The notes under the pieces: model-generated
What the model was told of the DNA's origin: nothing
Databases searched by the model: none
Seen by the model: the letters and a program-made list of their open reading frames with translations, nothing else
Assembly (NCBI GenBank): GCA_041665545.1
Contig: JBAYIQ010000005.1
Coordinates: 1-58,197, forward strand
DNA: 58,197 bases
Source: Patescibacteria group bacterium
GTDB lineage: Bacteria; Patescibacteriota; Patescibacteriia; UBA1558; GWA2-36-10
Direction of reading: 5' to 3'
Made by a program: the position numbers and the translations under genes
Part shown: in pieces, positions 1 to 58,197 of the stretch
Layout of the letters: every line of letters starts with the position of its first letter
Position numbering within the stretch: position 1 is the stretch's first letter

Positions 1-244
1 AATCGTTACCAAATACACCTCAAAGAGGTGCAATTACGTTACAACACTCGCAATCCTCAGAAACTACGCTTACTTGTTAGAAAAATGTTACGTTTTGATG
101 ATAAATAGTAGGCCAGACCGCTTTGACAAGGGGGCTTATTCCTCTTCCCAAACACTTCAAGAGGGCTAGATGTTCCTCCCCTGTCAAGGGGAGGTTGGAG
201 GGGTTAAAAGATTGGGCTAGTAAAGTTTTTCAACAAAAAGAAAA

Positions 245-266
245 GCTCAGTCCCCGTGGACTGAGC
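245..266 (-). terminator. Rho-independent terminator hairpin downstream of the Cys-rich ORF
   Basis: Stem gctcagtcc/ggactgagc with a 4-nt loop. A T-run follows on the minus strand (plus-strand caacaaaaagaaaag). Confidence 0.5.
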
Positions 267-286
267 CTGTGATTGGAAAGACCGTG

Positions 287-538
287 CTACTCGGTCTTCT
301 GAGAAGCCAGAAAGACCGAGCAGTGTTTGTGATGCTCTCCCATGCAGCCATTCTTGATGCGGTGCCCGCAAACGCAGGTACTGCAACAAGGCAAACAGTG
401 CTTGGCCATGGACTGGCCGTCACTGCCTATGGTGTGGCACAGACAAAAGCATTCGTGTGGATCGACATAGCAACTGTCGCTGGAGCCCATCCTCAACTTG
501 TCGGCGATCAAGTCGCCAATTGGCTTAAGGTTGCGCAT
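287..538 (-). CDS. Small Cys/His-rich protein (83 aa); possible metal-binding protein or RiPP-like precursor
   Basis: AGGAGG lies 6 nt upstream of the ATG (minus strand gaggaggtcagtaATG). There are 10 Cys and several His in 83 aa, and no N-terminal hydrophobic segment. The locus is visibly GC-rich relative to its flanks and has a terminator downstream. Confidence 0.5.
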   Translation of the reverse strand: MRNLKPIGDLIADKLRMGSSDSCYVDPHECFCLCHTIGSDGQSMAKHCLPCCSTCVCGHRIKNGCMGEHHKHCSVFLASQKTE

Positions 539-640
539 TACTGACCTCCTCTCTTAGTTTTGAATTTCTTGGAAGAACCTATTAATAACGATAGCTTATC
601 GTCTAAAAAAACAAATGTCAATAAAAAAAACGCCGGCTGA

Positions 641-683
641 AGAACCGACCCGCGAGGTCGACGCGACCTCGCGGGTCGGTTCT
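641..683. terminator. Perfect ~20-bp inverted repeat hairpin (agaaccgacccgcgaggtcg / cgacctcgcgggtcggttct)
   Basis: Seen directly in the sequence. It is GC-rich and lies at the right edge of GC-rich islet A. Confidence 0.45.
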
Positions 684-699
684 TTTCACAAAACAAAAA

Positions 700-730
700 C
701 CCCCGCACTACTAGGCGGGGGTTTTATTTT
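700..730. terminator. Bidirectional rho-independent terminator
   Basis: Stem cccccgc/gcggggg with a T-run after it on the plus strand and an A-run before it. It lies just downstream of minus-strand ORF 738..1268. Confidence 0.6.
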
Positions 731-737
731 AACTTTT

Positions 738-1268
738 TTATTTATAACTATTAATCATTTCCATGACCTTGGAGTCGGACGGCAGATCTTCAAAACCGAA
801 AACTTTTTGGCGATTGACTGCTAGCCAGCCAGCAGAGTCATCTCCTCGTTTTTTAAGAACCTCTACACTTTCGGTGCTCGGCTCTCCTCCTTCTTCGGTC
901 GCTGGCTTGTCCACAGTTTGCGTATCAATAAAATAGACATCACTAAGATAAATATTGTACGCATCTTCTTTGGCAACTTTGGCATAATATACTATGTTAT
1001 TTTCTAAATAAATTATTTTATAACCAGCTTCGGCGACTGGCTTCTTGGTCTTCTGCTTGTCAAACATTAAAAAAGCAGACAAGGCCAAAATCAGGATAAT
1101 TAGTAGTAGATAAACTCCGGTAAAATTTTTCTTTTTACCAGTATTGGATTTGCGAGCCACAAAATCTTCAAATTCCATTATTTCCGGCTCGGCTTTTAAT
1201 CTGGTAGTTTCTTTTTTAGTGGTGCTTTTTGCGCGAGGCATAAATTTGTGTTTAATTGCTAATATCAT
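738..1268 (-). CDS. Hypothetical membrane-anchored protein (176 aa)
   Basis: Six-frame ORF with a basic N-terminus and a single hydrophobic helix (VYLLLIILILALSAFLMF). No recognisable domain. Confidence 0.5.
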   Translation of the reverse strand: MILAIKHKFMPRAKSTTKKETTRLKAEPEIMEFEDFVARKSNTGKKKNFTGVYLLLIILILALSAFLMFDKQKTKKPVAEAGYKIIYLENNIVYYAKVAKEDAYNIYLSDVYFIDTQTVDKPATEEGGEPSTESVEVLKKRGDDSAGWLAVNRQKVFGFEDLPSDSKVMEMINSYK

Positions 1269-1323
1269 AGCAGATATTTTAAAATTTTACAAAATTAATT
1301 GTCTGTACTAATATATAATCAAG

Positions 1324-2397
1324 ATGAAGAAGGGCGATTTTTATTTTTATTTACTTTCCCAGGCCAAAATATCGGCTCGTCTTTTTTGGCGACTACAAAG
1401 CTCTTTTGTTGACAGTAAAAGCATTGTCGACAAGGCCAAGATTGACAATCCCCTAATTCCAGCCAAGCTAGCCCAAGAAATCAAACGAGTTTGCGTGGAA
1501 GAAGAATCTCTGGCCCAAAAATTCGAACAACTAGAAAATTATTTTACTATTTTGGATGATTGCTACCCCAAATTACTCAAACAGATCTATGATCCACCTT
1601 TATTTTTATTTTATTCCGGAAATCTAGAGTTATTAAAAAGTGACTATCTGCTCAGCATGGTTGGCTCGCGGCACACCACGCATTATCACCAGCAAGCAAG
1701 CGAAAACATAATTGGCGAATTGGCTGGCTCGCCACTAATAATAGTCAGTGGCTTGGCCATGGGTCTTGACGCTATCTGCCACCAAACGGCTTTGAAAAAT
1801 AATTTACCAACTATCGCTGTCTTGGGCTCGGGAATGGATCAAGCCAGTTTTTATCCTAAAATAAATTTTGCTTTAGGACAGGAAATAATAAAACAAAATG
1901 GTTTGATATTGTCGGAGTACCCCAATGGCACCAAACCAGCCCTGCATCACTTCCCCAGACGCAATCGAATATTAGCGGGTTTGAGTCGAACCACGGTCGT
2001 GCTCTCTGGCGCTCTGAAATCTGGGACACTAATCACAGCTCAAGTGGCCTTGGATGAAGGACGAGAAGTATTTGCTTTGCCGGGCAATATCAACCAAAGC
2101 TTGTGCCATGGTCCTAACAAATTACTGCAAAACGGCGCCCACATCCTACTGTCTGGCCAAGATATTCTGAATTTCTATGAACTCACCGGACAAAGTAAAT
2201 TGCCAATTTTAAACAACATCTTCACTAATAACGAAAAAATAATTGTGGATTTATTGAATATTGAACCCTTAAATTTGGAAAGTTTGATCAACAAAATATC
2301 CTGGCCTTTGCCCACCCTACAAGCCACTTTATCGTCCTTGGAAATAAAAAATATTATCCAAACAAATAACGATGGACAAATAGAATTAAAATGGTAG
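1324..2397 (+). CDS. dprA: DNA processing protein DprA (Smf)
   Basis: Rossmann-like DprA core motifs (LSMVGSRHTT..., IIVSGLAMGLDAICHQ, LPGNINQS) in a 357-aa product. Confidence 0.85.
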   Translation: MKKGDFYFYLLSQAKISARLFWRLQSSFVDSKSIVDKAKIDNPLIPAKLAQEIKRVCVEEESLAQKFEQLENYFTILDDCYPKLLKQIYDPPLFLFYSGNLELLKSDYLLSMVGSRHTTHYHQQASENIIGELAGSPLIIVSGLAMGLDAICHQTALKNNLPTIAVLGSGMDQASFYPKINFALGQEIIKQNGLILSEYPNGTKPALHHFPRRNRILAGLSRTTVVLSGALKSGTLITAQVALDEGREVFALPGNINQSLCHGPNKLLQNGAHILLSGQDILNFYELTGQSKLPILNNIFTNNEKIIVDLLNIEPLNLESLINKISWPLPTLQATLSSLEIKNIIQTNNDGQIELKW

Positions 2398-2470
2398 GAC
2401 TTGATAATTTTTTTACTTTGTTGTATAGTCAGCGAAATTATGTCATAATTTGTTTAAATCAAATTAGTTT

Positions 2471-4663
2471 ATGTCAAAATTAATTATTGTCGAGTCCCCA
2501 ACCAAAGCCAAAACTATCAGTGGTTTTTTGGGAAAAGAATATAAAGTGGAGTCTTCCTATGGCCATGTCCGAGATTTGCCTGTCAGCAAGCTCGGTGTTG
2601 ACGTGGAAAATAATTTCGAACCCACCTATGCCGTGCCAACCAAAGCCAAAAAAACCGTGGCCAATTTGAAAAAATTAGCCAGTAAGGCCGAGATGGTCTA
2701 CTTCGCGACTGACGAAGACCGTGAAGGAGAAGCTATTAGCTGGCACTTACAAGCATTGCTTGGTGTACCCGTCAAAAAGCAAAAAAGAATTGCTTTTCAT
2801 GAAATTACCAAAAAAGCTATTCAACAGGCCTTGGAAAATCCCCGCGACTTGGATAGTTTTTTGGTTGATGCTCAACAAGCGCGTCGCATCCTTGATCGCC
2901 TAGTCGGCTACAAGCTCTCTCCTCTACTTTGGAAAAAAGTAGCCAGAGGTCTATCAGCCGGACGCGTGCAATCAGTGGCTGTCCGATTGATAGTAGAAAG
3001 AGAAGACGAAATCAAAAAATTCGTGGCCCAAGAATATTGGACCATCGAGGGGCAAGCTGAACATGATAAGCAAGATTTCAAAATAACTGTCTTCCAACAT
3101 CAGGGCAAAACTTTGGATAAATTTGATTTGGATAAAACCAAAGCCGAAACTGCGGTTCGTGAAATAACTCCAGCCAAACTATTGGTCAGACAAGTAGAAG
3201 CCAGAGAAATCAACAAAAAGCCAGCTAGCCCTTTTACCACCTCCACCCTCCAACAAGATGCCAACCGTCGTTTTGGCTACTCGGCCAAGCAAACTATGAT
3301 GCTGGCTCAACAGCTATATGAAGGTGTGCATTTGGGCAGTGAAGGACATGGCGGTTTGATTACTTACATGCGTACTGACTCCCAAAATTTGTCCGCTGAC
3401 TTTGTGACGTCAGCTAATGAATGGATTGTCAAAAACTTTGGTGAGCAATATGCTAGTCAGGGCGGACGCAAATATCGCACCAAAGCCAAGCTAGCCCAAG
3501 AAGCCCATGAGGCCATCCGTCCAACTGATGTGACCAACACGCCTGACAAAGTAAAAGAATATTTGGATAGCCGCCAACACAAATTGTACTCCCTGATCTG
3601 GCAACGCTCTGTGGCTTCCCAAATGGTTGATGCCACTTTAGAAACCACTTCAGTAATAATTGACGCTAAAAACACGGAGTGGACTTTGAAAGCCACTGGC
3701 TCAGTAATCAAATTCCCTGGCTGGCAAAAAGTATATGCCACTGGCAGTGAAGAAAATATTTTACCAGCGCTCAAAGAAAACGATCAGGTGAACTTAAAAA
3801 ATCTGGATGCTCTGCAACACTTTACCATGCCACCTGCTCGCTACTCAGAAGCTGGCCTAGTCCACGCCATGGAAAAACTCGGCATTGGCCGACCTTCTAC
3901 CTATGCCCCGACTATTGCCACTATCGTGGAAAGAAAATATGTTGATAAAATAGAAAAAAGATTGGCCCCCACAGAAATTGGCACTGTGGTCAATAAACTT
4001 CTAGTGGAACACTTCCCCGATATAGTTGACTACAACTTTACAGCCGAGATGGAAAATGACTTAGACAAAATTGCTGAGGGCAAGAAAAAATGGCAACCAG
4101 TGATAAAAGAATTTTATGAACCATTTGCAAGACAATTAGCTATGAAAGAAAAAGAAATAGACAAAAAAGAAATTACAGAAACAGCCACTGACGAAATTTG
4201 CGAAAAATGCGCTTCGCCAATGGTTATCAAACTTGGCCGCTTTGGCAGGTTCTTAGCTTGCACCAATTATCCGGATTGCAAGAATACCAAGCCCCTAGGA
4301 GAAAACGGTGAAGCCCAAGAGCCAGAAAAAACTGACGAAGTCTGCCCCAAATGCAACTCGCCCATGATTTTCAAAACCGGGCGCTTTGGCAAATTCTTGG
4401 CCTGCTCTAATTATCCCGAATGCAAAACCACCAAGCGCGTGGAGCAAGGTACTGGCGTCATCTGCCCCAAGTGCAACAAGGGCGAGATGGTCGCTCGCAA
4501 AGGACGTGGCGGAAAATTCTTCTACACCTGCAACAAATATCCAGAATGTCAGCATATCACTTGGAGTAAACCAACTGGCGAGTACTGTCCCGAATGCAAA
4601 CAACTCTTAATCGCTGGACCAAAAGACACAGTCAAGTGCGAAGCTTGCGATTATACTAAATAA
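2471..4663 (+). CDS. topA: DNA topoisomerase I with C-terminal zinc-ribbon repeats
   Basis: Toprim N-terminus LIIVESPTKAKTI...SYGHVRDLP. Four C-terminal CxxC...CxxC zinc ribbons. 730 aa. Confidence 0.95.
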   Translation: MSKLIIVESPTKAKTISGFLGKEYKVESSYGHVRDLPVSKLGVDVENNFEPTYAVPTKAKKTVANLKKLASKAEMVYFATDEDREGEAISWHLQALLGVPVKKQKRIAFHEITKKAIQQALENPRDLDSFLVDAQQARRILDRLVGYKLSPLLWKKVARGLSAGRVQSVAVRLIVEREDEIKKFVAQEYWTIEGQAEHDKQDFKITVFQHQGKTLDKFDLDKTKAETAVREITPAKLLVRQVEAREINKKPASPFTTSTLQQDANRRFGYSAKQTMMLAQQLYEGVHLGSEGHGGLITYMRTDSQNLSADFVTSANEWIVKNFGEQYASQGGRKYRTKAKLAQEAHEAIRPTDVTNTPDKVKEYLDSRQHKLYSLIWQRSVASQMVDATLETTSVIIDAKNTEWTLKATGSVIKFPGWQKVYATGSEENILPALKENDQVNLKNLDALQHFTMPPARYSEAGLVHAMEKLGIGRPSTYAPTIATIVERKYVDKIEKRLAPTEIGTVVNKLLVEHFPDIVDYNFTAEMENDLDKIAEGKKKWQPVIKEFYEPFARQLAMKEKEIDKKEITETATDEICEKCASPMVIKLGRFGRFLACTNYPDCKNTKPLGENGEAQEPEKTDEVCPKCNSPMIFKTGRFGKFLACSNYPECKTTKRVEQGTGVICPKCNKGEMVARKGRGGKFFYTCNKYPECQHITWSKPTGEYCPECKQLLIAGPKDTVKCEACDYTK

Positions 4664-4753
4664 AATACAAAAAAGACTTGGGAATGACCTAGGTCTTTTT
4701 CTTTTTATTGTATATTTGAACTTTTCCCCTAAAAATACTATGATAAGGGCTAT

Positions 4754-6193
4754 ATGGCTACAGTAACATTTGAGGATTTAAGGGAAATACTAGCTGACAA
4801 CTATCCGGGTGAAGACATTGGTGTCATCATCAAGGCTTTTCATTTTGCTTCTGAAGCGCACAAAGGCCAAAAAAGAAACACTGGCGAGGACTATATTTAT
4901 CACGCGCTAGCCACGGCTTACAACCTAGCCAAGATGCGTATGGATATACCCTCTATCGCCGCCGGGCTCTTACATGATGTGCCAGAAGATACTGATTTTA
5001 CTTTTGAAGAAATAAAAAATAATTTTGGCTCAGAAATATATTATTTAGTAAAAGGCGTCACCAAGCTAGGAACTTTGAAATACAGAGGCCTGGAGCGCTA
5101 TGCTGAAAATTTACGCAAAATGTTTTTGGCCATGTCCAAAGATTTGCGCGTCATCATCATCAAGCTAGCCGACAGATTGCACAACATGGAAACCCTAGAA
5201 GGTGTGCGACCAGAAAAACGTTTGCGCATTGCCCAAGAAACCATGGAAATTTTTGCGCCTATTGCCAACCGCTTGGGAATGTTTCGCATCAAAATTGAAC
5301 TAGAAGATCTGGCCTTCCCCTATGTCTATCCCGAAGAATACAAATGGGTGTCTGAACTAGTGCAAGACCGCCTGAAGACCGAAAGCAAATATATTGAAAA
5401 AATAAAAAAAACTACTCAAAAAGATTTGGCTAGACATAATATACCCTACATAATCATCAAAGGGCGAGTCAAAAGCTTGTACGGCATTTACCAAAAAATG
5501 ATCCGCAAGAATAAAGATATCAATAAAGTTTATGACTTGATTGCCTTGAGAATTACAGTCAATGATATTCCTGATTGCTACTTGGTGCTTGGTATCATCC
5601 ACAAACGCTGGACGCCCTTGAAAGGCCGAGTCAAAGATTATATTGCTCAACCAAAACCCAATGGCTACCAGTCATTGCACACTTCAGTCTTTACCGAATT
5701 TGGCAAAGTAGCCGAATTCCAAATTCGCACGCGTGCTATGGATGACGAAGCCGAATATGGTGTGGCCGCTCACAGCCGTTATAAGGAAATTGGCATTTTG
5801 GGCAAAAGAAAAAAGCCACCCAAATGGCTACAAGATTTGATGGAGATTCAAAAAACTATTACTGACAATACTGAATTTATCAAACATATAAAAAATGATC
5901 TGTTTGCCAATCAAATTTTTGTCTTTACTCCCAAAGGCGATGTCATTGAGTTGCCAGAAAATTCTACTCCTTTGGATTTTGCTTATCATATCCACACTGA
6001 CATCGGCACCCAATGCATTGGCGCCAAAATCAACGAGCAGATTGCCTCTCTGGACACACCCTTGAAGTCTGGTGATGTGATTGAAATTTTGATCAACAAA
6101 AGCCGGAAGTATCCCAATCCTGATTGGCTGGATATTGTAGTCACTAATTTAGCAAAAAACAAAATCCGCAGTCAGTTGAAGAATAAGATGTAA
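4754..6193 (+). CDS. rel: Rel/SpoT-family (p)ppGpp synthetase/hydrolase, short form (HD + synthetase + TGS; no C-terminal ACT region)
   Basis: HD motif HKGQKR...HD, the synthetase region and a TGS-like segment (FVFTPKGDVIELP...). The protein is 479 aa whereas canonical Rel is about 700 aa. Confidence 0.8.
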   Translation: MATVTFEDLREILADNYPGEDIGVIIKAFHFASEAHKGQKRNTGEDYIYHALATAYNLAKMRMDIPSIAAGLLHDVPEDTDFTFEEIKNNFGSEIYYLVKGVTKLGTLKYRGLERYAENLRKMFLAMSKDLRVIIIKLADRLHNMETLEGVRPEKRLRIAQETMEIFAPIANRLGMFRIKIELEDLAFPYVYPEEYKWVSELVQDRLKTESKYIEKIKKTTQKDLARHNIPYIIIKGRVKSLYGIYQKMIRKNKDINKVYDLIALRITVNDIPDCYLVLGIIHKRWTPLKGRVKDYIAQPKPNGYQSLHTSVFTEFGKVAEFQIRTRAMDDEAEYGVAAHSRYKEIGILGKRKKPPKWLQDLMEIQKTITDNTEFIKHIKNDLFANQIFVFTPKGDVIELPENSTPLDFAYHIHTDIGTQCIGAKINEQIASLDTPLKSGDVIEILINKSRKYPNPDWLDIVVTNLAKNKIRSQLKNKM

Positions 6194-6249
6194 AAAAAGA
6201 GACCCTATTTTAACCCGGGTCTCATAGAGAGGGTTGGCGGTTGACGCCA

Positions 6250-6609
6250 TCAAAGGAGAGCTCGCCCAGTAGTACGCATCGGTATCTTCCCGATCATTTG
6301 TGTCAGGAAGAAGAAGATCGTGAAGGAGATAATCAGTGGTACGCACATTTGAAAAGTGGATGTTATCGCCATCATATAGATGAGCAAAAAACAAGCGAGC
6401 GTAATGACGATCAGAGAGGTTAGTGCCGCGAAACAGAACCTCCACGACAACGTCGACAGAGCTATCCCCCAAAGCGTCCCGGTTGCTGTGCCAAAGAGGG
6501 CGAAGGTTGTGTAATTGCATATCACGTTGTCGTTGAACACGTCGATGAAAATGCCGACGATGGTCAGCGTCGCCAACAGACTCAGGATGATAAGCGCGAG
6601 CGTCTTCAT
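6250..6609 (-). CDS. Small secreted/membrane protein (119 aa) in GC-rich islet B
   Basis: AGGAG RBS 7 nt before MKTLALIILSLLATLTIVGIF, which looks like a signal peptide or TM helix. Local GC is higher than the flanks. The alternative overlapping frame 6149..6640 was rejected. Confidence 0.45.
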   Translation of the reverse strand: MKTLALIILSLLATLTIVGIFIDVFNDNVICNYTTFALFGTATGTLWGIALSTLSWRFCFAALTSLIVITLACFLLIYMMAITSTFQMCVPLIISFTIFFFLTQMIGKIPMRTTGRALL

Positions 6610-6740
6610 GGTAGTTCTCCTCATTTGAGGAACAAACCATAGGCTGAACTGCCTAATTTTTGGTTTTCAAAGTATTATATCATATATAGTACATTTTGTC
6701 AAGCCAAACCTAAAAATAGCCATTTTTGGCTATTCGCACA

Positions 6741-6828
6741 GTCATTCTGGAGCGAAGCGATAGAATCCATAAGTTTAACTTATGCTTGTAGATTCTATCG
6801 GCTCCCTTCGGGAGCCTCCAGAATGACG
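6741..6828. terminator. Nested multi-stem inverted-repeat element downstream of parB
   Basis: Three nested inverted repeats: gtcattctggag/ctccagaatgac (12 bp), gatagaatc/gattctatc (9 bp) and cataagt/acttatg (7 bp), plus a ggctccc-ttc-gggagcc hairpin. Confidence 0.4.
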
Positions 6829-6844
6829 ATAAAATGCTAAAATT

Positions 6845-7723
6845 TTACTCCTGCAATTTATTTAGTAGATTTTTTAATTCTTCGTGAGAATAAAAATCAA
6901 TCACAATTTGACCGCGCTCGCCTCTTTTTTTGATAGAAACTTTGGCGCCAAGATTCTTGGCTAGTTTATCTTCATAAGCCACGAGAATAGGATCTTGTTT
7001 TTTTTCATTTTTATCTTTGAGCACCGTGCGGTGTGCTAACTCGTCTAGCTGTTTGACCGTCAAATCCGAGTGCAATATTTTTTTGAAAATTTTAATTTGT
7101 TCGGTCTTACCGGGGTAGCTCAAAATTATTTTGGCATGAGAAAAAGTTATTTTGTTTTCCGCTAACGCTTCTTTGATAACAATAGGTAATTGCAGTACTC
7201 GCAACATATTGGCAATGGTCGAGGGACTTTTGCTGACTTGCTTGGCAATGTCTTCTTGTGACAAACCAAACTCCTCCATCAGCCGTTTGTAACTGCCAGC
7301 TTCTTCCAGACAGTTGAGGTCATGACGCTGAATATTTTCGATGATTGATAATTCCAGCTTGTCGCGATCTGATACTTCTTTGATAATGACCGGCACCTCA
7401 GTCATGTTCAAAAGTTGCGCGGCCTTCAAGCGCCGCTCACCAGCAATCAACTGCCAAGTATCTCCCACTCTGGTTACCACCAATGGCTGGATGATGCCGT
7501 GCTTTTTGATTGACTCAGCCAGTTCATTGAGCTTGTCATGATCAAAGTTGGTTCTGGGTTGCCACGGATTAGCGCTGACCTTGTCTATTGGCACAGTGAT
7601 TACTTGCTGACCGCTGGGTGTTTCATCATCACTAAAAGTATGCGCTGAAAAATAATCACGCGCGTTGTTTGATTTTCCTTTGTTGGGTATCAATGCCCCT
7701 AAACCTTTACCTAAAGCTGACAT
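6845..7723 (-). CDS. parB: Chromosome partitioning protein ParB (Spo0J)
   Basis: ParB box LIAGERRLKAA. HTH region GLSQEDIAKQVSKSPSTIANMLRVL. Confidence 0.9.
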   Translation of the reverse strand: MSALGKGLGALIPNKGKSNNARDYFSAHTFSDDETPSGQQVITVPIDKVSANPWQPRTNFDHDKLNELAESIKKHGIIQPLVVTRVGDTWQLIAGERRLKAAQLLNMTEVPVIIKEVSDRDKLELSIIENIQRHDLNCLEEAGSYKRLMEEFGLSQEDIAKQVSKSPSTIANMLRVLQLPIVIKEALAENKITFSHAKIILSYPGKTEQIKIFKKILHSDLTVKQLDELAHRTVLKDKNEKKQDPILVAYEDKLAKNLGAKVSIKKRGERGQIVIDFYSHEELKNLLNKLQE

Positions 7724-7737
7724 AAATTTTAGTTAAA

Positions 7738-7760
7738 AGTAGAAAGTATAAAGTAGAAAG
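7738..7760. repeat. Tandem heptamer AGTA(G/T)AA x3 in the parA-parB intergenic region
   Basis: Sequence aaagtagaaagtataaagtagaaag. The same motif recurs in both orientations between groES and groEL. Confidence 0.35.
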
Positions 7761-7820
7761 TTTTTATAGTTTATTAAATAAAATACTTTTGGCTCTATAA
7801 TTTTACTTATTATTTTATAT

Positions 7821-8591
7821 TTATTTATTTTGATTATGCCACAATATTTCTTGAGCCAATCTCTTGTAGGCCTTGGAGCCAGCTGATTCCAAATCATAAT
7901 CCTTGATGGACAAGCCATGTGATGGGGCTTCGGCCATACGGACATTGCGTGGAATTACTGTCCGAAAAATTCGCTCGGGAAAAAATTTATACAACTCTTG
8001 AAAAACAGCGTTGGATAATTTGTTGCGACTATCGTACATGGTCATGACCGCACCCAATATTTTCAAATCTGGCTGTAAATGCTCTTTGATAAGATTGATG
8101 GTGTTCAAAAGCTGAGACAAGCCCTCCAAAGCATAATACTCACACTGCACTGGAATCAAAACTTCTCTGGCGGCCACCAAGCCATTGATAGTCAGCAAAC
8201 CCAAAGATGGTGGATTATCAATCAAAATATAATCATATAGATCAACTACTTCTTGCAAATTTTCATGCAATCTATATTCACGATTAGCTTCATTGACTAG
8301 ATCTACAGCCGCGCCAGCCAAATCCGGAGTACTAGGCGCCAGATGAAAATTGGGTTGATGAGCTTTTATCACTTCACCAATTCTGGTATTAGGGTCAATC
8401 AAAACTTCATAAATGCCTTTACTTACTTCGCGAGGATTAATACCCAAGCCCGAAGAAGCATTGCCTTGAGGATCAATGTCCACTATCAAAACCTTCTGGC
8501 CAAATTCTTTAAGCCAAGCAGCCAAATTGATGGTGGTGGTGGTTTTTCCAACACCGCCTTTTTGATTTACTACTGAGATAATCCGAGCCAT
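7821..8591 (-). CDS. parA: ParA/Soj partitioning ATPase
   Basis: Deviant Walker A motif NQKGGVGKTTT. 256 aa. Lies upstream of parB. Confidence 0.9.
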   Translation of the reverse strand: MARIISVVNQKGGVGKTTTTINLAAWLKEFGQKVLIVDIDPQGNASSGLGINPREVSKGIYEVLIDPNTRIGEVIKAHQPNFHLAPSTPDLAGAAVDLVNEANREYRLHENLQEVVDLYDYILIDNPPSLGLLTINGLVAAREVLIPVQCEYYALEGLSQLLNTINLIKEHLQPDLKILGAVMTMYDSRNKLSNAVFQELYKFFPERIFRTVIPRNVRMAEAPSHGLSIKDYDLESAGSKAYKRLAQEILWHNQNK

Positions 8592-8646
8592 AAATACCCT
8601 TTCAAGCTACCCTTATTATACTAGATTCAAGACAATCTCTCAATCA

Positions 8647-8922
8647 TCAACCATTTTTGCTAGTATAAAAAAACCGACCAACCAGCCAACCCAAACACCA
8701 GCCGGCTACTCCACCACCCAATATGTATAACTCTGACCAATCGTGCAAATAATAATTACAATAAAAAAATGCTGCCGCAAAACCAATCATTGTTCCTTTT
8801 ATGCAATAAGAAATAGTGAACTGCGAAATTTTGTAGGCCTCGCTATGTTCTTTGGGACCAAAATTTTCTTGGGGTTTTGGTTTTTCTTTATTTATAATAT
8901 GCAGTGGTGGTTTGTAAGCCAT
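8647..8922 (-). CDS. Hypothetical small membrane protein (91 aa)
   Basis: Six-frame ORF with two hydrophobic helices. Tightly coupled to the downstream M23 peptidase gene. Confidence 0.4.
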   Translation of the reverse strand: MAYKPPLHIINKEKPKPQENFGPKEHSEAYKISQFTISYCIKGTMIGFAAAFFYCNYYLHDWSELYILGGGVAGWCLGWLVGRFFYTSKNG

Positions 8923-8923
8923 A

Positions 8924-10126
8924 TTAATTTAATTTATTTTGCCAATCTTTAATATAATTTTTATAGGCCTCAAGGTTTGTGTCCCCAATTGATTTTTGAG
9001 CGGGCATATCTAGGGTCATGGGATTTATTTTTGTCCCGTTTTTGACTATCTCATAATGCAAATGTGGGCCAGTAGACAAACCAGTGGATCCGACTTTGCC
9101 AATAGTCTGCCCCTGTTTTACTGCCTGTCCAACTTTTACCAAAATCTTACTCATGTGCCCGTAGTTTGTGCTATAGGTACTATTGTGCCTGATAGTTACC
9201 AAATTTCCATACCCCGCCCTACTCCAACCAGCACTTGTGACCACGCCATCACCTACTGTCTTGATCGGTGTGCCAAGAGCGGCCGCATAATCAATGGCTC
9301 GATGTCCGGTGCTGATATTGAAAGCCGAGATATATCGCTTACCGGTCGTGAAGCCCGAGCTGATGTAACGAAAGTCTACTGGATTTTTCAAAAATATTTT
9401 TTCTAGTGACTTACCTTCTGGATCATAGTAGCCATCAATCAGCTCATTATCATCGCCTGTCCCTTCATTATAATAAAATCCCTCCACGACTTTGCCATCA
9501 TTGACAAAGCGAGCAGCCATTACCTGACCCGGCATTACATACTGGCCATTTCTATAACGCTCCTCATAAATAAATTTATAAGTATCCCCCTGTCTGATGC
9601 CCATACCAAAATCAATGCTCCAAGCAAAAACATCAGCCAAGGCAATAATCGCCCGTTCATCAATACCTTGAGCCATAGCTGATTCATATAGTGAACTATC
9701 AATCGAGCCACTGACTGTCTTTATTTTTATTTCGTAATCAATCTTTTTTCTTTCAGATCTATAAGCGCCGTCAATCAAATCAATATATAGCTCTTCTTCT
9801 GAGCTAATAGCGTAAACCATTTGCCGTAACTCGCTGGTTTGCTTATCAAAGAAAAATTTTATCTCTTTACCAGCCCTGATGCTAGCCAAATCATAAATAT
9901 CTTTTGAGGCCGTAATCAAGCCATTGGTGGTGCTAGCTGATAGACCAGCATTTTCAGTAATGACTGAAAAAGTATCACCCGGATTGATAATCACCGACAC
10001 TTCTCTATACTTTGACTCTGGAGCTGGGCTTGAATCCTGGCTAAAAACGCTGTTTTTGGGTAAAAAATAAATAACGGCGCCAGCCGCCAAAAATATAAGG
10101 GCAATTATAATACTTTTTTTCAGCAT
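8924..10126 (-). CDS. M23 family metallopeptidase (LytM-like) with N-terminal TM anchor
   Basis: HxxxD...HLHYE zinc motif (GPHLHYEIVKNG). N-terminal hydrophobic anchor. Confidence 0.8.
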   Translation of the reverse strand: MLKKSIIIALIFLAAGAVIYFLPKNSVFSQDSSPAPESKYREVSVIINPGDTFSVITENAGLSASTTNGLITASKDIYDLASIRAGKEIKFFFDKQTSELRQMVYAISSEEELYIDLIDGAYRSERKKIDYEIKIKTVSGSIDSSLYESAMAQGIDERAIIALADVFAWSIDFGMGIRQGDTYKFIYEERYRNGQYVMPGQVMAARFVNDGKVVEGFYYNEGTGDDNELIDGYYDPEGKSLEKIFLKNPVDFRYISSGFTTGKRYISAFNISTGHRAIDYAAALGTPIKTVGDGVVTSAGWSRAGYGNLVTIRHNSTYSTNYGHMSKILVKVGQAVKQGQTIGKVGSTGLSTGPHLHYEIVKNGTKINPMTLDMPAQKSIGDTNLEAYKNYIKDWQNKLN

Positions 10127-10201
10127 ATACTATATTTTAATTAAATTATACGATTTTAGCAAACCCTATGAAAAGAGCTGGATATTATATATAATTATGC
10201 T

Positions 10202-11329
10202 ATGCGGAAAATAGGCCAAAAGCGACTAATAGTGTACCCCTTTTTGTTGGGTGCGGCTTTTATGCTGGCTAGTGATTTGCCTTTGGCACGCATTAGCTAC
10301 CCCAATGCCGACAGGACAAACCCCTCAAGCTCTACTCCGGAAAAAATATTACATTTAAAAAAACCCGACTACGTGCGGGGAATTTATCTGACTGCCTCAT
10401 CAGCCGGTAATGACAGCTACCGCCAAAAACTTATTGTTAATTTAAAAAAGGGCTACATCAATAGCGTGGTAATTGATATCAAAGATTATTCTGGCTACAT
10501 ACTTTATGATACTCAAGTTGCTGAAGTAAATGAAATCCAAGGAAAAAAAATAAGAATGGACGTCGACCAAGTAATTGATGATTTCCATGAGGTTGGAATA
10601 TACACCATAGCTCGTCAGACTGTTTTCCAAGATCCGGTTTTGGCGGAGGCCAAACCTGAGCTGGCTATGCACACCAAGGCAGGAAATATCTGGCGTGATA
10701 ACAAAAATTTGGCCTGGCTTGACCCTGGCAATGAAAAAGTGTGGGAATATAATTTGGCTATATCCCGCGAAGCAATACTTTTGGGTTTTGATGAAATTAA
10801 TTTTGACTACATGCGCTATCCCAGTGACGGCCCTATGTCTAGTCTGGACTACAACTTGCCACCCGAAAAACAAAAATACGATGTCATGAAAAGTTTTTAC
10901 CAATACTTATCCAAAAATATTTCTGGTCTGACGCCAATTTCTGTAGACATGTTTGGCTTGGTCATGGACAATGTCAAAGATAATTATGATTTAAATATTG
11001 GCCAACGCTTGATTGATGCCTTAGATTATTTTGATGACATTGACCCCATGATGTATGCTTCGCATTACCCCAAAAATTATTTGGGCTATGAAAACTCGGC
11101 CGAGCATCCGGGTGAAGTAGTCGCCTATGGACTAAAGATCAGTCAGGCCACCACTACCAATCGTCGAGCCAAAATCAGGCCTTGGTTGCAGGCCTTTTCT
11201 ATTGGTGCTGTCTATGACCAAGAAAAAATAAAAGCGCAAATCAGGGCCACTGAAGCAGCTACCAGCACTTCTGGCTGGCTATTTTGGAATGCCCGCAATG
11301 TTTATGCGGATTATATGTTTGTAGAATAA
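10202..11329 (+). CDS. Putative glycoside-hydrolase-like TIM-barrel protein (DUF4015/GHL-like), secreted
   Basis: N-terminal signal-like segment. The family assignment is from memory of motifs (IRGIYLT...VVIDIKDYSG) and is tentative. Confidence 0.4.
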   Translation: MRKIGQKRLIVYPFLLGAAFMLASDLPLARISYPNADRTNPSSSTPEKILHLKKPDYVRGIYLTASSAGNDSYRQKLIVNLKKGYINSVVIDIKDYSGYILYDTQVAEVNEIQGKKIRMDVDQVIDDFHEVGIYTIARQTVFQDPVLAEAKPELAMHTKAGNIWRDNKNLAWLDPGNEKVWEYNLAISREAILLGFDEINFDYMRYPSDGPMSSLDYNLPPEKQKYDVMKSFYQYLSKNISGLTPISVDMFGLVMDNVKDNYDLNIGQRLIDALDYFDDIDPMMYASHYPKNYLGYENSAEHPGEVVAYGLKISQATTTNRRAKIRPWLQAFSIGAVYDQEKIKAQIRATEAATSTSGWLFWNARNVYADYMFVE

Positions 11330-11331
11330 AA

Positions 11332-12087
11332 TTAGTCGCCTATTTCAATACCCACTGGACAATGATCTGAGCCCAAAACCTCATTTAAAATAAACGCTTG
11401 CTTTATTTTTTTTATAATATTTTTTGAGACACAAAAATAATCAATGCGCCAACCCACATTTCTGACCCTAGCTCCAGCCCGATAGCTCCACCAAGAGTAC
11501 TGAATTTTATTAGGATGAAGCATACGATACGTATCTTTGAAACCAGAGAAAAAAAATTTATCCATCCACGCTCGCTCTTGAGGACTGAAGCCAGCACTAT
11601 GAATATTTTCTTTTGGCCGAGCCAAATCAATTTCCTGATGAGCCACATTAAAATCGCCACAAACTATTAGTGGTTTTTTTGTGGCTAATTTTTTTAAATA
11701 GGCCAACAACTTGTCATTCCATTTTATTTTCCAAGGCAGACGCCTCAAATCATCTTGAGCATTAGGAAAATAAATATTTACTAAATAATATTTGCCGATA
11801 TCCAAAACCAATATTCTACCCTCATCATCCCATGATAATTTTGGCAGGGCTCTGGCCACCAAACCATCTCTGACCAAAATTGCTGTGCCACTATATCCTG
11901 GCCTTTCCGCTGGATTCCAAAACTCTTGATAGCCCGCAAAATCAAACTGCTCTTTGTCTCTGGCGCTATGTGATATTTTTATTTCCTGCAAACACAAAAA
12001 ATCGCTTTGGGATTTTTTTAGAAAACTAATAAATCCTTTTTTAACAATTGCCCTAATACCATTTACATTAAACGATAAAATTCGCAT
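11332..12087 (-). CDS. xth: Exodeoxyribonuclease III / AP endonuclease
   Basis: MRILSFNVNGIRA N-terminus typical of ExoIII. Start moved to the internal ATG at 12087 (M13 of the listed ORF), which abuts the E1 inverted repeat. Confidence 0.85.
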   Translation of the reverse strand: MRILSFNVNGIRAIVKKGFISFLKKSQSDFLCLQEIKISHSARDKEQFDFAGYQEFWNPAERPGYSGTAILVRDGLVARALPKLSWDDEGRILVLDIGKYYLVNIYFPNAQDDLRRLPWKIKWNDKLLAYLKKLATKKPLIVCGDFNVAHQEIDLARPKENIHSAGFSPQERAWMDKFFFSGFKDTYRMLHPNKIQYSWWSYRAGARVRNVGWRIDYFCVSKNIIKKIKQAFILNEVLGSDHCPVGIEIGD

Positions 12088-12195
12088 CCCGTTAGAAATT
12101 CTCTTTACACTTTTTTCTGCCATAAAATTAAATATACCCTATTATTTTACTGATGATTATACGGCCTGCTAAAATAAATTTCTAACGGGACGCAT
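12085..12195. repeat. E1: ~110-bp element with 15-16-bp terminal inverted repeats (gcatcccgttagaaat ... atttctaacgggacgc); left arm overlaps the xth ATG
   Basis: Seen directly. Same architecture as E2-E4. Confidence 0.6.
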
Positions 12196-12428
12196 AAAAA
12201 TTATTTTACTTTTTGTTGTCGCACTGTCAAACTACGCCGAATTATAAAATTCGAGGGGGTGCGGTAAGCAGGCCGTCCTTTTCTATTGCCAACTTTATGG
12301 TGCTGTTTCATGTTATAATTATAGCACATCATTGAATAATGACTCTATTACAGTAGCCAAGCGGGTTAATGAGATAGTGGCATTGACTTTATGTAATATA
12401 TATTGTAAAATCATCTGTGTTTAATTGA

Positions 12429-12478
12429 GCCGAAGTGGCCCGCCCGGCGCGCCAATGGCGCACCTTTGGCGGATGAGT
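12429..12478 (+). repeat. Partial duplicate of the tRNA-Leu 5' end (gccgaagtggc) followed by the GC-rich motif cccgcccggcgcgcc...tggcggatg
   Basis: An 11-nt match to tRNA-Leu positions 1-11. The motif is homologous to 13674..13715 upstream of GIY-YIG #2. Confidence 0.5.
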
Positions 12479-12542
12479 AGCTTGTTTCAATCAACTTTGG
12501 TTTAATTAAAAAAGCACGCTTAGAATTTATAATTTACTTTAA

Positions 12543-12629
12543 GCCGAAGTGGCGGAACTGGCAGACGCGCTGGACTCAAAATCCAGTGACCGCAAGGTCG
12601 TGGAGGTTCAAGTCCTCTCTTCGGTACCA
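12543..12629 (+). tRNA. tRNA-Leu (CAA), class II, CCA encoded
   Basis: Cloverleaf folded manually: acceptor gccgaag/cttcggt, anticodon loop cuCAAaa, long variable arm. Confidence 0.85.
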
Positions 12630-12718
12630 CTCGATTCGCCTTTTGCTTCGCAAAAGTCTCACTCGCGGTCTACGGTGCTTATCGCACCTCCGACCATTTC
12701 ACAATAAATAATCGAGTG
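12628..12718 (+). repeat. R1: ~91-bp element bounded by cactcgattc...gaatcgagtg inverted repeats, starting on the CA of the tRNA-Leu CCA end
   Basis: About 90% identical to R2 (13232..13323) and R3 (47629..47720, opposite strand). Internal hairpins cttttgc/gcaaaag and ggtgc/gcacc. Confidence 0.65.
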
Positions 12719-12796
12719 CCCTGCCATTCGGCCCTGAGGGGCCTCAGGCCCTGAACGGGAGCGAACGAAGTGAGTCGAAGGGCATAAACAATTTCA

Positions 12797-12813
12797 GGGC
12801 CGTTAGCTCAGTT
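12797..12813 (+). repeat. Partial duplicate (17 nt) of the tRNA-Ala 5' end, followed by a ~80-nt hairpin-containing insert
   Basis: gggccgttagctcagtt is identical to the first 17 nt of the tRNA-Ala at 12895. Confidence 0.55.
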
Positions 12814-12894
12814 TCGCCCACAGGGCGACCACCCAGTGGGTGGGGCTAGTCATGTTGATTTGCTCATTAAAGTTTTTACAAAAAATTATTCTTT

Positions 12895-12971
12895 GGGCCG
12901 TTAGCTCAGTTGGCTAGAGCGCTTCCATGGCATGGAAGAGGTCGCAGGTTCGACCCCTGTACGGTCCACCA
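12895..12971 (+). tRNA. tRNA-Ala (GGC), CCA encoded
   Basis: G3:U70 in the acceptor stem. Anticodon loop auGGCau. Confidence 0.85.
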
Positions 12972-13061
12972 TAAACCATTCGCTACGCTCAGGTTTATGG
13001 CACTGCCATTTTATTTAGGGCAGCGCCGTGAACTTGAGGAGCGTAAGCGACGAATAGTTCA

Positions 13062-13138
13062 CGGGGTGTGGCGCAGTTGGCTAGCGCGCACGCATGGGGT
13101 GCGTGAGGCCGGAGGTTCAAGTCCTCTCACCCCGACCA
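13062..13138 (+). tRNA. tRNA-Pro (GGG), CCA encoded
   Basis: C1:G72. Anticodon stem cacgc/gcgtg with loop auGGGgu. An upstream 9-bp hairpin (ccgtgaact/agttcacgg) overlaps the tRNA start. Confidence 0.8.
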
Positions 13139-13155
13139 ATTTATAAATTAATCGG

Positions 13156-13233
13156 GGCAGGGTAGCTCAGTTTGGTTAGAGCGTGGGACTCATAAGCCCG
13201 AGGTCGTGGGTTCGATCCCCACCCCTGCTACCA
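13156..13233 (+). tRNA. tRNA with CAT anticodon, elongator-type (Met, or Ile2 if lysidinylated), CCA encoded
   Basis: Loop cuCAUaa. C11:G24 in the D-stem. G1:U72 wobble. One mismatch at 31:39. Confidence 0.7.
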
Positions 13234-13323
13234 CTCGATTCGCCTTTTGCTCCGCAAAAGTCTCACTCGTGGTCTCCGGTGCTTATCGCACCTCCGACCA
13301 TTCTCCATATCATGAATCGAGTG
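13232..13323 (+). repeat. R2: second copy of the tRNA-3'-flanking inverted-repeat element
   Basis: cactcgattcgccttttgctccgcaaaag...catgaatcgagtg. Begins on the CA of the preceding tRNA. Confidence 0.65.
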
Positions 13324-13406
13324 TTCCGAGCGAAGTCGAGGGACATGAGATAAAGAGAAGCGCATCGAGGGACACGAGAAATCACCATTCTCCAAAAAAA
13401 AACGGT

Positions 13407-13652
13407 ATGAAAAAATTTTTCTTTTATTTTGCCCGATGTAACGATAATACCCTTTATGCTGGTTACACAAATAATATAAAAAATAGAGAAATAAAACACA
13501 ACGACGGTAAGGGCGCAAAATACACTAAATGTAGATTACCAATAAAAATAATATACTGGGAGAAATTTGATACCAGGATTGAAGCCATGAAACGGGAAGC
13601 ACAAGTAAAACGTTGGAGTAAAATAAAAAAAGAAAAATTAATAAAAAATTAA
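13407..13652 (+). CDS. Small GIY-YIG nuclease-superfamily protein (81 aa, YhbQ/UPF0213-like)
   Basis: FYFARCNDNTLYAGYTNN...KHNDGKGAKYT and a C-terminal RE...KRW helix. The 5' extension of the listed ORF overlaps a tRNA and R2 and was trimmed to the ATG at 13407. Confidence 0.75.
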   Translation: MKKFFFYFARCNDNTLYAGYTNNIKNREIKHNDGKGAKYTKCRLPIKIIYWEKFDTRIEAMKREAQVKRWSKIKKEKLIKN

Positions 13653-13653
13653 A

Positions 13654-13715
13654 TTTTTTACGACGCGGGGTAGCCCGCCCGGCACGCCTACGGCGAAGCC
13701 GTGGCGGACGGGAGC
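13654..13715 (+). repeat. 20-nt duplicate of the tRNA-fMet 5' end plus upstream T-run (ttttttacgacgcggggtag), followed by a GC-rich motif leading into GIY-YIG #2
   Basis: Exact 20-nt match to 13987..14006. Motif cccgcccggcacgcctacggcg...gtggcggacgg is homologous to 12440..12478. Confidence 0.6.
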
Positions 13716-13730
13716 AGTACCACACTGAAT

Positions 13731-13985
13731 ATGCATATGAAAATATTACTTTTTTATACTTATGTCCTAAAAAGTAAAAAAGATAACAAATTGTATGTTG
13801 GATATACCGATAATCTAAACAAAAGAATCCAAAAACATAATGATGGAAAAGTTGAATCAACAAAAAATAGAAGACCATTTACATTATTATATTTTGAAGC
13901 TTGCCTAGATAAGTATAAAGCAATAAAAAGAGAAAAATATTTTAAAACGGGCTTTGGTAGGAGATTTTTAAAAAGTAGGATATAA
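13731..13985 (+). CDS. Small GIY-YIG nuclease-superfamily protein #2 (~84 aa)
   Basis: YTYVLKSKKDNKLYVGYTDNLNKRIQKHNDGK. About 45% identical to #1. The listed ORF starts at GTG 13701; ATG 13731 or 13737 is more plausible. Confidence 0.75.
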   Translation: MHMKILLFYTYVLKSKKDNKLYVGYTDNLNKRIQKHNDGKVESTKNRRPFTLLYFEACLDKYKAIKREKYFKTGFGRRFLKSRI

Positions 13986-13996
13986 TATTTTTTACG

Positions 13997-14073
13997 ACGC
14001 GGGGTAGAGCAGTTGGCAGCTCGCCAGGCCCATAACCTGGAGGTCGCCGGTTCGAGTCCGGCCCCCGCTACCA
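13997..14073 (+). tRNA. tRNA-Met (CAT), initiator-like, CCA encoded
   Basis: Unpaired C1xU72, A11:U24 and loop ccCAUaa. The anticodon stem has only two of the three canonical G:C pairs. Confidence 0.7.
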
Positions 14074-14117
14074 ATTTATACAATCCGAGGTAGCTCAGTG
14101 GTAGAGCAGTTGGCTGT

Positions 14118-14703
14118 ACATTTACATCGTGTATGTGGTATACTTATTGATGTATGCCAGATACAAGAAAATATGTCGATCGTGCTGAGTATTTAAAACA
14201 AGCAGTTGCTAAACGTCGTAAAGATGTGAAAATAATGCTTGTAAAATATAAGGGCGGTAAGTGTAAGACTTGTGGCTATAAAAAATCCGTAGAAGCTCTT
14301 GAGTTCCATCATATAAATGAAAGAAAAAAGAAGTTTGGAATTTCTGGGCAAGGATTAACTAGATCTTGGAAAAGTGTAAAGCAGGAAGCTGATAAATGCA
14401 TCTTGCTTTGCGCAAATTGCCACAGGGAATTGCACGCAAAATAGTGCAGCTTCCTCAAGTAATTGAGGTTGACAAACGGGGTGAACTGTCCCGCAAAACG
14501 GGAGCCCGCCAAAGGCGGTGCCGGGAAGCCTAAGTCTAAAAGATATGGTAATCCGCAGCCAAGCCCTGAACCAGATGGTTCAGGGAAGGTTCAGAGACTA
14601 TCCGAAAGGAGTAGGCAGTATTTACTAGCCGAAGCGCCCCGCATCCTAAAAAATTATAGGATGATGATATAGTCCATCCCTTTAGGAAACTTAAGGATCG
14701 ATG
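14118..14703 (+). mobile_element. Group I intron (IC3-like) in the tRNA anticodon loop, carrying an HNH ORF
   Basis: By eye, matches conserved group I segments of the Anabaena tRNA-Leu and Azoarcus tRNA-Ile introns as recalled (atatggtaatccgcagccaagccct, agagacta, gacaaacggggtgaa). The 5' exon ends in U and the intron ends in G. Confidence 0.65.
14154..14444 (+). CDS. HNH homing-endonuclease-like protein (96 aa), intron-encoded
   Basis: CKTCGY...EFHHINERKK...CANCHRELH: HNH motif with zinc-binding Cys pairs. Confidence 0.75.
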   Translation: MPDTRKYVDRAEYLKQAVAKRRKDVKIMLVKYKGGKCKTCGYKKSVEALEFHHINERKKKFGISGQGLTRSWKSVKQEADKCILLCANCHRELHAK

Positions 14704-14907
14704 TAACCAATTGGTCGTGGGTTCAAATCCCTCCCTCGGAGCCATTAAAAAAATATCAACTTCTGTTGGTATTTTTTTAATCTTGGCAACACCTCCTTTT
14801 AGTCGGAAAAATTATTTATTCATTCCAAATTTTATGCCGAAGCCAAATAAAAAACCATCCTGAGTGTAAGTCGAAGGATGATTTTTTATTTTTAGTCGAT
14901 AAGTAAT

Positions 14908-15264
14908 TTACTTATCTTGTTCGTCAAGTTTGACAGCGGCTTCAGGGGTGGTAACTGATTTACTCATAACTAGGCCTTTGATAATTGCCCAGGCAATCAG
15001 CCAGTATACCAGCATAGCAAGCAAGGTTGTCCATTCCATCACGCTACCTTCCACGCGTGATATTCTGAAAACACTTAGGAATGGCCCGGCAAAAGGTGTA
15101 GTAACAACGTAAATAAAATGAGAAAAACCGGCTACTGGATTTGCGCCCAAAAATTTAAGCACAAAACGGAAGGCCAGTAAAACTTCAATGATCCCTAAAA
15201 TATACCAAACAACTTGCGTAATACGGAAAAGGGGCTTGGTACGAGGAGAATTAATTGCATCCAT
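14908..15264 (-). CDS. YggT-family small membrane protein
   Basis: FRFVLKFLGANP...PFAGPFL motif pattern typical of YggT/Ycf19. Start trimmed to MDAINS. Confidence 0.55.
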   Translation of the reverse strand: MDAINSPRTKPLFRITQVVWYILGIIEVLLAFRFVLKFLGANPVAGFSHFIYVVTTPFAGPFLSVFRISRVEGSVMEWTTLLAMLVYWLIAWAIIKGLVMSKSVTTPEAAVKLDEQDK

Positions 15265-15345
15265 AATATTTTTATTAATAATAATTATAATAAAAACCAA
15301 AGAACAATACTAAATTTAAAAAAATTTTAATTTTACTACCAAGGG

Positions 15346-15498
15346 CTATTTAAGAGGATTTCTCCCTTGAATAACGCGAATCAAAAAGAAGATGACTGCT
15401 ATCACTAATAGCAGATGAATAAACCCACCAAAAACAAAATGGGTTATTATACCAAGTAACCAAAGAACAATTAGGATAATGGCAATTGTATAAAGCAT
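15346..15498 (-). CDS. Possible small membrane protein (50 aa), not in the ORF table
   Basis: Read by hand: MLYTIAIILIVLWLLGIITHFVFGGFIHLLLVIAVIFFLIRVIQGRNPLK. Two hydrophobic helices. Confidence 0.3.
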   Translation of the reverse strand: MLYTIAIILIVLWLLGIITHFVFGGFIHLLLVIAVIFFLIRVIQGRNPLK

Positions 15499-15603
15499 AA
15501 TATATTATTAATGATTAGTAGTCGCTTATCTAGCTTGAGTATAGCGCACATCGATTTATAAAGCTACTAATGTCAATAAGCAGAAATAATTGGCAAACAA
15601 AAA

Positions 15604-15630
15604 ACCCCGCTAAATGCGGAGTCTTATTTT
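15604..15630 (-). terminator. Rho-independent terminator after ORF 15631..16044
   Basis: Minus-strand RNA ctccgc-attta-gcgggg followed by ttttt. Confidence 0.5.
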
Positions 15631-16044
15631 TTATGAAATTGGTGCGGCTGGAGGTGGTGGGGTCATTGGTGGTAAATTTGTTGGCGCTTGATTTTCAATA
15701 ATCACTGGGTCGGCAAATTTCCACCAAGCAATCATATATAGCAATAATAAAATCAAACCAACTAACATAGCTTTGCCAATATTTGAAATATCTCCAAAAT
15801 TTTCTCCCAACAAATGCAGAATAACTACATCGGAAGCAAACAAGAAGCCCAGACTAATTGAATAAACGTGGGAGACCAACATGCCAATCATAATGTAAAC
15901 ACCGCCAAAAATCATTAATGCTCCCCAGTAGTCAAATGCCTCGGTATTACGTAAATAGGTAGCTGTAAAATAAGCCAAGGCCACACTAAACAAAAATATA
16001 ATCATGCCAAAAACTATCTTGATTGTAGCATTTTTATTCATCAT
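15631..16044 (-). CDS. Hypothetical polytopic membrane protein with Pro-rich C-terminus
   Basis: Four hydrophobic helices. C-terminus PPMTPPPPAAPIS. Confidence 0.5.
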   Translation of the reverse strand: MMNKNATIKIVFGMIIFLFSVALAYFTATYLRNTEAFDYWGALMIFGGVYIMIGMLVSHVYSISLGFLFASDVVILHLLGENFGDISNIGKAMLVGLILLLLYMIAWWKFADPVIIENQAPTNLPPMTPPPPAAPIS

Positions 16045-16165
16045 GATAATTTATCCTTTAATTTATAAATTGAAACAACAATAGCCACCACTAGACCAAA
16101 GGCAGCCGCCACAATCCTAGCCAGTTCACTCAACTCCCACAGACGTGAATACACTAACAGCAAAG

Positions 16166-16573
16166 TCAATGCTCCCCAAAAATATTACTATACATAATAA
16201 CTGATCGTTGCTTCATGAAAATACCCCAAACCGTAAAAACATAAGCTACTACCATACTAATGATCATGACCAGCAAAGAATTTTCAAAAGCATCAATCAA
16301 ATAACGGATGAAAATTGGGAACATGGCGGAAATGGAAAAAATCAGCAGAGCATTGCGAACTTGAAACAATTCGGTGTGCTGAGCTGGCTTTTTTTTGTGG
16401 GTAAATGACCTGATAATCCAGATCAATAAAAAAATCCACAAAAAATTACCCAATATCATGCCTATTACACCGCCAAGATCCCCACTCCACATGACATCGG
16501 AAAAAGATATAAATATCAAACCAACGGAAAAAATCAGCAGAGGCCAAATAAAAATAAATGTTAGTATATCCAT
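16166..16573 (-). CDS. Hypothetical membrane protein (135 aa)
   Basis: Six-frame ORF with hydrophobic helices. Confidence 0.45.
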   Translation of the reverse strand: MDILTFIFIWPLLIFSVGLIFISFSDVMWSGDLGGVIGMILGNFLWIFLLIWIIRSFTHKKKPAQHTELFQVRNALLIFSISAMFPIFIRYLIDAFENSLLVMIISMVVAYVFTVWGIFMKQRSVIMYSNIFGEH

Positions 16574-16627
16574 ATATTTATATTATACCACTGTGAGAAC
16601 AGCTGTAAACTAACACTGTGGATAAAA

Positions 16628-18253
16628 CTACTTAATAATTAATCTTCCCTGATCAAAACTTAGCCACTTGACTGTCCCCTGTCGCAGTGCTGAGAGCAAC
16701 TCTGCTTCTGGCATAAGACGCGCTAGATCTGCGGTATAATTTTGATAATTATAATGCCACAATTCAAAATATACTTGATTGACTGTGATGGAGGTCAAAC
16801 CAGTAACTACAAAACTGCGATCAATGCTTTCCAAAAACCAACCCCGCTCATCAGCGCGCCAACGCAACAAATGTTGATTTACATTATAATTTTTTAGTTG
16901 CACATAAACCGGCAAAGACATAATCTGCGGATGACTGTCCGGGTAATATAACTCCAGGGCTTGCTGTAAATTATTTCTAAACACTTCCGCGCCCTGCAAG
17001 TTATCCGGCAAAGCCACGCTGATTACTTTGGTATCTGGCTCAAGGTGTAAGTCGGCATAACTGGCTACTATCTGCCGACTTAAAGCACCGGCCTTTGACC
17101 AAATTATATTTTTATCATTGATAATCACCATTGAACAAATTGCCATAAAAAATATTATAGCCATTTTTTTGCTAATAGTCAGTTTCAGATCAGCCAACAA
17201 AGAAATAAACCAAATCACAAAAAAAACTGTCGGCAAATACAAATATCTTTCTCCGGCAAATGTCGTGCGATGCAAACCCAAGGGTAAGACTGGCAAGCAG
17301 CTTAAGATCAATAAAAGAAAAAAATAAAGCCGTTGCTTGTTTTTGTAACGCCACAAATAAAATATGTAAAATATCAAAAACAAGACAAAGGCCCCAGCCA
17401 AACCCCAAGAATAATGATACCAAACTTTATAAAAAATGGTTTGAAAATAACCGGCACTTGGCCAAGCTAAAAAAATAATGGCTAAATTTCCTAACCATTC
17501 GTTTATCTTCAAACCCAAACTGGCTTGACCATAATAACCAAACAATTGCCCAGTAGCTTGCCAGCGTAAAATGAAAAAAATAATTAACCAGAAAAAATAA
17601 GGCAATATCTTTTTGCTAAATATTTTATTTTTTAAATATAAATTAATAAAAATAATAGCCAACGGCAGGGTCATGACAATCTCTTTGCAAAGTAACCCCA
17701 AAACAAAAAAAGTAATTGATAAAAATAGAGCTAGACGTTTTTTGGTTTCAGAAAATTTCAAGTAAAATATCAAGGACAATAAATAAAACAAAGTGCCAAA
17801 AAGATGCGGCCAGGCCGCAATCCAAGAAATGGCCTCAACTTGCACTGGCCACAACAGAAAAAACAAGCCACACAAACTAGCCCAATAAGCGGCTCTAGCT
17901 TGATACTGACCTAATAATTTTTTGGCCAAAACATAGACCAACCAAGCATTAGTAGCGTGCAAGAATATGCTAATCGCGTGATACCACTGATAATGCAAGC
18001 CAAAAAATTTCACTGCTATCTTCCAAAAAATAAACAAAAGTGGATTATAAGAGCCACCAAGTTTCAGGCCCTCGTAATTAGTAATAAAAATCGACCAATC
18101 CCAAGACCGACTTTTGGCTAATGACAACCAATGAAAATCGTCACTAACAAAAAAATTGCTCAACACTCTAAAATACAAAAGAAAAACCACTAATAAATAA
18201 CAAAACCAAATAAACATTTGGTTTTGATATAGTTTTAATAACTTGTTGCGCAT
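16628..18253 (-). CDS. Large polytopic membrane protein, possibly a GT-C-fold glycosyltransferase (PMT/ArnT-like)
   Basis: More than 10 predicted helices. A DDFHWL acidic motif sits in the first loop. The C-terminal ~150 aa are soluble. The family assignment is tentative. Confidence 0.4.
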   Translation of the reverse strand: MRNKLLKLYQNQMFIWFCYLLVVFLLYFRVLSNFFVSDDFHWLSLAKSRSWDWSIFITNYEGLKLGGSYNPLLFIFWKIAVKFFGLHYQWYHAISIFLHATNAWLVYVLAKKLLGQYQARAAYWASLCGLFFLLWPVQVEAISWIAAWPHLFGTLFYLLSLIFYLKFSETKKRLALFLSITFFVLGLLCKEIVMTLPLAIIFINLYLKNKIFSKKILPYFFWLIIFFILRWQATGQLFGYYGQASLGLKINEWLGNLAIIFLAWPSAGYFQTIFYKVWYHYSWGLAGAFVLFLIFYIFYLWRYKNKQRLYFFLLLILSCLPVLPLGLHRTTFAGERYLYLPTVFFVIWFISLLADLKLTISKKMAIIFFMAICSMVIINDKNIIWSKAGALSRQIVASYADLHLEPDTKVISVALPDNLQGAEVFRNNLQQALELYYPDSHPQIMSLPVYVQLKNYNVNQHLLRWRADERGWFLESIDRSFVVTGLTSITVNQVYFELWHYNYQNYTADLARLMPEAELLSALRQGTVKWLSFDQGRLIIK

Positions 18254-18254
18254 T

Positions 18255-18713
18255 TTAAAACACTAAAGCTGTAAAAAATATGGTTACTAGAATTTGAAAA
18301 GTAAGTCCAAAGGGCATAGTAAAATCATAACCAATCAAATTGTGCACTTTGACATGTAATCTATTGTACCAGCCCATAAATTTTAGATGCAGATAATCAC
18401 TAGCCATCCAAATCCAATCAGGTATCCAGGAGCCAACCAAGGCGGCTGCCAAAACATATTGATTAAAATCAATCTGGGAAGTCAAAAAAGAAAATATCAA
18501 TATTGCTGAAAAGACAACATCAACCGCGGCAATCTTAAGCTCAAAAATTTTCTGCTCGTGCTCATTTTTTTTGTGATAATCAAAATCACTATCGCCGTGC
18601 GGTAAAAAATCCAAAAAAAAGTGCATAGCAAAACCGAGCAAAAAAGCCAGCCAAGGATTGACCAACCTAGTGGTCAGCCACAAGGCCACAGAAGTATGGG
18701 CCGTCATAAACAT
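18255..18713 (-). CDS. Hypothetical membrane protein (152 aa)
   Basis: Six-frame ORF with His/Asp-containing hydrophobic segments. Confidence 0.4.
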   Translation of the reverse strand: MFMTAHTSVALWLTTRLVNPWLAFLLGFAMHFFLDFLPHGDSDFDYHKKNEHEQKIFELKIAAVDVVFSAILIFSFLTSQIDFNQYVLAAALVGSWIPDWIWMASDYLHLKFMGWYNRLHVKVHNLIGYDFTMPFGLTFQILVTIFFTALVF

Positions 18714-18732
18714 ATATGTAGGTAGCTAATAG

Positions 18733-20031
18733 TTAATAATCTCTAAGTTTGCGCATATCCTCATGCTTTTTGATGCGCTCTAGAGCTTTGGCCTCAATTT
18801 GCCTGATGCGCTCTCTGGTCACTCCAAATTCCTGACCCACCTCTTCCAAGGTGTGCGCCACGCCATCAGTCAAACCAAAGCGCATTTCTAGAATTTTTTG
18901 CTCGCGCGGAGTCAAATCCTGAATAACATGACGAACATGATCGCTTAATAGTTTCATAGCCGCCACGCGATCGGGACTGATATTTTTTTCATCCTCAATA
19001 AAATCACCCAAAGTGCTGTCATCGTCATCATCACCAACCGAAGCTTCTAGAGAAACCGTCTCTTGGGAAATCTTGATAATCTGTCTGATCTTATCAATAT
19101 CCTCGCCCATCTCCACAGCAATCTCCTCAGGTAGTGGATCACGACCCAGTTCTTGCACCAGACGACGCTCAATTTGATTAAAGCGATTGATGGTTTCAAC
19201 CATGTGCACGGGAATGCGAATAGTGCGTGACTGATCAGCCAGAGCGCGAGTGATAGCTTGTCTAATCCACCAAGTAGCATAAGTAGAAAATTTGAAACCC
19301 TTACGATAATCAAATTTTTCTACGGCTCGAAACAGACCAATATTACCCTCTTGAATAAGATCCAATAGAGTCAAAGAACGGCCAGTAAATTTTTTGGCAA
19401 TACTGACTACCAATCTCAAGTTGGACTCAATCAATTTTTTCTTGGCTTCCAAGTCGCCTTTTTCTTTGCGCTTGGCCAGCATCATTTCTTCTTCTTGCAC
19501 TAGTAGTGTCACCTTGCCAATCTCCCGCAAATACATCTGAATAGAGTCAGCGGCAATGTCGGTCAGATCACCACGCTTTTCATCAGCTTGGATACCTGAT
19601 TTGGACACAATGTCCTCGCCCTTGATACCGGAATCCAAAATATTGCCTTCAGTGGAAATTACCTGAATAGCCAAATCTTCTAATTTATCCAAAAATTCTT
19701 CGTACTTACCAATGTAATCTTCCACATCAGTAAAGGTGCGTAAAATTTCCTCTTGAGTAACGAAGCCTCGAGAGTGAGTTTTTTTTAGCAAAGCTTGAAT
19801 AACCTCATCGCTAATCTCAGCTTTGGGGCTTTTTACTTTGACTATTACTTTACTTTTTTTAGTGACTAATTTTTTTGCGGGCTTAGTCTTCTTGAGGCCC
19901 AAATTTTTTTTCGCCGATTTTTTTTTCGGCGTTGCTTTTGCCTTGTGCGGCTTGGGTCTGCTGTGTTTAACAGCAGTTTTGAGTTTTTTATTCAATTTTT
20001 TGTGGCTTTTGGCCTTTTTTACAGTCGTCAT
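18733..20031 (-). CDS. rpoD: RNA polymerase sigma-70 factor RpoD with Lys-rich N-terminal extension
   Basis: Region 2 motifs [37 protein letters not shown]. Region 4 [18 protein letters not shown]. Confidence 0.9.
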
Positions 20032-21818
20032 TAGCGCTGTAGTTTAGTTATTTCCTTATTTAATAAATTAATTTTATGGGTAATTTGGTCTTGAGTTATT
20101 GTGTCATTTTTTAGTTCGGCCTGACGCAATTGCTCAATCAAAAGCTGACGGCGCTCTTGGAATCTGTTGCTTTTCAATCTTTCCAGAGAAACATTGAAAT
20201 TGCTGTCTAGCTCCTGACCCGATAAATCAGCCATGTTTTGCTCAGCTGACATTAGTAGACGAATATACTGCTGTTTGGCCTCGACTTCCAGTTCGGGCCA
20301 ATCAATAAAATTATCTAAATTATGTTGCTTAGTATAATAGATTATTACCTTTCTGTAAAGATCTAGCAAGTCCGCTTCCATCATTTCTGGCTCCAGCTCA
20401 TTGACCAGGCGCTCCAGATAATTGTTTCGAAAAAATACAATTCCTAATAATTCTTCACTCAAAAAACTGACACTTGGTTTTTTGATGGCTATGACTTTCT
20501 TTTCGGGGCGAACATTTTCCAAGAAACTGCTGACTTGCTTGAGATCACTTTGCAAAATATCTAAAGGCAAATGCAACTTGTCAGCCAATAATTGCAAATA
20601 ATGAGATTGTTCAACCGCGCTTTTTAAATATTTTATAATCGGTAATAATTTTTGCACGGCTATTTTTTTGTGATCAGCCCGATTCAAGTCCACACCAGAT
20701 AAAATTCGCTGAAAATAATAATCCATCACTTGTATAGAATCACGCACCAATTTCAGCCATAAATTTTTATCGCTCTTTACTATGTCAGCTGGATCTTGAT
20801 TTTGTGGCAAGACCAAAATTTTCATATTCATTTCTTGAGCCCAGGCCAAAGTAATACTGCGCAAAGCGGCATTGGAGCCAGCTGTGTCACCATCAAAAGC
20901 CAAAATAACATTGTTGGTATAGCGCTTGATCAACTTCAAGTGATCAATGGTTAAAGCTGTGCCAGAAACTGCCACGGTATTAGTAGTGCCAGCTTGCTGA
21001 CTCAAAATCGCGTCAAGATTGCCTTCCACAATAATCAAATAATTTTTTTGCTTGATGGTGGCTTTGGCCAAGTGCCAACCATACAGTATTTTGCTTTTGT
21101 CATAAATATTGGTTTGCGGACTATTGATATACTTGCCACCAAAATCTTCGTCATGATAAACAATACCCTGCAAAGTGCGCGAAGTAAAAGCCACCACTCG
21201 CCCAGCTGTATCAAATATTGGAAACATCAGTCGCTTGCGAAAGCGATCCACGTAGCCACTGCCATCTTTTTTCTTTACTGAAATGCCAGCTTGAAAAATA
21301 TCGGTATCCGAAAATTTCTTGGCTTTCAAATACTGCAGAGCTTCATCCCAAGACTCGGTACTTAAGCCCAGACCCCATTTTTTTATACTGTCCGTAGTCA
21401 AACCCCGAGACAAAAGATAGTCCAAAACTTTGGCGCTGGTTTCATTTTTATCAAAAAGATTGCTCTGATATTTTTCCGCAATCAAATGATTTATTTCAAA
21501 CAAAAGATTAAAATTTTCCTTGGGTAATGATTGATAGCCAGCCAAAGAAACATTGGCTTTCTCGGCCAACAGCTTGATGGCTTCCGAAAAACTCAAACCC
21601 TCATATTCTTGAATAAAAGTAAAAATATCTCCGCCCTTGCCACAGCCAAAACAATGCCAAATTTGCTTTTCCCGAGAAACCATAAAACTGGCGGTCTTTT
21701 CATTATGAAAGGGACAACGCGCTTTGAGGTTGGAGCCAGTCGAATTCAAGGTGATATATGTGGAGATAATGTCGGCTACATCCAACTTGGCTTTTATTTC
21801 TTCAACCGGGTTCTGCAT
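20031..21818 (-). CDS. dnaG: DNA primase DnaG
   Basis: Zinc-binding [11 protein letters not shown]...[10 protein letters not shown]. Toprim region EGNLDAIL...FDGDTAG. Confidence 0.9.
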
Positions 21819-21928
21819 CCCGTTAGAAATTTAAATAATTAAACATATAACTAAAAAAATAAAATTTATCAATAAACCCATTATTTTTTCCACTAAACCT
21901 AGTTTAATGAATTTCTAACGGGATGCAT
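21816..21928. repeat. E2: ~113-bp element with terminal inverted repeats (catcccgttagaaattt ... aatttctaacgggatgcat); left arm overlaps the dnaG ATG, right arm abuts the GC-rich island
   Basis: Shares the 23-nt extension gttagaaatttaaataattaaac with E3. Confidence 0.65.
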
Positions 21929-21962
21929 AAGCTTATATTAGGTGAAATACGATTTTTAGTCA

Positions 21963-21995
21963 AAAAGAAAGGCGCTCGAGAGGGGTTTCTCGAGC
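21963..21995 (-). terminator. Terminator hairpin (11-bp stem ggcgctcgaga/tctcgagcgcc) with T-run on the minus strand
   Basis: Lies directly downstream of island ORF 22028..22444. Confidence 0.55.
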
Positions 21996-22027
21996 GCCGT
22001 GGATTGTTGTCGGCTACTGGCCCGCGC

Positions 22028-22444
22028 CTAGGCGTGGACCTGGTAGACCGAATTGCCCCGAGCCGACTTCCAGCTGTCCGCCGATCCGTCGCGGACCAGC
22101 GCTTCGAGGTTGGACCTCACCAACTGGAACAGAAAGAAGTTCCGCTTCTCCCACCGATAGAGGCGCCGCATGACCATGCCAGCGGTCATGGGATGCCTCG
22201 CCCTCTGCATGAGCACGAGCACGCGCTCGCTCATGGGCTGATCGACCATGATCGGCGTGAACTTGACCTCGATGGCCACACCGTCCAGTTCTCCGACGGC
22301 GAGGATCGACGCCGGACGACGATCGCGCGCCCTGCGGATGAACCTCTCGGCCACGGGGAAGACCTTCCCAGCGAAGATCGCGGGCACAGTGATCGAAAGC
22401 ATGATGATGGCGATGATGAGCACGAAAATCTCGATCGGATTCAT
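22028..22444 (-). CDS. Membrane-anchored hypothetical protein (138 aa) in the GC-rich island
   Basis: GGAGG lies 5 nt before ATG. N-terminal TM helix IEIFVLIIAIIMLSITVPAIFAG followed by an Arg-rich soluble domain. The overlapping plus-strand ORF 21923..22534 was rejected. Confidence 0.55.
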   Translation of the reverse strand: MNPIEIFVLIIAIIMLSITVPAIFAGKVFPVAERFIRRARDRRPASILAVGELDGVAIEVKFTPIMVDQPMSERVLVLMQRARHPMTAGMVMRRLYRWEKRNFFLFQLVRSNLEALVRDGSADSWKSARGNSVYQVHA

Positions 22445-22596
22445 GACGCCTCCAATGGCTTGGGACCAGGAACAGTGACCTATATCACATTCATTGGCCT
22501 TTTATGGCCAAAATGCTTCGAAATTAATGCTTGATGAACTGTAAAACAGTATATCATAGCACAAAAAATAAAAGTTGTCAAGCCACGGTTAAAAAT

Positions 22597-22627
22597 AACC
22601 TTCGAGGTTGCCATAACCTCGAAGGTT
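22597..22627. promoter_or_regulatory. Perfect 13-bp inverted repeat AACCTTCGAGGTT-N5-AACCTCGAAGGTT between divergent island genes
   Basis: Seen directly. It lies ~55 nt upstream of a TTGACA-N16-TAGTAT promoter-like sequence at 22684..22711. Confidence 0.45.
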
Positions 22628-22869
22628 GGCCGTGTCTACTAGTATTGCACTGATTTGTTGAACCCACGCTACAAACACTTGACAAAATATTATTATTATG
22701 ATAGTATAAAATGTTTTGACCAAATAGCAAAAAATTGAGCTTTTGGTTAAACCAAAAGTTCTTTGAAATGTCATACATCACTCGTAAAAACAACTAATAA
22801 GATCGAGTTTTCTGTCCACAAATCCTATGGCCACAGTGTCAGTGCAACCACGTAACGAAAGGAGTTTCG

Positions 22870-23460
22870 ATGGAACACCAGCAGACCTTCTGGCACATGC
22901 TGGGGAACGACGTGGGGATGATGACGTTCGCCGTTCTGGGCTTCATTGGCGGAGTGTTCACTTTGATCACTCTGGCCTTCGGCCACGGCGACCACAACAT
23001 CGACCACGACTTCAGCGCGGGCGACCACGACTTCAGCGCGGGCGACCACGACAACAACGCCGGCCCGAACGTGTTCTCGTTCCGCAACATCATGCTCTTC
23101 GTCACCGGCTTCGGTGGAATCGGCATGCTGGCCAAGTACCATGGCGCAAGCTTCATTGTGAGCAGCCTCTGGGGCGCTTTCTCTGGCTTCATCATGGCAT
23201 TCGTCGGCTACCTGATCTACCGCGCCCTGTACAAGAGCCAGGCGACCTCGCACATCGACAACTGTTCGCTGTGCGGTTCGATCGCTCTGGTCGAACAGGC
23301 CATCGTCGCTAACGGCATGGGTATCATCGTGGCCGGAGGCGAGATTGGCCACCTCGTTCGCCTCCAAGCCAGAACGAAGGAAGGAACCCCGGTCGCAAAC
23401 GGCCGACAGGTCCGCATCCTGAATATCAACGGGACCGAAGCTCTGGTCGAGGCCCTCTAA
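22870..23460 (+). CDS. NfeD-like membrane protein (YqiJ-type: TM region + C-terminal OB-fold)
   Basis: AAGGAG RBS. Hydrophobic N-terminal half with HD repeats. C-terminal domain VANGMGIIVAGGEIGHLVRLQ...GRQVRILNINGTEALV. Lies immediately upstream of an SPFH protein. Confidence 0.7.
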   Translation: MEHQQTFWHMLGNDVGMMTFAVLGFIGGVFTLITLAFGHGDHNIDHDFSAGDHDFSAGDHDNNAGPNVFSFRNIMLFVTGFGGIGMLAKYHGASFIVSSLWGAFSGFIMAFVGYLIYRALYKSQATSHIDNCSLCGSIALVEQAIVANGMGIIVAGGEIGHLVRLQARTKEGTPVANGRQVRILNINGTEALVEAL

Positions 23461-23503
23461 TCCCTGCTCCAACACACCACCGTCTTCCCAAAGGAGTATC
23501 AAG

Positions 23504-25228
23504 ATGGAACAGTCCGCACACTTCATGCAGTACCTGATCCCCGCGATCATCCTGTTCGTGCTGATCGCCTTTCTGGGTGTGATCCGCCTGGCGGCCAAGA
23601 ACTACATCAAGGTGGCCCCGAACGAGGTGGCCATCATCAGCGGCAGCCGTCACAAGACGACGGTCACGCTGCCCGGCAAGGAGAACGAGCCCCCCACTAC
23701 GGTGGTGCGCGGATACAAGCTGGTCACCGGTGGCGCCTTCTTCAAGGTGCCGATCCGCGATCGGGTCGAGATCATGAAGCTCAATCTGATCCAGATCATT
23801 GTCCAGGTCACCAACGTGCCCGCCCTCAACGGCGTGCGCGTGACGGTCAAGGGCATCGCCAACATCAAGATCCTCTCCGACCAGGCCTCCCTGGCTCTGG
23901 CCGTGGAGCGCTTCCTGGGGAACAACCTCAGCGAAGTGGAACGTGTGGCCAATCAGAACCTGGAGTCCAACCTCCGCGCCGTCGTCGGCACGATGACGGT
24001 CGAGGATCTGATCCGGGACCGGGCACAGCTCCAGGCCCAGATCCTCCGGGAAGCGGTCAGCGACATGTCCAAGATGGGTCTCGGTGTGGACCTGATGAAC
24101 GTCCAGGAGATCACGGACGAGAACGGGTACATCGAGGCCCTGGGCATGGCGCGAACCGCCGAGGTCAAGCGCGACGCAACCATCGGCAAAGCCGAGGCCC
24201 AGCGTGACGCCGACATCCGTTCCGCGGAAGCCGGACGGCTGGGCGAGACGGCCAAGGCCGTGGCTGCACAAGCCATCTCGGATGCGCAGAAGGCCAAGGA
24301 TATCCGCGTTGCCGAGAACGAGAGTCTGGTCAAGGCACAGCAGGCCAGGATCCCGATCATTGCGGAGCAGGCTCGAGCCGAGGAACAGAAGGCGCTCAAC
24401 ATCAAGACCGTCGAGGCCGATCGTGCCAAGACCGAAGCCGAGATCGCCCTGCAGCAAGCGGCTCAGCGCCGGCACGAGGCCGAGCTGAACGCAACTACGA
24501 TCATTCGGGCCACGAAGGACAAGGAGGCCCTAGTCATCGCTGCCGAGGCCAAGGCCCTGGCGGCGGAACGGGAAGGCGAAGCCTACCGCATCCAGCACGA
24601 GATGGAAGGCAAAGGTGACCAGGCCAAGCTGACTGCTGTGGCTCAGGGACGCAAGGAAGCGGCGGCGGCTACCCAGACCGAACTGGAAGCCGCGGCTGCC
24701 GGTAAGAAGGCCGGACTGCTGGCTGACGCCGAGGGTGTCAAGCAGAACGGTCTGGCCAGGGCTGCCGGAGTCGAAGCCGTTGGTGTGGCTGAGGCCACGG
24801 CTTCGGCCAAGAAGGCTGAGGCTTACACCCTGCTTGATGCCAAGGGCATCATGCTCATGCTGCTCCAGCTGTCGCCGGACGTCATCAAGGCGCTCGGCGT
24901 GGCTGTCGGCGACGCCATCAAGCCGTCGGCAGATGCCATCGGACAGGGCCTGGGTAACATCAAGGAACTGCGCATGGTGGATCTGGGTGGCGGTTCGGCT
25001 GGCGGGGCTGGCGGGGGCAATGTCCTCAATCAGTTCGTCAACCAGCCCATCCAGACCTTGTATGGCCTGATCGAACGGATGAAGGCCACGGGCATGGCAC
25101 CGGCGTTCATGAAGCTGGCCAAGGAGAAGCTCGGGCTGGATCTCACGGACGTCTTCGCTGGTGCTCCTACCCAGACGACGTCGGACGACACGCACAAGAA
25201 GGGTGGTGATGACACGGCTACGGCTTAG
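23504..25228 (+). CDS. Flotillin-like SPFH/band-7 protein (YqiK-like) with Ala/Glu-rich coiled-coil
   Basis: N-terminal TM helix, SPFH core (KVPIRDRVEIMKLNLIQI...LMNVQEITDENGYIEALG) and an extended EA-rich repeat region. Confidence 0.85.
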   Translation: MEQSAHFMQYLIPAIILFVLIAFLGVIRLAAKNYIKVAPNEVAIISGSRHKTTVTLPGKENEPPTTVVRGYKLVTGGAFFKVPIRDRVEIMKLNLIQIIVQVTNVPALNGVRVTVKGIANIKILSDQASLALAVERFLGNNLSEVERVANQNLESNLRAVVGTMTVEDLIRDRAQLQAQILREAVSDMSKMGLGVDLMNVQEITDENGYIEALGMARTAEVKRDATIGKAEAQRDADIRSAEAGRLGETAKAVAAQAISDAQKAKDIRVAENESLVKAQQARIPIIAEQARAEEQKALNIKTVEADRAKTEAEIALQQAAQRRHEAELNATTIIRATKDKEALVIAAEAKALAAEREGEAYRIQHEMEGKGDQAKLTAVAQGRKEAAAATQTELEAAAAGKKAGLLADAEGVKQNGLARAAGVEAVGVAEATASAKKAEAYTLLDAKGIMLMLLQLSPDVIKALGVAVGDAIKPSADAIGQGLGNIKELRMVDLGGGSAGGAGGGNVLNQFVNQPIQTLYGLIERMKATGMAPAFMKLAKEKLGLDLTDVFAGAPTQTTSDDTHKKGGDDTATA

Positions 25229-25320
25229 TAGAACTGACTGTCTCTGACGGTCTGAACTCTGAGCCAAAGCTTTCATAGAGGGGAGGCGGTGCTACACAGC
25301 ACCGCCTCCCACTCCAAAAC

Positions 25321-25359
25321 AAGAGGGATCTTTCGTAACCCCTCTTTTTTTATTTTTTA
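25321..25359 (+). terminator. Rho-independent terminator after the flotillin gene
   Basis: Stem aagaggg/ccctctt followed by tttttatttttt. A separate 13-bp-stem hairpin at 25281..25310 has no T-run. Confidence 0.6.
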
Positions 25360-25405
25360 ACCAAAATAAAAAGGGTACTCCCTAATTACACTGTCAACAC
25401 AAAAA

Positions 25406-25456
25406 GACCCTGCACCGGAGCCACGTAAGTGGCGACTGGTACAGGGTCGATTTTTT
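25406..25456. terminator. Bidirectional terminator (nested hairpin gaccctg...cagggtc) flanked by A- and T-runs
   Basis: Serves plus-strand island transcripts and minus-strand ORF 25463..26422. Confidence 0.55.
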
Positions 25457-25462
25457 ATACTT

Positions 25463-26422
25463 TTATTTTACTGGCACTGGTGGCGCCACTTGAACTGGCG
25501 AACCATCCTTATTGAAGGCCTGCACTTTTTGAGTCAAACACTGATAGCCAATACCATGTGGCCAGCGCGTGTCATAATAATAAGCCATGTCTTTGTTTTG
25601 AGTGTTGGCTGAAGCGTCAGTCAAAAAAGTAGTGCACAATTCATACTCCCGATCGCCTTTGACCTGGTATTTAAAAATTTCTTGAGTCTTGGGGTTTTTT
25701 AATAAATCATCACTAATATATGTGTACTCTGCTTTTAGGGCGTTAAAATCCGCTGGTAATTTTTTATATGTTTGATAATAATTATTTAAATCCTGATCAA
25801 TCTGATAAAAATTATTAGTAACCCTTTGATCAATCTGTCTGTTTCTAGCTACTTGAGGAGATTCTACTATAAACAGCGAAGCCACAAAAGTGACAATAAT
25901 CACTGCCAGTGAAGCAAAAAAGTATATTTTTATAACACTGTCTTTATAGCCAGCAGTTTTTTCCCGTCTAATATCATAAAAATAAAAGGAAAAAACAATG
26001 CCCGAAATAACCAGAGTGGTTAAAGATTTGAGAATAATTTGAGTAGTCAAAGCGCCGTTTAAAAAATTGACCAGAATAGCAATCAGAGAGCCAATCATTA
26101 CTAAAAAGGCAATGAAGATGATTAAATAAGTCAACCATTTGCGCACGCCTGATTCTTTGTCTAGCTCGCCTTTGTACAAACTGCCATAAATAAACTTATT
26201 GCAAAAATAATAAGTTGGTGTGGCAATCACTAGTGAGGCGATAGCAAACTTTAAGATATCCGAAGAAAAAGCCGCATTGTTTTGACTCAAAATATCAACA
26301 ATATATTTGTTGATCAATTGAAAAATTATTTGTCCAACGTTGACGGACACGAAGCCCAAAGCCACCAACGCTAACAAATAAAGAAACGCAAACTTCGCTG
26401 AATTGTTTTTTGTGTTATCCAT
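25463..26422 (-). CDS. Hypothetical membrane protein (319 aa; ~5 TM plus C-terminal soluble domain)
   Basis: Six-frame ORF with hydrophobicity pattern. Confidence 0.5.
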   Translation of the reverse strand: MDNTKNNSAKFAFLYLLALVALGFVSVNVGQIIFQLINKYIVDILSQNNAAFSSDILKFAIASLVIATPTYYFCNKFIYGSLYKGELDKESGVRKWLTYLIIFIAFLVMIGSLIAILVNFLNGALTTQIILKSLTTLVISGIVFSFYFYDIRREKTAGYKDSVIKIYFFASLAVIIVTFVASLFIVESPQVARNRQIDQRVTNNFYQIDQDLNNYYQTYKKLPADFNALKAEYTYISDDLLKNPKTQEIFKYQVKGDREYELCTTFLTDASANTQNKDMAYYYDTRWPHGIGYQCLTQKVQAFNKDGSPVQVAPPVPVK

Positions 26423-26481
26423 ATTTTTTGGTTAATTATTAATAAAGTTAAAAAATCATAAAAATAAATCGCAAAAAAATA

Positions 26482-27219
26482 TTAATCAGGTTGAGCGACT
26501 CCCCCTAAATTAGCATGTAAATTCATAAAGTACTCGTGTACAACAATAATAGACACAAATACAGCAAAACGAAATATAAGATCAAATATTGAAAAATTAA
26601 CACCCGAAATATATATTGATAAAAATGATGTGCTCGGCCACAACCAATTATTATAAACAACTAACACCGCTTGCATAATAATAAATACTAAGGAAAAAAA
26701 AGCAGCAGTCGATAAAGATTGCTTTAACAAGTCTTTTTGCCAAGAAATAATAATTGCCGCTGGCAATATAAAAAAAGGAACAAAAATAAGATAACTGCTA
26801 AACTTAAAAAAATATGGATACGCAAAGCACAGGGCTAAAACAGTAATCAATAAAAAAATGTAAAGGGAAAATAAATAGTGAAAACGATCCGAAATATCAC
26901 CAACCTGCTCGTGTTTCACAAAATATTTATAAAAAGAAATGACCCATAAAACTGTAAAAAAAGTGAAAAGTAAATTTGTCATGGCCAAAGGAGCCGCTGG
27001 AATCCGCCAATCACCACTGCTAACAAAACGACTAGCCAGTGCTATCAAGGGAGTAATGAGCGCTGTTACAATCAAGGAAAACAAAAAAACCTTGGCGCGA
27101 GCAATGCTTAGCCAAAAAAAATTTACTAATGTCGGTGGTACAAGCACCAAAGCAACCGCCATGTAATAATTGAGATTAAAAAAGACAATGCCTATGGCCG
27201 CCACAATGGTATAGGCCAT
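26482..27219 (-). CDS. Hypothetical polytopic membrane protein (245 aa)
   Basis: Six-frame ORF with many hydrophobic helices. Confidence 0.45.
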   Translation of the reverse strand: MAYTIVAAIGIVFFNLNYYMAVALVLVPPTLVNFFWLSIARAKVFLFSLIVTALITPLIALASRFVSSGDWRIPAAPLAMTNLLFTFFTVLWVISFYKYFVKHEQVGDISDRFHYLFSLYIFLLITVLALCFAYPYFFKFSSYLIFVPFFILPAAIIISWQKDLLKQSLSTAAFFSLVFIIMQAVLVVYNNWLWPSTSFLSIYISGVNFSIFDLIFRFAVFVSIIVVHEYFMNLHANLGGVAQPD

Positions 27220-27292
27220 TAAACAACTAATTTTTACCGTTGCTTTATTAATGTTGATAATATTATTGAAAATTATTAATAAAATTTATTGA

Positions 27293-27805
27293 TCAAGAAA
27301 CTACACCACTCAGCAATCCTTTCAAAAAAACTGAATCAAAAATCGCGCTTGTTATATATATATTATAAATATAGTGCAAGAGCACGGCCCCCATCAGGCC
27401 AAAAACAACATATTTTCTTTTTTCTAACCCAGACATTACCATCAATAAAACAGTAGAAAAATGCATGGGTAGAGGCCATAAAAATCTGGCTAAAAAAAGA
27501 TCATAATCACCCGCTCTAATAAATCCTTCCAAATAAAAAATATTTTCCCAAATACCAAAAATTAGGCCAAAGAAAAAACCCATTAACATTTTTCGGTTCG
27601 AACCAACAAGCTTTAAAATAAAAAAATAAACCACCAAGACCTTGCCTAATTCCTCAAAAACTATTGACCACGAAGGTGCCATTTTCCCCAAAAAAATCAA
27701 CAAAAGCGGTAAAAATGTAGCAAAGATAATTATCAACAATAACGAATTTTTATCGCCATCACCCAGTATTCCTTCTTTGGCTACTTGATCATTTTTCATT
27801 ACCAA
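27293..27805 (-). CDS. PrsW-like intramembrane protease family protein
   Basis: EELGK (EExxK) motif, ENIFY, and conserved His in TM segments. Paralogous to 28854..29312. Confidence 0.5.
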   Translation of the reverse strand: MVMKNDQVAKEGILGDGDKNSLLLIIIFATFLPLLLIFLGKMAPSWSIVFEELGKVLVVYFFILKLVGSNRKMLMGFFFGLIFGIWENIFYLEGFIRAGDYDLFLARFLWPLPMHFSTVLLMVMSGLEKRKYVVFGLMGAVLLHYIYNIYITSAIFDSVFLKGLLSGVVS

Positions 27806-27826
27806 GTTTTTTTTAATAATAATATA

Positions 27827-28642
27827 TTATAGTATAGCACCAGGAGAAAAAACTACATACAAATATAGGCCAATAAATAAAATAGCATAAGCCAAGATAA
27901 TGGCCACATAGACCCAAGGTTTATAACCTTTGTGTTCCAGCTTGCTGTGGCCTTTGATTTTGAGTAGATTATTATATAACTGATAAGTATAGATGATAAT
28001 AAAAATACCAAAAAAGAAATCAAAAATAGAACTAACAAAATCTTGCAGTGCTTGATTTTTTATTATACTCATCAGCAAGCTGAATAAAAATAAAGGTACA
28101 AATAGGGCCAACAAACGCAAAGCCACTGCGCTCCAATAGCCCGTCACTAGCTCTTTGCTTCTTTTTACAGCTGTATAGCCGTGATAATTTTCCAAGAAAA
28201 ATACCCACATTACTAGTGAATAAAATATCAGAAAAATAAATCCGGGAACTACCAATAATATCAGCCACAACATAAGCATCAAGCCCGCCCAAAATAAAGT
28301 CAAGGAATAATTCCAAAAATATTTACCAGCTGATCGCCAAACATCTTTGACACTAGTTATATCTTTACTAACCATCAAATAAACGGCGATATTGATGCGA
28401 AAAGAAATATATAAAAGCGGTATGGCCATCAATAATGCTAGTAAAGTATTGATCACTGTAAAGTTAGGGTCATTTCTAAAAATAACAGCAATTATTGCTA
28501 ACAAAATAGCGACTAATAAGGATGGAAGAAGACCAAGCAAGGCCATTCGAATTATTGTCTTTATCTTTTCTTTGTACATTGCCCAAGAGCTTATAAACAG
28601 CTCATTGACTGGCAACAATGGTGTCATTTTTTCTGCGTCCAT
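27827..28642 (-). CDS. Hypothetical polytopic membrane protein (271 aa)
   Basis: Six-frame ORF. Confidence 0.45.
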   Translation of the reverse strand: MDAEKMTPLLPVNELFISSWAMYKEKIKTIIRMALLGLLPSLLVAILLAIIAVIFRNDPNFTVINTLLALLMAIPLLYISFRINIAVYLMVSKDITSVKDVWRSAGKYFWNYSLTLFWAGLMLMLWLILLVVPGFIFLIFYSLVMWVFFLENYHGYTAVKRSKELVTGYWSAVALRLLALFVPLFLFSLLMSIIKNQALQDFVSSIFDFFFGIFIIIYTYQLYNNLLKIKGHSKLEHKGYKPWVYVAIILAYAILFIGLYLYVVFSPGAIL

Positions 28643-28647
28643 AAAAT

Positions 28648-28824
28648 TTATTTATTATTGCAAGGTGTTGTTGGCTGAGAAGCACTCGGATTGCCGTGTT
28701 TAACCCACTGGCCTTTGGTACAAAGCCAAGTGTCCTCATCGCCACGCAACCACATCAAACCAGCTAACAAAAAAGCGGCCACTAAAAAAATGATAATAAT
28801 GATAAAAAATTTTGGTGGTTTCAT
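28648..28824 (-). CDS. Possible small secreted/membrane protein (58 aa), not in the ORF table
   Basis: Read by hand: MKPPKFFIIIIIFLVAAFLLAGLMWLRGDEDTWLCTKGQWVKHGNPSASQPTTPCNNK. Confidence 0.3.
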   Translation of the reverse strand: MKPPKFFIIIIIFLVAAFLLAGLMWLRGDEDTWLCTKGQWVKHGNPSASQPTTPCNNK

Positions 28825-28853
28825 ATAATGTTAATTAAATTTATTTGACCAAA

Positions 28854-29312
28854 TTAAAGCCAAAAAACAAAATAATTATTATAAAAAAAGTGAATCGCCA
28901 TAGTAATTATCATTGCTATTATAATCCAACGCCTATCGCGCCAAGCCAGCAATAACATAAAATAAACCGTCAGCAGATGCATCAAAGTCGGCCAGAAAAA
29001 ACGCCATAAATATAAACTAACAGAATTTTGTTGGGCAAAGTTTAAAAAATAAAAAATGTTTTCGGACATGGCAAAAACTAAAACAAAAACTAAAGCGCCC
29101 CAAACTCTCTGTCCTCCTTGACCAAATTTTAATACCATATAAACCACTACCAAACCCTTAGCGACTTCTTCAATTAATGCTGGATAAGGTAATAGTATCT
29201 TTTCAACAAACAATAATAACAAGGGTAATAATAAGCCAATCAATGCTAAAAAAGTAAAATAACGACTATTGTCTAGGGGCTCTGTTACTAACTTTTTTGT
29301 TACTGTCACCAT
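28854..29312 (-). CDS. PrsW-like intramembrane protease family protein
   Basis: IEEVAKG (EExxK) motif, ENIFYFLNF, and His in the last TM. Confidence 0.5.
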   Translation of the reverse strand: MVTVTKKLVTEPLDNSRYFTFLALIGLLLPLLLLFVEKILLPYPALIEEVAKGLVVVYMVLKFGQGGQRVWGALVFVLVFAMSENIFYFLNFAQQNSVSLYLWRFFWPTLMHLLTVYFMLLLAWRDRRWIIIAMIITMAIHFFYNNYFVFWL

Positions 29313-29317
29313 GCTTA

Positions 29318-30313
29318 TTAATTACTCTGACTTTTGTTATTGACAAAATTATAAGTGTCCTTAGAAATTAAAGAAATCAAATCTTTGGCTTTGGCTAACT
29401 CAATATTGGAAGTCATGACGCAAATAAAATATGGATTAACCGCATGATAAACAACGCCACAGTCGTGCAAAGCATCCAATCTTTCCCCATATTTATGAGC
29501 TATCTGGACTTCCCAGGGAATCTTGGCTGACAACAAACTTTCTGCTCTAGTATCGGTTGTTAAAGACAATAAATATTCTGAATTATCTGGTGTTAAAAAA
29601 GTGGAATAATATAAAGACTTAAATAATCGGCTATACTCGCGCGGAGTAACATATTGATTGGAATTTTCTGAGATATATGGATTATTGATACCGACATGAG
29701 TAAAGACGGCGTTTAACTCCTCTGGTTGCAATTGCCTTTTCAAAATATTTTTAGCCGTGTTGTCAGATACCTTGAGCATCAGTTTCAACAACTCACTGAC
29801 TGTATAAGATTCATTAACAGTGAAGCGCTCTGGCACGCCAGCGCTTTTGTCAATATCTTCCGCCTTAACCGGCAACTTGTCATCCAAGTTAAGTTGTTTG
29901 TTCTCAATTTTTTTCATGACAGACATGGCAATGGGAATCTTCAATAAGCTAGCTGGAAAAAAATTATCTTTTTCATTGATACCCATCCACGAGCCAGTGT
30001 TGATATCTTGAATATAAATACCTAATTTTTGACTGGGACTCAAAATACTTAAATTTTTCTCCAACTGACTTTTTAAGTCAACAAAATGCAACAATATTTT
30101 ATCTGTCTCTATATTACTATCGATTGGCACCAGCTCAATTTTTTTACTAAGCAAACTATGACTAGCTAACCATTCAGTATTTTTTTTATCTAGTTCAGTT
30201 ATTTTGCTACCACTTTTATAATTGAAAAAAAATAAAATATTAGCTAAAAAAGATAACACCAAAAGCGCAATCAATATGTAAATTTTCTTAACCATAATTT
30301 TTTTCATTAACAA
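29318..30313 (-). CDS. Class A beta-lactamase-like serine hydrolase (secreted)
   Basis: SxxK (SLLK), SDN (SDNTAKN) and K(T/Y)G-like (HKYGE) motifs. Signal/TM at the N-terminus. The start lies 6 nt after the giant-gene stop. Confidence 0.65.
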   Translation of the reverse strand: MLMKKIMVKKIYILIALLVLSFLANILFFFNYKSGSKITELDKKNTEWLASHSLLSKKIELVPIDSNIETDKILLHFVDLKSQLEKNLSILSPSQKLGIYIQDINTGSWMGINEKDNFFPASLLKIPIAMSVMKKIENKQLNLDDKLPVKAEDIDKSAGVPERFTVNESYTVSELLKLMLKVSDNTAKNILKRQLQPEELNAVFTHVGINNPYISENSNQYVTPREYSRLFKSLYYSTFLTPDNSEYLLSLTTDTRAESLLSAKIPWEVQIAHKYGERLDALHDCGVVYHAVNPYFICVMTSNIELAKAKDLISLISKDTYNFVNNKSQSN

Positions 30314-33300
30314 CTATTTTAGTTCTTCAGCATATTCAGCAAACACCCAGCCAACTTTATTTTCAGTTAAAGCTATTTGATACCAGCCAAATTTTTCTAA
30401 ACCCTGAGCCGCCACTTGACTAAGCAAGTCGTATTTTTCTCCGGCACTTACTTTGGCCACAACGGCTGTTTCTTTGGAAGCTTCCTGCCTGACATTGAGC
30501 CAACCAGTTGGTGTATCTTTAATAATAACTTGTTTCTTCATTAAAATATCTTCCGTAGCGGGTACTGTGCTACTAGAAGTGGAACTGGCACTTTCTGAAC
30601 CAAAACTAAAAGCCATATTATTATCAGCTAAAACAGGAATATTATCAAGCTTATTGACGTCAGTTTCAGAGGCGACGGTCACATTGTTGGCTGACCTAAG
30701 TTCGTCAGTCTTAATATATTTTGATAAATTTTGTCTAATATTAGCCAAAATACCATATTTATCAACTAACAAATACAAAACTATAAAAATCAAAACAAAA
30801 GTAATAAGCCAGACTTTATTTTGTCTGATATTTTTGAACAAGCGAGTAAAAAATTGCTTAATATAGATTAAAAAACTTGTCGATACTTTGGCCTTTGCTT
30901 CGACGCTAGCTATATTGGCTGGACTATTTTTGCTAACTGCTGCTTTCTTCTTTTTTCTGCGCCCACCAGAGGAATTCATTTTTTCCATATCAAGCGGCTT
31001 GCCAGTCAAAATATGCGACTGCAAGGCCATCTGACCATTGGCTATGGCTACTTGATGCTTCCACATGGAGAACAAGATGGTCACTAACAAACCAAAGCCG
31101 GTGACAAAAGCAATAATGATCCCCCACACCGAAATGGTCTGTATACCACCCAAGGCTCCCAAAAATCCGCGAGAGGCATCAGCTTGGCTCAATAGTGACT
31201 TCAATTCATCCAATTCTGTCTGCACACTAATAAAACTTTCTTTATTTTCTCGATAAGTCATAATTTTATCTTGCGGGGAGGCAGTATTTTCTTTTTGAGT
31301 ACGCAGAATTTTTTCTACTTTGCTATCAATATCATTTTTGAGTAATAAAGCTTGAGAAGAAAGTTGATTTTTTTCTAATTTCTTATAAAAATCATTGGCC
31401 TGCGTCTTGGCTATAGTCAAATCATTTTCAGCAATCTGCCAAATATCTCGCATTTTAATAAATTTTTTGACCGAAGCACCCGGAGCCAATTCAATCTCGC
31501 CAGCCGCATACAAAGTATCTAGCTGAACATCGTACTGAATATTGAAACCGCCATCATCCATAATGTGCTCTACTTTAGCTTCCTTTGGAAGATAAATCTT
31601 GAATGGCACTTTTTGAGCAGTCTTGGCTGGATTGGAAAGCATGATGTTCAAATCCACTGAACCAGAGGTGTACCAAGTGCTGACTATCGGAGCCGTGGCC
31701 TGCTGAACCACTTGACGCTGAACAGTGGTGACGGCTTTGTAGTCGGCTAATTTATTACGCACATATTTTATATCCGTCATATTCTCCTGCGAGATGGACA
31801 GTATTGAACTCAAAGTATCGCTATCCAGACGGCCCAGTTTGGTATTGATGTTCTGAATGGAGTTGGAGATGGTACCCATGGCTGTGAACATCTCCTCGGG
31901 CTTCACATTGTAAACATTGGTATTGTTGGTGGTACTACTGCCGGAGCCAACTTCAATATTATCAATACTTGTTTCTAGAGTAGCGATGCTAGCTTCAATA
32001 TTATCTAGTTGAGTTTTGATTAAAGCAATATCTGCCTTGATCAAAGTCACGTCGTCCTTGATGCCAGCCACATCGGACTGGATGGTGCTGATCTTAGTCA
32101 CTGGTACGGCTAATGTTTTTAAAATAGTAAAAGCGTCACTGCTAGCTGGCGCAAAGGGAAGATCTGGTTCTACTGTAATGGCTTTGGTTGTACCATTATA
32201 ATCATCTATTCTTCTGGCTACACCACTGTTTTGGCCAGAAGTAAAAGTCAGCAGTGCGTGAGCATATAAATCATTGACAGCGCTGGTAAGATTTGTGCCA
32301 AATAAAGAAATTGTCGGGCTAACTTCGGCTGTAGAAACAGCGGAGCGAATGGCAATCAAATCATTGGACAACAAATCAACTGAGTTACTCACCGCGTCTA
32401 TACTATTACCCAGTGTCGTTTCAGTGGACTGCAAATCAGATAATGTGGCTAGCGACCCACTGTCTAAATCCGCTCCTGATAAATAACGACCACTGTAGGC
32501 CCAAATAGAAGCCGCGTCCAAAGTAGCAGTATTTGAAGTCTGGGCCAAAATAGTAAAGGTGTCAGCATTGGCAGGAGCCAGAGCCAAAGCAGGATCGACC
32601 GTGATCGCCTTGGTGGTGCCATTGTAGCCCATAATCCTTCTCGCCTGACCAATATTTAAACCCGAGGTGAACAATAAGATATTATTTTTATAAAAATCAT
32701 TAGTGGCATTAGTCAAGGCAGTAGCAAATACTGTGGTTGATGGCGCCAAATCATTCACTGAAGTTTCCGAAACAATCAAGGCATTGATAATTTTATCTAG
32801 CTTAGTGCTGTTGACGCTAATAGCACTAGCCAAAACTGTTTCCGTATCTTGAATATCTGACAAAGTAGCTAAAGAACCAGAGTCTAAAGTGGCACCTGAT
32901 AAATACCTGTCGCCATAGGTCCAGATAGCGGCCGCATCAACTGCCGAGTTGGCTGTCTGCGCTAAAATAGTAAAGGTATCGGCATTAACCGGAGCTAAAG
33001 ATAAAGCTGGCGAAACAGTAACCTGTTTGCTAGCCCCGACATAATCGGTAATACGACGCGCTTGACCAGCGTTGACGCCAGAAGTAAAAACCAAGACACC
33101 GTTGTTATAAAAATCATTACTGTTGCTGGTCAAAGTTGTAATAAATTGATTATCTGAAGCGCCGGCATCATTGACCACTTTTTGTTCCACTATTAAATTA
33201 TTAATCAGCGTATTTAATTGTCCGCTCAAAGTACTTTCGGTAGATTGTATATTTGACAAAGTGGCTAAAGATCCGGAGTCTAAAGCGGCGCCTGACAAAT

Positions 33301-36300
33301 AGCGACCATCGTAGGCCCAAATAGCGGCTGCATCAAGTGAGGCATTGGCGGTTGAGGCCAAAATAGTAAAAGTATCACTGCTAGATGGAGCAACCGACAG
33401 AGCCGGAGTAATAGTCAATTTTTTGGTAGCGCCAACATAATTGCTAATGCGTCTAACCTGACCAGCATTGGATCCAGAGGTAAATACCAAAACACCGTCA
33501 TTATAAAAATCATCATTGGCATTGGTCAGGGTGGTAATAAATTCTGTGGTTGAGGGACTTGGGTCATCAACGGCTTTTTGGGCGACCAATAAATTATTTA
33601 TCAAATTGCTTAAACTATTGGCAACCGCTGTCACCTCAGCTGATGAAGCGCGAGAAGAAATAGTAGTATCAATATTGGTTTTTAATAAAGAGCCAATGCT
33701 ATTGATAGTCGTGATTGAGGTCAAAAGTGTATCCCAAACTCGTTGTGCCGTCAGATCGCCAGATGTTAGGGTGCGAGTTTCATAAGTCCAAATTTCAAGA
33801 GCTAAAGCGGCTAAACCATCATTCTCAATACTAGTAATTGTCCTGGTGCCCTCACTCCAAACATCTGATGCCGTCAAATTACTAGTGCCACGAGAAGAAA
33901 TAGTAGCATTCAAATTATCAACTATCAGTTTGCCAATAGAACCACCCGTAGAAAGCAAAGCTGATGCTATATTCCAGACTTGAGCTGGATCAGATAAGGT
34001 GACTCCACCACTCAAACTGCGGCCACCAGCTGACCAGACATCAGCCGCTGAAATATTATTTAAGGCCTGTATGTCAGCCAAAGTAGCCAAGGAGCCACTA
34101 TTCAAAGTAGCGTCAGTCAAACGACGAACATTGTACTCCCATATTTCTTGGGCAGTCGCCCCGCCACCGCCAGTAGCGCTAGAATAATAACTTAAAATAA
34201 TAAATTCATCATTGAAAGCTGGCGCATAAGGCATGGCCGCATCCACCGTAATTGCTTTGGTGGCGCCATTGTAGCTAGAAATTCTACGGGCAATACCAGC
34301 ATTCTGGCCACTCATCATAACCACCATTTGATTTTGATAAAAATTAGAAGTGGCTTGTGTCATGTCTGTCACAAAGACAGTGGCTGAAGCGGCCACATCA
34401 TTGACCAAGCCCCGCTTGATGGCCAAGCGATCATTTAAAAGTTGCCCAAAAGATCCATCAATATCAGCAAATGACCCCACTTGTGCTCCCCAAATACTAG
34501 TAGCCGTCAAGCCAGTTGACAACCACGGCACCACTGGTTGACCAGAAGAATGAAAATCCAAAGTACCAGTATCTACTGTACCCGATAAAACAGCCATATC
34601 ATCTATGTACACCGATGGCTGTCTAAAAATAATATAATCACCCATCGTGGCATTGGTCAGAGTGGTACTTAAAAGATGTGGCACTACTCCACTACCCTTC
34701 AAATACAATAACTGGGCAGTATTTTTTACAATATCAAATATCTTACCATTAGCGTCTTTAAATTTATAGCCGACCCATTGATTGGTGGTCCAACTTTTAT
34801 CAACATCCTCAACAATGATTGGCAAATAATTACCCAAGGAATCATCGATAATTTCACTGGTGCCAGAATCAGCGGCCACAAAAGCTGACTGCACGGAAAA
34901 TTTTATATCGGCAATAGCTGACTCTGTAGGCGTACCAGACACCACAAACTGTTGCCAATCATTAGCCGTGTCTTGTGCTGTCCAAGTAAGGTTGGCACCA
35001 GTCATACCCAGACCAGATAAGGTAACTGTCGGTAAATTAGTAGACCCATAATAACTATTGATATTCATATAGCCCGTAATGGCTAGTGGCTGGTTAGCCA
35101 CACCAATGACTTTGGCTGTATATTCAAGTGGCGCATCAGGATTCAGCGAATCCAGACGCCACGCATAACCACTAGCTGTGTGAGCAGTGGAATCATTGAG
35201 ACCTAACCCGGAAGTTCGCATATTACCAAAAGTGGTAAAATTAACTATGTCTTTAGTCGAGCTAGAATAATTGCCGCGAATATCAGCTCCGGGGATAGTC
35301 AGACCATAAAAATGTTCTGGTATCCTAGACATATTATTATAATCGGCCATGCCAAACAAAACCGGACTTAATAATTGAGTATTAGAGCCGGTAAATTGCA
35401 TCAATGATTCTGCTTCAAAAGTAGTGGTATTAGCTGGTATACTAATATCTGCCTCATTCCAAGAACCACGACCAAAAATACTACCACTATCCATAATACC
35501 CACATTGGCCGTGGTTTGGGCCACGCTGATTCCTGCGCCATATCCAGCTTGATTTAAGGTGACAGTATCCGAGACCGAGCCATCAAAAACATTATCAGAC
35601 ATCGTGAGGAAAGAATTACCATTGAGCCGTATACCAAAATTATTTACTGAAAAAATATTGTTAGCGATAGTCATTTTGGCTACGCCACTATTTAAATTAA
35701 CTGCTCCGCTAGTAATACCCGTCACACCATTATTATAAAACTGGCTATTAGCAATAGTGTACAAACGTCCAGACACAAAAGAAGCCGCACCATTAGCCGA
35801 GGTCAAAGCCGCATTAGTGTTGCGACATCCCATAAATATACTGCCATCAATGCCAACGTTTTGTGAAGCTGTAGCATTATAACCAGTGCCTAAAGTAGTG
35901 GCGCCAAAGTTGGTGGTCACAAAATATGCTCCCACAGTATTAGTGCCTTGAGTTTTGGCTGATACCGTATAAGCACGATCATAATAATTATAAAATACTG
36001 ACTTACTGACTGTCTGTGTTGGTTTGACCAATGTGGAAGTATAAGGATTGTTCATTATAGAAAAATTACTATACTGATTCTCAGTAGAAAGATGACTAAC
36101 GTTCAGATTCGCTAAACCTGACAAACCCACAGCTACTGTACCAAAAGCATTGCCCATGTGTATGGGCGTGGCCACTGTGGCACCGGTAGCATTTATTTCC
36201 TCATCCGACCACATGTGTATACTACGCTTGAGATTCAACACTGGCGAATTGTAAGGAGCTGAAGTAGAGTCCCGCTTGGCCTTGTGATGGAAAGTAAAAT

Positions 36301-39300
36301 TATTTGACCAGCCAGCCAAAGTGGCCGCTGTACCATTTTCTAGAAAACCAGAACCAAACTTTATCCTAGCTGATGGTGTGTATTTTTCTCCAGTATTATC
36401 CACCCATATTCTTGTGCGATCCGGATAGGTCACAACTCTTATTCTATCATTGCCCGTATCAGCACCGTTGGTAAAAATCATGGCTGGATTGCCATAGGCA
36501 TAGTCTGCCCAAACAAAACCCTCTTGAGGATTCATGGCCGCGTCAAAACTAGCGCGAAAAATATTAATACCAGTACTAGTCGCGTAGCCAGTACCGACAG
36601 TCTCACCTCCCACCCAAGCGCTGGTTGGTGGTGTAAAGTTACCCCAGTCAGTGGCCGAAGTACTGATAGAATTATCAAAAATCGCAAACTCATCCAAAGC
36701 GCCATCAAAAGGCGCAGCAAAATCATAACGATTACCGAGCTTAATCAAACCAGCGTTTATACCTCTAGTACCGACAGCCGACCCCTGACCAATGGTAAAG
36801 GCCGTGCCATTCAACCAAGCTCTTTTGGCGTTAGCTGTTTCATCCCAAGCCAAACGAAAATGATACCAAGTACCAGCGGTAGCTGAAAATGCTTGCCTTA
36901 ACAAGGTACCTTGAGCAGCGGCGGCATACAGGCCAACTTCCAAGAAACCTTCTGGGGTAGAACTGGAAGTATTTATGTGCCTGATAAATAAACGATCAGT
37001 ATCTATCTGAGCAACATTGGCTTGATCAAGCAAATACATACCATAAGGATGCGTGCTAGTAGCTGGATAACCGTTATAAGAGGGCTTGAACCAAAAATCA
37101 ATTGTGCCATTTTGTCTGGTGGTAATTGTGCCACTTTGGGCCTCAATATTATACCTAGTTGGCACCGCGCTACCAGTCAAAGTAAATGCTGGAGCTATCA
37201 TCACCGCGCTACCTATGCCATTCTGACCAGTCCAAGAACCAGTATTGCGTCGCATGTTATCCTGCAAGAGCAATTGACGCGCGCCAAATTTTGGTCCAGT
37301 CGGTGTGCCAGAATTTATACGCAAAGAGATTTCACTATTTGGCGATGTATAGGTACTACCTGCCGTAGCCGTACCAGCAGCACCAGTAGCACTACCAGTG
37401 ACATCATATTTACCACTAGTAGGGTTCCATTCGAAATCCCAAACTTCATATTTGGTATTGACACCAGTAGTAATTGGCACGCTACTATCAAGACCAAAAC
37501 TATTTCTAATAGCCGTAGAACCAATATATATCTTATCCCCTATTTCCGGATTTACTACGCCATTCCAACCACCTTTGTGTTTGATAATAAAATTAAGATA
37601 ACTGCTAGTAAAAGGAACACTCGGATAAGCCGTGCCTATCAGACCAGCACTTTCTCCGGTCACTCGCCAAGAACCAGTATTATTAAAATTATCAGAAAAA
37701 CCAAGGTCCGTGCTTAAATTATCAAATTTTACTTTATTACCCACACCAGCCGAACCAGCACCAGCATAAACACCAAAGCGACCACCTGCGTAGGTGGCAT
37801 TCGTCTGAGAAGTATCCCACGACCCTTCGGTCGGATCAGTATCACAATCTGTGGTAGCCCAAAACTTAGCATTGAGAGTGGTGCCTACGGCCTGCGCTTT
37901 GAGACAATACCAAGCAGAAGTGGCAAAGGCCTTGGAAAAAGCTGAGCCAATTACTGTCGGCACACCTGCCAAGGTAGTATATAAACCAATGGTATTGACT
38001 GCGTTAGTTTTGTTAATCAAAGCGGCATAGCCATTACCATCAATACTTTGCCTAAAAGTAAGACCTAATTTCCTATTACTACCGTCTTCCACATTATCCA
38101 TATACACCAATGCTTTGATGGTATAATCGCCATCACTCAAACTTCCATAGCTATTATGCAAAGCTATGTTGGCTTGATTTGTTTCATTGATATTTAATGT
38201 CCCGTCACTGATGTGCCAAATATAAGGAGCCGACGGCAAAACATTTACTGTACTGGCCATTCTTTGCACCTCTACCCAACCTGGGGAATTACCATATTCC
38301 AACATATACTGCTCATTGGGATTATAGGTGGCTCCTGGTGTCACAGCGCCAATCTTGGCTTCTTGCACGCCAGAAGACACGGTGATGGCTCCAGAGGAAA
38401 GTCTCTCAATACCACTCATGCCCATAGGAGTGGTCTGGTTGGTCGGAGAGGTGGTCCAAGAACTGACTGAATCAACTTTTAATCTAACCCAATAAGCATT
38501 AACTCCATTAACAGTTGTCTTGGCCGGAGTGCCAGTCAAATCATTTGGTGTCCAGGATAAAATACGACGATTGTTAGTAGCGCCATTTTCCGTCAAAAAA
38601 TTACTAGGATTAAAAGACTTCCATTGCCCGCCATTCAATCGGCTGATTGTTGCTGTTTGATCCGTGGTATAGCCCAAGGGCACCGGCTCGGTAAAGGTAA
38701 TAACGCCAGCGGCGATTACGCTAATGCGTCGATAAATAGGATCAGAATTATTATCGTCAATCATCACTACTTGATCAACACCAAAGTTAGCTTGATTGCC
38801 AGAGGTCACTGACACAGTATAAGAATTTATAGTTGTATTGGCTGACAATGGCACGGAATGTCCGGTACGCATTTGGTATTTATAAGCATCGCGGGGTGTA
38901 AAAGATGTCCAGCCAGCGCCATTATAAAATTGCCATGACAAGGAAGCGCTAGCATCCATGGCTACACCCATATTCAACTCCAAAGAATAAATCATGTTAC
39001 TACCTTGATCGCCAAAATATATAGCATCATCAGCCTCTACTGTTGGATTGGCCCCATCCACAAACATGGTCCAAGCTGATGTAGTAGCATAGTTTCCAGA
39101 AAAACCACTTGTACCATTATTATTATAAATATCAGTCAGGGGTATGGTGCCAATTTCTGCCACTTCCATATTTGGTGTGGGCAAAGAATTACGTCCACCA
39201 GCGGTAGCTAGTCCTGTCCAAACTGGAAACTGATTACCATCATCATTGGCTCCCATCCGTAAAGATGAAAAATTGTTATCAACTGCTTGGTTGGTAGCGC

Positions 39301-42300
39301 CAGCGACAGCTATGTTATCCAGTGGCTGCCAATTACCCACTACATTATCCTTGACATCTACCCAAGTATTGCCAGCATCAGCGGAATTGTTACCCAAGAA
39401 ACCCGTGTCAATATTACCATCAATATCTACAGCTAAGTCGCTTTTCATGGTCCGAAAAGCGTCTGAGCCAGCAACATAAAGATTTGTACGCCCGGCGCGA
39501 GCATTTTGTTGAGTAGCCGTAATAGCGCCAGTCATAGTATAAATACCCGCTCGCCTATCAGCTCCAGTAGGTAATTCGGTAGCTGGTCCCTTGGCCACAA
39601 AAGCACTTTGCCCCGTAGTATAGCCCACAACCAAGTTGGCTGTGACCGTAAGCGTTGTCGCATTTTCAACAGCCGCTACTATTCTAGTTGTGGGTAAAGA
39701 ATCATTATCGTCAATTATAATAGTATCACCGGGGTTAAAACCAGTAGTAGAAATTACTGTCAAAGTAGCGCTAACGGCTGTGTCAGCATTTAAATTTGTA
39801 TTGACTGCTGGACTAACATTATCCCAATATATATCTACCAGAGACGAAGCGGGAATAGCCGCTCCACTTTGACCAAAGGCCACTGAAGCATCGGAATCTA
39901 CTAATATTTTGCCAGGGATAGTCAGGCGATAATGCTTGTTAGCACTGGTATCAACATTTAGCTTGGAACCGGGGCAAACAACCGCTGATATCCAACCGCC
40001 ATTTTGTGAATAAGCCGAGTAGTTGGTACGCGTGCCTGCACCATCATTGATGGCATCACCTGACTTACCGGTGTAAGCCATAGCCGCGTCCCAATCACGA
40101 TCTATTGTTACCACGTGCTCTTGTTTGCTAGACCAGTTAAGATCATTTGTTAAAGCCGAGGCATCACCCGTATCTGGATCAGCTTTTCCATTACCAACTA
40201 TTATAAGATCACCATCAGCTGGGGCTGCGGTATTACCCGTACCGTAGGCCACAAAGAAAATGTGTCTATTGCTTAAAAAAGGATAACGAACAAGCGAAGT
40301 TGCCAAAGCTTCCATTTTAGCATAAAACAACAACACGGATGTGGTGCGCGCTAAAAGAGTTGTAGTGCCTGCTGGATTTTGAGTATGATTAAATGTGGTC
40401 CATTTCATTACCGCACCATCAGCCGGAGTACTAACGGACATGTTAGCTGAAATTTCAGCTATCTGAGCATTATCTGCTGTGTTATAACCAGTGACAAAAG
40501 CTGCGTCCAAAATAAGTGATGGCCCACCGCCACAATTAACATCTGTGCCATTTACTGTCGAAATAAAGCGAGTAACAACGACATTGGAATTATTATCCCA
40601 AATCGCGACACTGGGCGAAGTACCAACAGCCGCGGTAAATCCAGCAATACTAGCCACGCAGACTCTAGTAGTGGCTGTAGAATTTGCTGTCAATGTGGTT
40701 ATGGCTCCCTGGACTATTCTTTGTTTCCACGTAGCTTGCGCTATACTAGCATTTTTATCAGTAGTAAAACCAATCACTGTGGCGGCTGTGGTGATAATAG
40801 AAGCACCGCCCGAACAATTAGAATCAACCTCATTTACTGAAGCTACGGTTAAGGAAACAGTGGTTGTATTGGAATCCCACAAGTTTATTGTTTGATTAGC
40901 AGCAAAACCAGTTATTGAAGCCACACACAACCTAGTTGTCGCCGTAGAATTAGCAGTCAGGGTAGTAAATGGTACTCCATCGTTGACCCAGGAAGCTGCT
41001 GTACCACCAGTGGCTGGGGTAGTTAATTTTCTACTTTGGGTACCGGAAACAGAACCAGCCAATGTCCAATTTGAGCTGGCCGAAGAATAAGTGGCAGTCC
41101 AGTGTTGATTTTCGGTACGCCTTACTGTCGGCATACCAGTACCAGCTGCTGAGTTGCCAGCTACCATAGCGGTAAGCAAACCAGCAGCGCTAGAATTACC
41201 GGTCAAAACCAAAGGCATATTCACGGTTGGAGCGCTGGCGCCAGCAATATCAGTAACACCAATGGTTCTCAATGTGCCATCAACTGTAGGAAAATTACCA
41301 TAAGGAGCATTAGCGGCCCAAGTACCAAAAACAGGAGCGCCAGCGCCAAAGTTGCTAATACGAATACCGTAATGTTTGGTGGTCAATACACCCACTGCTG
41401 GATCAAAACGAAAATCAATCATAGCATGCCCAAAATTTCCTGGCGTCAAGTTTTCACCAGACAAGGCCTGATTGAACTGCCAAATAGTTTTGCGCAACAC
41501 TATTGTATCGTCTGGGTAGTTGTAAGCACCCTGAGTGCCGGTAACATATCCCGTGCAAGAGGTAGTGCAACTAGCTGTCGGAAACTCCAAAAGCTCAACC
41601 AAAATATCCGGATTTGATAAAGAAGTAGCCGTCGGATTTTCCATGGATAACATAATGCCAGACAAATCAGCGCTGGCATTGGGTTTGAAACCAATAAACT
41701 GTGAGGTGGCCAAAGTAGCATTGGCTGCCAAGGCCAAATACCCAATTGCCTGTCCACCAGCACTACCATCAGTCGTGCCACCAGGATTGATTGGGTTAAA
41801 ATTGCCAGACTCAGCATCACCGTTGACGCCGTCGCCAGAATAAGCCAAAGCCGTCAGCCAATTTGAACCACTTAAAGTGGTAGTTTGCCCAGAAACTTTT
41901 ACCAAGCCAGTGAAAGTAGCAGCATAAGCTGGTGTCCGATCTCTAAAAAGCCACTCAAAAAGTGGAGTTAAAGAAGCCACACCTAGTGTGGAAATAACCA
42001 AAAAGAAAATCATCCAGCCAGCCATCGCTCGCCTCAACAACAATTGATTTGGCTCCCTGAGTAATTTCTTAAAATCACCAAAACCAATGACCGGTGACAT
42101 GGCCTCCTGAACTTCGCGTCCTTTGGGTAATATCTTTTTTTCGTATGTTTGAGGAATATATTTAATAAATGGCTTAGCTAGCCACAACATAAACAATTTA
42201 AATTCTTTAACCCTAAAGTTAAATTTAATCTTCAGTGACTTGGGACTGGCAAATAAACTAACCGCTTTAGCCCCAAAAAATCCTAAAAATTTGACATAAA

Positions 42301-42745
42301 AAACAATTGTCGCGTACCAGACAATTTTTAATAAATAAAAAATAATTAAATATAGCGCTTTAAAAATATAAAATACCGCTTGAGCCAAGGCATTGGCTAT
42401 AAAACGCATACCTTTTTCTAAAGCTGGGGCTTTTTCTTTGATAAAATAATAAAAACGACTCAAATATTTCCAAGAAAAACGGAAAAAATTTTTCAAAAAT
42501 GGCCCTAAGTCCTCGACAATAAACTCTTTAACCATTGGAGCCAACCATTTTATAAAACGCCAACAATTTTTGAATATAAAAACCAAAACTACTGACAATA
42601 GATAGCCAACTAGCACTAATATTGAACCGACTATCTTAGCTAACCAGACCAATGAATAAAGTATAAATTCTAGAATTTTAATAATTGTTTTTCTGTGGCG
42701 GATAGATGGTTTTAGTCGCCACGAGGGAAGTAGATGTCTATTCAT
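30314..42745 (-). CDS. Giant membrane-anchored surface protein (4143 aa)
   Basis: Uninterrupted 12.4-kb ORF. N-terminal cluster of TM helices, then a Thr/Ser/Gly/Asn-rich ectodomain with parallel beta-helix-like repeats and a LamG/ConA-like segment (DFWFKPS...WYHFRLAWDE...FDGALDEFAIFD). Five ~133-aa tandem repeats follow, then a coiled-coil, two TM helices and a C-terminal SH3b-like domain (GWLNVR...GWYQI...GWV). Confidence 0.8.
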   Translation of the reverse strand: MNRHLLPSWRLKPSIRHRKTIIKILEFILYSLVWLAKIVGSILVLVGYLLSVVLVFIFKNCWRFIKWLAPMVKEFIVEDLGPFLKNFFRFSWKYLSRFYYFIKEKAPALEKGMRFIANALAQAVFYIFKALYLIIFYLLKIVWYATIVFYVKFLGFFGAKAVSLFASPKSLKIKFNFRVKEFKLFMLWLAKPFIKYIPQTYEKKILPKGREVQEAMSPVIGFGDFKKLLREPNQLLLRRAMAGWMIFFLVISTLGVASLTPLFEWLFRDRTPAYAATFTGLVKVSGQTTTLSGSNWLTALAYSGDGVNGDAESGNFNPINPGGTTDGSAGGQAIGYLALAANATLATSQFIGFKPNASADLSGIMLSMENPTATSLSNPDILVELLEFPTASCTTSCTGYVTGTQGAYNYPDDTIVLRKTIWQFNQALSGENLTPGNFGHAMIDFRFDPAVGVLTTKHYGIRISNFGAGAPVFGTWAANAPYGNFPTVDGTLRTIGVTDIAGASAPTVNMPLVLTGNSSAAGLLTAMVAGNSAAGTGMPTVRRTENQHWTATYSSASSNWTLAGSVSGTQSRKLTTPATGGTAASWVNDGVPFTTLTANSTATTRLCVASITGFAANQTINLWDSNTTTVSLTVASVNEVDSNCSGGASIITTAATVIGFTTDKNASIAQATWKQRIVQGAITTLTANSTATTRVCVASIAGFTAAVGTSPSVAIWDNNSNVVVTRFISTVNGTDVNCGGGPSLILDAAFVTGYNTADNAQIAEISANMSVSTPADGAVMKWTTFNHTQNPAGTTTLLARTTSVLLFYAKMEALATSLVRYPFLSNRHIFFVAYGTGNTAAPADGDLIIVGNGKADPDTGDASALTNDLNWSSKQEHVVTIDRDWDAAMAYTGKSGDAINDGAGTRTNYSAYSQNGGWISAVVCPGSKLNVDTSANKHYRLTIPGKILVDSDASVAFGQSGAAIPASSLVDIYWDNVSPAVNTNLNADTAVSATLTVISTTGFNPGDTIIIDDNDSLPTTRIVAAVENATTLTVTANLVVGYTTGQSAFVAKGPATELPTGADRRAGIYTMTGAITATQQNARAGRTNLYVAGSDAFRTMKSDLAVDIDGNIDTGFLGNNSADAGNTWVDVKDNVVGNWQPLDNIAVAGATNQAVDNNFSSLRMGANDDGNQFPVWTGLATAGGRNSLPTPNMEVAEIGTIPLTDIYNNNGTSGFSGNYATTSAWTMFVDGANPTVEADDAIYFGDQGSNMIYSLELNMGVAMDASASLSWQFYNGAGWTSFTPRDAYKYQMRTGHSVPLSANTTINSYTVSVTSGNQANFGVDQVVMIDDNNSDPIYRRISVIAAGVITFTEPVPLGYTTDQTATISRLNGGQWKSFNPSNFLTENGATNNRRILSWTPNDLTGTPAKTTVNGVNAYWVRLKVDSVSSWTTSPTNQTTPMGMSGIERLSSGAITVSSGVQEAKIGAVTPGATYNPNEQYMLEYGNSPGWVEVQRMASTVNVLPSAPYIWHISDGTLNINETNQANIALHNSYGSLSDGDYTIKALVYMDNVEDGSNRKLGLTFRQSIDGNGYAALINKTNAVNTIGLYTTLAGVPTVIGSAFSKAFATSAWYCLKAQAVGTTLNAKFWATTDCDTDPTEGSWDTSQTNATYAGGRFGVYAGAGSAGVGNKVKFDNLSTDLGFSDNFNNTGSWRVTGESAGLIGTAYPSVPFTSSYLNFIIKHKGGWNGVVNPEIGDKIYIGSTAIRNSFGLDSSVPITTGVNTKYEVWDFEWNPTSGKYDVTGSATGAAGTATAGSTYTSPNSEISLRINSGTPTGPKFGARQLLLQDNMRRNTGSWTGQNGIGSAVMIAPAFTLTGSAVPTRYNIEAQSGTITTRQNGTIDFWFKPSYNGYPATSTHPYGMYLLDQANVAQIDTDRLFIRHINTSSSTPEGFLEVGLYAAAAQGTLLRQAFSATAGTWYHFRLAWDETANAKRAWLNGTAFTIGQGSAVGTRGINAGLIKLGNRYDFAAPFDGALDEFAIFDNSISTSATDWGNFTPPTSAWVGGETVGTGYATSTGINIFRASFDAAMNPQEGFVWADYAYGNPAMIFTNGADTGNDRIRVVTYPDRTRIWVDNTGEKYTPSARIKFGSGFLENGTAATLAGWSNNFTFHHKAKRDSTSAPYNSPVLNLKRSIHMWSDEEINATGATVATPIHMGNAFGTVAVGLSGLANLNVSHLSTENQYSNFSIMNNPYTSTLVKPTQTVSKSVFYNYYDRAYTVSAKTQGTNTVGAYFVTTNFGATTLGTGYNATASQNVGIDGSIFMGCRNTNAALTSANGAASFVSGRLYTIANSQFYNNGVTGITSGAVNLNSGVAKMTIANNIFSVNNFGIRLNGNSFLTMSDNVFDGSVSDTVTLNQAGYGAGISVAQTTANVGIMDSGSIFGRGSWNEADISIPANTTTFEAESLMQFTGSNTQLLSPVLFGMADYNNMSRIPEHFYGLTIPGADIRGNYSSSTKDIVNFTTFGNMRTSGLGLNDSTAHTASGYAWRLDSLNPDAPLEYTAKVIGVANQPLAITGYMNINSYYGSTNLPTVTLSGLGMTGANLTWTAQDTANDWQQFVVSGTPTESAIADIKFSVQSAFVAADSGTSEIIDDSLGNYLPIIVEDVDKSWTTNQWVGYKFKDANGKIFDIVKNTAQLLYLKGSGVVPHLLSTTLTNATMGDYIIFRQPSVYIDDMAVLSGTVDTGTLDFHSSGQPVVPWLSTGLTATSIWGAQVGSFADIDGSFGQLLNDRLAIKRGLVNDVAASATVFVTDMTQATSNFYQNQMVVMMSGQNAGIARRISSYNGATKAITVDAAMPYAPAFNDEFIILSYYSSATGGGGATAQEIWEYNVRRLTDATLNSGSLATLADIQALNNISAADVWSAGGRSLSGGVTLSDPAQVWNIASALLSTGGSIGKLIVDNLNATISSRGTSNLTASDVWSEGTRTITSIENDGLAALALEIWTYETRTLTSGDLTAQRVWDTLLTSITTINSIGSLLKTNIDTTISSRASSAEVTAVANSLSNLINNLLVAQKAVDDPSPSTTEFITTLTNANDDFYNDGVLVFTSGSNAGQVRRISNYVGATKKLTITPALSVAPSSSDTFTILASTANASLDAAAIWAYDGRYLSGAALDSGSLATLSNIQSTESTLSGQLNTLINNLIVEQKVVNDAGASDNQFITTLTSNSNDFYNNGVLVFTSGVNAGQARRITDYVGASKQVTVSPALSLAPVNADTFTILAQTANSAVDAAAIWTYGDRYLSGATLDSGSLATLSDIQDTETVLASAISVNSTKLDKIINALIVSETSVNDLAPSTTVFATALTNATNDFYKNNILLFTSGLNIGQARRIMGYNGTTKAITVDPALALAPANADTFTILAQTSNTATLDAASIWAYSGRYLSGADLDSGSLATLSDLQSTETTLGNSIDAVSNSVDLLSNDLIAIRSAVSTAEVSPTISLFGTNLTSAVNDLYAHALLTFTSGQNSGVARRIDDYNGTTKAITVEPDLPFAPASSDAFTILKTLAVPVTKISTIQSDVAGIKDDVTLIKADIALIKTQLDNIEASIATLETSIDNIEVGSGSSTTNNTNVYNVKPEEMFTAMGTISNSIQNINTKLGRLDSDTLSSILSISQENMTDIKYVRNKLADYKAVTTVQRQVVQQATAPIVSTWYTSGSVDLNIMLSNPAKTAQKVPFKIYLPKEAKVEHIMDDGGFNIQYDVQLDTLYAAGEIELAPGASVKKFIKMRDIWQIAENDLTIAKTQANDFYKKLEKNQLSSQALLLKNDIDSKVEKILRTQKENTASPQDKIMTYRENKESFISVQTELDELKSLLSQADASRGFLGALGGIQTISVWGIIIAFVTGFGLLVTILFSMWKHQVAIANGQMALQSHILTGKPLDMEKMNSSGGRRKKKKAAVSKNSPANIASVEAKAKVSTSFLIYIKQFFTRLFKNIRQNKVWLITFVLIFIVLYLLVDKYGILANIRQNLSKYIKTDELRSANNVTVASETDVNKLDNIPVLADNNMAFSFGSESASSTSSSTVPATEDILMKKQVIIKDTPTGWLNVRQEASKETAVVAKVSAGEKYDLLSQVAAQGLEKFGWYQIALTENKVGWVFAEYAEELK
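32200..33650. repeat. Intragenic tandem repeats (~400-bp period, about 4 copies) inside the giant gene
   Basis: Near-identical DNA blocks (...gagtctaaag...cctgataaata...cccaaatag...) recur at about 32450, 32870 and 33255. Corresponds to the FTSGxNxGxxRRIxxYxGxTK...DTFTILA...LDSGSLATLS protein repeats. Confidence 0.7.
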
Positions 42746-42842
42746 AAAAATACAAAAATTTTATTATTTTTTATTTTTTAACTAGCTATATTATAACACA
42801 AAGTAAAAAAATCTCATAATAAATCATCAACATTAATTCTAA

Positions 42843-42866
42843 CAAAAAACCACCGCTAATTGGTGG
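42843..42866 (-). terminator. Rho-independent terminator (ccacc-gctaatt-ggtgg) downstream of the AlkD-like gene
   Basis: Hairpin with A-run on the plus strand (T-run on the minus-strand transcript). Confidence 0.5.
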
Positions 42867-42894
42867 CTAAAAATTGCTAAAATTTATTATAAAA

Positions 42895-44175
42895 TCATGT
42901 TTTTTCTTTGATTCTCCTCTTTATTTTTCTTAATGTTATAAAAACAAAAAACCCAAACCACAAAACAAACAAAATCGCTGATAAATAGAGGGTTAAACCA
43001 TTAAATTTAGCTTGCGATTTTAACCTTTCAACTAAAGCTTGGAAATAATTATTTTTTTCTACCACAAAGTTTAAATTCATCCGCACTTCACTGGCCTCAC
43101 TTTTTGTTAATTGATCAATGGCGGTCACAGCCACAATCTGCCCCTTATAATAGCCAGCTTTCATGTCTAGGGGCATAGTAAACGCTAAATCAATATTTTT
43201 GGCCTTGCCCATTTCTAGGCTGACATTTTTTACATCAATTTTTAAAACATCTTTTTGATCATCGCTAAAATAAGCCGCTAGCTCCACATCTAAATCACGC
43301 TGACCAATGTTAACCAATAATAAATTTTTTATATCCCATATCTCACCCGGCTTGACTGTATGATCAAGATTATAGTCATTTGGTGAAAACATCAACTCTC
43401 CGCTAGCCCACGCCGAAAATGGCAGACCTAGAAAAAACAAGAGAGCAAAAAATTTAAGCAATCGACTGGTGCTATTTTTTTTACCTAGATAATGTTGCCT
43501 CTTTTTTTCTAACAATCTTTCAATCGCATACCTCAACATAGTGCGAGGCATTGTTTTATAATTTTTATCCAAAAAATTAAGCAAAATCTGCTCATCACAG
43601 CGCTTGCCAACTTCTCTCAGCATCCAACCAACGGCTTTCTGGATCAAATCGTGCTTATCGTGTAGCAAAATATTGGCTATTTTTATAGTTTCTTTAGATT
43701 GACAGTAATAAATAAATTGAAAAGTTGCTAAAATAGCTATACGCCTTTGCCAAAGATTTTTGCTTTTGGCTAATTTGTACAAAATATTTTTTGGTTTATC
43801 AGCCAAATAAGCGCCCACTATACGTGGAGCTGTCAAATCTACTAAATCCCAATTATTTATATATTTATAATTTTTTAAATACAAACCAAAAATTTGCTTC
43901 TGTTTTTTGCTATCCCCCTTTTTATATTGTTCAACCAAAATTAATAAAGCGCAAAGGCGTTCTTCATGGATTTTAGAATGCAACAACTCGCTGACTTGCT
44001 TAAGCGGTAAATCAGAGTATTGTTTAGAGACTTTTCTAATGTCGGGCACCACTACGCCAATGAATTTGTCACCCTCGCTGTATTGTCCTTTACCAGTTTT
44101 AAAAAATCTCTGCAAAATTTTGGCTTTGCTCGACTTAGATAATTTTTTTAGGTCTTTTTTAACATTGGCTACCAT
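42895..44175 (-). CDS. AlkD-like DNA alkylation repair (HEAT-repeat glycosylase) domain fused in frame to a C-terminal signal-peptide-bearing TM domain
   Basis: The N-terminal ~235 aa match the DNA-alkylation-repair family. An internal signal-peptide-like LLKFFALLFFLGLPFSAWASG and a terminal TM helix follow. This may be two genes, with a TTG start for the second. Confidence 0.55.
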   Translation of the reverse strand: MVANVKKDLKKLSKSSKAKILQRFFKTGKGQYSEGDKFIGVVVPDIRKVSKQYSDLPLKQVSELLHSKIHEERLCALLILVEQYKKGDSKKQKQIFGLYLKNYKYINNWDLVDLTAPRIVGAYLADKPKNILYKLAKSKNLWQRRIAILATFQFIYYCQSKETIKIANILLHDKHDLIQKAVGWMLREVGKRCDEQILLNFLDKNYKTMPRTMLRYAIERLLEKKRQHYLGKKNSTSRLLKFFALLFFLGLPFSAWASGELMFSPNDYNLDHTVKPGEIWDIKNLLLVNIGQRDLDVELAAYFSDDQKDVLKIDVKNVSLEMGKAKNIDLAFTMPLDMKAGYYKGQIVAVTAIDQLTKSEASEVRMNLNFVVEKNNYFQALVERLKSQAKFNGLTLYLSAILFVLWFGFFVFITLRKIKRRIKEKT

Positions 44176-44216
44176 AAACTAATTTTAACTTAAATTCTAA
44201 ATAAACAAAAGCGACC

Positions 44217-44247
44217 CGCCTCGCCCTGCAGATGCAGTGGCGAGCTG
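44217..44247 (-). terminator. GC-rich imperfect hairpin downstream of the TlpA-CcdA gene
   Basis: ctcgccctgca...tgcagtggcgag. Confidence 0.3.
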
Positions 44248-44267
44248 AGCCGCATCAAAAAATTAAA

Positions 44268-45548
44268 TTAACTACCAAAATTCATTAATACTTCTGGTTT
44301 AAATATCATGAGCAAGCCAATGACCAACATCAAAATGCCACCAATCAATCGCGAAGCTCTGGTGTATTTGGTGGTCAAACCAGTAGCTTGTAAAGTAAAC
44401 ATAGCAATAAAGAAAACAACCAAATCATCCAGCATAAAAAAGAATATGTAGAGTAAAATATAGCCATAATAATGCCAGCCAGTCATATTATTCATGGCTA
44501 GCATCTGAGTATAAACTGCTGGAAAGCCAGCTGAGCATAATAACTCGATCAAATTGACCATAAAAGCCAAGGCCATGATACCAAACAAAGCTAACCAAAA
44601 ATTTTGATGTGAAACGTAACCCTTTAGCTTATCCATGGTTTTCTTTTTTTTCTGAACATCACCAACTTCACAGGATGCGTCTTTGTTTTTGTAAAAATCT
44701 TTGAGACTATAGCCAGCGCCCATTAAGGCAACTAGACCAATCAATATTTTTACCCAAGCTACTACTCCGATAAATAAAAAGATGTTAAGCCAAGCCACCA
44801 TAAATAGAAAATAAACCGCGGCTGAAGCTACTATAAAAGATGAGCCCAATATCCACATCCTTTTCCTGTTTTGCATACCGATCAGCAAGCTGATCAAAAA
44901 AACCAAAGTCCACATAGCGCAGGGATTGAAGCCGTCCAAAGCACCAATGATAATTGTCAAAACTGGCAAAGAAAACTTAGCCATATCAATCTTACCAAAT
45001 ATACCAGCGTCTATTTTTCCAACTGCTTTTGATTTATCTTGCTGGCTGGGATCATCTTTTTTATCAATACTTGCTTCCTCGATTATTTTTAGAGCTGGCA
45101 CTATAGAAGCCACAGAATCCGGACAAATGCCCCCCACACATTCTTTGATTCTGGCTTCTATCTTAGGAGCAGTATAGCTTTCATCAAAACCAGTGAAATA
45201 TTGATCACCAATAATAGTAAAGGGCACGCCGCCAACATTAGCTTGGAGTTTTTTAGCTACTTCAATCATCAAACTAGCATTGCTTTGATGATTCCAGACC
45301 TCAAACCTCTGTATTCTTAAGTCCGGATATTTGGACTCAATGCTTTTCAAAAATACTTCTTCTTTGGCGCAATGCGGACAGCCATCGCCCCAAAATAAGT
45401 ACAAATTTGTTTTAGCTGAGCTGGAACCAGTTATTTCTATACCTTGGTTGTTTGTTTGATTATTCTCAGAGTTGCTAAACTTAACAATCACAAAAAGAAA
45501 TACAACAACTAATAACGCTCCCAAATAAAGATACTTATATTTGCCCAT
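44268..45548 (-). CDS. Thioredoxin-like (CPHC) domain fused to a CcdA/DsbD-type transmembrane thiol-disulfide transporter
   Basis: N-terminal anchor, WGDGCPHCAKEE thioredoxin motif, then a polytopic region with FNPCAMW and a second Cys (CSAGFP). Confidence 0.7.
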   Translation of the reverse strand: MGKYKYLYLGALLVVVFLFVIVKFSNSENNQTNNQGIEITGSSSAKTNLYLFWGDGCPHCAKEEVFLKSIESKYPDLRIQRFEVWNHQSNASLMIEVAKKLQANVGGVPFTIIGDQYFTGFDESYTAPKIEARIKECVGGICPDSVASIVPALKIIEEASIDKKDDPSQQDKSKAVGKIDAGIFGKIDMAKFSLPVLTIIIGALDGFNPCAMWTLVFLISLLIGMQNRKRMWILGSSFIVASAAVYFLFMVAWLNIFLFIGVVAWVKILIGLVALMGAGYSLKDFYKNKDASCEVGDVQKKKKTMDKLKGYVSHQNFWLALFGIMALAFMVNLIELLCSAGFPAVYTQMLAMNNMTGWHYYGYILLYIFFFMLDDLVVFFIAMFTLQATGLTTKYTRASRLIGGILMLVIGLLMIFKPEVLMNFGS

Positions 45549-45605
45549 ATATATTAATTTATTTTATTAAGCTTTTTTATAAAAAATTAAAACTACTAAT
45601 ATTTT

Positions 45606-46079
45606 TTAATCATCTTCTTCCTCATCATCATTGCCAACCACATTAGTATTTTGATTTGTGTTAGCTGGTGGTATGGCCACCGCATCTGTAGAAACAGTTG
45701 ATCCGATTATACCGATCTTGTAACTAGCCAAAATATTGCTAGCATTAGCCGAATGACCCTGAGTAGCAAAGGCAGCGGCAATATCGCCTCCGCAATATTT
45801 AATAATGTTTGATTGCCCACCGGGATGTGATTTTATATATGATGTCACATTATAGACATTATTGCCAGCTGTCACCCAGCAGTCAGAAGCCATATTGTGT
45901 TGGGTTACTATAGCAGTAGTTAGAGTATATGTCACTGGCGCGATATTGGCAGGATTGTTGGTTAATAAATTTCCTAGGTTGGTTAAACTTCCATTATTTT
46001 GTCTTACTAAACTATTAACAAAAAAAATGCTGACTGCTCCCCAAAAGATAAATACCGCTATAATTATTATTTTATTCAT
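45606..46079 (-). CDS. Secreted cytochrome b5-like heme-binding domain protein with acidic C-terminal tail
   Basis: DCWVTAGNNVYNVTSYIKSHPGG...GGDIAAAF (HPGG motif). Signal peptide. C-terminus DDEEEDD. Confidence 0.6.
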   Translation of the reverse strand: MNKIIIIAVFIFWGAVSIFFVNSLVRQNNGSLTNLGNLLTNNPANIAPVTYTLTTAIVTQHNMASDCWVTAGNNVYNVTSYIKSHPGGQSNIIKYCGGDIAAAFATQGHSANASNILASYKIGIIGSTVSTDAVAIPPANTNQNTNVVGNDDEEEDD

Positions 46080-46186
46080 CCGGTTAGAAATTTAAATAAT
46101 TAAACTTTTTATAACTAAAGTAAAATTTTGCTAAATAATTTTTATACATATTTCTAAATATTATCCCGTGAATTTCTAACGGGATG
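46077..46186. repeat. E3: ~110-bp inverted-repeat element (catccggttagaaattt ... aatttctaacgggatg); left arm overlaps the ATG of the cytochrome-b5-like gene
   Basis: Homologous to E2 beyond the inverted repeats. Confidence 0.65.
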
Positions 46187-46196
46187 AATATATTTA

Positions 46197-47513
46197 TTAT
46201 AACATTTTAAAAGCCTCGGGATTTATATTTTTTTTCGGAATACCTGTTCTTAGCAAAGCACTGGTCAAAGCCGACATCATGCCTACTGGCCCACAAATAT
46301 AAAAATGGCAAGCCCTAATATCAGCAACAAATTTTCCTAACTTTTCTAAATCAAAGCGCCCTTCTTTATCGGATATATAAATATTCAATTTAAATTGCGG
46401 ATAAGTTGTTTGGGCCTGCTGAAAAATATCAAGTGCCACCAAATCTTTTTCCGAAGTCACTATATAAAATAAATCCACAACACCGGCGCCAGTTTTTTTG
46501 ACACCCAAGGACTGAGCCAAACTCACAAAAGGAGTGATGCCAATGCCTCCTGCCAGCCAAATTTGATGATAATTGAGATCTAAGTTGTCGCCAAAACTAC
46601 CATAAGGTCCATCAAGCACGGCCACACTACCAACCTTGAGTTTTGCCAGCTTGGCCGTATAAGCACCAAGATTCTTGGCCATGATAGTCAAGCTGTGATC
46701 TGGATAAATTTGAGCCACTGAAAAAGGATGTTCCTCTCCTTTTTTTATATCAGGAAAGCTGACAAAAATAAATTGCCCTGGCTTGACGTCAATTATTTTT
46801 TTATCTGGCTGAAACGTGATGCTGACTATACTAGTACCTAGTTGTTCAACTTTACTCACTACAAAACGTCTAGATTTTATAGCATAACCAACCAAAAATA
46901 ATCTAACTAAATAGAGCAAAACACTAATTGATATTAACAAAATATAATAAATGGCTAACAACGGAATGCTTTTTATATCGCTGTCTATTAGTAGTGCGTG
47001 AACACCGCCAATCATCAATGGTACGGCCAAAATACTATGCAAAGATTTTAATTTTTCATATTGCAGGCGCCAAAAAAAAGTCATCAACACTAAAGCCATA
47101 AATACGAGAAGAGAAATATAGCCAAAAAGATAAGCGGTTTGAGACCAATTAGTAAAAATACCAAAAGCCGCTTGATTAGAAACTGACAAACGGCTGGCTG
47201 CCAAAAATAAAGGATGCAAAATTATAAAAGTAAAGGAAATTGTACCGAGCCAACGATGAATATTGATGACTTTTGGCAAACCATAAAAAAGCTTGTCCAG
47301 CCAGACAAAACGAGCAGACATCAGAAGCGCTAAAGAAAAAATCGATAAGCCCAACAGCCCAGATAATTTACCTAAAGTGGAAAACAAAACTGGCCAAGGA
47401 TAAAACGATCGGCTAAAAGGTACGTCTGTATACAAAATAAAAAGCGGTACTATCACAATTAGTGCCAGAATTAACAAGCTTATGTATGATTTTATGGTTT
47501 TTTGATTAACCAT
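46197..47513 (-). CDS. NOX/ferric-reductase-like flavocytochrome (ferric reductase TM domain + FAD/NAD-binding domain)
   Basis: Paired His in TM helices (HRWLG...ILHPLF; HSILAVPLMIGGVHALL). HPFS FAD motif. GGIGITPF NAD(P)H motif. Confidence 0.7.
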   Translation of the reverse strand: MVNQKTIKSYISLLILALIVIVPLFILYTDVPFSRSFYPWPVLFSTLGKLSGLLGLSIFSLALLMSARFVWLDKLFYGLPKVINIHRWLGTISFTFIILHPLFLAASRLSVSNQAAFGIFTNWSQTAYLFGYISLLVFMALVLMTFFWRLQYEKLKSLHSILAVPLMIGGVHALLIDSDIKSIPLLAIYYILLISISVLLYLVRLFLVGYAIKSRRFVVSKVEQLGTSIVSITFQPDKKIIDVKPGQFIFVSFPDIKKGEEHPFSVAQIYPDHSLTIMAKNLGAYTAKLAKLKVGSVAVLDGPYGSFGDNLDLNYHQIWLAGGIGITPFVSLAQSLGVKKTGAGVVDLFYIVTSEKDLVALDIFQQAQTTYPQFKLNIYISDKEGRFDLEKLGKFVADIRACHFYICGPVGMMSALTSALLRTGIPKKNINPEAFKML

Positions 47514-47628
47514 TTATAGATTATATTATTTGTTTATTATAATTAATTATGCGCTTCTGGTCAAACAAAAAACAACCCGACGGGTTGAAAGTATGACATG
47601 TCTCTCGACTCGCTACGCTCGCTCAAGA

Positions 47629-47720
47629 CACTCGATTCATGATACGAAAATGGTCGTAGGTGCTGAAAAGCACCGGAGACCACGAGTGAGTTTTTTGCTA
47701 AGCAAAAAACGAATCGAGTG
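47629..47720 (-). repeat. R3: third copy of the tRNA-3'-flanking inverted-repeat element (after tRNA-Ser)
   Basis: The reverse complement aligns with R1 and R2 and starts on the CA of the tRNA-Ser CCA. Confidence 0.65.
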
Positions 47721-47808
47721 GCGGAGAGGACAGGATTTGAACCTGCGAGGGATTTTACTCCCTACTCGCTTTCCAAGCGAGCGCACTAGACCACTATGCG
47801 ACCTCTCC
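47719..47808 (-). tRNA. tRNA-Ser (GGA), class II, CCA encoded
   Basis: Acceptor ggagagg/cctctcc, G73, anticodon loop uuGGAaa, long variable arm. Confidence 0.85.
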
Positions 47809-47880
47809 ATATTATAAATATTATTTACGCTTTTCCCGCCCGCCCCGCAGCGCGGGGCAAGCGGGATATGCGACCTCTCC
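47809..47880 (-). repeat. 14-nt duplicate of the tRNA-Ser 5' end (ggagaggtcgcata) separated from the gene by a GC-rich hairpin insert (ccccgcagcgcgggg)
   Basis: tatgcgacctctcc at 47867..47880 matches 47795..47808. Confidence 0.55.
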
Positions 47881-47960
47881 CTATTAAATAAACCTAGTAC
47901 AATATAAACGAAACTCACGTATTAGTCAATGAGCTGTGCTTAAAAAAATTATTTACAAGT

Positions 47961-48260
47961 TTATTCTTTTTTCTTATCCAAGCGATCCAGTTTCAAAATT
48001 CTGACACCAAAATAAACAACCAAGGCAACAATAATAAAATCTATCACTGTGTTCACAAAAGCGCCAAACATAATTTTATTTTCACCAAGCTGCCAAGCTA
48101 ATTGATCTAAATTGGCGCCACCTAGCAATGAACCAATCAAGGGATTGATAATATCATTGACCAAACCAGAAACTACTTTGGAAATAGCGCCACCAAGTAT
48201 GAAACCAACAGCCAACCCAACAACTCCCTGCTCTCTAATAAAGTTTATAAATCCTTTCAT
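47961..48260 (-). CDS. mscL: Large-conductance mechanosensitive channel MscL
   Basis: Alignable to E. coli MscL (FINFIREQGVVGLAVGFILGGAISKVVSGLVNDIINP). 99 aa. Confidence 0.85.
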   Translation of the reverse strand: MKGFINFIREQGVVGLAVGFILGGAISKVVSGLVNDIINPLIGSLLGGANLDQLAWQLGENKIMFGAFVNTVIDFIIVALVVYFGVRILKLDRLDKKKE

Positions 48261-48402
48261 ATTTTACCCCGTTAAATAATTTTTATCGGGTCCAGCTCGA
48301 TAAAAATTAAATTTAATTAATAATAATTAAAAAATTGAATTGTTATAATTATTTTTTTGGTTTATTTTTATGCCCCAATAAATTAAATTTATTTAACGGG
48401 GT
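48258..48402. repeat. E4: divergent member of the E family (accccgttaaataatt ... aatttatttaacggggt), between the cca stop and the mscL ATG
   Basis: 13-14-bp inverted repeats about 105 bp apart. The arm sequence is related to the E1-E3 arm cccgttagaaat. Confidence 0.45.
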
Positions 48403-49970
48403 TAATCTGTTAATAATAACTTTTCTAATTTACCCATGGCCTCTGTAACGTCTTTTATGCCAGATAATACTTGAATAATATCTTCCTGACTAAAACCACG
48501 ATTATCTCTCAATTCTCTACTCAAATATATCAAGCGCCCAATCTCTGGACCAGGGGCAAAGCCCATTTGCAAAAAATCTCTACCCCACATTATCTCTGGC
48601 GCCACTTGTCGATCAACGCCAATACTTTCAGCTTTAGCTATCAACCACTCAACTAATTCTTTTATCTTTTCCTTATCTTCTCTTCGAGTAGCTCGATAGT
48701 CAGCTTCTGACAAAAAAGCTGACTCTCTGATACTAGACGGCGCCAAATCTCTAGCCAAACGACGAAAAACACCATCTTTTATTTCACGATTTTGCAACAT
48801 GTCATTATACAAATACATCGGTCTCATGTGATGACGCACCAAAGGCAAAACTCGTGCTTCTGTGGCCCCATCTACCCTGATGCTGTCTAAAAAAACTTTA
48901 GTCAAACCAACGCTGGCCAAATCGTGACCGTGAGCAATTATTTTTCCGTCTTTTTCCTCGGTTGTTTTTGCTTTACCCAAATCATGACACAGAGTAGCCA
49001 GCATCAAAGGCCATATTTCCTGATCAGTTAATTTCTCTCGCCTAGCAATGTCCATCATTTCATCAACCGCCAACAAAGTATGCTCCCAGACATTACCTTC
49101 CGGATGAATTTTGGGGTCTTGTGGCGTTTCCTGCAAAGCTAAAAATTCTGGATGCAACTCTTTAAAAACGCCTAGCTCCACACCGGCTTGCAAACCCCTT
49201 GATGGTTTATCGGATTTTAACAAAAGCTTACGCCATTCTTCATAAATTCTCTCCTCTGATAAATGTTTTAAACTATCAGCCATGCTGCTCATCACTCGAC
49301 GACTATCCTCATCCATAGTCAAATCAAAGCGACCAATCATTTGCATGGCTCGCAATACTCTAACTGGATCTTCGGAAAATGTTTTTTCGTCGACAATCCG
49401 CAAAGTTTTATTTTTTAAATCATCTATTCCGTGATATGGATCAAATACTTGTCCAGTCAATGGATCAGCTAAAATAGCGTTGATGGTAAAATCACGACGC
49501 CGTGTTGCCTCGGATATTGACATATAAGGATCAGACTGTGCGGAAATGCCCCTTCCACGCTTTGATTCAGTTTTTGAATCGCGACGCGGTAATGACACAT
49601 CAATCTCAAAGCCGTCTTTGATAGAAAGTTTAAGAACGCTAAAGGCTTTTCCCACTTCCCCTAAACGACCAAAAGGTCGTAATAAACCTTCCAATTTATC
49701 TGCTTCTAAACCATAGACTTCAATATCAAAATCTTTTGATTCTACATCGAGCAATATATCTCGCACACTACCGCCAACCAGCAAAGCGCGTCCGCCAGCT
49801 TCCTGAACGGCCCGACAGATTCTTGTCACAGCTTCGTAAGTTTCGGCCTGTTTTTCCAAACCCCTTTCCTGCCATTCAGCAATATAGTTTTCAGGCAAAG
49901 CCAAACTGACAGCCGTGTCATCCACTTCCTTGGTTGGAATAATTTTTTCTGGTGTTTCTGAATTTGGCAT
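48402..49970 (-). CDS. cca: CCA-adding tRNA nucleotidyltransferase with C-terminal HD domain
   Basis: Pol-beta-like head GGSVRDILLDVESKDFDIEVYG and an HD motif (HDLGK). Confidence 0.8.
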   Translation of the reverse strand: MPNSETPEKIIPTKEVDDTAVSLALPENYIAEWQERGLEKQAETYEAVTRICRAVQEAGGRALLVGGSVRDILLDVESKDFDIEVYGLEADKLEGLLRPFGRLGEVGKAFSVLKLSIKDGFEIDVSLPRRDSKTESKRGRGISAQSDPYMSISEATRRRDFTINAILADPLTGQVFDPYHGIDDLKNKTLRIVDEKTFSEDPVRVLRAMQMIGRFDLTMDEDSRRVMSSMADSLKHLSEERIYEEWRKLLLKSDKPSRGLQAGVELGVFKELHPEFLALQETPQDPKIHPEGNVWEHTLLAVDEMMDIARREKLTDQEIWPLMLATLCHDLGKAKTTEEKDGKIIAHGHDLASVGLTKVFLDSIRVDGATEARVLPLVRHHMRPMYLYNDMLQNREIKDGVFRRLARDLAPSSIRESAFLSEADYRATRREDKEKIKELVEWLIAKAESIGVDRQVAPEIMWGRDFLQMGFAPGPEIGRLIYLSRELRDNRGFSQEDIIQVLSGIKDVTEAMGKLEKLLLTD

Positions 49971-50032
49971 ATTAATAAAAATCAGCTAATTGTAAAAAAC
50001 AAATCACTGATTTTCAAATAACAAAATTAAAA

Positions 50033-52423
50033 TTATTTTCTTTTCCGACTTTCAACTTGCTTGATAGCCAAAGTGGTTTTGATCACTGTGTCGGGATTCA
50101 AAGAAATTGAATCAATACCTTCTCTGACCAAAAATTGCGCAAAATCTGGAAAGTCAGATGGCGCTTGTCCGCAAATACCAATTTTTCTTTTATTCTTTTT
50201 GGCTGTCTTGATTACTTGGCTGATCAAAGATTTGACGGCTTGGTTACGTTCGTCATAAACATGAGCCACAATTTGTGAATCGCGATCCACGCCTAAAGTA
50301 AGCTGAGTCAAATCATTGGAACCAATAGAAAAGCCATCAAATATCTGACAAAATTCTTCAGCCAAAATTACATTGGATGGTATTTCACACATAACATAAA
50401 CCTCCAAACCACCCACTCCCCGCCTCAAGCCGTGTTTGGCCATGATGGCCAAAACTTTTTTGCCTTCCTCGATAGTCCGACAAAATGGCACCATGATTTT
50501 CAAATTCCTCAAACCCATGTCTTCTCGGACTTTAACTAGGGCTTTGCACTCCAACTCAAAAGCCGCTATGTATTTGGGATCATAGTATCTAGAAGCTCCC
50601 CGCCAGCCAATCATGGGGTTGGACTCCACTGGCTCAAACTCGGTACCGCCAATCAAATTGGCATATTCATTGGATTTGAAATCTGACAAACGAACGATTA
50701 CATCTTTGGGATAAAAACTAGCAGCAATTCTCGCCACGCCTTCGGCTAGTCGATCCACAAAAAATTGTGTTTTATTCGGATAAGCCGCGGTTAATTTTTC
50801 AATCTCGCGCTTAGCTTTTTTATTTTTCAATTTATGGAAATTGAGTAAAGCCAAAGGATGGATTTTGATGTATGAAGTAATAATAAATTCTTCACGAGCC
50901 AAACCCACGCCATCATTGGGAATAAAACTCTGGGCCATAGCCATTTCTGGATTGCCGATATTCATCATAATTTTGGTGCGAGTTCTTTTTATTTTTTTCA
51001 AATCAGTTTCTTTGATTTGAAATTTCAACAAGCCATTATAAATATAACCACGCTCGCCTTCAGCACAACTGATGGTCACGGGTTGTTTGTTTTTGACTTT
51101 TTCCGTAGCATCAACTGTGCCAACCACACAAGGGATGCCTAGCTCACGAGAAATAATCGCGGCATGACAAGTGCGTCCACCAGCATTGGTGACAATAGCC
51201 GCGGCTTTTTTCATAATCGGCTCCCAATCTGGATCAGTCATTTCGGTAATCAACACTTCACCTTGTTTGAAGTTACCAATTTCGGCCACATTTTTTATCA
51301 CATGAGCTGGTCCCTGACCTATCATGTTACCCACTGAAGCACCTTCGGCTAACACTTTACCACTGGTTTGCAAAATATATTCTTTGAGCTTGGTAGGATC
51401 ATCTTGTGAGCGTACAGTCTCCGGACGGGCTTGCACAATATACAATTGATTAGTCAGACCATCTTTGGCCCACTCCATGTCCATGGCTTTGTTGTAGTGC
51501 TTTTCAATAATCACTGCCCACTTAGCCAGGCGAATTACTTCCTTGTCAGTCAAAACAAATTTGTGCCTGTCTTTGGCTGGCACTTTCATATCAACAGTAG
51601 CGTGAGTGCTGCCGGCAAAATTGTAAATTAATTTTTGTTCTTTTGACCCGATACGGCGACTAATAATCGGATTCAAGCCCTTTAGTAAAGTCGGTTTGAA
51701 GACATAATATTCATCCGGATTGACTTTGCCCTTGACAATGTATTCTCCTAAGCCATAAGTAGCGTTGATCAAAACCGCGTCTTTAAATCCTGACTCGGTG
51801 TCAATCGAAAACATAACGCCCGAGCTAGCTTTGTCCGAGCGCACCATTTTCTGCACGGTGATCGAAAGCTTGATAGAAAAGTGATCAAAGCCCTTGTCCG
51901 TGCGATAAGAAATAGCCCGATCTGTAAATAAAGAAGCCACACACTTGCGACAAGCATCAAGTAGGGCTTTTTCGCCTTTGATATTCAAATATGATTCTTG
52001 TTGTCCAGCAAAAGAAGCATCAGGCAAGTCTTCGGCCGTGGCTGAACTGCGAATAGCTACGTCAGTATTGACCGTCTTGAATTGCTGAGAAAGCTGATGA
52101 TAATGATTTATAATTTCTTTTTTCAAATCATCAGGAAACTCGGCTTGCAATATTATTTTTCTAATCTGAGCACCACGCTCAGACAAATTTTTCATGTCCC
52201 CAGTATCCAAATCTTTCAAAATTTTCTTTATTTTATCTTTGACGCCACTGCTGTCCAAGAAATAATCATAAGCGGCGGCTGTCACTGCATAGCCATTGGG
52301 AATTTTGACACCAACTGGCGTCAACTTGCGATACATCTCGCCCAGTGAAGCGTTCTTGCCACCGACAATGGGTATATCTTTGATACCAATTTCATTGAAC
52401 CACAAAATAAATTTTTTTGACAT
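50033..52423 (-). CDS. ppsA: Phosphoenolpyruvate synthase (pyruvate, water dikinase)
   Basis: 796 aa. N-terminus MSKKFILWFNEIGIKDIPIVGGKNASLGEMY aligns with PpsA. Central phospho-His region and C-terminal PEP-utilising TIM barrel. Confidence 0.85.
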   Translation of the reverse strand: MSKKFILWFNEIGIKDIPIVGGKNASLGEMYRKLTPVGVKIPNGYAVTAAAYDYFLDSSGVKDKIKKILKDLDTGDMKNLSERGAQIRKIILQAEFPDDLKKEIINHYHQLSQQFKTVNTDVAIRSSATAEDLPDASFAGQQESYLNIKGEKALLDACRKCVASLFTDRAISYRTDKGFDHFSIKLSITVQKMVRSDKASSGVMFSIDTESGFKDAVLINATYGLGEYIVKGKVNPDEYYVFKPTLLKGLNPIISRRIGSKEQKLIYNFAGSTHATVDMKVPAKDRHKFVLTDKEVIRLAKWAVIIEKHYNKAMDMEWAKDGLTNQLYIVQARPETVRSQDDPTKLKEYILQTSGKVLAEGASVGNMIGQGPAHVIKNVAEIGNFKQGEVLITEMTDPDWEPIMKKAAAIVTNAGGRTCHAAIISRELGIPCVVGTVDATEKVKNKQPVTISCAEGERGYIYNGLLKFQIKETDLKKIKRTRTKIMMNIGNPEMAMAQSFIPNDGVGLAREEFIITSYIKIHPLALLNFHKLKNKKAKREIEKLTAAYPNKTQFFVDRLAEGVARIAASFYPKDVIVRLSDFKSNEYANLIGGTEFEPVESNPMIGWRGASRYYDPKYIAAFELECKALVKVREDMGLRNLKIMVPFCRTIEEGKKVLAIMAKHGLRRGVGGLEVYVMCEIPSNVILAEEFCQIFDGFSIGSNDLTQLTLGVDRDSQIVAHVYDERNQAVKSLISQVIKTAKKNKRKIGICGQAPSDFPDFAQFLVREGIDSISLNPDTVIKTTLAIKQVESRKRK

Positions 52424-52494
52424 AAATCTCTAGATTAAAAAATGACGGCACAAATAAATATCAGCCAGCCGTGTGGCAAAAATTTTATTATTTA

Positions 52495-52803
52495 TTAAAC
52501 GTTTAACTTCTCAACAAAGCGTCCTAAAATAGGCAGGCGCCAATATTTACCATGCAAAGTCTGGCTGATGCCACGCACGGCAAAATAAATTGCCAAAATA
52601 AATACTGGCCACAACAAAGGGAAAAAAGCGGCGCAGACTATTTCTAATAAAAACAAAAGTAGTCCCTGCTTGGCATGAAAATGCGCATAGGGCGAATGCC
52701 TTTTGAACATCAGGGGAAATAAGCATAAAATCCCCACATAGCTCATGGCCGCACTTACTTTGTGCTCCTCAACATCGTGCTTGTTTATTTGTATTTTTTC
52801 CAT
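52495..52803 (-). CDS. Small membrane protein (102 aa), DUF4870-like
   Basis: Two TM helices with YAHFHAKQGLLLF. The family assignment is tentative. Confidence 0.4.
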   Translation of the reverse strand: MEKIQINKHDVEEHKVSAAMSYVGILCLFPLMFKRHSPYAHFHAKQGLLLFLLEIVCAAFFPLLWPVFILAIYFAVRGISQTLHGKYWRLPILGRFVEKLNV

Positions 52804-52808
52804 AATTT

Positions 52809-53324
52809 TTACTTTTTATTTAATTTAAAAAATATTAAATTTATTATCGCTACCATAAACAAAGCCCAAATTGGCTCGACTAAAATATTGAGCCAAGCCC
52901 AGGCCTCGGGCATCATCATTACTTTCATAATAGCCACCAAAATACTAGCCACAATGACACCAGAAAAAGCCACGGCTACTATTTTTTCCCGATTCAAACT
53001 CCACTGGTAATAGCCCAAGTATAGCCACAAAAGTAGTACTAACAAACGATAAATCCAGGTCACAATCGTGATGGTCAAGATCGGCCAAAAATTTTTGATG
53101 CCCAATGACCAGAGCAGATACTCGCCTACCACCATAAGTAAAATAACTAGCAGAGAAGAAAAAACCCAACTAAAATTTCTCACATTTTTTGGCCTGAGTT
53201 TGACGACTTCTTCTTTAAGCTCATGCTCTATTTCTGGTAAGCCAAAATCTGCTACCCAAATCTCTTCGTGGATGGAAACAACTTTACCATCAATTTCCAC
53301 TTGCTCAATTTTTCCCTGCATCAT
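52809..53324 (-). CDS. Hypothetical polytopic membrane protein (171 aa)
   Basis: Six-frame ORF with a soluble N-terminal ~45 aa followed by 4 TM helices. Confidence 0.45.
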   Translation of the reverse strand: MMQGKIEQVEIDGKVVSIHEEIWVADFGLPEIEHELKEEVVKLRPKNVRNFSWVFSSLLVILLMVVGEYLLWSLGIKNFWPILTITIVTWIYRLLVLLLWLYLGYYQWSLNREKIVAVAFSGVIVASILVAIMKVMMMPEAWAWLNILVEPIWALFMVAIINLIFFKLNKK

Positions 53325-53370
53325 AGGCTTTTTTTACTTCTATATTATAACAGAAATTGCAGCAAAACCA

Positions 53371-53398
53371 AAACCCTCACTTTTCAAAATGAGGGTTT
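53371..53398 (-). terminator. Rho-independent terminator (aaaccctca...tgagggttt) downstream of the repeat-rich surface protein gene
   Basis: 9-bp stem followed by a T-rich tract on the minus-strand transcript. Confidence 0.55.
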
Positions 53399-53417
53399 CA
53401 AAATATAGTGCTAAAAA

Positions 53418-55310
53418 TTATTGAGCAATTTTTGATAAGTCGCTATCAGTAATACCCAAAGATCTGAAGCGCATAATCTGATAAGCGGCCTCACCGTCTC
53501 TCATATAATAACGTTTACCGTCACTTGGATCGATGTACCAAGCCTCACCGCGGGATTGCACTTGAAGCACGATCTTACCTTTTAACCTGTTGGCCAATGC
53601 ATTATCACTACTCAAAACACCAGTTCCCAAAGGATTAGTGCCGGCCAAAATTTCAGCCCTATCACTGACACCATCACCATCGGTATCGGATTTATTTATA
53701 TCAGTGCCCAAGCCCTGCTCTAGTTTATTACCCAAACCATCACCATCAATATCATTATCACTGAAACGATCTTCAAAACCAATTGGTATTTTAGCTAAAT
53801 CATCATTAGTAATACCCAAGCCCGCCTCACGCATCAAACTATAAGCAGTAGTTCCGTCTTTTAGATAAAATCTTTTATCATCTTTGGGGTTGACATACCA
53901 AGCTTCGCCATGACTTTCGACCTGCAAAAGTATGCGGCCTCTAACTCTGCTCATTAAATTTTTATCCGCTCCTTGATTCATAATTCTCTCCTGTTCTCTA
54001 TTTTGAACACTGTTACCATTGTCGGCGACGCACACTCCCTCTTTATCACCGTGAGCCAAGTGAACAGCCAAAGCGCTTTGAGCAATCTCCAAAGTGTTTG
54101 TTTTACCATTGCCTACAACATGGCAAACTTTTATTTTATTATCAATCAAAACTCCGCCACCTAGAGTAGTGAAATTAATAGTAGTAGGATTGCCATATCT
54201 ATAGCTCACCTCACCAGCAACACCAGCAACTGATTTTACTTCGATGTAGTATTTTGTAAATGGTTGCAAATTATTTAAAGTAACCATACTGGCATTATAA
54301 TTTCCTGTGGCCTCGGGGCCATTCAAAACACCAGTATTAACCCAAGCCAAACCAGCCAAGGCGTCCGTGCTGGTTGCATAGCGATAATAACCATCACTAC
54401 TCATGTTAACTACTTGCCAATATACTCTGGCTGACTTTAGAGCAAGTTGATCTACTCTAGTTTTAGCAATGTCCAAGGCAGAGGTATAGTAACCCATGCT
54501 ACCAGGTACAAAGGTCAAAATCTTAGCTAGACCATACTGTGTGCCTAAAAATTTTCTGACTTGAATATAGTAAGTAGCCCCCGCCTCTAAGCCACTCAAA
54601 TCTACCTGGCTACCAAACATATTGCCAGTGACTTCTGGACCATTACTGACACCATCGCTGCGCCATGGTAAGTTGTTTAATTCACTTTGATTTTTGGAAT
54701 AACGATATTCCCCACTACTGCCAACACCAGCTCGCCAATATACACGAGTGACTGTATCTGAAATATTAGTAATTCTGCTCTCGGCAATGACTAAATATTG
54801 TGAGAAGTCAGTAATAGTTGGTGCACATCTAAAATTGGCCTGGCACCAAGAATTACTCTGATAATTAGAGGTATAAAGAGCACTGTCCGCCAGATCATGA
54901 ATGCCATCATTATTCACATCAAAAGTGCCCGCGCAACCAGCATAGAGCGCCACGTCGCTTAAATTTCGTGCGCCGTCATTATTTATATCACAAACAGCAA
55001 GACCAGTATCTGTGGTATTGCTAGAGGCCGTGGTGGCTGAACATCTAAAATTGGTCTGACACCAGGAATTACTCTGATAATTAGATGAGTATAGGGCATT
55101 GTCTATCAGATTGTGTACACCATCATTATTCACATCAAAAGTGTCCGCGCAACCAGCATAGAGTGCCACGTCGCTTAAATTTCGTGCGCCGTCATTGTTT
55201 ATATCACAAACAACTGGGCCGCTGTCAGCAGTGCCCGCTGGGGCAGTAGCCAAACTAAAACCTGGCAGAGCCATGGTCATCACCATCAGTGTAAAAAATA
55301 GTTTTTTCAT
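53418..55310 (-). CDS. Secreted repeat protein with dockerin/EF-hand-like Ca-binding modules (DINNDGARNLSD...FDVNNDG), a thrombospondin-type-3-like DxDxDG motif and two C-terminal ~50-aa repeats
   Basis: Signal peptide MKKLFFTLMVMTMALPGFSLA. A duplicated ~72-aa module. C-terminal GEAWYxxPxDxKRxYxxDG...LGITxxDLxKI repeats. Confidence 0.6.
   Translation of the reverse strand: MKKLFFTLMVMTMALPGFSLATAPAGTADSGPVVCDINNDGARNLSDVALYAGCADTFDVNNDGVHNLIDNALYSSNYQSNSWCQTNFRCSATTASSNTTDTGLAVCDINNDGARNLSDVALYAGCAGTFDVNNDGIHDLADSALYTSNYQSNSWCQANFRCAPTITDFSQYLVIAESRITNISDTVTRVYWRAGVGSSGEYRYSKNQSELNNLPWRSDGVSNGPEVTGNMFGSQVDLSGLEAGATYYIQVRKFLGTQYGLAKILTFVPGSMGYYTSALDIAKTRVDQLALKSARVYWQVVNMSSDGYYRYATSTDALAGLAWVNTGVLNGPEATGNYNASMVTLNNLQPFTKYYIEVKSVAGVAGEVSYRYGNPTTINFTTLGGGVLIDNKIKVCHVVGNGKTNTLEIAQSALAVHLAHGDKEGVCVADNGNSVQNREQERIMNQGADKNLMSRVRGRILLQVESHGEAWYVNPKDDKRFYLKDGTTAYSLMREAGLGITNDDLAKIPIGFEDRFSDNDIDGDGLGNKLEQGLGTDINKSDTDGDGVSDRAEILAGTNPLGTGVLSSDNALANRLKGKIVLQVQSRGEAWYIDPSDGKRYYMRDGEAAYQIMRFRSLGITDSDLSKIAQ
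54826..55212. repeat. Intragenic tandem duplication (2 x ~170 bp, 216-bp period, ~90% identical)
   Basis: catctaaaattgg...tatatcacaaaca occurs twice. Encodes the duplicated dockerin-like module. Confidence 0.7.
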
Positions 55311-55509
55311 AATTTTTAGATAATTAATATTAAATTAATAAAAACCCTATGTATATTAATAGATTTGATATTTTTTACTATTCATAAATATAATTATAGC
55401 ATGATTTTTCGCTTTAGTCAATAAAAATAAGCCCTTTTTATTAATGAAGGACCTATTTTTTAACAAAATTTATTTTATCCCTCGATACGGCTCAAGATAT
55501 TTTTGAGTA

Positions 55510-57243
<1,734 letters not shown>

Positions 57244-57250
57244 TGATTAA

Positions 57251-57526
57251 TTATTCGATCACCGCTAATAAATCGTCATGATTTAATATTTTGTGTTCCA
57301 CGCCATCTATCTTAATTTCTGAACCGCCGTATTCAGAAAAAACAACTTTTTGGCCAAGAACCAAATTTAATTTTACAATTTTTTCTCCACTGCCAATGGC
57401 AATGATTTCACCTTCTTGACGAGACTCTTTGTTGACTGTCTCTGGCAAAATAATACCCGCCTTGGTAGTTTCTTCTTTGGGTAATGGTTTGACAATCACC
57501 CTATCACCTAATGGTTTTAACTTCAT
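57251..57526 (-). CDS. groES: Co-chaperonin GroES
   Basis: MKLKPLGDRVIVKP...GEKIVKL. 91 aa. Confidence 0.95.
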   Translation of the reverse strand: MKLKPLGDRVIVKPLPKEETTKAGIILPETVNKESRQEGEIIAIGSGEKIVKLNLVLGQKVVFSEYGGSEIKIDGVEHKILNHDDLLAVIE

Positions 57527-57548
57527 ATTTTTTTATTAATTAATCAAA

Positions 57549-57575
57549 TTAGCACTCTCTATTTTAGAGTGCTAA
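57549..57575. promoter_or_regulatory. CIRCE element (HrcA operator) upstream of groES
   Basis: Perfect TTAGCACTC-N9-GAGTGCTAA. Confidence 0.9.
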
Positions 57576-57741
57576 TGATTTTTTGTCAAGATCACATGTG
57601 CCAAATAATATAGAAGGTCGCGCCAGCGACCTGAGCGTAGGCGAGCTAAGCTCGCCGAAGTCGAAGGTTGACAAAAACCAAGTAAAATGATTTCATTTCA
57701 ACTATAGTGAACAAAACCACATACCATTTGGGAGGTGAAAC

Positions 57742-57987
57742 ATGCGCGCCATCTACCACAAGAATCGTCTGATCAACGAACTCCATCGTCTCTTCTACGC
57801 CACCTGCGTCTGGGTCATGGACCTGCCCGACAATGTCCCCAAATTCCTGAGATACTCAAAGATGGAGCTCAAGGAGAGAGCTTCGAACACGTTTCACATT
57901 CTGCTCTTTTTCGGCGCCTATGCTCTGCTCGGCTTGATCGACCTCTTCCGTGGCCTGCGATACCGCCTTCGAGACAAGGTGCTGTGA
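57742..57987 (+). CDS. Small hypothetical protein (81 aa) in GC-rich islet D
   Basis: GGGAGG lies 6 nt before ATG. GC-rich. A C-terminal hydrophobic helix. Followed by a GC-rich terminator. Confidence 0.45.
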   Translation: MRAIYHKNRLINELHRLFYATCVWVMDLPDNVPKFLRYSKMELKERASNTFHILLFFGAYALLGLIDLFRGLRYRLRDKVL

Positions 57988-58039
57988 TGCTCTTTCGACT
58001 TCGTGCCCTAGCTACCGATTACACACGGCGGCTGGGGCT

Positions 58040-58075
58040 TTTTTTTCGACCCGCCGGGTGACCCGCCGGGTCGTC
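58040..58075 (+). terminator. GC-rich hairpin/direct-repeat terminator (cgacccgccgggt x2) after a T-run
   Basis: ggggcttttttttcgacccgccgggtgacccgccgggtcg. Shares the core cgacccgc with the hairpin at 641..683. Confidence 0.4.
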
Positions 58076-58197
58076 GCAAAAGAATCAAGAGCTTGGAATC
58101 AGCTGGACAGGTACTAGGTAGTTAATACCCATGTGCGTACGCTCATTGTTGTAATAACTTAAATACTTAATTAAAGCTTCTTGTAAGCTAACAAGAT

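Follow-up and report, generated by a model that had tools for sequence, protein, structure and literature searches.

Two accessory transcription units with GC-rich coding sequences in the dnaG-DUF5671 gap of a Patescibacteria genome

Horizontally acquired genomic islets undergoing amelioration are the subject of the concept of Lawrence and Ochman, and phage 'morons' are independent promoter-gene-terminator units of deviant GC content inserted between genes. For the gene content of the locus considered here, the closest described systems are yuaF-floT of Bacillus subtilis (yuaFGI) and yqiJ-yqiK of Escherichia coli, in which, as in our locus, a short multi-TM NfeD-like gene lies directly upstream of a flotillin gene (approximately 500-570 aa) whose product combines an SPFH domain and a hydrophobic anchor at the N terminus with a C-terminal half rich in Ala and Glu. 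The window analysed, a stretch of 58,197 nucleotides, belongs to a Parcubacteria-type Patescibacteria genome. Its GC-rich segment, taken in an earlier note for one recently acquired island, is made up of two accessory transcription units, each self-sufficient, that share the dnaG-DUF5671 gap but have separate histories and distributions among relatives: a cassette with the NfeD-like and flotillin genes, and an oppositely oriented unit with a 138-aa gene (p138). In each, a consensus sigma-70 promoter whose -10 element is extended is followed by a long leader, both AT-rich and conserved, and then by a Shine-Dalgarno (SD) motif, coding sequence of high GC3 and one or more intrinsic terminators (Table 1).

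Table 1. Coordinates of the features in and around the GC-rich segment of the window
Feature	Position	Strand	Description
E2	21819..21923	.	105-bp inverted-repeat (MITE-like) insertion at the dnaG start codon, TGCA duplication
p138 intrinsic terminator	21971..21998	-	11-pair stem, then T-run; left edge of the GC-rich segment
p138 gene	22028..22444	-	Orphan; N-terminal TM helix, disordered linker, C-terminal winged-helix domain
p138 promoter, leader and SD	22445..22581	-	GC 0.39
NfeD-flotillin cassette and inter-promoter spacer	22568..25353	+	blastn breakpoints; DNA absent from relatives without NfeD-flotillin
Palindrome	22597..22627	.	Perfect, 13 pairs, 5-nt loop; between the two promoters
NfeD-flotillin promoter	22679..22707	+	TTGACA-17-TAGTAT with TG
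NfeD-flotillin leader	22708..22869	+	AT-rich, GC 0.32; AAAGGAG SD at 3' end
NfeD-like gene	22870..23460	+	YuaF/YqiJ-type membrane protein
21-nt tandem repeat	23001..23063	+	2 perfect copies and 1 diverged; DHDFSAG units in NfeD loop
Flotillin-type SPFH gene	23504..25228	+	574 aa; PF01145
Cassette 3' end	25280..25352	+	Conserved 3' UTR hairpin (25280-25310), then terminator

Windowed GC is 0.55-0.66 from approximately 21,950/21,970 to approximately 25,350 and 0.30-0.43 in the flanks, with an AT-rich dip (GC 0.32) at 22,500-22,800. The GC3 values of p138 (0.86), the NfeD-like gene (0.83-0.84) and the flotillin gene (0.81) lie 7.6-8.2 standard deviations above those of native genes (mean 0.354, sd 0.061, n = 18). 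The reported GC jump is thus borne out, but it does not directly follow E2 as had been stated: the rise begins at approximately 21,971, with the p138 terminator, and 21,924-21,970 is occupied by the AT-rich (GC 0.25) dnaG promoter. The compositional anomaly is restricted to coding sequence, the promoter and leader of the NfeD-flotillin cassette being AT-rich and conserved. Consistent with the claim that expression signals here are alien to native genes, GGAGG or AGGAG is found 7-12 nt upstream of all three genes, whereas a 5-mer SD core precedes 0 of 16 native neighbours (5/5 versus 0/16 when two further GC-rich minigenes are counted; Fisher P = 5e-5), and long leaders likewise set the island genes apart. 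These two minigenes, which lie in the same window, are GC3-rich and SD-led. Of the three terminators that the earlier note placed after the flotillin stop codon, two are hairpins of the cassette and the third, at 25,400-25,450, is the native terminator of DUF5671, found also in relatives without the cassette.

The NfeD-like protein has three hydrophobic segments, an acidic loop of His/Asp repeats and a C-terminal NfeD domain, which, unlike in the described pairs, scores below the Pfam gathering threshold (PF01957, 16.6 versus 29.1 bits). A profile built from 8 homologues matches the soluble domain of YuaF (2K14, E = 1.9e-4). The flotillin matches PF01145 (3e-22; 79.8 bits, cutoff 23.6) and the PDB structures of Flotillin-1/2 (approximately 1e-35 to 2e-36), but its score against NCBIfam FloT, 194 bits, falls short of the equivalog cutoff of 700 bits. 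In most of the loci examined, including more distant ones, an NfeD homologue is located directly upstream of the flotillin gene, upholding the view of the two as a standard pair. Ratios of dN/dS of 0.19 for NfeD and 0.22 for flotillin, and of 0.19-0.36 overall for the two genes, point to purifying selection on the cassettes. Judging by analogy, the function is probably that of an ordinary YuaF/FloT-type membrane scaffold. From what is known of the family, the flotillin would use its N-terminal hydrophobic hairpin and Ala/Glu-rich coiled-coil region to oligomerise at the inner membrane face, its NfeD partner would bind it through the C-terminal OB-fold domain, and the two would jointly build a membrane-microdomain scaffold. 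In contrast to yuaFGI, the cassette has no yuaI-like third gene, and it differs from both described operons in the DHDFSAG repeat of the NfeD loop, the 21-nt unit of which varies in copy number among relatives, as well as in standing out compositionally from the reduced Patescibacteria genome around it and in having a conserved leader of its own.

The cassette behaves as a promoter-to-terminator unit. Relatives L069 and L071 have 138 bp in place of the cassette and spacer; homology to the L065 copy begins exactly at the -35 hexamer, and homology between L065 and L067 spans the stretch from this hexamer through the flotillin gene, their flanks being unrelated. The promoter, noted previously with a 16-nt spacer but actually having one of 17, is kept in every copy of the cassette. 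The conserved part of the leader, its first approximately 75 nt, includes the hairpin CTTTTGGTT-AAACCAAAAG (22740-22758) and is shared by the window with L007, L005, L065 and L067, conservation being weaker in L064; RNAalifold gave weak support for structure and an Rfam search with the leader yielded no credible match (best E = 2). The terminator, as read from the sequence, is a hairpin at 25322-25345 followed by a T-run to 25352, and equivalent tandem 3' hairpins with different stem sequences are found in L005, L065 and L066.

For p138, a Pfam search gave no match, sequence-level membership in any family was not found, and no relatives were found outside one Patescibacteria lineage. The protein is probably a membrane-tethered DNA-binding regulator. 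It differs from winged-helix regulators (the DNA-binding domains of Fur/PerR, ArsR, MarR and BlaI/MecI) in its lack of family membership, in its confinement to one lineage and in having an N-terminal TM helix and a disordered linker where those have a dimerisation or sensor domain. Its promoter (TTGACA-17-TATGAT with TG, 22581-22553) and leader (approximately 100 nt, with the hairpin TTGGCC-ATAAAA-GGCCAA followed by a GGAGG SD) are almost unchanged across the window, L007, L069 and L071; its terminator is kept in the latter three, with compensatory changes in the stem. In five loci of close relatives, p138 occupies the dnaG-DUF5671 gap on its own (GC3 0.85-0.91). In L069-L073 the arrangement is DUF5671, p127/128, dnaG, without NfeD-flotillin; in L065 it is dnaG, NfeD-flotillin, MGMT, DUF5671, without p138; and the window and L007 hold both. 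Thus, p138 and NfeD-flotillin are independent units. In agreement with the previous suggestion, p138 is not a partner of the NfeD-flotillin pair, and it is probably no subunit of that system.

Two nearby features do not belong to the units. E2 is present in three copies within the window, but is absent from L007, L069, L071 and L065; since all relatives carrying the island lack it, a link between the two does not hold, and E2 was inserted later, in this genome only. The palindrome was confirmed as a perfect one, and its Rfam matches were weak and at chance level (best E = 2, mir-2059). An operator role is not supported, the palindrome being an insertion present only in this genome and absent from the L007 alignment.

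The NfeD-flotillin cassette recurs in no fewer than five further AT-rich contexts, the slots being the dnaG-DUF5671 gap and positions beside groES/Wzy_C and beside tRNA/dnaJ. All copies have a GC content of 0.55-0.68 against a background of 0.25-0.45, and most have GC3 of 0.74-0.92 (0.56 for NfeD in L064) against 0.28-0.43 in the host. In a neighbour-joining tree, cassettes of AT-rich genomes form one clade. More distant flotillins, by contrast, equal their own flanks in GC content. On the most likely reading, to which we give about an even chance, the two units belong to an old, foreign-derived cassette family that circulates within Patescibacteria and whose composition erodes more slowly than neutrally expected. 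The units would descend from a GC-rich, SD-using source, still a plausible ultimate origin, yet would have resided in Patescibacteria for long, because L065 has the same slot although dnaG and DUF5671 are synonymously saturated relative to the window (dS 1.9-2.1), and because the Wzy_C neighbour common to L005 and L066 is only 42% identical between them. NfeD-flotillin cassettes would move or be exchanged among a few intergenic slots, most likely through recombination.

The substitution patterns bear on the rate of erosion. When G<->C differences at 4-fold sites are divided by GC<->AT differences, deep cassette pairs give 0.46-0.82 and host genes 0.06, which indicates that GC was preserved while the cassettes diverged. 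In the comparison of the window with L007, 50 GC<->AT differences were observed versus 100 expected from flank divergence (P = 2e-8), while G<->C differences (9 versus 10.5) were as predicted; a cassette ancestor younger than that of the flanks, owing to a recombinational sweep, could also account for this deficit, the G<->C count being small. On the L007 branch, 23 synonymous changes are GC-to-AT and 17 AT-to-GC, with GC3 at 0.9. For the branches of the window, L065 and L067, the corresponding polarised counts run strongly from GC to AT (31:5, 23:5 and 40:5), although these are biased towards GC-to-AT by an outgroup that is GC-rich and partly saturated, and the closest pair, L065-L067, has a host-like spectrum. 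Plain amelioration is thus under way in more than one lineage, and these branches can be explained without selection. Overall, GC-rich codon usage would erode more slowly than the host mutation spectrum predicts, which we attribute to selection against GC-to-AT synonymous changes that is relaxed in some lineages.

The same patterns can be accommodated if the cassettes were imported repeatedly, and fairly recently, from a GC-rich reservoir that has escaped sampling and could be the GC-rich host organism of the symbiont or a GC-rich phage or plasmid. Cassette lineages would have diverged in GC-rich genomes, each Patescibacteria lineage receiving its own copy and ameliorating it neutrally, so that the deep pairs retain a GC-preserving signature, recent branches are host-like and AT-biased, and GC3 ranges from 0.56 to 0.92 with residence time. 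Cassette and host phylogenies do conflict: NfeD of the window is 76% identical to that of L005 but 55% to that of L065, which has the same locus, and p138 of L071 and L069 are 57% identical although host dS is 0.2. The incongruence of p138 alleles with the host tree indicates that exchange with an outside allele pool occurs, as such imports predict. An NfeD-flotillin pair at 54% identity is also present on a PurZ phage-like contig (72% GC), showing that GC-rich vectors exist. However, 5.8 billion clusters yielded no relative in a GC-rich context above 54% identity, and no relatives were found in IMG/VR, whereas the loci fetched include about six distinct AT-context instances of the cassette clade, and flotillin matches of at least 61% identity with recoverable context are all on AT-rich contigs. 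Nor were relatives of p138 found elsewhere. The AT-rich promoter and leader are common to all copies, in the same style as the p138 promoter, which suggests a common ancestor already in an AT-rich genome, and neighbours shared over deep host divergence (Wzy_C and the dnaG slot) favour long residence. We consider repeated import rather unlikely.

That the genes were never foreign, their GC-rich codons and SD motifs having evolved in place under selection, is improbable. The restriction of p138 to one lineage, the native-looking, AT-rich promoters and leaders and the two additional minigenes are in line with such an origin, but no known mechanism would raise the GC3 of a few genes from 0.35 to 0.9, net decay towards AT is seen in several lineages, flotillins of Saccharibacteria and other low-GC genomes exceed their flanks by just approximately 5 points, and the SD and long-leader architecture is unlike that of all native neighbours.

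Still less probable is the scenario originally put forward, in which this genome recently received one island of 3.4 kb in a single transfer, perhaps connected with E2, from a donor of high GC that uses SD motifs. Atypical composition and SD use, the lack of NfeD-flotillin in some close relatives (L069-L073) and the strong GC-to-AT decay on the window branch would fit. However, the same units, with the same composition, are present at the same locus in relatives (L007, L065, L069-L073), including L065, whose flanking genes are saturated; the two units have separate distributions; E2 is a later insertion; no donor was found; and the cassettes of the window and L007 (dS 0.2-0.27, dN 0.05-0.11) have evolved separately for long. 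Finally, a chimeric contig, in which the assembler joined GC-rich DNA of another organism to Patescibacteria DNA, is very unlikely, the least probable reading of all: despite sharp composition steps and a Logan contig ending inside the island, at the 21-nt repeat, the sequence is identical in the JGI, ENA/MEGAHIT and Logan assemblies, with both junctions crossed identically by the JGI and MEGAHIT contigs and the right one by the Logan contig, the AT/GC junctions recur in other samples, from which at least 10 distinct contigs link these GC-rich genes with AT-rich genes of Patescibacteria, and alignments of empty and filled sites are clean.

The locus can be compared with the two concepts introduced above. 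Like phage 'morons', both units come with a sigma-70 promoter and an intrinsic terminator of their own, are deviant in composition and lie between genes. By contrast, the cassette resides in a chromosomal housekeeping context (dnaG/rpoD, groES) rather than a prophage and lacks IMG/VR relatives, and the sole phage-like relative, at 54% identity, matches its own 72% GC contig in composition. Similar to Lawrence-Ochman islets, the genes are accessory, atypical in base composition and codon usage, variably present among close relatives and subject to net GC-to-AT decay in several lineages. Unlike in such islets, no integrase, tRNA-linked att site, target duplication or flanking direct repeat was found for the cassette at this locus, and the anomaly spares the conserved, AT-rich promoter and leader. 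The interest of the system lies less in the function of NfeD-flotillin than in the composition itself, which, in a further departure from the islets, persists across relatives with synonymously saturated flanking genes.

In 300-nt windows, the GC content at ~21,950-25,350 is 0.55-0.66, against 0.30-0.43 on either side, with an AT-rich dip inside the island (0.32 GC at 22,500-22,800); elsewhere in the 58-kb window it never exceeds 0.47 at 1-kb resolution. The compositional step described in the earlier note is thus confirmed, and it extends to the third-codon-position GC (GC3) of the three island genes, which is 0.86 for the gene of the 138-aa protein (p138), 0.83-0.84 for the NfeD-like gene and 0.81 for the flotillin gene, compared with 0.354 ± 0.061 for 18 native genes (z = 7.6-8.2). 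Because the anomaly resides mainly at third codon positions, it is not explained by amino-acid content. The reported contrast in Shine-Dalgarno (SD) sites also holds: GGAGG or AGGAG is located 7-12 nt upstream of the ATG in all 3 island genes, whereas the 5-mer SD core is found in none of 16 neighbouring native genes with starts as called by JGI. Several native genes at 13700-30400 instead carry a -10-like box just 6-13 nt ahead of the ATG, and the TAATAT box of dnaG in relatives ends 6 nt from the ATG, suggesting that native mRNAs of this organism may be widely leaderless or very short-leadered. The anti-SD motif has been reported missing in about half of Parcubacteria (PMC9297842).

Coordinates of the island genes and other features of the window
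Feature	Position	Strand	Remark
Minigene	287-538	-	83-aa Cys/His-rich ORF
Palindrome	640-684		perfect, 21 bp
ORF with an E2 copy	11332-12123	-	E2 at in-frame ATG 12087
E2 copy	~12084-12199
tRNA gene cluster	12543-14070
tRNA-side repeats	12604-12698, 13204-13302, 47665-47748		about 74-84 nt
GIY-YIG ORFs	13504-13985
Group I intron	14473-14696	+	Rfam, 81 bits
tRNA T-arm-like sequence	14713-14735
E2 copy	21819-21923		at dnaG
p138 gene	22028-22444	-	138 aa
Palindrome	22597-22627		13 bp
NfeD-like gene	22870-23460	+	196 aa
21-nt tandem repeat	23001-23063		in the NfeD-like gene
Flotillin gene	23504-25228	+	574 aa
Giant ORF	~30300-42500	-	called about 4,073-4,143 aa
Repeats within giant ORF	32100-34700		about 400 nt, 72-74% identity
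ORF with an E2 copy	45606-46079	-
E2 copy	~46070-46197
CIRCE-like inverted repeat	57530-57570		upstream of groES
Minigene	57742-57987	+	81-aa predicted membrane protein

Two small genes at the ends of the window share these properties. The 83-aa minigene (GC3 0.71, z ~ 6) has a GAGGAGG SD and a TTGACA promoter-like site, is flanked by terminator hairpins, including the 21-bp palindrome, and has no Pfam or PADLOC match. The 81-aa minigene (GC3 0.74-0.75) has a GGGAGG SD and adjoins groES, the slot that holds an NfeD-flotillin cassette in the relative L005; GACCCGCCGGGT palindromes follow it downstream. The two minigenes hint that such genes form a class and that the island is not an isolated example. 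The GC-rich GACCCGCCGGGT motif is enriched near the slots (8 matches versus 1 expected) and also occurs in the empty slot of loci L069-L073; it looks like ordinary terminator hairpins and was set aside as a candidate recombination site. Upstream of groES lies the inverted repeat TTAGCACTC-N9-GAGTGCTAA, present in L005 as well (~9040-9070), an indication that the native chaperonin operon is under HrcA-type heat-shock control.

Both parts of the island are complete expression modules, the non-coding parts of which are AT-rich (0.32-0.39 GC). In the p138 unit, a TTGACA-17-TATGAT promoter extended by TG is followed by a leader of ~100 nt, nearly invariant across four loci and containing a small hairpin, and by a GGAGG SD; the stem of its terminator displays compensatory changes between lineages. 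The NfeD-flotillin unit has the promoter TTGACA-17-TAGTAT, which the earlier note placed correctly but with a spacer of 16 rather than 17 nt. Its leader is ~160 nt long, the first ~75 nt being kept in every copy, different loci included; each gene is preceded by an SD, the 2 genes are separated by 43 nt, and the unit ends with a conserved 3' UTR motif and two hairpins. Rfam returned no credible family for the leaders, and RNAalifold on six NfeD leaders yielded a weak structure (-6.7 kcal/mol, covariation term 0); given this weak structure without convincing covariation, we make no claim of structured RNA and treat them as conserved leaders of unassigned role. The ENA annotation reads the p138 region as an antisense 203-aa ORF (21923-22534, +), codon position 1 of which falls on position 3 of p138 and the product of which is D/E/R/H/G-rich, as is typical for antisense reading of GC-rich DNA; p138 was preferred because it has homologues and a confident fold.

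Comparison with relatives revealed that what had been described as one island consists of two independent units. The closest flotillins with recoverable context (61-89% identity) are all encoded on AT-rich contigs, as islands of 0.55-0.68 GC within a 0.25-0.45 background; at more distant flotillin loci, the gene GC is within a few points of the flanks. The gap between dnaG and the DUF5671 gene, in which the island resides, occurs in three states, containing either a p138 homologue of 127 or 128 aa alone (L069-L073), p138 together with the NfeD-flotillin unit (the window and L007), or the NfeD-flotillin unit with a methyltransferase gene and without p138 (L065). The solitary homologue still forms a 400-bp GC islet with a GC3 of 0.85-0.91, and each of the five close-relative loci contained p138. 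The breakpoints are clean: 22568-25353 of the window stands where L069 and L071 have 138 bp, and homology to the L065 cassette begins exactly at the -35 hexamer, at position 22679. Further NfeD-flotillin units have groES on one side and a Wzy_C gene on the other (L005/L006), adjoin a Wzy_C gene 42% identical to that of L005 (L066-L068), or lie between a tRNA gene and dnaJ (L062/L064), the only copy beside a tRNA gene. These slot states and the copies at other loci therefore identify the NfeD-flotillin unit as a recurrent cassette. L005 and L006 were not counted as an independent pair: they represent the same population, and over the ~21.7 kb fetched they differ only by one 33-bp indel (~11198-11205), located within the 33-nt repeat region of their flotillin gene. 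The L065 flotillin gene (1948-3692) is broken into two ORFs that overlap, 325 and 270 aa long, reflecting either a frameshift, and possibly a pseudogene, or an assembly error.

No integrase or similar mobility gene was found in or beside the island, and no target-site duplications, att repeats or flanking direct repeats were detected around the cassettes. The L065 and L067 copies are 81% identical in DNA amid unrelated flanks, and cassette trees conflict with host trees in places; the units have therefore been exchanged or relocated as promoter-to-terminator blocks. With integrases and repeats lacking, recombination, perhaps after DNA uptake, would be the simplest route.

The 105-bp element E2 at the dnaG start codon was rejected as an integration scar of the island, this insertion being present only in this genome and absent from every relative. 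It belongs to a MITE-like family (about 105-125 bp, terminal inverted repeats (T/G)CATCCCGTTAGAAATT), the three copies of which each lie directly against the ATG of a gene on the minus strand; at dnaG, insertion was accompanied by a TGCA duplication, regenerated the start codon and parted the gene, near-leaderless in relatives, from its original promoter. Elsewhere in the window, the group I intron is followed by a tRNA T-arm-like sequence and probably marks an intron-split tRNA gene, with GIY-YIG ORFs just upstream. Repeats beside the tRNA genes are 96% identical as a direct pair and 76-81% identical as inverted copies, and the giant ORF, which contains internal repeats, has just faint Pfam matches (SH3_3).

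By GroEL, the nearest genomes to the host are named Parcubacteria, Nomurabacteria or Komeilibacteria (80-82% identity). The close relatives branch by dnaG dS as (window,(L007,(L071,L069))), with host dS of 0.2-0.6, and L065 is far more distant (flank dS about 2). The cassette genes are under purifying selection (dN/dS 0.19-0.36). In a neighbour-joining tree, the cassettes of AT-rich genomes form one clade; its nearest outgroup is P0015, the context of which was not recovered, followed by genes from Fischerbacteria (GC 0.44) and from a contig of 51% GC. The next clade includes a phage-like contig of 72% GC (L074, Logan SRR14194072_6952); its NfeD-flotillin pair (1008-3190) has a GC3 of 0.97-0.98, with a flotillin 54% identical to that of the window, and it also carries co-directional overlapping ORFs, a PurZ-type adenylosuccinate synthetase gene (phrog_1211, 6e-73) and an HNH endonuclease gene. 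A phage vector was set aside: no relatives of flotillin or p138 were found in IMG/VR, and scans for exact copies of two conserved leader motifs yielded 14 and 3 hits that share nothing past the motif and are thus chance matches.

At 4-fold sites, deep cassette pairs display many G<->C changes, the ratio of these to GC<->AT changes being 0.46-0.82 versus 0.06 in host genes; these pairs therefore diverged under a GC-preserving regime. Between the window and L007, which share the locus, GC<->AT differences number 50 versus 100 expected from flank divergence and the host spectrum (P = 2e-8), and G<->C differences are as expected (9 versus 10.5). In the closest pair, L065-L067, substitutions follow a host-like spectrum. 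On the L007 branch, GC-to-AT and AT-to-GC changes are near balance at a GC3 of 0.9; the window, L065 and L067 branches have mostly GC-to-AT changes, in counts that a GC-rich and partly saturated outgroup inflates. Counts polarised with distant outgroups were treated as biased and given little weight.

The reading that we favour, with confidence about evenly balanced, is that the cassettes form an old, foreign-derived family resident in Patescibacteria, the GC-rich codons of which erode slowly under selection in some lineages. Units would have moved among lineages by recombination, perhaps following DNA uptake. Its main rival, which we consider rather unlikely, is that copies were imported repeatedly from a GC-rich reservoir that has not been sampled. 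It accounts equally well for the mixed substitution signals, but it needs a reservoir of which 5.8 billion protein clusters show no trace above 54% identity, and which would have to bear the same AT-rich promoter and leader. More speculative, and to us somewhat doubtful, is the proposal that genomes of the Parcubacteria type, the own genes of which are AT-rich, SD-less and apparently leaderless or short-leadered, keep a small pool of SD-translated cassettes at a selected GC3 of about 0.8-0.9. These would be exchanged among lineages at a few intergenic slots, the conserved AT-rich promoter/leader and the terminators serving as arms for recombination; the pool would comprise NfeD-flotillin and p138, possibly along with the minigenes of 83 and 81 aa, and one genome would then contain a second codon and initiation regime. 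The single recent import proposed in the earlier note is contradicted by the relatives, L007 and L065 carrying island units at the same locus, and no donor was found for flotillin or p138. A chimeric contig, the alternative raised there, is very unlikely, because the ENA MEGAHIT and Logan contigs are 100% identical over the stretches fetched to the window (JGI contig Ga0376277_0002854, NCBI MAG label 'Patescibacteria group bacterium') and, a stronger argument given that reads may be common to all three assemblies, the same GC-rich genes adjoin AT-rich Patescibacteria genes on contigs from other samples. The Logan contig spans the right junction and begins within the 21-nt tandem repeat of the NfeD-like gene.

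p138, which combines a transmembrane helix with a domain of the H-H-H-beta-beta winged-helix fold (residues ~68-138), matched no family and was recovered in just two representative clusters among 1.84 billion proteins. As it occurs with and without the NfeD-flotillin pair, it is no subunit of that system, in agreement with the earlier view that it is not a standard partner, and it is under weaker constraint (dN/dS 0.4-0.9 overall). We infer a membrane-tethered putative DNA-binding regulator. No conserved operator was found for it: the neighbouring 13-bp palindrome, although located as described, has no counterpart in L007 and does not resemble the L069/L071 sequence, indicating a genome-specific insertion, and its Rfam matches are weak and chance-level.

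The flotillin matches PF01145 (SPFH) at residues 36-233 with 79.8 bits (cutoff 23.6). Its nearest solved relatives in the PDB are eukaryotic Flotillin-1/2 (about 1e-35 to 2e-36), compared with 1e-4 for QmcA and 6e-4 for PH stomatin, so that it is nearer flotillins than stomatin, HflK/C or QmcA. The NCBIfam FloT model (NF058507) aligns over its whole length, to 15-503 of 574 residues, at 194 bits, under the equivalog cutoff of 700; the protein is flotillin-type, not a FloT equivalog. An N-terminal hydrophobic stretch, LIPAIILFVLIAFLGVIRLAA, precedes an Ala/Glu-rich C-terminal half. The NfeD-like protein has three hydrophobic segments and an acidic loop of His/Asp repeats that is variable. Against PF01957, its C-terminal domain reaches 16.6 bits, below the gathering threshold of 29.1, with weak matches in 6 of 8 homologues (best 1.6e-4); a profile built from the eight homologues retrieves the YuaF soluble domain 2K14 at E = 1.9e-4, ahead of other NfeD-like domains. 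The 21-nt tandem repeat encodes DHDFSAG units, located in the loop that follows the first transmembrane segment; their number and sequence vary among relatives, and one assembler's contig breaks there. No anti-phage defence assignment emerged, PADLOC matching no defence-system model to the three island proteins or the two minigenes.

The function of the NfeD-flotillin pair is ordinary, and the notable part is that the composition and the SD-led translation signals persist in a genome otherwise without SDs. Sharp GC islands bearing foreign-looking expression signals would usually be taken for recent imports or binning errors, whereas this one is conserved and recurrent across several lineages. 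If the slow GC erosion reflects selection, the locus offers a test case for how amelioration proceeds in practice and for gene flow in episymbionts, and a test of whether near-SD-less Parcubacteria still translate SD-led mRNAs. Patescibacteria are thought to scavenge lipids, and a membrane-organising scaffold under purifying selection is a lead on membrane management in such cells; our literature search found no paper on flotillin in Patescibacteria. In most fetched loci, the NfeD homologue is upstream of and co-oriented with the flotillin gene, so that the YqiJK-type pairing recognized earlier stands. By analogy, the two proteins would form a membrane scaffold with an NfeD partner, in a gene arrangement like those of YuaF-FloT and YqiJ-YqiK.

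What the first reader, a model, noticed from the sequence alone, without database searches (positions are those of the whole stretch)
30314..42745. 4143-aa membrane-anchored giant surface protein with beta-helix, LamG-like, tandem ~133-aa repeats and a terminal SH3b-like domain
A single uninterrupted 12.4-kb ORF makes up about 21% of the window. Predicted topology has an N-terminal cluster of TM helices, then a ~3600-aa Thr/Ser/Asn/Gly-rich ectodomain. The ectodomain holds parallel beta-helix-like repeats (NxxG/N-rich, e.g. SGRLYTIANSQFYNNGVTGITSGAVNLNSGVAKMTIANNIFS), a LamG/ConA-like lectin fold, and five ~133-aa tandem repeats (FTSGxNxGxxRRIxxYxGxTKxxTVxPALxxAPxxxDTFTILA...LDSGSLATLS). At DNA level about four near-identical ~400-bp units span 32.2-33.7 kb. 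A coiled-coil, two TM helices flanking a KKKK loop and an extracellular SH3b-like domain follow. The stop lies 6 nt before the ATG of a class-A beta-lactamase-like hydrolase. Giant adhesin-like proteins are typical of episymbiotic small-genome bacteria, but this domain order is not one I recognise. The tandem repeats are a likely site of copy-number variation.
Basis: partly seen in the sequence, partly recalled or inferred. Interest (0 to 1): 0.6.

Follow-up and report, generated by a model that had tools for sequence, protein, structure and literature searches.

The report
Giant surface protein with fused anchor
This is a real 4143-residue membrane-anchored surface protein of an ultrasmall (Patescibacteria) bacterium; its tail end matches a previously undescribed membrane-anchor module that in many other uncultured bacteria is a separate small gene right after a giant gene.

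Summary
The 12.4-kb ORF (window 30314-42745, minus strand) is real. The same protein appears in two assemblies, and intact 3556-4303-aa orthologues occur in 9 of 12 related genome loci.
- hydrophobic N-terminal segments;
- a LamG domain that passes Pfam's threshold;
- a beta-helix region, supported only through homologues;
- five ~135-aa units (1 + 4 in tandem) with a phage/GTA baseplate-hub-like core;
- a helical stalk, two TM helices around an RRKKKK loop, and a C-terminal SH3b domain;
- a stop codon 6 nt before the ATG of a class-A-beta-lactamase-fold serine hydrolase.

One claim is wrong. The DNA repeats are not near-identical: identity is 48-68% and the longest shared run is 15 nt.

New findings:
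- The family is rare: 13 hits among 1.84 billion representative proteins.
- Unit number varies from 1 to 5 between species.
- A small PrsW-type membrane protease gene sits at the 3' end in most loci.
- Residues ~3650-3900 form a confidently modelled beta-sandwich, helix bundle and TM module. Elsewhere this module is usually a separate ~260-aa secreted, tail-anchored protein encoded just after a giant ORF, and the split falls between its first two strands.

The likely function is a wall-tethered surface fibre for cell contact. That function is inferred, not shown.

The parts
30314..42745 (-). Giant ORF, 4143 aa plus stop codon
   Evidence: The exact protein is found on NCBI contig JBAZSO010000005.1 and on a Logan assembly of SRR6484324.
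42790..42817 (-). Promoter-like site with extended -10 (TG-TATAAT), about 45 nt before the ATG. It follows a terminator-like hairpin at 42848-42868.
   Evidence: consensus scans only
41954..42685 (-). N-terminal hydrophobic cluster (aa 21-264). Three blocks; the last (aa 240-264) is the signal-anchor that precedes the ectodomain.
   Evidence: Hydropathy. Relatives keep at least the last helix.
40454..40966 (-). Two ~85-aa internal repeats (aa 594-670 and 683-764, 51% identical)
38639..39952 (-). Most conserved part of the family (aa ~1000-1300, 65% mean column identity). It is flanked by two copies of a ~70-aa small domain (aa 932-1052 and 1246-1369).
   Evidence: P0018, which carries related small domains, hits the SH3-like NHase_beta_C model.
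36662..37141 (-). LamG / concanavalin-A-like domain (aa 1869-2028)
   Evidence: Pfam Laminin_G_3 37.7 bits against cut-off 27.6. Found in 5 of 10 family members. Family profile hits pentraxin 3flp, E 2e-4.
35498..36016 (-). Right-handed beta-helix-like region (aa 2244-2416)
   Evidence: Pfam Beta_helix passes its cut-off in 2 family members, and the P0009 hit maps here. No direct hit in the window protein.
34052..34480 (-). Unit 1 of the ~135-aa repeat (aa 2756-2898): baseplate-hub-like core, then an IWxYxxRxL...SGSLATL segment
32075..33643 (-). Units 2-5 in tandem (aa 3035-3557). The last unit is truncated and runs into the helical stalk.
   Evidence: Pfam Phage_BR0599 62.3 bits; PHROG 778; TIGR02218 42.9 bits, below cut-off
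31688..32098 (-). Helical / coiled-coil stalk (aa ~3550-3686)
   Evidence: Weak profile hits to trimeric coiled coils (sigma-1, gp26 needle, Lpp, TAA; E 0.03-0.7). Helix H1 in the AF2 model.
31049..31687 (-). Anchor module (aa 3687-3899): 7-strand beta-sandwich, three long helices and TM helix 3870-3899
   Evidence: AF2 mean pLDDT 89.8. 41 database homologues, 33 of them stand-alone. 78 metagenome loci.
30737..30823 (-). Second C-terminal TM helix (aa 3975-4003), after the basic RRKKKK loop
30332..30499 (-). C-terminal SH3b domain (aa 4083-4138)
   Evidence: Pfam SH3_3. 1-4 copies in relatives. PDB 2kt8, E 0.005.
29318..30307 (-). Class-A-beta-lactamase-fold serine hydrolase gene, 6 nt after the giant's stop
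   Evidence: Pfam Beta-lactamase2, E 3e-48. NCBIfam bla_class_A 107 bits against cut-off 200. Next to the giant gene in 6 of 13 loci.
28854..29312 (-). Small PrsW-type intramembrane metalloprotease gene (152 aa)
   Evidence: Pfam PrsW-protease 31.1 bits. Motifs EExxK, SEN, H and HxxYN are kept. Found at the giant's 3' end in about 9-10 of 13 loci.
27293..27805 (-). Second PrsW-type paralogue (170 aa)

Best explanation
The ORF encodes a cell-surface fibre of a Patescibacteria (Moranbacteria-like) cell, held in the cytoplasmic membrane at both ends.

SHOWN OR STRONGLY SUPPORTED
- Topology from hydropathy: an N-terminal signal-anchor, a ~3600-aa external part, TM, a basic cytoplasmic loop, TM, then an external SH3b domain.
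- The external part contains a LamG lectin-type domain, a region homologous to right-handed beta-helices, several small beta-barrel-like inserts, and one to five ~135-aa units. Each unit core resembles part of phage/GTA baseplate-hub proteins. Helical segments separate the units.
- The last ~500 aa form a dedicated anchor: helical stalk, 7-strand beta-sandwich, three-helix bundle, TM hairpin, SH3b.
- This anchor is a fused version of a separate ~260-aa secreted, tail-anchored protein. In other uncultured bacteria that protein is encoded directly after a giant ORF.

INFERRED
- SH3b ties the anchor to the cell's own peptidoglycan.
- The unit-plus-helix array is a stalk of adjustable length that carries the sugar-binding head (LamG, beta-helix, conserved core) through and beyond the wall, to contact a host or partner cell surface.
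- In the split systems the giant protein docks on its anchor by donating its C-terminal strand (PVVxTWYEY) as the first strand of the anchor's sandwich. Here that joint is covalent.
- The adjacent PrsW-type protease and serine hydrolase help mature the protein or open the wall for it.
For: Gene is real and under selection:
- The exact protein occurs in two assemblies.
- Intact collinear orthologues of 3556-4303 aa at 46-73% identity occur in 9 of 12 GTDB loci. Collinear homologues P0007, P0009 and P0010 were also found.

Domains.

Topology is conserved in all members.

Unit number is 1, 2, 4 or 5 in different species.

Anchor module:
- AF2 gives pLDDT 89.8 and pTM 0.70.
- 41 homologues were found. 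33 have a signal-peptide-like N-terminus and a C-terminal TM.
- In 6 of 6 contexts first examined the gene follows a 1200 to >4987-aa ORF whose last residues align with window aa ~3655-3692.
- Among 78 metagenome loci, 13 are fused. 24 of the 27 split loci with at least 3 kb of upstream DNA have an upstream ORF of at least 1000 aa, and every one of these is cut by the contig or flank edge. 19 of the 24 carry the terminal strand motif.
- The split point lies between strands E1 (3687-3692) and E2 (3699-3704) of the model.

Partner genes:
- PrsW-like in 7 loci as full ORFs plus 2 at locus edges, in either orientation.
- Serine hydrolase in 6 loci.
- Upstream genes are not conserved.

Literature: giant membrane proteins of CPR bacteria are thought to mediate host attachment (PMC8080830, PMC11809585).
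Against: - There is no experimental or expression evidence.
- Adhesion to a host is inferred only from domain types and from the lifestyle of cultivated relatives.
- About 70% of the ectodomain (aa 265-1868, 2030-2240, 2420-2750) has no recognisable domain. The AF2 attempt on aa 1441-2640 failed (pLDDT 29.9).
- Beta-helix support is indirect.
- TM topology rests on a hydropathy scan, not a dedicated predictor.
- The trimeric-fibre idea rests on weak coiled-coil hits (E 0.03-0.7).
- Strand donation in trans was not modelled.
- PrsW adjacency could be inherited synteny within one clade rather than functional coupling.
- Three orthologues are split by a frameshift or stop (L003/L004, L008, L009). 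The gene may therefore be dispensable in some lineages, or those may be sequencing errors.
Confidence: 0.55

Rival explanations
1. Envelope scaffold rather than adhesin. The protein spans and organises the cell's own wall or S-layer (a wall-tethered structural fibre like staphylococcal Ebh) and does not recognise a host.
For: - It is anchored in the membrane at both ends and has a peptidoglycan-binding SH3b domain.
- It is linked to a penicillin-binding-type serine hydrolase.
- In the split family the genes sit in a housekeeping neighbourhood, beside the ATP synthase operon.
Against: - LamG and beta-helix modules and a rapidly diverging, length-variable stalk are more typical of receptor-binding proteins.
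- The family is confined to a few species. That is unusual for a core envelope component.
Confidence: 0.25
2. Surface-tethered glycan-degrading enzyme. The beta-helix region is a polysaccharide lyase or hydrolase, as in phage tailspikes. The protein digests host or environmental polymers for feeding.
For: - Beta_helix homology in family members.
- LamG carbohydrate-binding fold.
- Giant Omnitrophota proteins are proposed to degrade prey walls (bioRxiv 10.1101/2023.11.21.568195).
Against: - No catalytic family was hit in Pfam, NCBIfam or PDB sequences.
- The beta-helix stretch is short (~170 aa).
- No catalytic residues could be assigned.
Confidence: 0.1
3. Phage-derived element. The ORF is a prophage or tailocin tail component, suggested by the baseplate-hub domain.
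For: Phage_BR0599, TIGR02218 and PHROG 778 matches in the repeat core.
Against: - The match covers only profile positions 2-51 of 80. It is below the TIGR02218 cut-off (42.9 against 80.5).
- All neighbours are cellular genes.
- No relative was found in 2.9 million viral contigs with the pattern used.
- The module has no match in predicted viral structures.
- The chromosomal position next to PrsW is conserved.
Confidence: 0.03
4. Artefact. The ORF is an assembly chimera, a collapsed repeat or a decaying pseudogene.
For: It comes from a short-read MAG. Three orthologues are interrupted.
Against: - 4143 stop-free codons in 41% GC DNA.
- An identical protein in two assemblies.
- Collinear intact orthologues.
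- Repeats are too diverged to collapse: at most 68% nt identity and runs of at most 15 nt.
Confidence: 0.01

Closest known systems
Giant membrane/surface proteins of CPR (Patescibacteria) bacteria, e.g. Vampirococcus lugosii (PMC8080830) and Patescibacterium danicum (PMC11809585)
   Same: Proteins of more than 4000 aa in ultrasmall, host-dependent bacteria. They are predicted to be membrane-bound and extracellular, proposed to mediate host attachment, lineage-specific, and short of full-length homologues.
   Different: Those proteins carry WD40, TPR, PKD, DUF11, integrin, fibronectin, FhaB or DUF2341 domains. This one has LamG, beta-helix, baseplate-hub-like units and SH3b, plus a defined C-terminal anchor module and PrsW-type and serine-hydrolase neighbours.
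Omnitrophota giant proteins (bioRxiv 10.1101/2023.11.21.568195)
   Same: Transmembrane segments plus long extracellular, carbohydrate-binding regions. Gene neighbourhoods are conserved. A contact or predation role is proposed.
   Different: They are ten times larger (over 30,000 aa), carry SecA-DEAD domains, are preceded by T2SS-like loci and are followed by pilZ genes. None of this is seen here.
Phage / gene transfer agent baseplate hub protein (TIGR02218; Pfam PF09356 Phage_BR0599; PHROG 778)
   Same: The ~50-aa core of each repeat unit (FTSGxNxGxxRRI...P..xDxFxIL) aligns with part of this family.
   Different: The match is partial. It lacks the N-terminal half of hub proteins and the rest of the PF09356 model. 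The core is repeated 1-5 times inside a cellular membrane protein, with no phage context.
Gram-positive wall-associated giant proteins with a C-terminal membrane anchor (e.g. Staphylococcus aureus Ebh) and SH3b cell-wall-targeting domains (from my own knowledge, not tested here)
   Same: A very long repetitive ectodomain, a C-terminal TM segment with a basic cytoplasmic stretch, and peptidoglycan-binding SH3b.
   Different: No sequence relationship was detected. Here there is a TM hairpin with SH3b outside, and an extra N-terminal anchor.
Trimeric fibres: phage tail fibres and needles, reovirus sigma-1, trimeric autotransporter adhesins
   Same: Small beta domains alternate with coiled-coil segments. 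There are weak profile hits to sigma-1, gp26 and TAA stalks.
   Different: The hits are not significant (E 0.03-0.7). Oligomeric state is unknown. No autotransporter beta-barrel is present, and the organism presumably has no outer membrane (from my own knowledge of CPR bacteria, not tested here).

Membership tests
Pfam Laminin_G_3 (PF13385), ConA-like lectin/glucanase superfamily | Score at or above the gathering cut-off (27.6 bits) over most of the model | tested here: met
   37.7 bits, aa 1869-2028, model positions 9-146 of 151, when the 520-aa tile is scanned. 5 of 10 family members hit.
Pfam Beta_helix (PF13229), right-handed parallel beta-helix | Score at or above the gathering cut-off (25.9 bits) | tested here: inconclusive
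   No hit in the window protein and no PDB sequence hit with the family profile. Two homologues pass (best E 1e-10). P0009 aa 2184-2338 aligns to window aa 2244-2416.
Phage/GTA baseplate hub protein (NCBIfam TIGR02218, equivalog) | Whole-protein score at or above 80.5 bits, covering the 266-position model | tested here: not met
   42.9 bits, model positions 163-221 only.
Pfam Phage_BR0599 (PF09356) domain | Score at or above 22.9 bits and coverage of the 80-position model | tested here: inconclusive
   62.3 bits summed over 4 stretches, but each stretch covers only positions 2-51 of 80. The unit profile has no PDB sequence match.
Bacterial SH3 (Pfam SH3_3, PF08239) | Score at or above 27 bits | tested here: met
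   27.4 bits on the whole protein and 30.8 bits on a tile. Homologues reach 93-109 bits with 1-4 copies.
TIGR04211 SH3-and-anchor family | Score at or above 65 bits | tested here: not met
   22.1 bits, SH3 part only.
Class A beta-lactamase (NCBIfam NF033103), for the downstream gene | Score at or above 200 bits | tested here: not met
   107.1 bits. The fold family Pfam Beta-lactamase2 is met (164 bits). NCBI names it 'serine hydrolase'.
PrsW family intramembrane metalloprotease (PF13367), for the two small downstream genes | Gathering cut-off 23.5 bits, and the conserved EExxK and His/Asn motifs | tested here: met
   31.1 and 28.0 bits, model positions ~51-176 of 196. The EExxK, SEN, H and HxxYN columns are conserved in 8 sequences. 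Catalytic activity was not tested.
FhaB- or DUF2341-type large Patescibacteria exoproteins (PMC11809585) | Presence of FhaB or DUF2341 domains | tested here: not met
   No such Pfam hit in the window protein or its family. DUF2341 does occur in the giant ORF upstream of a stand-alone anchor gene in L018.
Giant-ORF-associated anchor module (defined here; no public family) | A NPS...K.YLPKE...YD...DIW beta-sandwich, then helices and a C-terminal TM, fused to or directly after a very large ORF | tested here: met
   Profile A6 and alignment A7. AF2 model. Context counts.

The most novel reading that the evidence does not exclude
The C-terminal module defines an undescribed, widespread docking system for giant bacterial surface proteins. 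Its parts would be:
- a dedicated ~260-aa secreted, tail-anchored membrane protein whose beta-sandwich lacks its first strand;
- a giant protein that supplies that strand from its extreme C-terminus (PVVxTWYEY) and is thereby fastened to the membrane.

In the Moranbacteria-like lineage of this window the two genes have fused and gained a TM hairpin plus SH3b. A metalloprotease gene accompanies both forms: PrsW-type here and Peptidase_MA_2 elsewhere. In the split lineages the pair sits directly upstream of the ATP synthase and type-IV-pilus-like genes.
Probability: 0.35. Interest if true: 0.7.

Novelty: new variant of a known kind. Interest (0 to 1): 0.55.

Why it matters
How ultrasmall, host-dependent Patescibacteria hold on to other cells is largely unknown. 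Their giant proteins are the usual suspects but are almost entirely unannotated. This locus adds three things:
- a defined, conserved family with a readable domain order;
- a stalk whose length changes between species (1-5 units);
- two conserved partner genes.

More generally, it points to one anchor module shared, fused or split, by many otherwise unrelated giant proteins in metagenomes (78 loci from a single peptide pattern). If the strand-donation idea holds, it explains how such proteins are fastened to the cell. It also gives a simple sequence handle (K.YLPKE module plus terminal PVVxTWYEY tail) for finding giant surface proteins in fragmented assemblies.

Tried and rejected
- The whole-protein search of the 5.8-billion-protein database timed out. 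Segment searches returned only 5 and 1 hits and missed known long homologues, so that index seems to under-represent giants.
- AF2 on aa 1441-2640 with a 2-sequence alignment was useless (pLDDT 29.9). No fold claim is made for aa 265-1868 or 2030-2750.
- Tandem Repeats Finder found no DNA array.
- The full family profile against PDB sequences gave only pentraxin, SH3b and generic coiled coils. The repeat-unit profile gave nothing. The beta-helix-region profile gave nothing meaningful.
- A viral-contig scan with the repeat-unit pattern found no relatives. Only one pattern was used, so this is weak negative evidence.
- The first search for related loci attempt, with the full-length alignment, failed for lack of conserved columns. 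It was rerun with aa 1000-1300.
- I considered a cleavable signal peptide at aa 240-277 (AYA|A). I did not adopt it, because the site lies ~14 residues past the hydrophobic core.
- The taxon of the split-type loci could not be determined with the remaining tools.
- Literature searches found no description of this family or of the anchor module.
Full report

The ORF. The ORF listing gives one ORF at window 30314..42745 on the minus strand, 4143 aa with an ATG start. The translation has no internal stop. Such a run cannot arise by chance in 41% GC DNA.

Source. The exact protein is on record on NCBI contig JBAZSO010000005.1 (GCA_041662385.1, 58,206 bp) and on an independent Logan assembly of run SRR6484324. 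NCBI names the neighbouring proteins 'Patescibacteria group bacterium'. Relatives are named Candidatus Moranbacteria or Moraniibacteriota.

Composition is T/A/S/G/N-rich with 0.3% Cys.

Hydropathy. Kyte-Doolittle scans show three N-terminal hydrophobic blocks (aa 21-62, 119-151, 240-264). Then come ~3600 residues with none, followed by two helices at aa 3861-3896 and 3975-4003 around a loop with RRKKKK.

Gene ends. The stop TAG (30316-30314) is followed by 6 nt and the ATG (30307) of a Beta-lactamase2-fold protein. Upstream there is a terminator-like hairpin and an extended -10 promoter-like site ~45 nt before the ATG. No terminator-like site separates the giant gene from the next two genes.

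2. DOMAINS

On the whole protein Pfam reports only two families:
- Phage_BR0599: 62.3 bits, four stretches, each covering model positions 2-51 of 80.
- SH3_3: 27.4 bits against a cut-off of 27.

Scanning 520-aa tiles adds Laminin_G_3 at aa 1869-2028 (37.7 bits against 27.6). A family profile also hits a pentraxin (E 2e-4).

Nothing in the window protein hits a beta-helix model. But Pfam Beta_helix passes its threshold in 2 of 10 family members (best E 1e-10). I call the beta-helix supported by homology only.

NCBIfam places the repeat core in TIGR02218, 'phage/gene transfer agent baseplate hub protein'. It scores 42.9 bits against a cut-off of 80.5, and PHROG 778 agrees. The protein is not a hub protein. 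It contains a hub-like sub-domain.

Two regions have no recognisable domain: aa 265-1868, and aa 2030-2750 apart from the beta-helix-like stretch. AF2 on aa 1441-2640 with only two sequences gave pLDDT 29.9 and is discarded.

3. REPEATS

Tile-against-self BLAST and an HMM of the units give five ~135-aa units at aa 2756-2898, 3035-3172, 3170-3304, 3307-3444 and 3446-3557. The last unit is truncated.
- Units 2-4 are 58-64% identical in protein. All other pairs (any pair involving unit 1 or unit 5) are 36-43% identical.
- In DNA all pairs are 48-68% identical, and the longest exact shared run is 15 nt.
- Tandem Repeats Finder reports nothing.

The 'near-identical ~400-bp units' claim is therefore wrong. 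Assembly collapse or frequent slippage is not a concern.

Two further internal repeats exist: aa 594-670 with 683-764 (51% identical), and aa 932-1052 with 1246-1369 (30% identical).

4. THE FAMILY

An exhaustive HMMER search of 1.84 billion representatives with aa 1-1200 finds only 13 proteins. The full-length collinear relatives are P0007 (4253 aa), P0009 (3639 aa) and P0010 (3726 aa); the list also holds P0008 (2732 aa, lacking the C-terminal part) and P0012 (3034 aa, lacking the N-terminal part).

A scan of one genome per GTDB species finds 12 loci.
- Nine hold intact ORFs of 3556-4303 aa.
- Two are split (L008, L009).
- One is cut by the contig end (L012).

A further homologue (L003/L004) is broken by one frameshift at a G-run.

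All members keep at least one N-terminal TM helix, the C-terminal pair of TM helices and 1-4 SH3b domains. Domain counts across ten members are SH3_3 in 6, LamG in 5, BR0599 in 4 and Beta_helix in 2.

The number of ~135-aa units differs:
- 1 unit in eleven members;
- 2 units in L015 (identical to P0009);
- 4 units in L017;
- 5 units in the window and its two closest relatives, L006 and L007.

The array is thus a site of evolutionary expansion, not of rapid variation.

5. GENE NEIGHBOURHOOD

Upstream genes are not conserved. Downstream genes are:
- A 130-170-aa PrsW-type membrane protease gene lies within ~1 kb of the giant's 3' end in 7 loci as a complete ORF, and in 2 more at locus edges. It occurs in either orientation.
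- The serine hydrolase is there in 6 loci.

The small proteases keep the EExxK, SEN, H and HxxYN columns expected of PrsW/CPBP-type glutamate-zinc intramembrane proteases. The window has two copies and no others elsewhere.

The hydrolase has the class A beta-lactamase fold but scores 107 bits against the 200-bit equivalog cut-off. All other neighbours are ordinary cellular genes, so there is no prophage context.

6. THE C-TERMINAL ANCHOR MODULE (NEW)

Window aa ~3655-3900 are strongly conserved in the family. A profile of this stretch (A6) finds 41 proteins.
- 33 are stand-alone proteins of ~235-340 aa with a signal-peptide-like N-terminus and a C-terminal TM helix.
- None has a Pfam domain on record.

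With these sequences AF2 models window aa 3650-3900 at mean pLDDT 89.8 and pTM 0.70:
- helix H1, aa 3653-3680;
- a seven-strand beta-sandwich, from E1 (3687-3692, IVSTWY) to E7 (3758-3765);
- three long helices, aa 3773-3865;
- a TM helix, aa 3870-3899.

Genomic context:
- In 6 of 6 contigs first examined, the stand-alone gene lies 35-212 nt after a very large ORF (1226 to >4987 aa; LamG and DUF2341 where annotated).
- The last residues of those ORFs, '...D.xYLKNKTxELKA...KPVVxTWYEYK*', align with window '...DIKYVRNKLADYKAV...APIVSTWYTSGS'. The mature anchors start with 'SIVLKxxVVNPS', which is strand E2.
- In a metagenome scan (78 loci, one peptide pattern), 13 loci are fused.
- Of the 27 split loci with at least 3 kb upstream, 24 have an upstream same-strand ORF of at least 1000 aa. 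All 24 are truncated by the contig or flank edge, and 15 span at least 3145 aa, nearly the whole upstream DNA held. 19 of the 24 end with the strand motif. Two more have smaller ORFs and one has none.

So the module is almost always fused to, or directly behind, a giant gene. The break falls between the first two strands of its sandwich.

In the split lineages the pair is followed co-directionally by other genes. The counts are among 37 loci with enough downstream DNA:
- a Peptidase_MA_2 gene in 22;
- F-type ATP synthase genes in 33;
- T2SSE/T2SSF-type genes in 24.

I could not determine the taxon of these lineages.

7. MECHANISM

Shown: topology by hydropathy, domain content, conservation, the anchor module, and its fused and split forms.

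Inferred:
(a) SH3b, placed outside by the TM hairpin, ties the C-terminal anchor to the cell's peptidoglycan.
(b) The unit-plus-helix array is a spacer whose length evolves. It lifts the LamG, beta-helix and conserved-core head beyond the wall.
(c) The head binds glycans on another cell. This fits what is proposed for giant proteins of CPR bacteria (PMC8080830, PMC11809585).
(d) In split systems the giant docks by donating strand E1 to the anchor's incomplete sandwich.
(e) The PrsW-type protease and the serine hydrolase mature the protein or open the wall.

Weak coiled-coil similarities (sigma-1, gp26 needle, Lpp, TAA; E 0.03-0.7) hint at an oligomeric fibre but do not establish it.

8. RIVALS

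- Own-envelope scaffold, probability 0.25. It fits the double anchoring and wall-related neighbours. It fits less well with lectin-type modules and the narrow distribution.
- Tethered glycan-degrading enzyme, 0.1. It rests only on the beta-helix.
- Prophage or tailocin part, 0.03. The partial domain match, the cellular context and the negative viral scans speak against it.
- Artefact, 0.01. See section 1.

9. COMPARISON WITH THE KNOWN, AND NOVELTY

Giant membrane proteins in Patescibacteria are known as a class, but they are lineage-specific and unannotated. 149 of 2.1 million NCBI Patescibacteria proteins exceed 4000 aa, and 82 of those carry FhaB or DUF2341 (PMC11809585).

This family lacks those domains. 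It also differs from the Omnitrophota giants, which have SecA-DEAD domains, T2SS-like upstream loci and pilZ genes downstream (bioRxiv 10.1101/2023.11.21.568195).

I file it as a new variant of a known kind. What is new:
- the family itself;
- the hub-like repeat stalk;
- the conserved PrsW-type and hydrolase partners;
- the anchor module shared with many other giant genes.

I found no description of that module in Pfam, NCBIfam, PDB or the paper library.

10. VERDICT

The 'giant surface, adhesin-like protein' interpretation is reasonable but unproven.

Interest is 0.55. It is a solid, rare family with a testable anchoring mechanism, but there is no functional evidence and most of the ectodomain is still unread.

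Noticed in passing
window 14083-14745 (+): A tRNA gene is interrupted by a ~590-nt group I intron. The 5' half is at 14083-14117, the Rfam Intron_gpI hit (81 bits) is at 14473-14696, and the 3' half ends ...GGTTCAAATCCCTCCCTCGGAGCCA near 14745. ARAGORN and the Rfam tRNA model both miss the gene. The anticodon loop reads CU-GUA-A. An ORF inside the intron ends ...CANCHRELHAK, which looks like an HNH endonuclease.
   Followed up: partly
window 22000-26000: This stretch has GC 0.54-0.56, against 0.32-0.46 in the rest of the window. It holds a 574-aa SPFH/Band_7 protein (23504-25228 +) and a weak NfeD-like ORF (22870-23460 +). It may be horizontally acquired. The many overlapping ORFs there are a side effect of the high GC.
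   Followed up: partly
L003 10780-10900 and L004 (same sequence); L008; L009: Three orthologues of the giant gene are split in two. L003/L004 are broken by one frameshift at a GGGG run, seen in both a JGI and a Logan assembly. These could be sequencing errors, real pseudogenes or programmed shifts.
   Followed up: partly
L027-L104 (metagenome loci), L018-L026: In the lineages with a separate anchor gene, the order is strikingly conserved and co-directional: giant ORF, anchor, Peptidase_MA_2 (22 of 37), F-type ATP synthase operon (33 of 37), then T2SSE/T2SSF-type genes (24 of 37). The organisms were not identified.
   Followed up: partly
L006, L008, L009, L011, L013, L017 (record titles): Six of the 12 GTDB loci carrying this Patescibacteria-type gene are titled 'uncultured Gammaproteobacteria' or 'Bdellovibrionales' MAGs. 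L016 is a 945-kb chromosome titled Saccharibacteria. The taxon labels of these TPA records look unreliable, but I did not check them.
   Followed up: no
alignment A3 members: One family member gives a strong Peptidase_M32 (carboxypeptidase Taq) hit, E 1.6e-26, that the others lack. I did not determine which member or where in it, so I did not check whether it is a fusion or a mis-joined ORF.
   Followed up: no
window 26482-27219 (-), 27827-28642 (-), 44268-45548 (-): Three ORFs of 245, 271 and 426 aa near the giant gene have no Pfam or NCBIfam family. The 271-aa ORF lies between the two PrsW-type genes.
   Followed up: no

Follow-up and report, generated by a model that had tools for sequence, protein, structure and literature searches.

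The locus considered in the present work lies within a window of 58,197 nucleotides (the whole stretch of DNA that was analysed, belonging to a Patescibacteria MAG) and consists of three adjacent genes on the minus strand, hereafter C, B, and A in their 5' to 3' order, each found as an open reading frame where the initial annotation had placed it. The features of the locus are reported in Table 1.

Table 1. Features of the C-B-A locus (positions in the window)
Feature	Position	Strand	Remarks
Weak terminator-like hairpins	44208..44233	-	directly past the stop of gene A; consensus matches only
Gene A	44268..45548	-	ORF of 426 aa
Gene B	45606..46079	-	ORF of 157 aa
E3 inverted-repeat element	46077..46186	.	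fills the C-B spacer; arms 46171-46186 and 46077-46092
Gene C	46197..47513	-	ORF of 438 aa
Promoter-like site TTGACC-17-TATAAT	47536..47564	-	11/12 matches; consensus scan only
Terminator-like hairpin	47573..47587	-	between tRNA-Ser and the promoter-like site; consensus scan
tRNA-Ser	47719-47808		upstream of the terminator-like hairpin

The promoter-like site, from which a C-B(-A) transcript may start, lies 22 nt upstream of the gene C start codon. The hairpin on the tRNA-Ser side marks the upstream boundary of this unit, and those following gene A are a possible downstream boundary; the consensus scan did not retrieve any terminator-like site in the C-B and B-A intervals. C and B are separated by 117 nt. 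No gene for Msr, peroxiredoxin, or SOD was found within 10 kb of the cluster, and the cluster did not match any plasmid in a megablast search.

The product of gene C is composed of a di-heme domain with six transmembrane (TM) segments and a dehydrogenase domain binding FAD and NAD(P)H. It matched the Pfam models Ferric_reduct (PF01794; 44.9 bits versus a cut-off of 28), FAD_binding_8 (43.6 bits versus 22), and NAD_binding_1 (40 bits versus 22), and it aligned end-to-end with the solved NOX of Streptococcus pneumoniae (SpNOX, 8qt6; E 2.4e-23; residues 52-436 against 35-397), with a low identity of about 25-30%. The conservation of single residues was evaluated on 15 homologues, whose identity goes down to 29%. 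In this set, the heme histidines H86/H100 (13 residues between) and H159/H172 (12 residues between), located on TM3 and TM5, are invariant, a spacing that agrees with bis-heme ligation; the two pairs align with the SpNOX regions holding H69/H83 and H129/H142 (residue numbers from PMC11564096). Also invariant are H262-P-F of the FAD motif, the NAD(P)H motif G322-G-I-G-x-T-P-F, C407-x-P409, F435, and Leu104, which lies four residues past the outer-heme ligand, while S265 and G408 are conserved at a level of at least 90%. Overall, C and SpNOX (8qq7, 8qt6) share the same three-domain architecture, length, heme histidines, FAD/NAD(P)H motifs, and C-terminal aromatic residue. Like SpNOX, C is devoid of large extracellular loops, and its outer heme is thus presumably exposed. 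Judging from its sequence, C is an SpNOX-type prokaryotic NOX/ferric-reductase-like flavocytochrome, which would be loaded with heme and FAD. The Pfam matches and the full-length alignment with 8qt6 agree with the initial annotation, in which C was a NOX-like fusion of a ferric-reductase TM domain with FAD and NAD(P)H modules; the motifs that it had listed fall at H262-S265 (HPFS) and G322-F329 (GGIGITPF).

The product of gene B matched the Cyt-b5 model (PF00173; E 1.2e-18; 67.3 bits versus a cut-off of 23.7) and is made up of an N-terminal hydrophobic anchor (residues ~4-24), a linker of roughly 30 residues, the b5 domain (56-124), and, at the C-terminus, a poly-acidic tail. The PDB entries that it matches best are classical b5 proteins, and both axial histidines are aligned; H85 and H109 correspond to the heme ligands in 2ibj, 1awp, and 1cxy, the last being the periplasmic cytochrome b558 of Ectothiorhodospira (E 1.7e-9). 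The two histidines are invariant among 16 NOX-linked b5 proteins, and so is the cysteine pair C67/C96. Moreover, all the CPR/DPANN b5 partners examined (19 out of 19) have a hydrophobic segment at the N-terminus; acidic C-terminal tails recur among both bacterial and archaeal partners, many others lacking the tail. On this evidence, B appears to be a classical bis-His cytochrome b5, membrane-anchored and outward-facing according to the predicted topology. Its description as an extracytoplasmic cytochrome b5-like protein, previously based on the HPGG motif (here starting at H85), is therefore borne out, and the outward-facing b5 adjoins a NOX gene.

The start of the b5 gene is embedded in the E3 element, as had been noticed before: the b5 ATG (46079-46077) represents the last three bases, i.e., the outer end, of the arm 46077-46092, which is a copy of the 16-mer AATTTCTAACGGGATG. 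Six copies of this 16-mer, forming three inverted pairs, occur in the window, against an expectation of 0.6. On the mRNA strand, E3 is predicted to form a 19-bp stem pairing the b5 AUG (dG -26.8 kcal/mol, z -3.9); such a hairpin would mask the start codon, and b5 expression at this locus is, in turn, uncertain. E3 is missing from the NOX-b5 spacer of the relative L001, and identical 2-bp flanks were found in 64 of the 98 pairs of the E element family. E3 is a MITE-like inverted-repeat element that rebuilds start codons. No Rfam family matched the E3 spacer, a literature search for the E-arm sequence returned nothing relevant, and no -10-like box was found at a fixed distance inside the element. 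The idea that the E arms represent a leader peptide or an in-frame extension ('MNPVRN...ISNGM') was discarded, the spacer lengths showing no frame preference and the ends of the mini-ORFs being scattered; as to a plain RNA hairpin, compensatory changes are few and selection-biased. An element of this type, able to rebuild start codons, may be of value independently of the redox genes.

The organization of the C-B gene pair was compared across 80 loci harboring a NOX related to C. According to tblastn, 19 of them have a b5 gene directly following the NOX gene on the same strand, and a profile search raises this number to ~26 (overall, about 21-26 out of 80). In most of the paired loci, the b5 start falls between -3 and +19 nt from the NOX stop, often overlapping it, and b5 would often be translationally coupled to the NOX gene; in the window, this usual tight junction is broken by the 110-nt E3. 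The pairs are found in CPR bacteria, DPANN archaea, and a few Proteobacteria; the archaeal ones belong to Pacearchaeota (L003 and L004) and Woesearchaeota (L039), and a further pair is carried by a Porticoccaceae contig (L071, GC 59%). NOX-b5 pairs also occur on independent contigs for P0151 and P0157. The b5 gene occurs as a single or a tandem copy, and this variable number fits an electron-relay accessory. On the other side, the close NOX relative P0133 (59% identity) has no adjoining b5 gene, most of the 80 loci do not harbor one next to NOX, and in other lineages the NOX neighbours are cytochrome b561, DUF2271, or PepSY; these data suggest that b5 is not obligatory for the enzyme. No NOX-b5 fusion protein (Rosetta stone) was detected in 27 b5 homologue matches. 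The conserved module is limited to C and B, and the only link between the two is the adjacency of their genes; this conserved, often overlapping order backs the earlier proposal of B as a candidate extracytoplasmic heme acceptor for the NOX-like fusion.

The NOX-b5 cluster itself is not new. The colocalisation of pFre and cytochrome b5 genes in CPR was described in a 2021 preprint for 185 of 1,427 pFre-containing genomes, its function being given as unknown (bioRxiv 10.1101/2021.11.17.468889); the arrangement is not without precedent. The window carries a CPR pFre-b5 cluster of this kind: on a Patescibacteria contig, genes of PF00173 and PF01794 lie within 10 kb of each other. The same preprint reported no colocalisation outside CPR (bioRxiv 10.1101/2021.11.17.468889), whereas the pairs retrieved here are also harbored by DPANN archaea and a few proteobacterial contigs. 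The ancestral operon proposed there includes a MAPR-like cytb5MY and a two-component system (bioRxiv 10.1101/2021.11.17.468889). Four of our loci (L032, L037, L047, and L060) reproduce this larger arrangement, the MAPR-like b5 and the two-component system both being present; in the window, neither was found within 10 kb on either side of the cluster, which represents a minimal form with one classical bis-His b5.

Gene A codes for a protein with an N-terminal anchor, an extracytoplasmic thioredoxin/glutaredoxin/DsbA-like domain bearing a CPHC motif, and a six-TM domain. In the motif (C57-C60), P58 is conserved at a level of at least 90%, and the other three residues (C57, H59, and C60) are invariant. 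The AF2 model of this domain has a pLDDT of about 90, Foldseek matches it to thioredoxins (prob 1.0), and the profile matches are to DsbA (2e-4) and Grx (5e-4). In the membrane half, C210 (NPC210, TM1) and C338 (C338-SAG-x-P, TM4) are invariant among homologues and lie at helix breaks in the AF2 model, an extra cytoplasmic cysteine (Cys293) is invariant as well, and the K/R-rich loops, as read from the sequence, fit an N-out topology. The best structural match of this half is CcdA, the model being of medium confidence. As for sequence profiles, neither A nor about 21-22 of its homologues matched DsbD/DsbD_2 (PF02683, PF13386) at E up to 5; the membrane half did not retrieve any match from Pfam (E up to 10), NCBIfam, or the PDB (phmmer/hmmsearch); and the hhalign comparison of the A family with E. 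coli DsbD aligned the CxxC alone. An internal 3+3 repeat was searched for and not found, and Foldseek with the full-length model returned thioredoxins only. Of the two parts initially read in A, the CPHC thioredoxin fold stands, whereas the CcdA/DsbD-type transporter is tentatively matched at the level of the fold and not at that of sequence profiles.

A resembles CcdA, DsbD, and ScsB in having six TM segments, one cysteine each in the broken TM1 and TM4, and K/R-rich cytoplasmic loops, and its fused outward-facing CxxC thioredoxin fold recalls the thioredoxin-like partners of these proteins. It differs from them in the absence of profile-level sequence similarity, in carrying NPCAMW and C-S-A-G-x-P instead of P-C-x-x-P, in the additional Cys293 and the DsbA-like CPHC, and in a context devoid of c-type cytochrome maturation. 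According to the structural model, A is probably a CcdA-like thiol-reductant transporter, and it belongs to a very large, CPR-wide family of thioredoxin plus CcdA-like proteins that no Pfam model covers.

This family counts more than 7,900 proteins in CPR, against about 1,200 NOX homologues detected. A adjoins NOX-b5 only in close relatives, i.e., L001 and same-species contigs; the NOX-b5 loci of the more distant relatives examined lack it, and elsewhere it is embedded in unrelated contexts, e.g., ArsR-Trx_3-A-ArsP_1. A is an unrelated neighbour, outside the conserved NOX-b5 module, and the initial view of the three genes as one redox cluster is not upheld. We consider it fairly probable that the locus harbors two independent envelope redox devices side by side, namely the C-B electron chain and the A thiol relay, with A placed downstream of C-B by chance in this lineage. 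A would work as a CcdA-like membrane thiol/disulfide relay keeping the fused outward CPHC domain redox-active, a direction of the thiol chemistry that we infer.

As for the C-B chain, the domain identities, the cofactor-ligand residues, the predicted topology, and the conserved C-B order were computed here; beyond these, we infer a transfer of electrons from C to B and then to a terminal acceptor, which would proceed as follows. C would oxidise cytoplasmic NAD(P)H by hydride transfer to its FAD, and single electrons would cross the membrane via the inner heme (H86/H159) and then the outer heme (H100/H172). At the outer heme, which is exposed to the solvent, the electrons would be accepted directly by B, held on the outer face by its anchor and flexible linker. 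The reduced b5 may then pass them to an acceptor outside the cell, for example O2, a chelate of Fe(III) or of another metal, or a constituent of the surface or of the host. Overall, an organism devoid of a respiratory chain would export reducing equivalents at the expense of NAD(P)H. The potentials of NOX hemes are about -225 to -265 mV and that of b5 is near 0 mV, so that electron transfer to b5 would be downhill. CPR bacteria are generally regarded as unable to make heme, which counts against a chain with three hemes. The cryo-EM analysis of SpNOX revealed a highly exposed outer heme and a direct, efficient reduction of cytochrome c (PMC11564096), and it has been proposed that the enzyme may have a protein acceptor, O2 being perhaps not the physiological one (PMC11564096; PMC11031084); SpNOX itself, however, reduces O2 in vitro, which speaks against b5 as the acceptor. 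That C and B represent a minimal self-contained transmembrane electron-export chain, in which b5 is the physiological protein acceptor of a prokaryotic NOX and NAD(P)+ is regenerated, is a possibility that we advance tentatively.

A different reading is that C is an NAD(P)H oxidase that produces superoxide and whose true acceptor is O2, B being not its acceptor but an unrelated co-transcribed heme protein, a regulator, or a scavenger of the ROS formed. This appears doubtful: the tight, often overlapping C-B junctions are kept across bacteria and archaea, and the invariant Leu104 of C occupies the position of a histidine which we take to line the O2 site in eukaryotic NOX. Moreover, the authors of the SpNOX work doubt that O2 is the physiological acceptor (PMC11564096), even though the enzyme oxidises NADPH with O2 and yields superoxide (PMC5676040; PMC11564096) and many NOX homologues, one of them 59% identical, have no b5 neighbour.

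It is rather unlikely that the C-B pair is an assimilatory metal (ferric) reductase, in which b5, its poly-acidic tail binding cations, would reduce extracellular Fe(III)/Cu(II) for uptake and not to dispose of reductant. C falls within the ferric-reductase domain superfamily, whose eukaryotic FRD-family members reduce metals (PMC3591440), and the acidic tails do recur in bacterial and archaeal partners; nevertheless, SpNOX is a very poor ferric reductase (kcat 0.05 per s; PMC11564096), iron-transport genes are absent within 10 kb of the cluster, and many b5 partners lack the tail.

A joint action of A, B, and C as one trans-envelope redox system, with A managing, for instance, the b5 cysteine pair or a common target, is in our opinion improbable. 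The invariant C67/C96 pair would depend on thiol chemistry outside the cytoplasm, the three genes are not divided by any terminator-like site, and the closest relatives (L001 and the same-species contigs) keep the C-B-A order; yet A is absent from all the other NOX-b5 loci examined, the size of its family and its unrelated contexts point the other way, and b-type hemes do not require CcdA-type maturation. Lastly, B might be a heme-capture protein taking host heme and loading C rather than an electron carrier, its surface exposure and the general heme auxotrophy of CPR being in favour. This is very improbable since, although MAPR members of the b5 superfamily are heme binders/chaperones (bioRxiv 10.1101/2021.11.17.468889), the ligation of B is of the classical bis-His type, unlike the Tyr ligation of MAPR-type binders, and a hexacoordinate b5 heme is not readily released.

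Returning to the electron-export chain, the C-B pair can be compared with two known systems. In MsrQ-MsrP, as would be the case for C-B, electrons pass outward from a di-heme membrane protein of the FRD type to a dedicated redox partner outside the cytoplasm, which docks at the exposed outer heme; unlike C, MsrQ is not fused to a dehydrogenase domain and receives its electrons from quinol or Fre, and its partner MsrP, a molybdoenzyme, acts on a defined substrate (Met-O). No such gene lies beside C, an MsrP-type molybdoenzyme being absent within 10 kb on either side of the cluster. Furthermore, as in NADH-cytochrome b5 reductase and its b5, an FNR-type FAD/NAD(P)H module would ultimately reduce a bis-His b5; the eukaryotic proteins (ER, mitochondria) are in direct contact on the same side of the membrane, whereas C and B would act on opposite sides, bridged by two hemes. 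As for SpNOX, a dedicated outward-facing b5 gene follows C, and three papers on SpNOX (PMC11564096, PMC5676040, PMC11031084) mention no b5 or other dedicated partner gene.

The role and the true electron acceptor of bacterial NOX homologues were left as an open question in the 2024 SpNOX structure papers (PMC11564096, PMC11031084), and a b5 encoded directly after NOX represents a concrete candidate for the "protein acceptor" missing there. This bears on the handling of reductant and oxygen in ultra-small, supposedly non-respiring symbionts. If the electron-export reading were true, non-respiring CPR and DPANN organisms would unload electrons onto O2, metals, or the host surface, regenerating NAD(P)+; this, in turn, would provide organisms supposed to be purely fermentative with a rudimentary route of respiration-like or extracellular electron transfer.

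The three consecutive ORFs of the minus strand, encoding a thioredoxin-fold membrane protein (gene A), a cytochrome b5 (gene B), and a NOX-like flavocytochrome (gene C), were recovered with exactly the coordinates given in the initial annotation, which had proposed them as one trans-envelope redox cluster. The genes located 5' of C encode GroEL, a PEP-utilising enzyme, a CCA/poly(A) polymerase, MscL, and tRNA-Ser, and those 3' of A encode a DNA_alkylation-domain protein followed by a giant protein; no gene for Msr, peroxiredoxin, or iron transport was found within 10 kb of the cluster. A consensus scan retrieved a strong promoter-like site (11/12 matches) that lies 22 nt 5' of C and just beyond a terminator-like hairpin, itself 3' of tRNA-Ser, as well as weak terminator-like sites 3' of A. 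Since this promoter-like site precedes C and no terminator-like site was found by the scan between C, B, and A, the co-transcription of the three genes is possible, as judged from consensus matches alone.

Table. Features of the window considered in this analysis.
Feature	Position	Strand	Remarks
Gene A	44268-45548	minus	ORF, 426 aa
Gene B	45606-46079	minus	ORF, 157 aa
Gene C	46197-47513	minus	ORF, 438 aa
DNA_alkylation-repair domain gene	42895-44175	minus	directly downstream of gene A
Giant ORF	30314-42745	minus	4,143 aa
E3 element	46077-46186		fills the C-B spacer
E copy	12085-12192		GC/GC flanks
E copy	21816-21925		GC/GC flanks
Post-tRNA conserved sequence	47628-47720	minus
Post-tRNA conserved sequence	13232-13324	plus
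Post-tRNA conserved sequence	12628-12699	plus
tRNA-Met gene	13998-14073
Group I catalytic intron	14473-14696	plus	Rfam RF00028, 81 bits, E 4e-19
High-GC block	about 22000-26000		GC 0.54-0.56
ORF in high-GC block	23504-25228		574 aa

As for the neighboring genes, the DNA_alkylation-repair gene is fused in-frame to a C-terminal half of ~200 aa with a signal-peptide-like segment at its start; a DNA_alkylation-repair gene is likewise found just downstream of the A-family gene in a distant relative (55% identity; locus L083, 7657-8376). The giant ORF probably encodes a surface protein; its product carries a membrane region at the N-terminus, long repeats rich in Thr, Ser, and Ala, and an SH3_3-like region at the C-terminus.

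According to its sequence, gene C encodes an SpNOX-type flavocytochrome. Ferric_reduct, FAD_binding_8, and NAD_binding_1 each exceed the curated Pfam cut-off, and the closest solved structure is that of Streptococcus pneumoniae NOX (aligned to C residues 52-436, E 2.4e-23). The alignment of 15 homologs (lowest identity 29%) revealed four invariant histidines, H86/H100 with 13 residues between them and H159/H172 with 12, in agreement with the proposed bis-heme ligation. Moreover, H262-P-F, G322-G-I-G-x-T-P-F, C407 and P409 of the CGP motif, and the C-terminal F435 are invariant, with S265 and G408 reaching 90% conservation or more. With these residues, C has the complete set of predicted cofactor-binding elements that characterizes the NOX/FRD family, and on that account the alternative that the protein belongs to a non-redox transporter family can be discarded.

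Gene B, in turn, encodes a true cytochrome b5. It matches the Pfam Cyt-b5 profile (E 1.2e-18), and the best-matching PDB entries are b5 proteins of the classical type, among them the periplasmic b558 of a bacterium (1cxy), in which both axial histidines line up with those of B; across 16 NOX-linked b5 proteins, neither H85 (HPGG) nor H109 (HS) varies. The possibility that the HPGG motif is fortuitous therefore does not hold. All 16 also have the cysteines C67 and C96, a pair absent from microsomal b5 that points to a disulfide bond in a protein located outside the cytoplasm. The N-terminus is basic and is followed by a hydrophobic segment, and the same anchor was found in all 19 CPR/DPANN partners inspected. 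The acidic tail of B also occurs in the clade of the window, in two Pacearchaeota, and at one other locus; several NOX-linked b5 proteins end in poly-acidic C-termini. The close relatives of B are mostly tandem b5-b5 proteins of ~265 aa (P0242-P0260; L001 11365-12207, L002, and L016), whereas B keeps the anchor and has a single b5 domain.

About 1,170 homologs of C were detected, many of them in CPR lineages and some in DPANN archaea. Eighty loci harboring them were fetched from one-genome-per-species contigs; in 19, probing with the B sequence (tblastn) placed a b5 gene directly 3' of the NOX gene and in the same orientation, and profile searches and Pfam checks raised the count to about 26, the additional cases including shorter HSGG variants and tandem-b5 proteins. 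In most paired loci, the distance from the NOX stop codon to the start of the b5 ORF is -3 to +19 nt, which implies that the two genes would be translationally coupled there. The pairs are distributed among many CPR groups, Pacearchaeota (L003 and L004), and Woesearchaeota (L039), and one was found in a Porticoccaceae contig with a GC content of 59% (L071; Pfam E 2.3e-20); weaker cases come from Comamonadaceae and Halopseudomonas MAGs. On independent metagenome contigs of relatives, the pair was found again for P0151 and P0157 and was not found for P0133. Where b5 is absent, the downstream slot can be occupied by a prokaryotic cytochrome b561 (Saprospiraceae, L017 11164-11694), a DUF2271 protein (Vulcaniibacterium, L049 6701-7171), or a PepSY_2 protein (Marinobacter, L067 11373-11774), suggesting that the flavocytochrome may have interchangeable envelope-protein partners. 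Overall, the NOX-b5 pair is a genuine and conserved arrangement that hints at a mechanism.

The position of gene A is different. For its N-terminal domain, a thioredoxin fold is predicted with confidence (pLDDT about 90; Foldseek); the domain has a DsbA-like CPHC active site and profile matches to DsbA and glutaredoxin. The membrane half had been described as CcdA/DsbD-type; it has no Pfam, NCBIfam, or PDB sequence match, neither DsbD nor DsbD_2 was found in any of the 22 family members scanned, and in the hhalign comparison of the family with Escherichia coli DsbD the CxxC alone aligns. The AF2 model of the transmembrane part (104 sequences, pLDDT 70, pTM 0.62) shows six helices, two of which are interrupted at an invariant cysteine, TM1 at C210 (DGFNPCAMW) and TM4 at C338 (ELxCSAGxP), and the K/R-rich loops fall on the predicted cytoplasmic side; the other invariant cysteines are C57, C60, C142, and C293. 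The model fits an N-out CcdA-like core carrying its own outward-facing thioredoxin domain. Given these helices, breaks, and loops, our best guess is that A probably works like CcdA/DsbD, any membership in that family being putative. The family (P0001-P0120) comprises Trx/Grx-like proteins with six transmembrane helices whose membrane domain is outside every Pfam model, and some members have a second Trx/Grx domain.

The A family, highly conserved in CPR with more than 7,900 matches at about 55% identity, is much larger than the set of detected NOX homologs, and its members occur elsewhere in other contexts (e.g., ArsR-Thioredoxin_3-A-ArsP_1 permease); A adjoins the pair only in the near relative L001 (67-79% identical proteins) and in contigs of the same species. 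For these reasons, the comparative data place A outside the NOX-b5 module, and the initial interpretation holds in part: the proposed three-gene system is better read as two functional units, of which the conserved pair is one.

The C-B spacer is 117 nt long in the window versus 53 nt in L001, and is filled by E3, one of three copies of an inverted-repeat element; one arm ends in the b5 ATG. Folded as mRNA, the two arms pair into a stem of 19 bp in which the b5 start codon is base-paired (dG -26.8 kcal/mol, z -3.9). The arms of the family are 14-15 bp long, ATCCCGTTAGAAAT(T) ... (A)ATTTCTAACGGGAT, with an AT-rich, variable interior of about 34-125 nt. The exact arm 16-mer is shared by at least 120 metagenome contigs (loci L088-L207). 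Of its 124 instances there, 88 have an inverted partner located upstream at a distance of no more than 140 nt (35-82 nt in most cases), and in 111 the ATG begins a long ORF, whose function varies; the latter association is partly selected for, since the retrieval pattern ends in ATG. The identity of the 2-bp flanks, unaffected by this bias, was observed in 64 of 98 pairs versus 23 expected (14-bp arms alone) and includes rare dinucleotides, pointing to the duplication of a 2-bp target site. Among the targets, ATGA|A predominates; on insertion, the terminal AT of the element and the duplicated G would rebuild an ATG, and the original one would stay upstream as a short "MNPVRN" ORF. The other two copies supply the start codons of ExoIII-like and DnaG-like genes; E3 itself has no matching 2-bp flanks. 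No Rfam family and, in a literature search, no match to the sequence were retrieved. We regard the family as putatively MITE-like, comparable in spirit to the Correia or Rickettsia palindromic elements.

Other features were observed in the window. Immediately beyond the CCA end, tRNA-Ser, tRNA-Met, and tRNA-Leu each have a conserved sequence of 85 nt (86-87% identical, with internal hairpins), reading CTCGATTCG..TTTTGCTnnGCAAAA..GGTGCTTATCGCACC..AATCGAGTG, for which no Rfam family reached the gathering threshold. A group I intron lies ~400 nt downstream of a tRNA-Met gene. The high-GC block (about 0.40 elsewhere), which holds a 574-aa ORF, may be foreign DNA; rRNA was ruled out by a window-wide Rfam scan.

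The colocalization of pFre, a ferric-reductase-like membrane protein (PF01794), with a cytochrome-b5-domain gene was already reported in 185 of the 1,427 CPR genomes with PF01794, with a CPR-specific function proposed, and was stated there not to be seen outside CPR (bioRxiv 10.1101/2021.11.17.468889). The NOX-b5 pair is thus already noted in the literature, and the window adds another example; the archaeal and proteobacterial cases modestly widen its range beyond CPR. Four loci (L032, L037, L047, and L060) match the larger operon of that preprint, in which a two-component system accompanies a MAPR-like b5, whereas the window harbors a minimal version with one classical b5. Furthermore, cytochrome b5 was listed among the orphan electron carriers of non-respiring CPR (PMC8080830).

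In the best-supported reading, electrons taken from NAD(P)H in the cytoplasm would enter FAD, move on via the inner and then the outer heme, and reach an external acceptor through the tethered b5. Up to cofactor ligation, conserved residues support this putative path, as does the homology of C to a protein with a solved structure and a characterized enzymatic activity; the transfer from C to B we infer from the conserved gene coupling, the topology, and the published properties of SpNOX, whose outer heme is very exposed and which directly and rapidly reduces cytochrome c (PMC11564096; PMC11031084). Candidate purposes are reductant disposal, O2 handling, or metal reduction. The authors of the SpNOX studies left room for a protein as electron acceptor and questioned whether O2 is the physiological one (PMC11564096; PMC11031084); the NOX-b5 pair provides a concrete candidate for the physiological acceptor of bacterial NOX.
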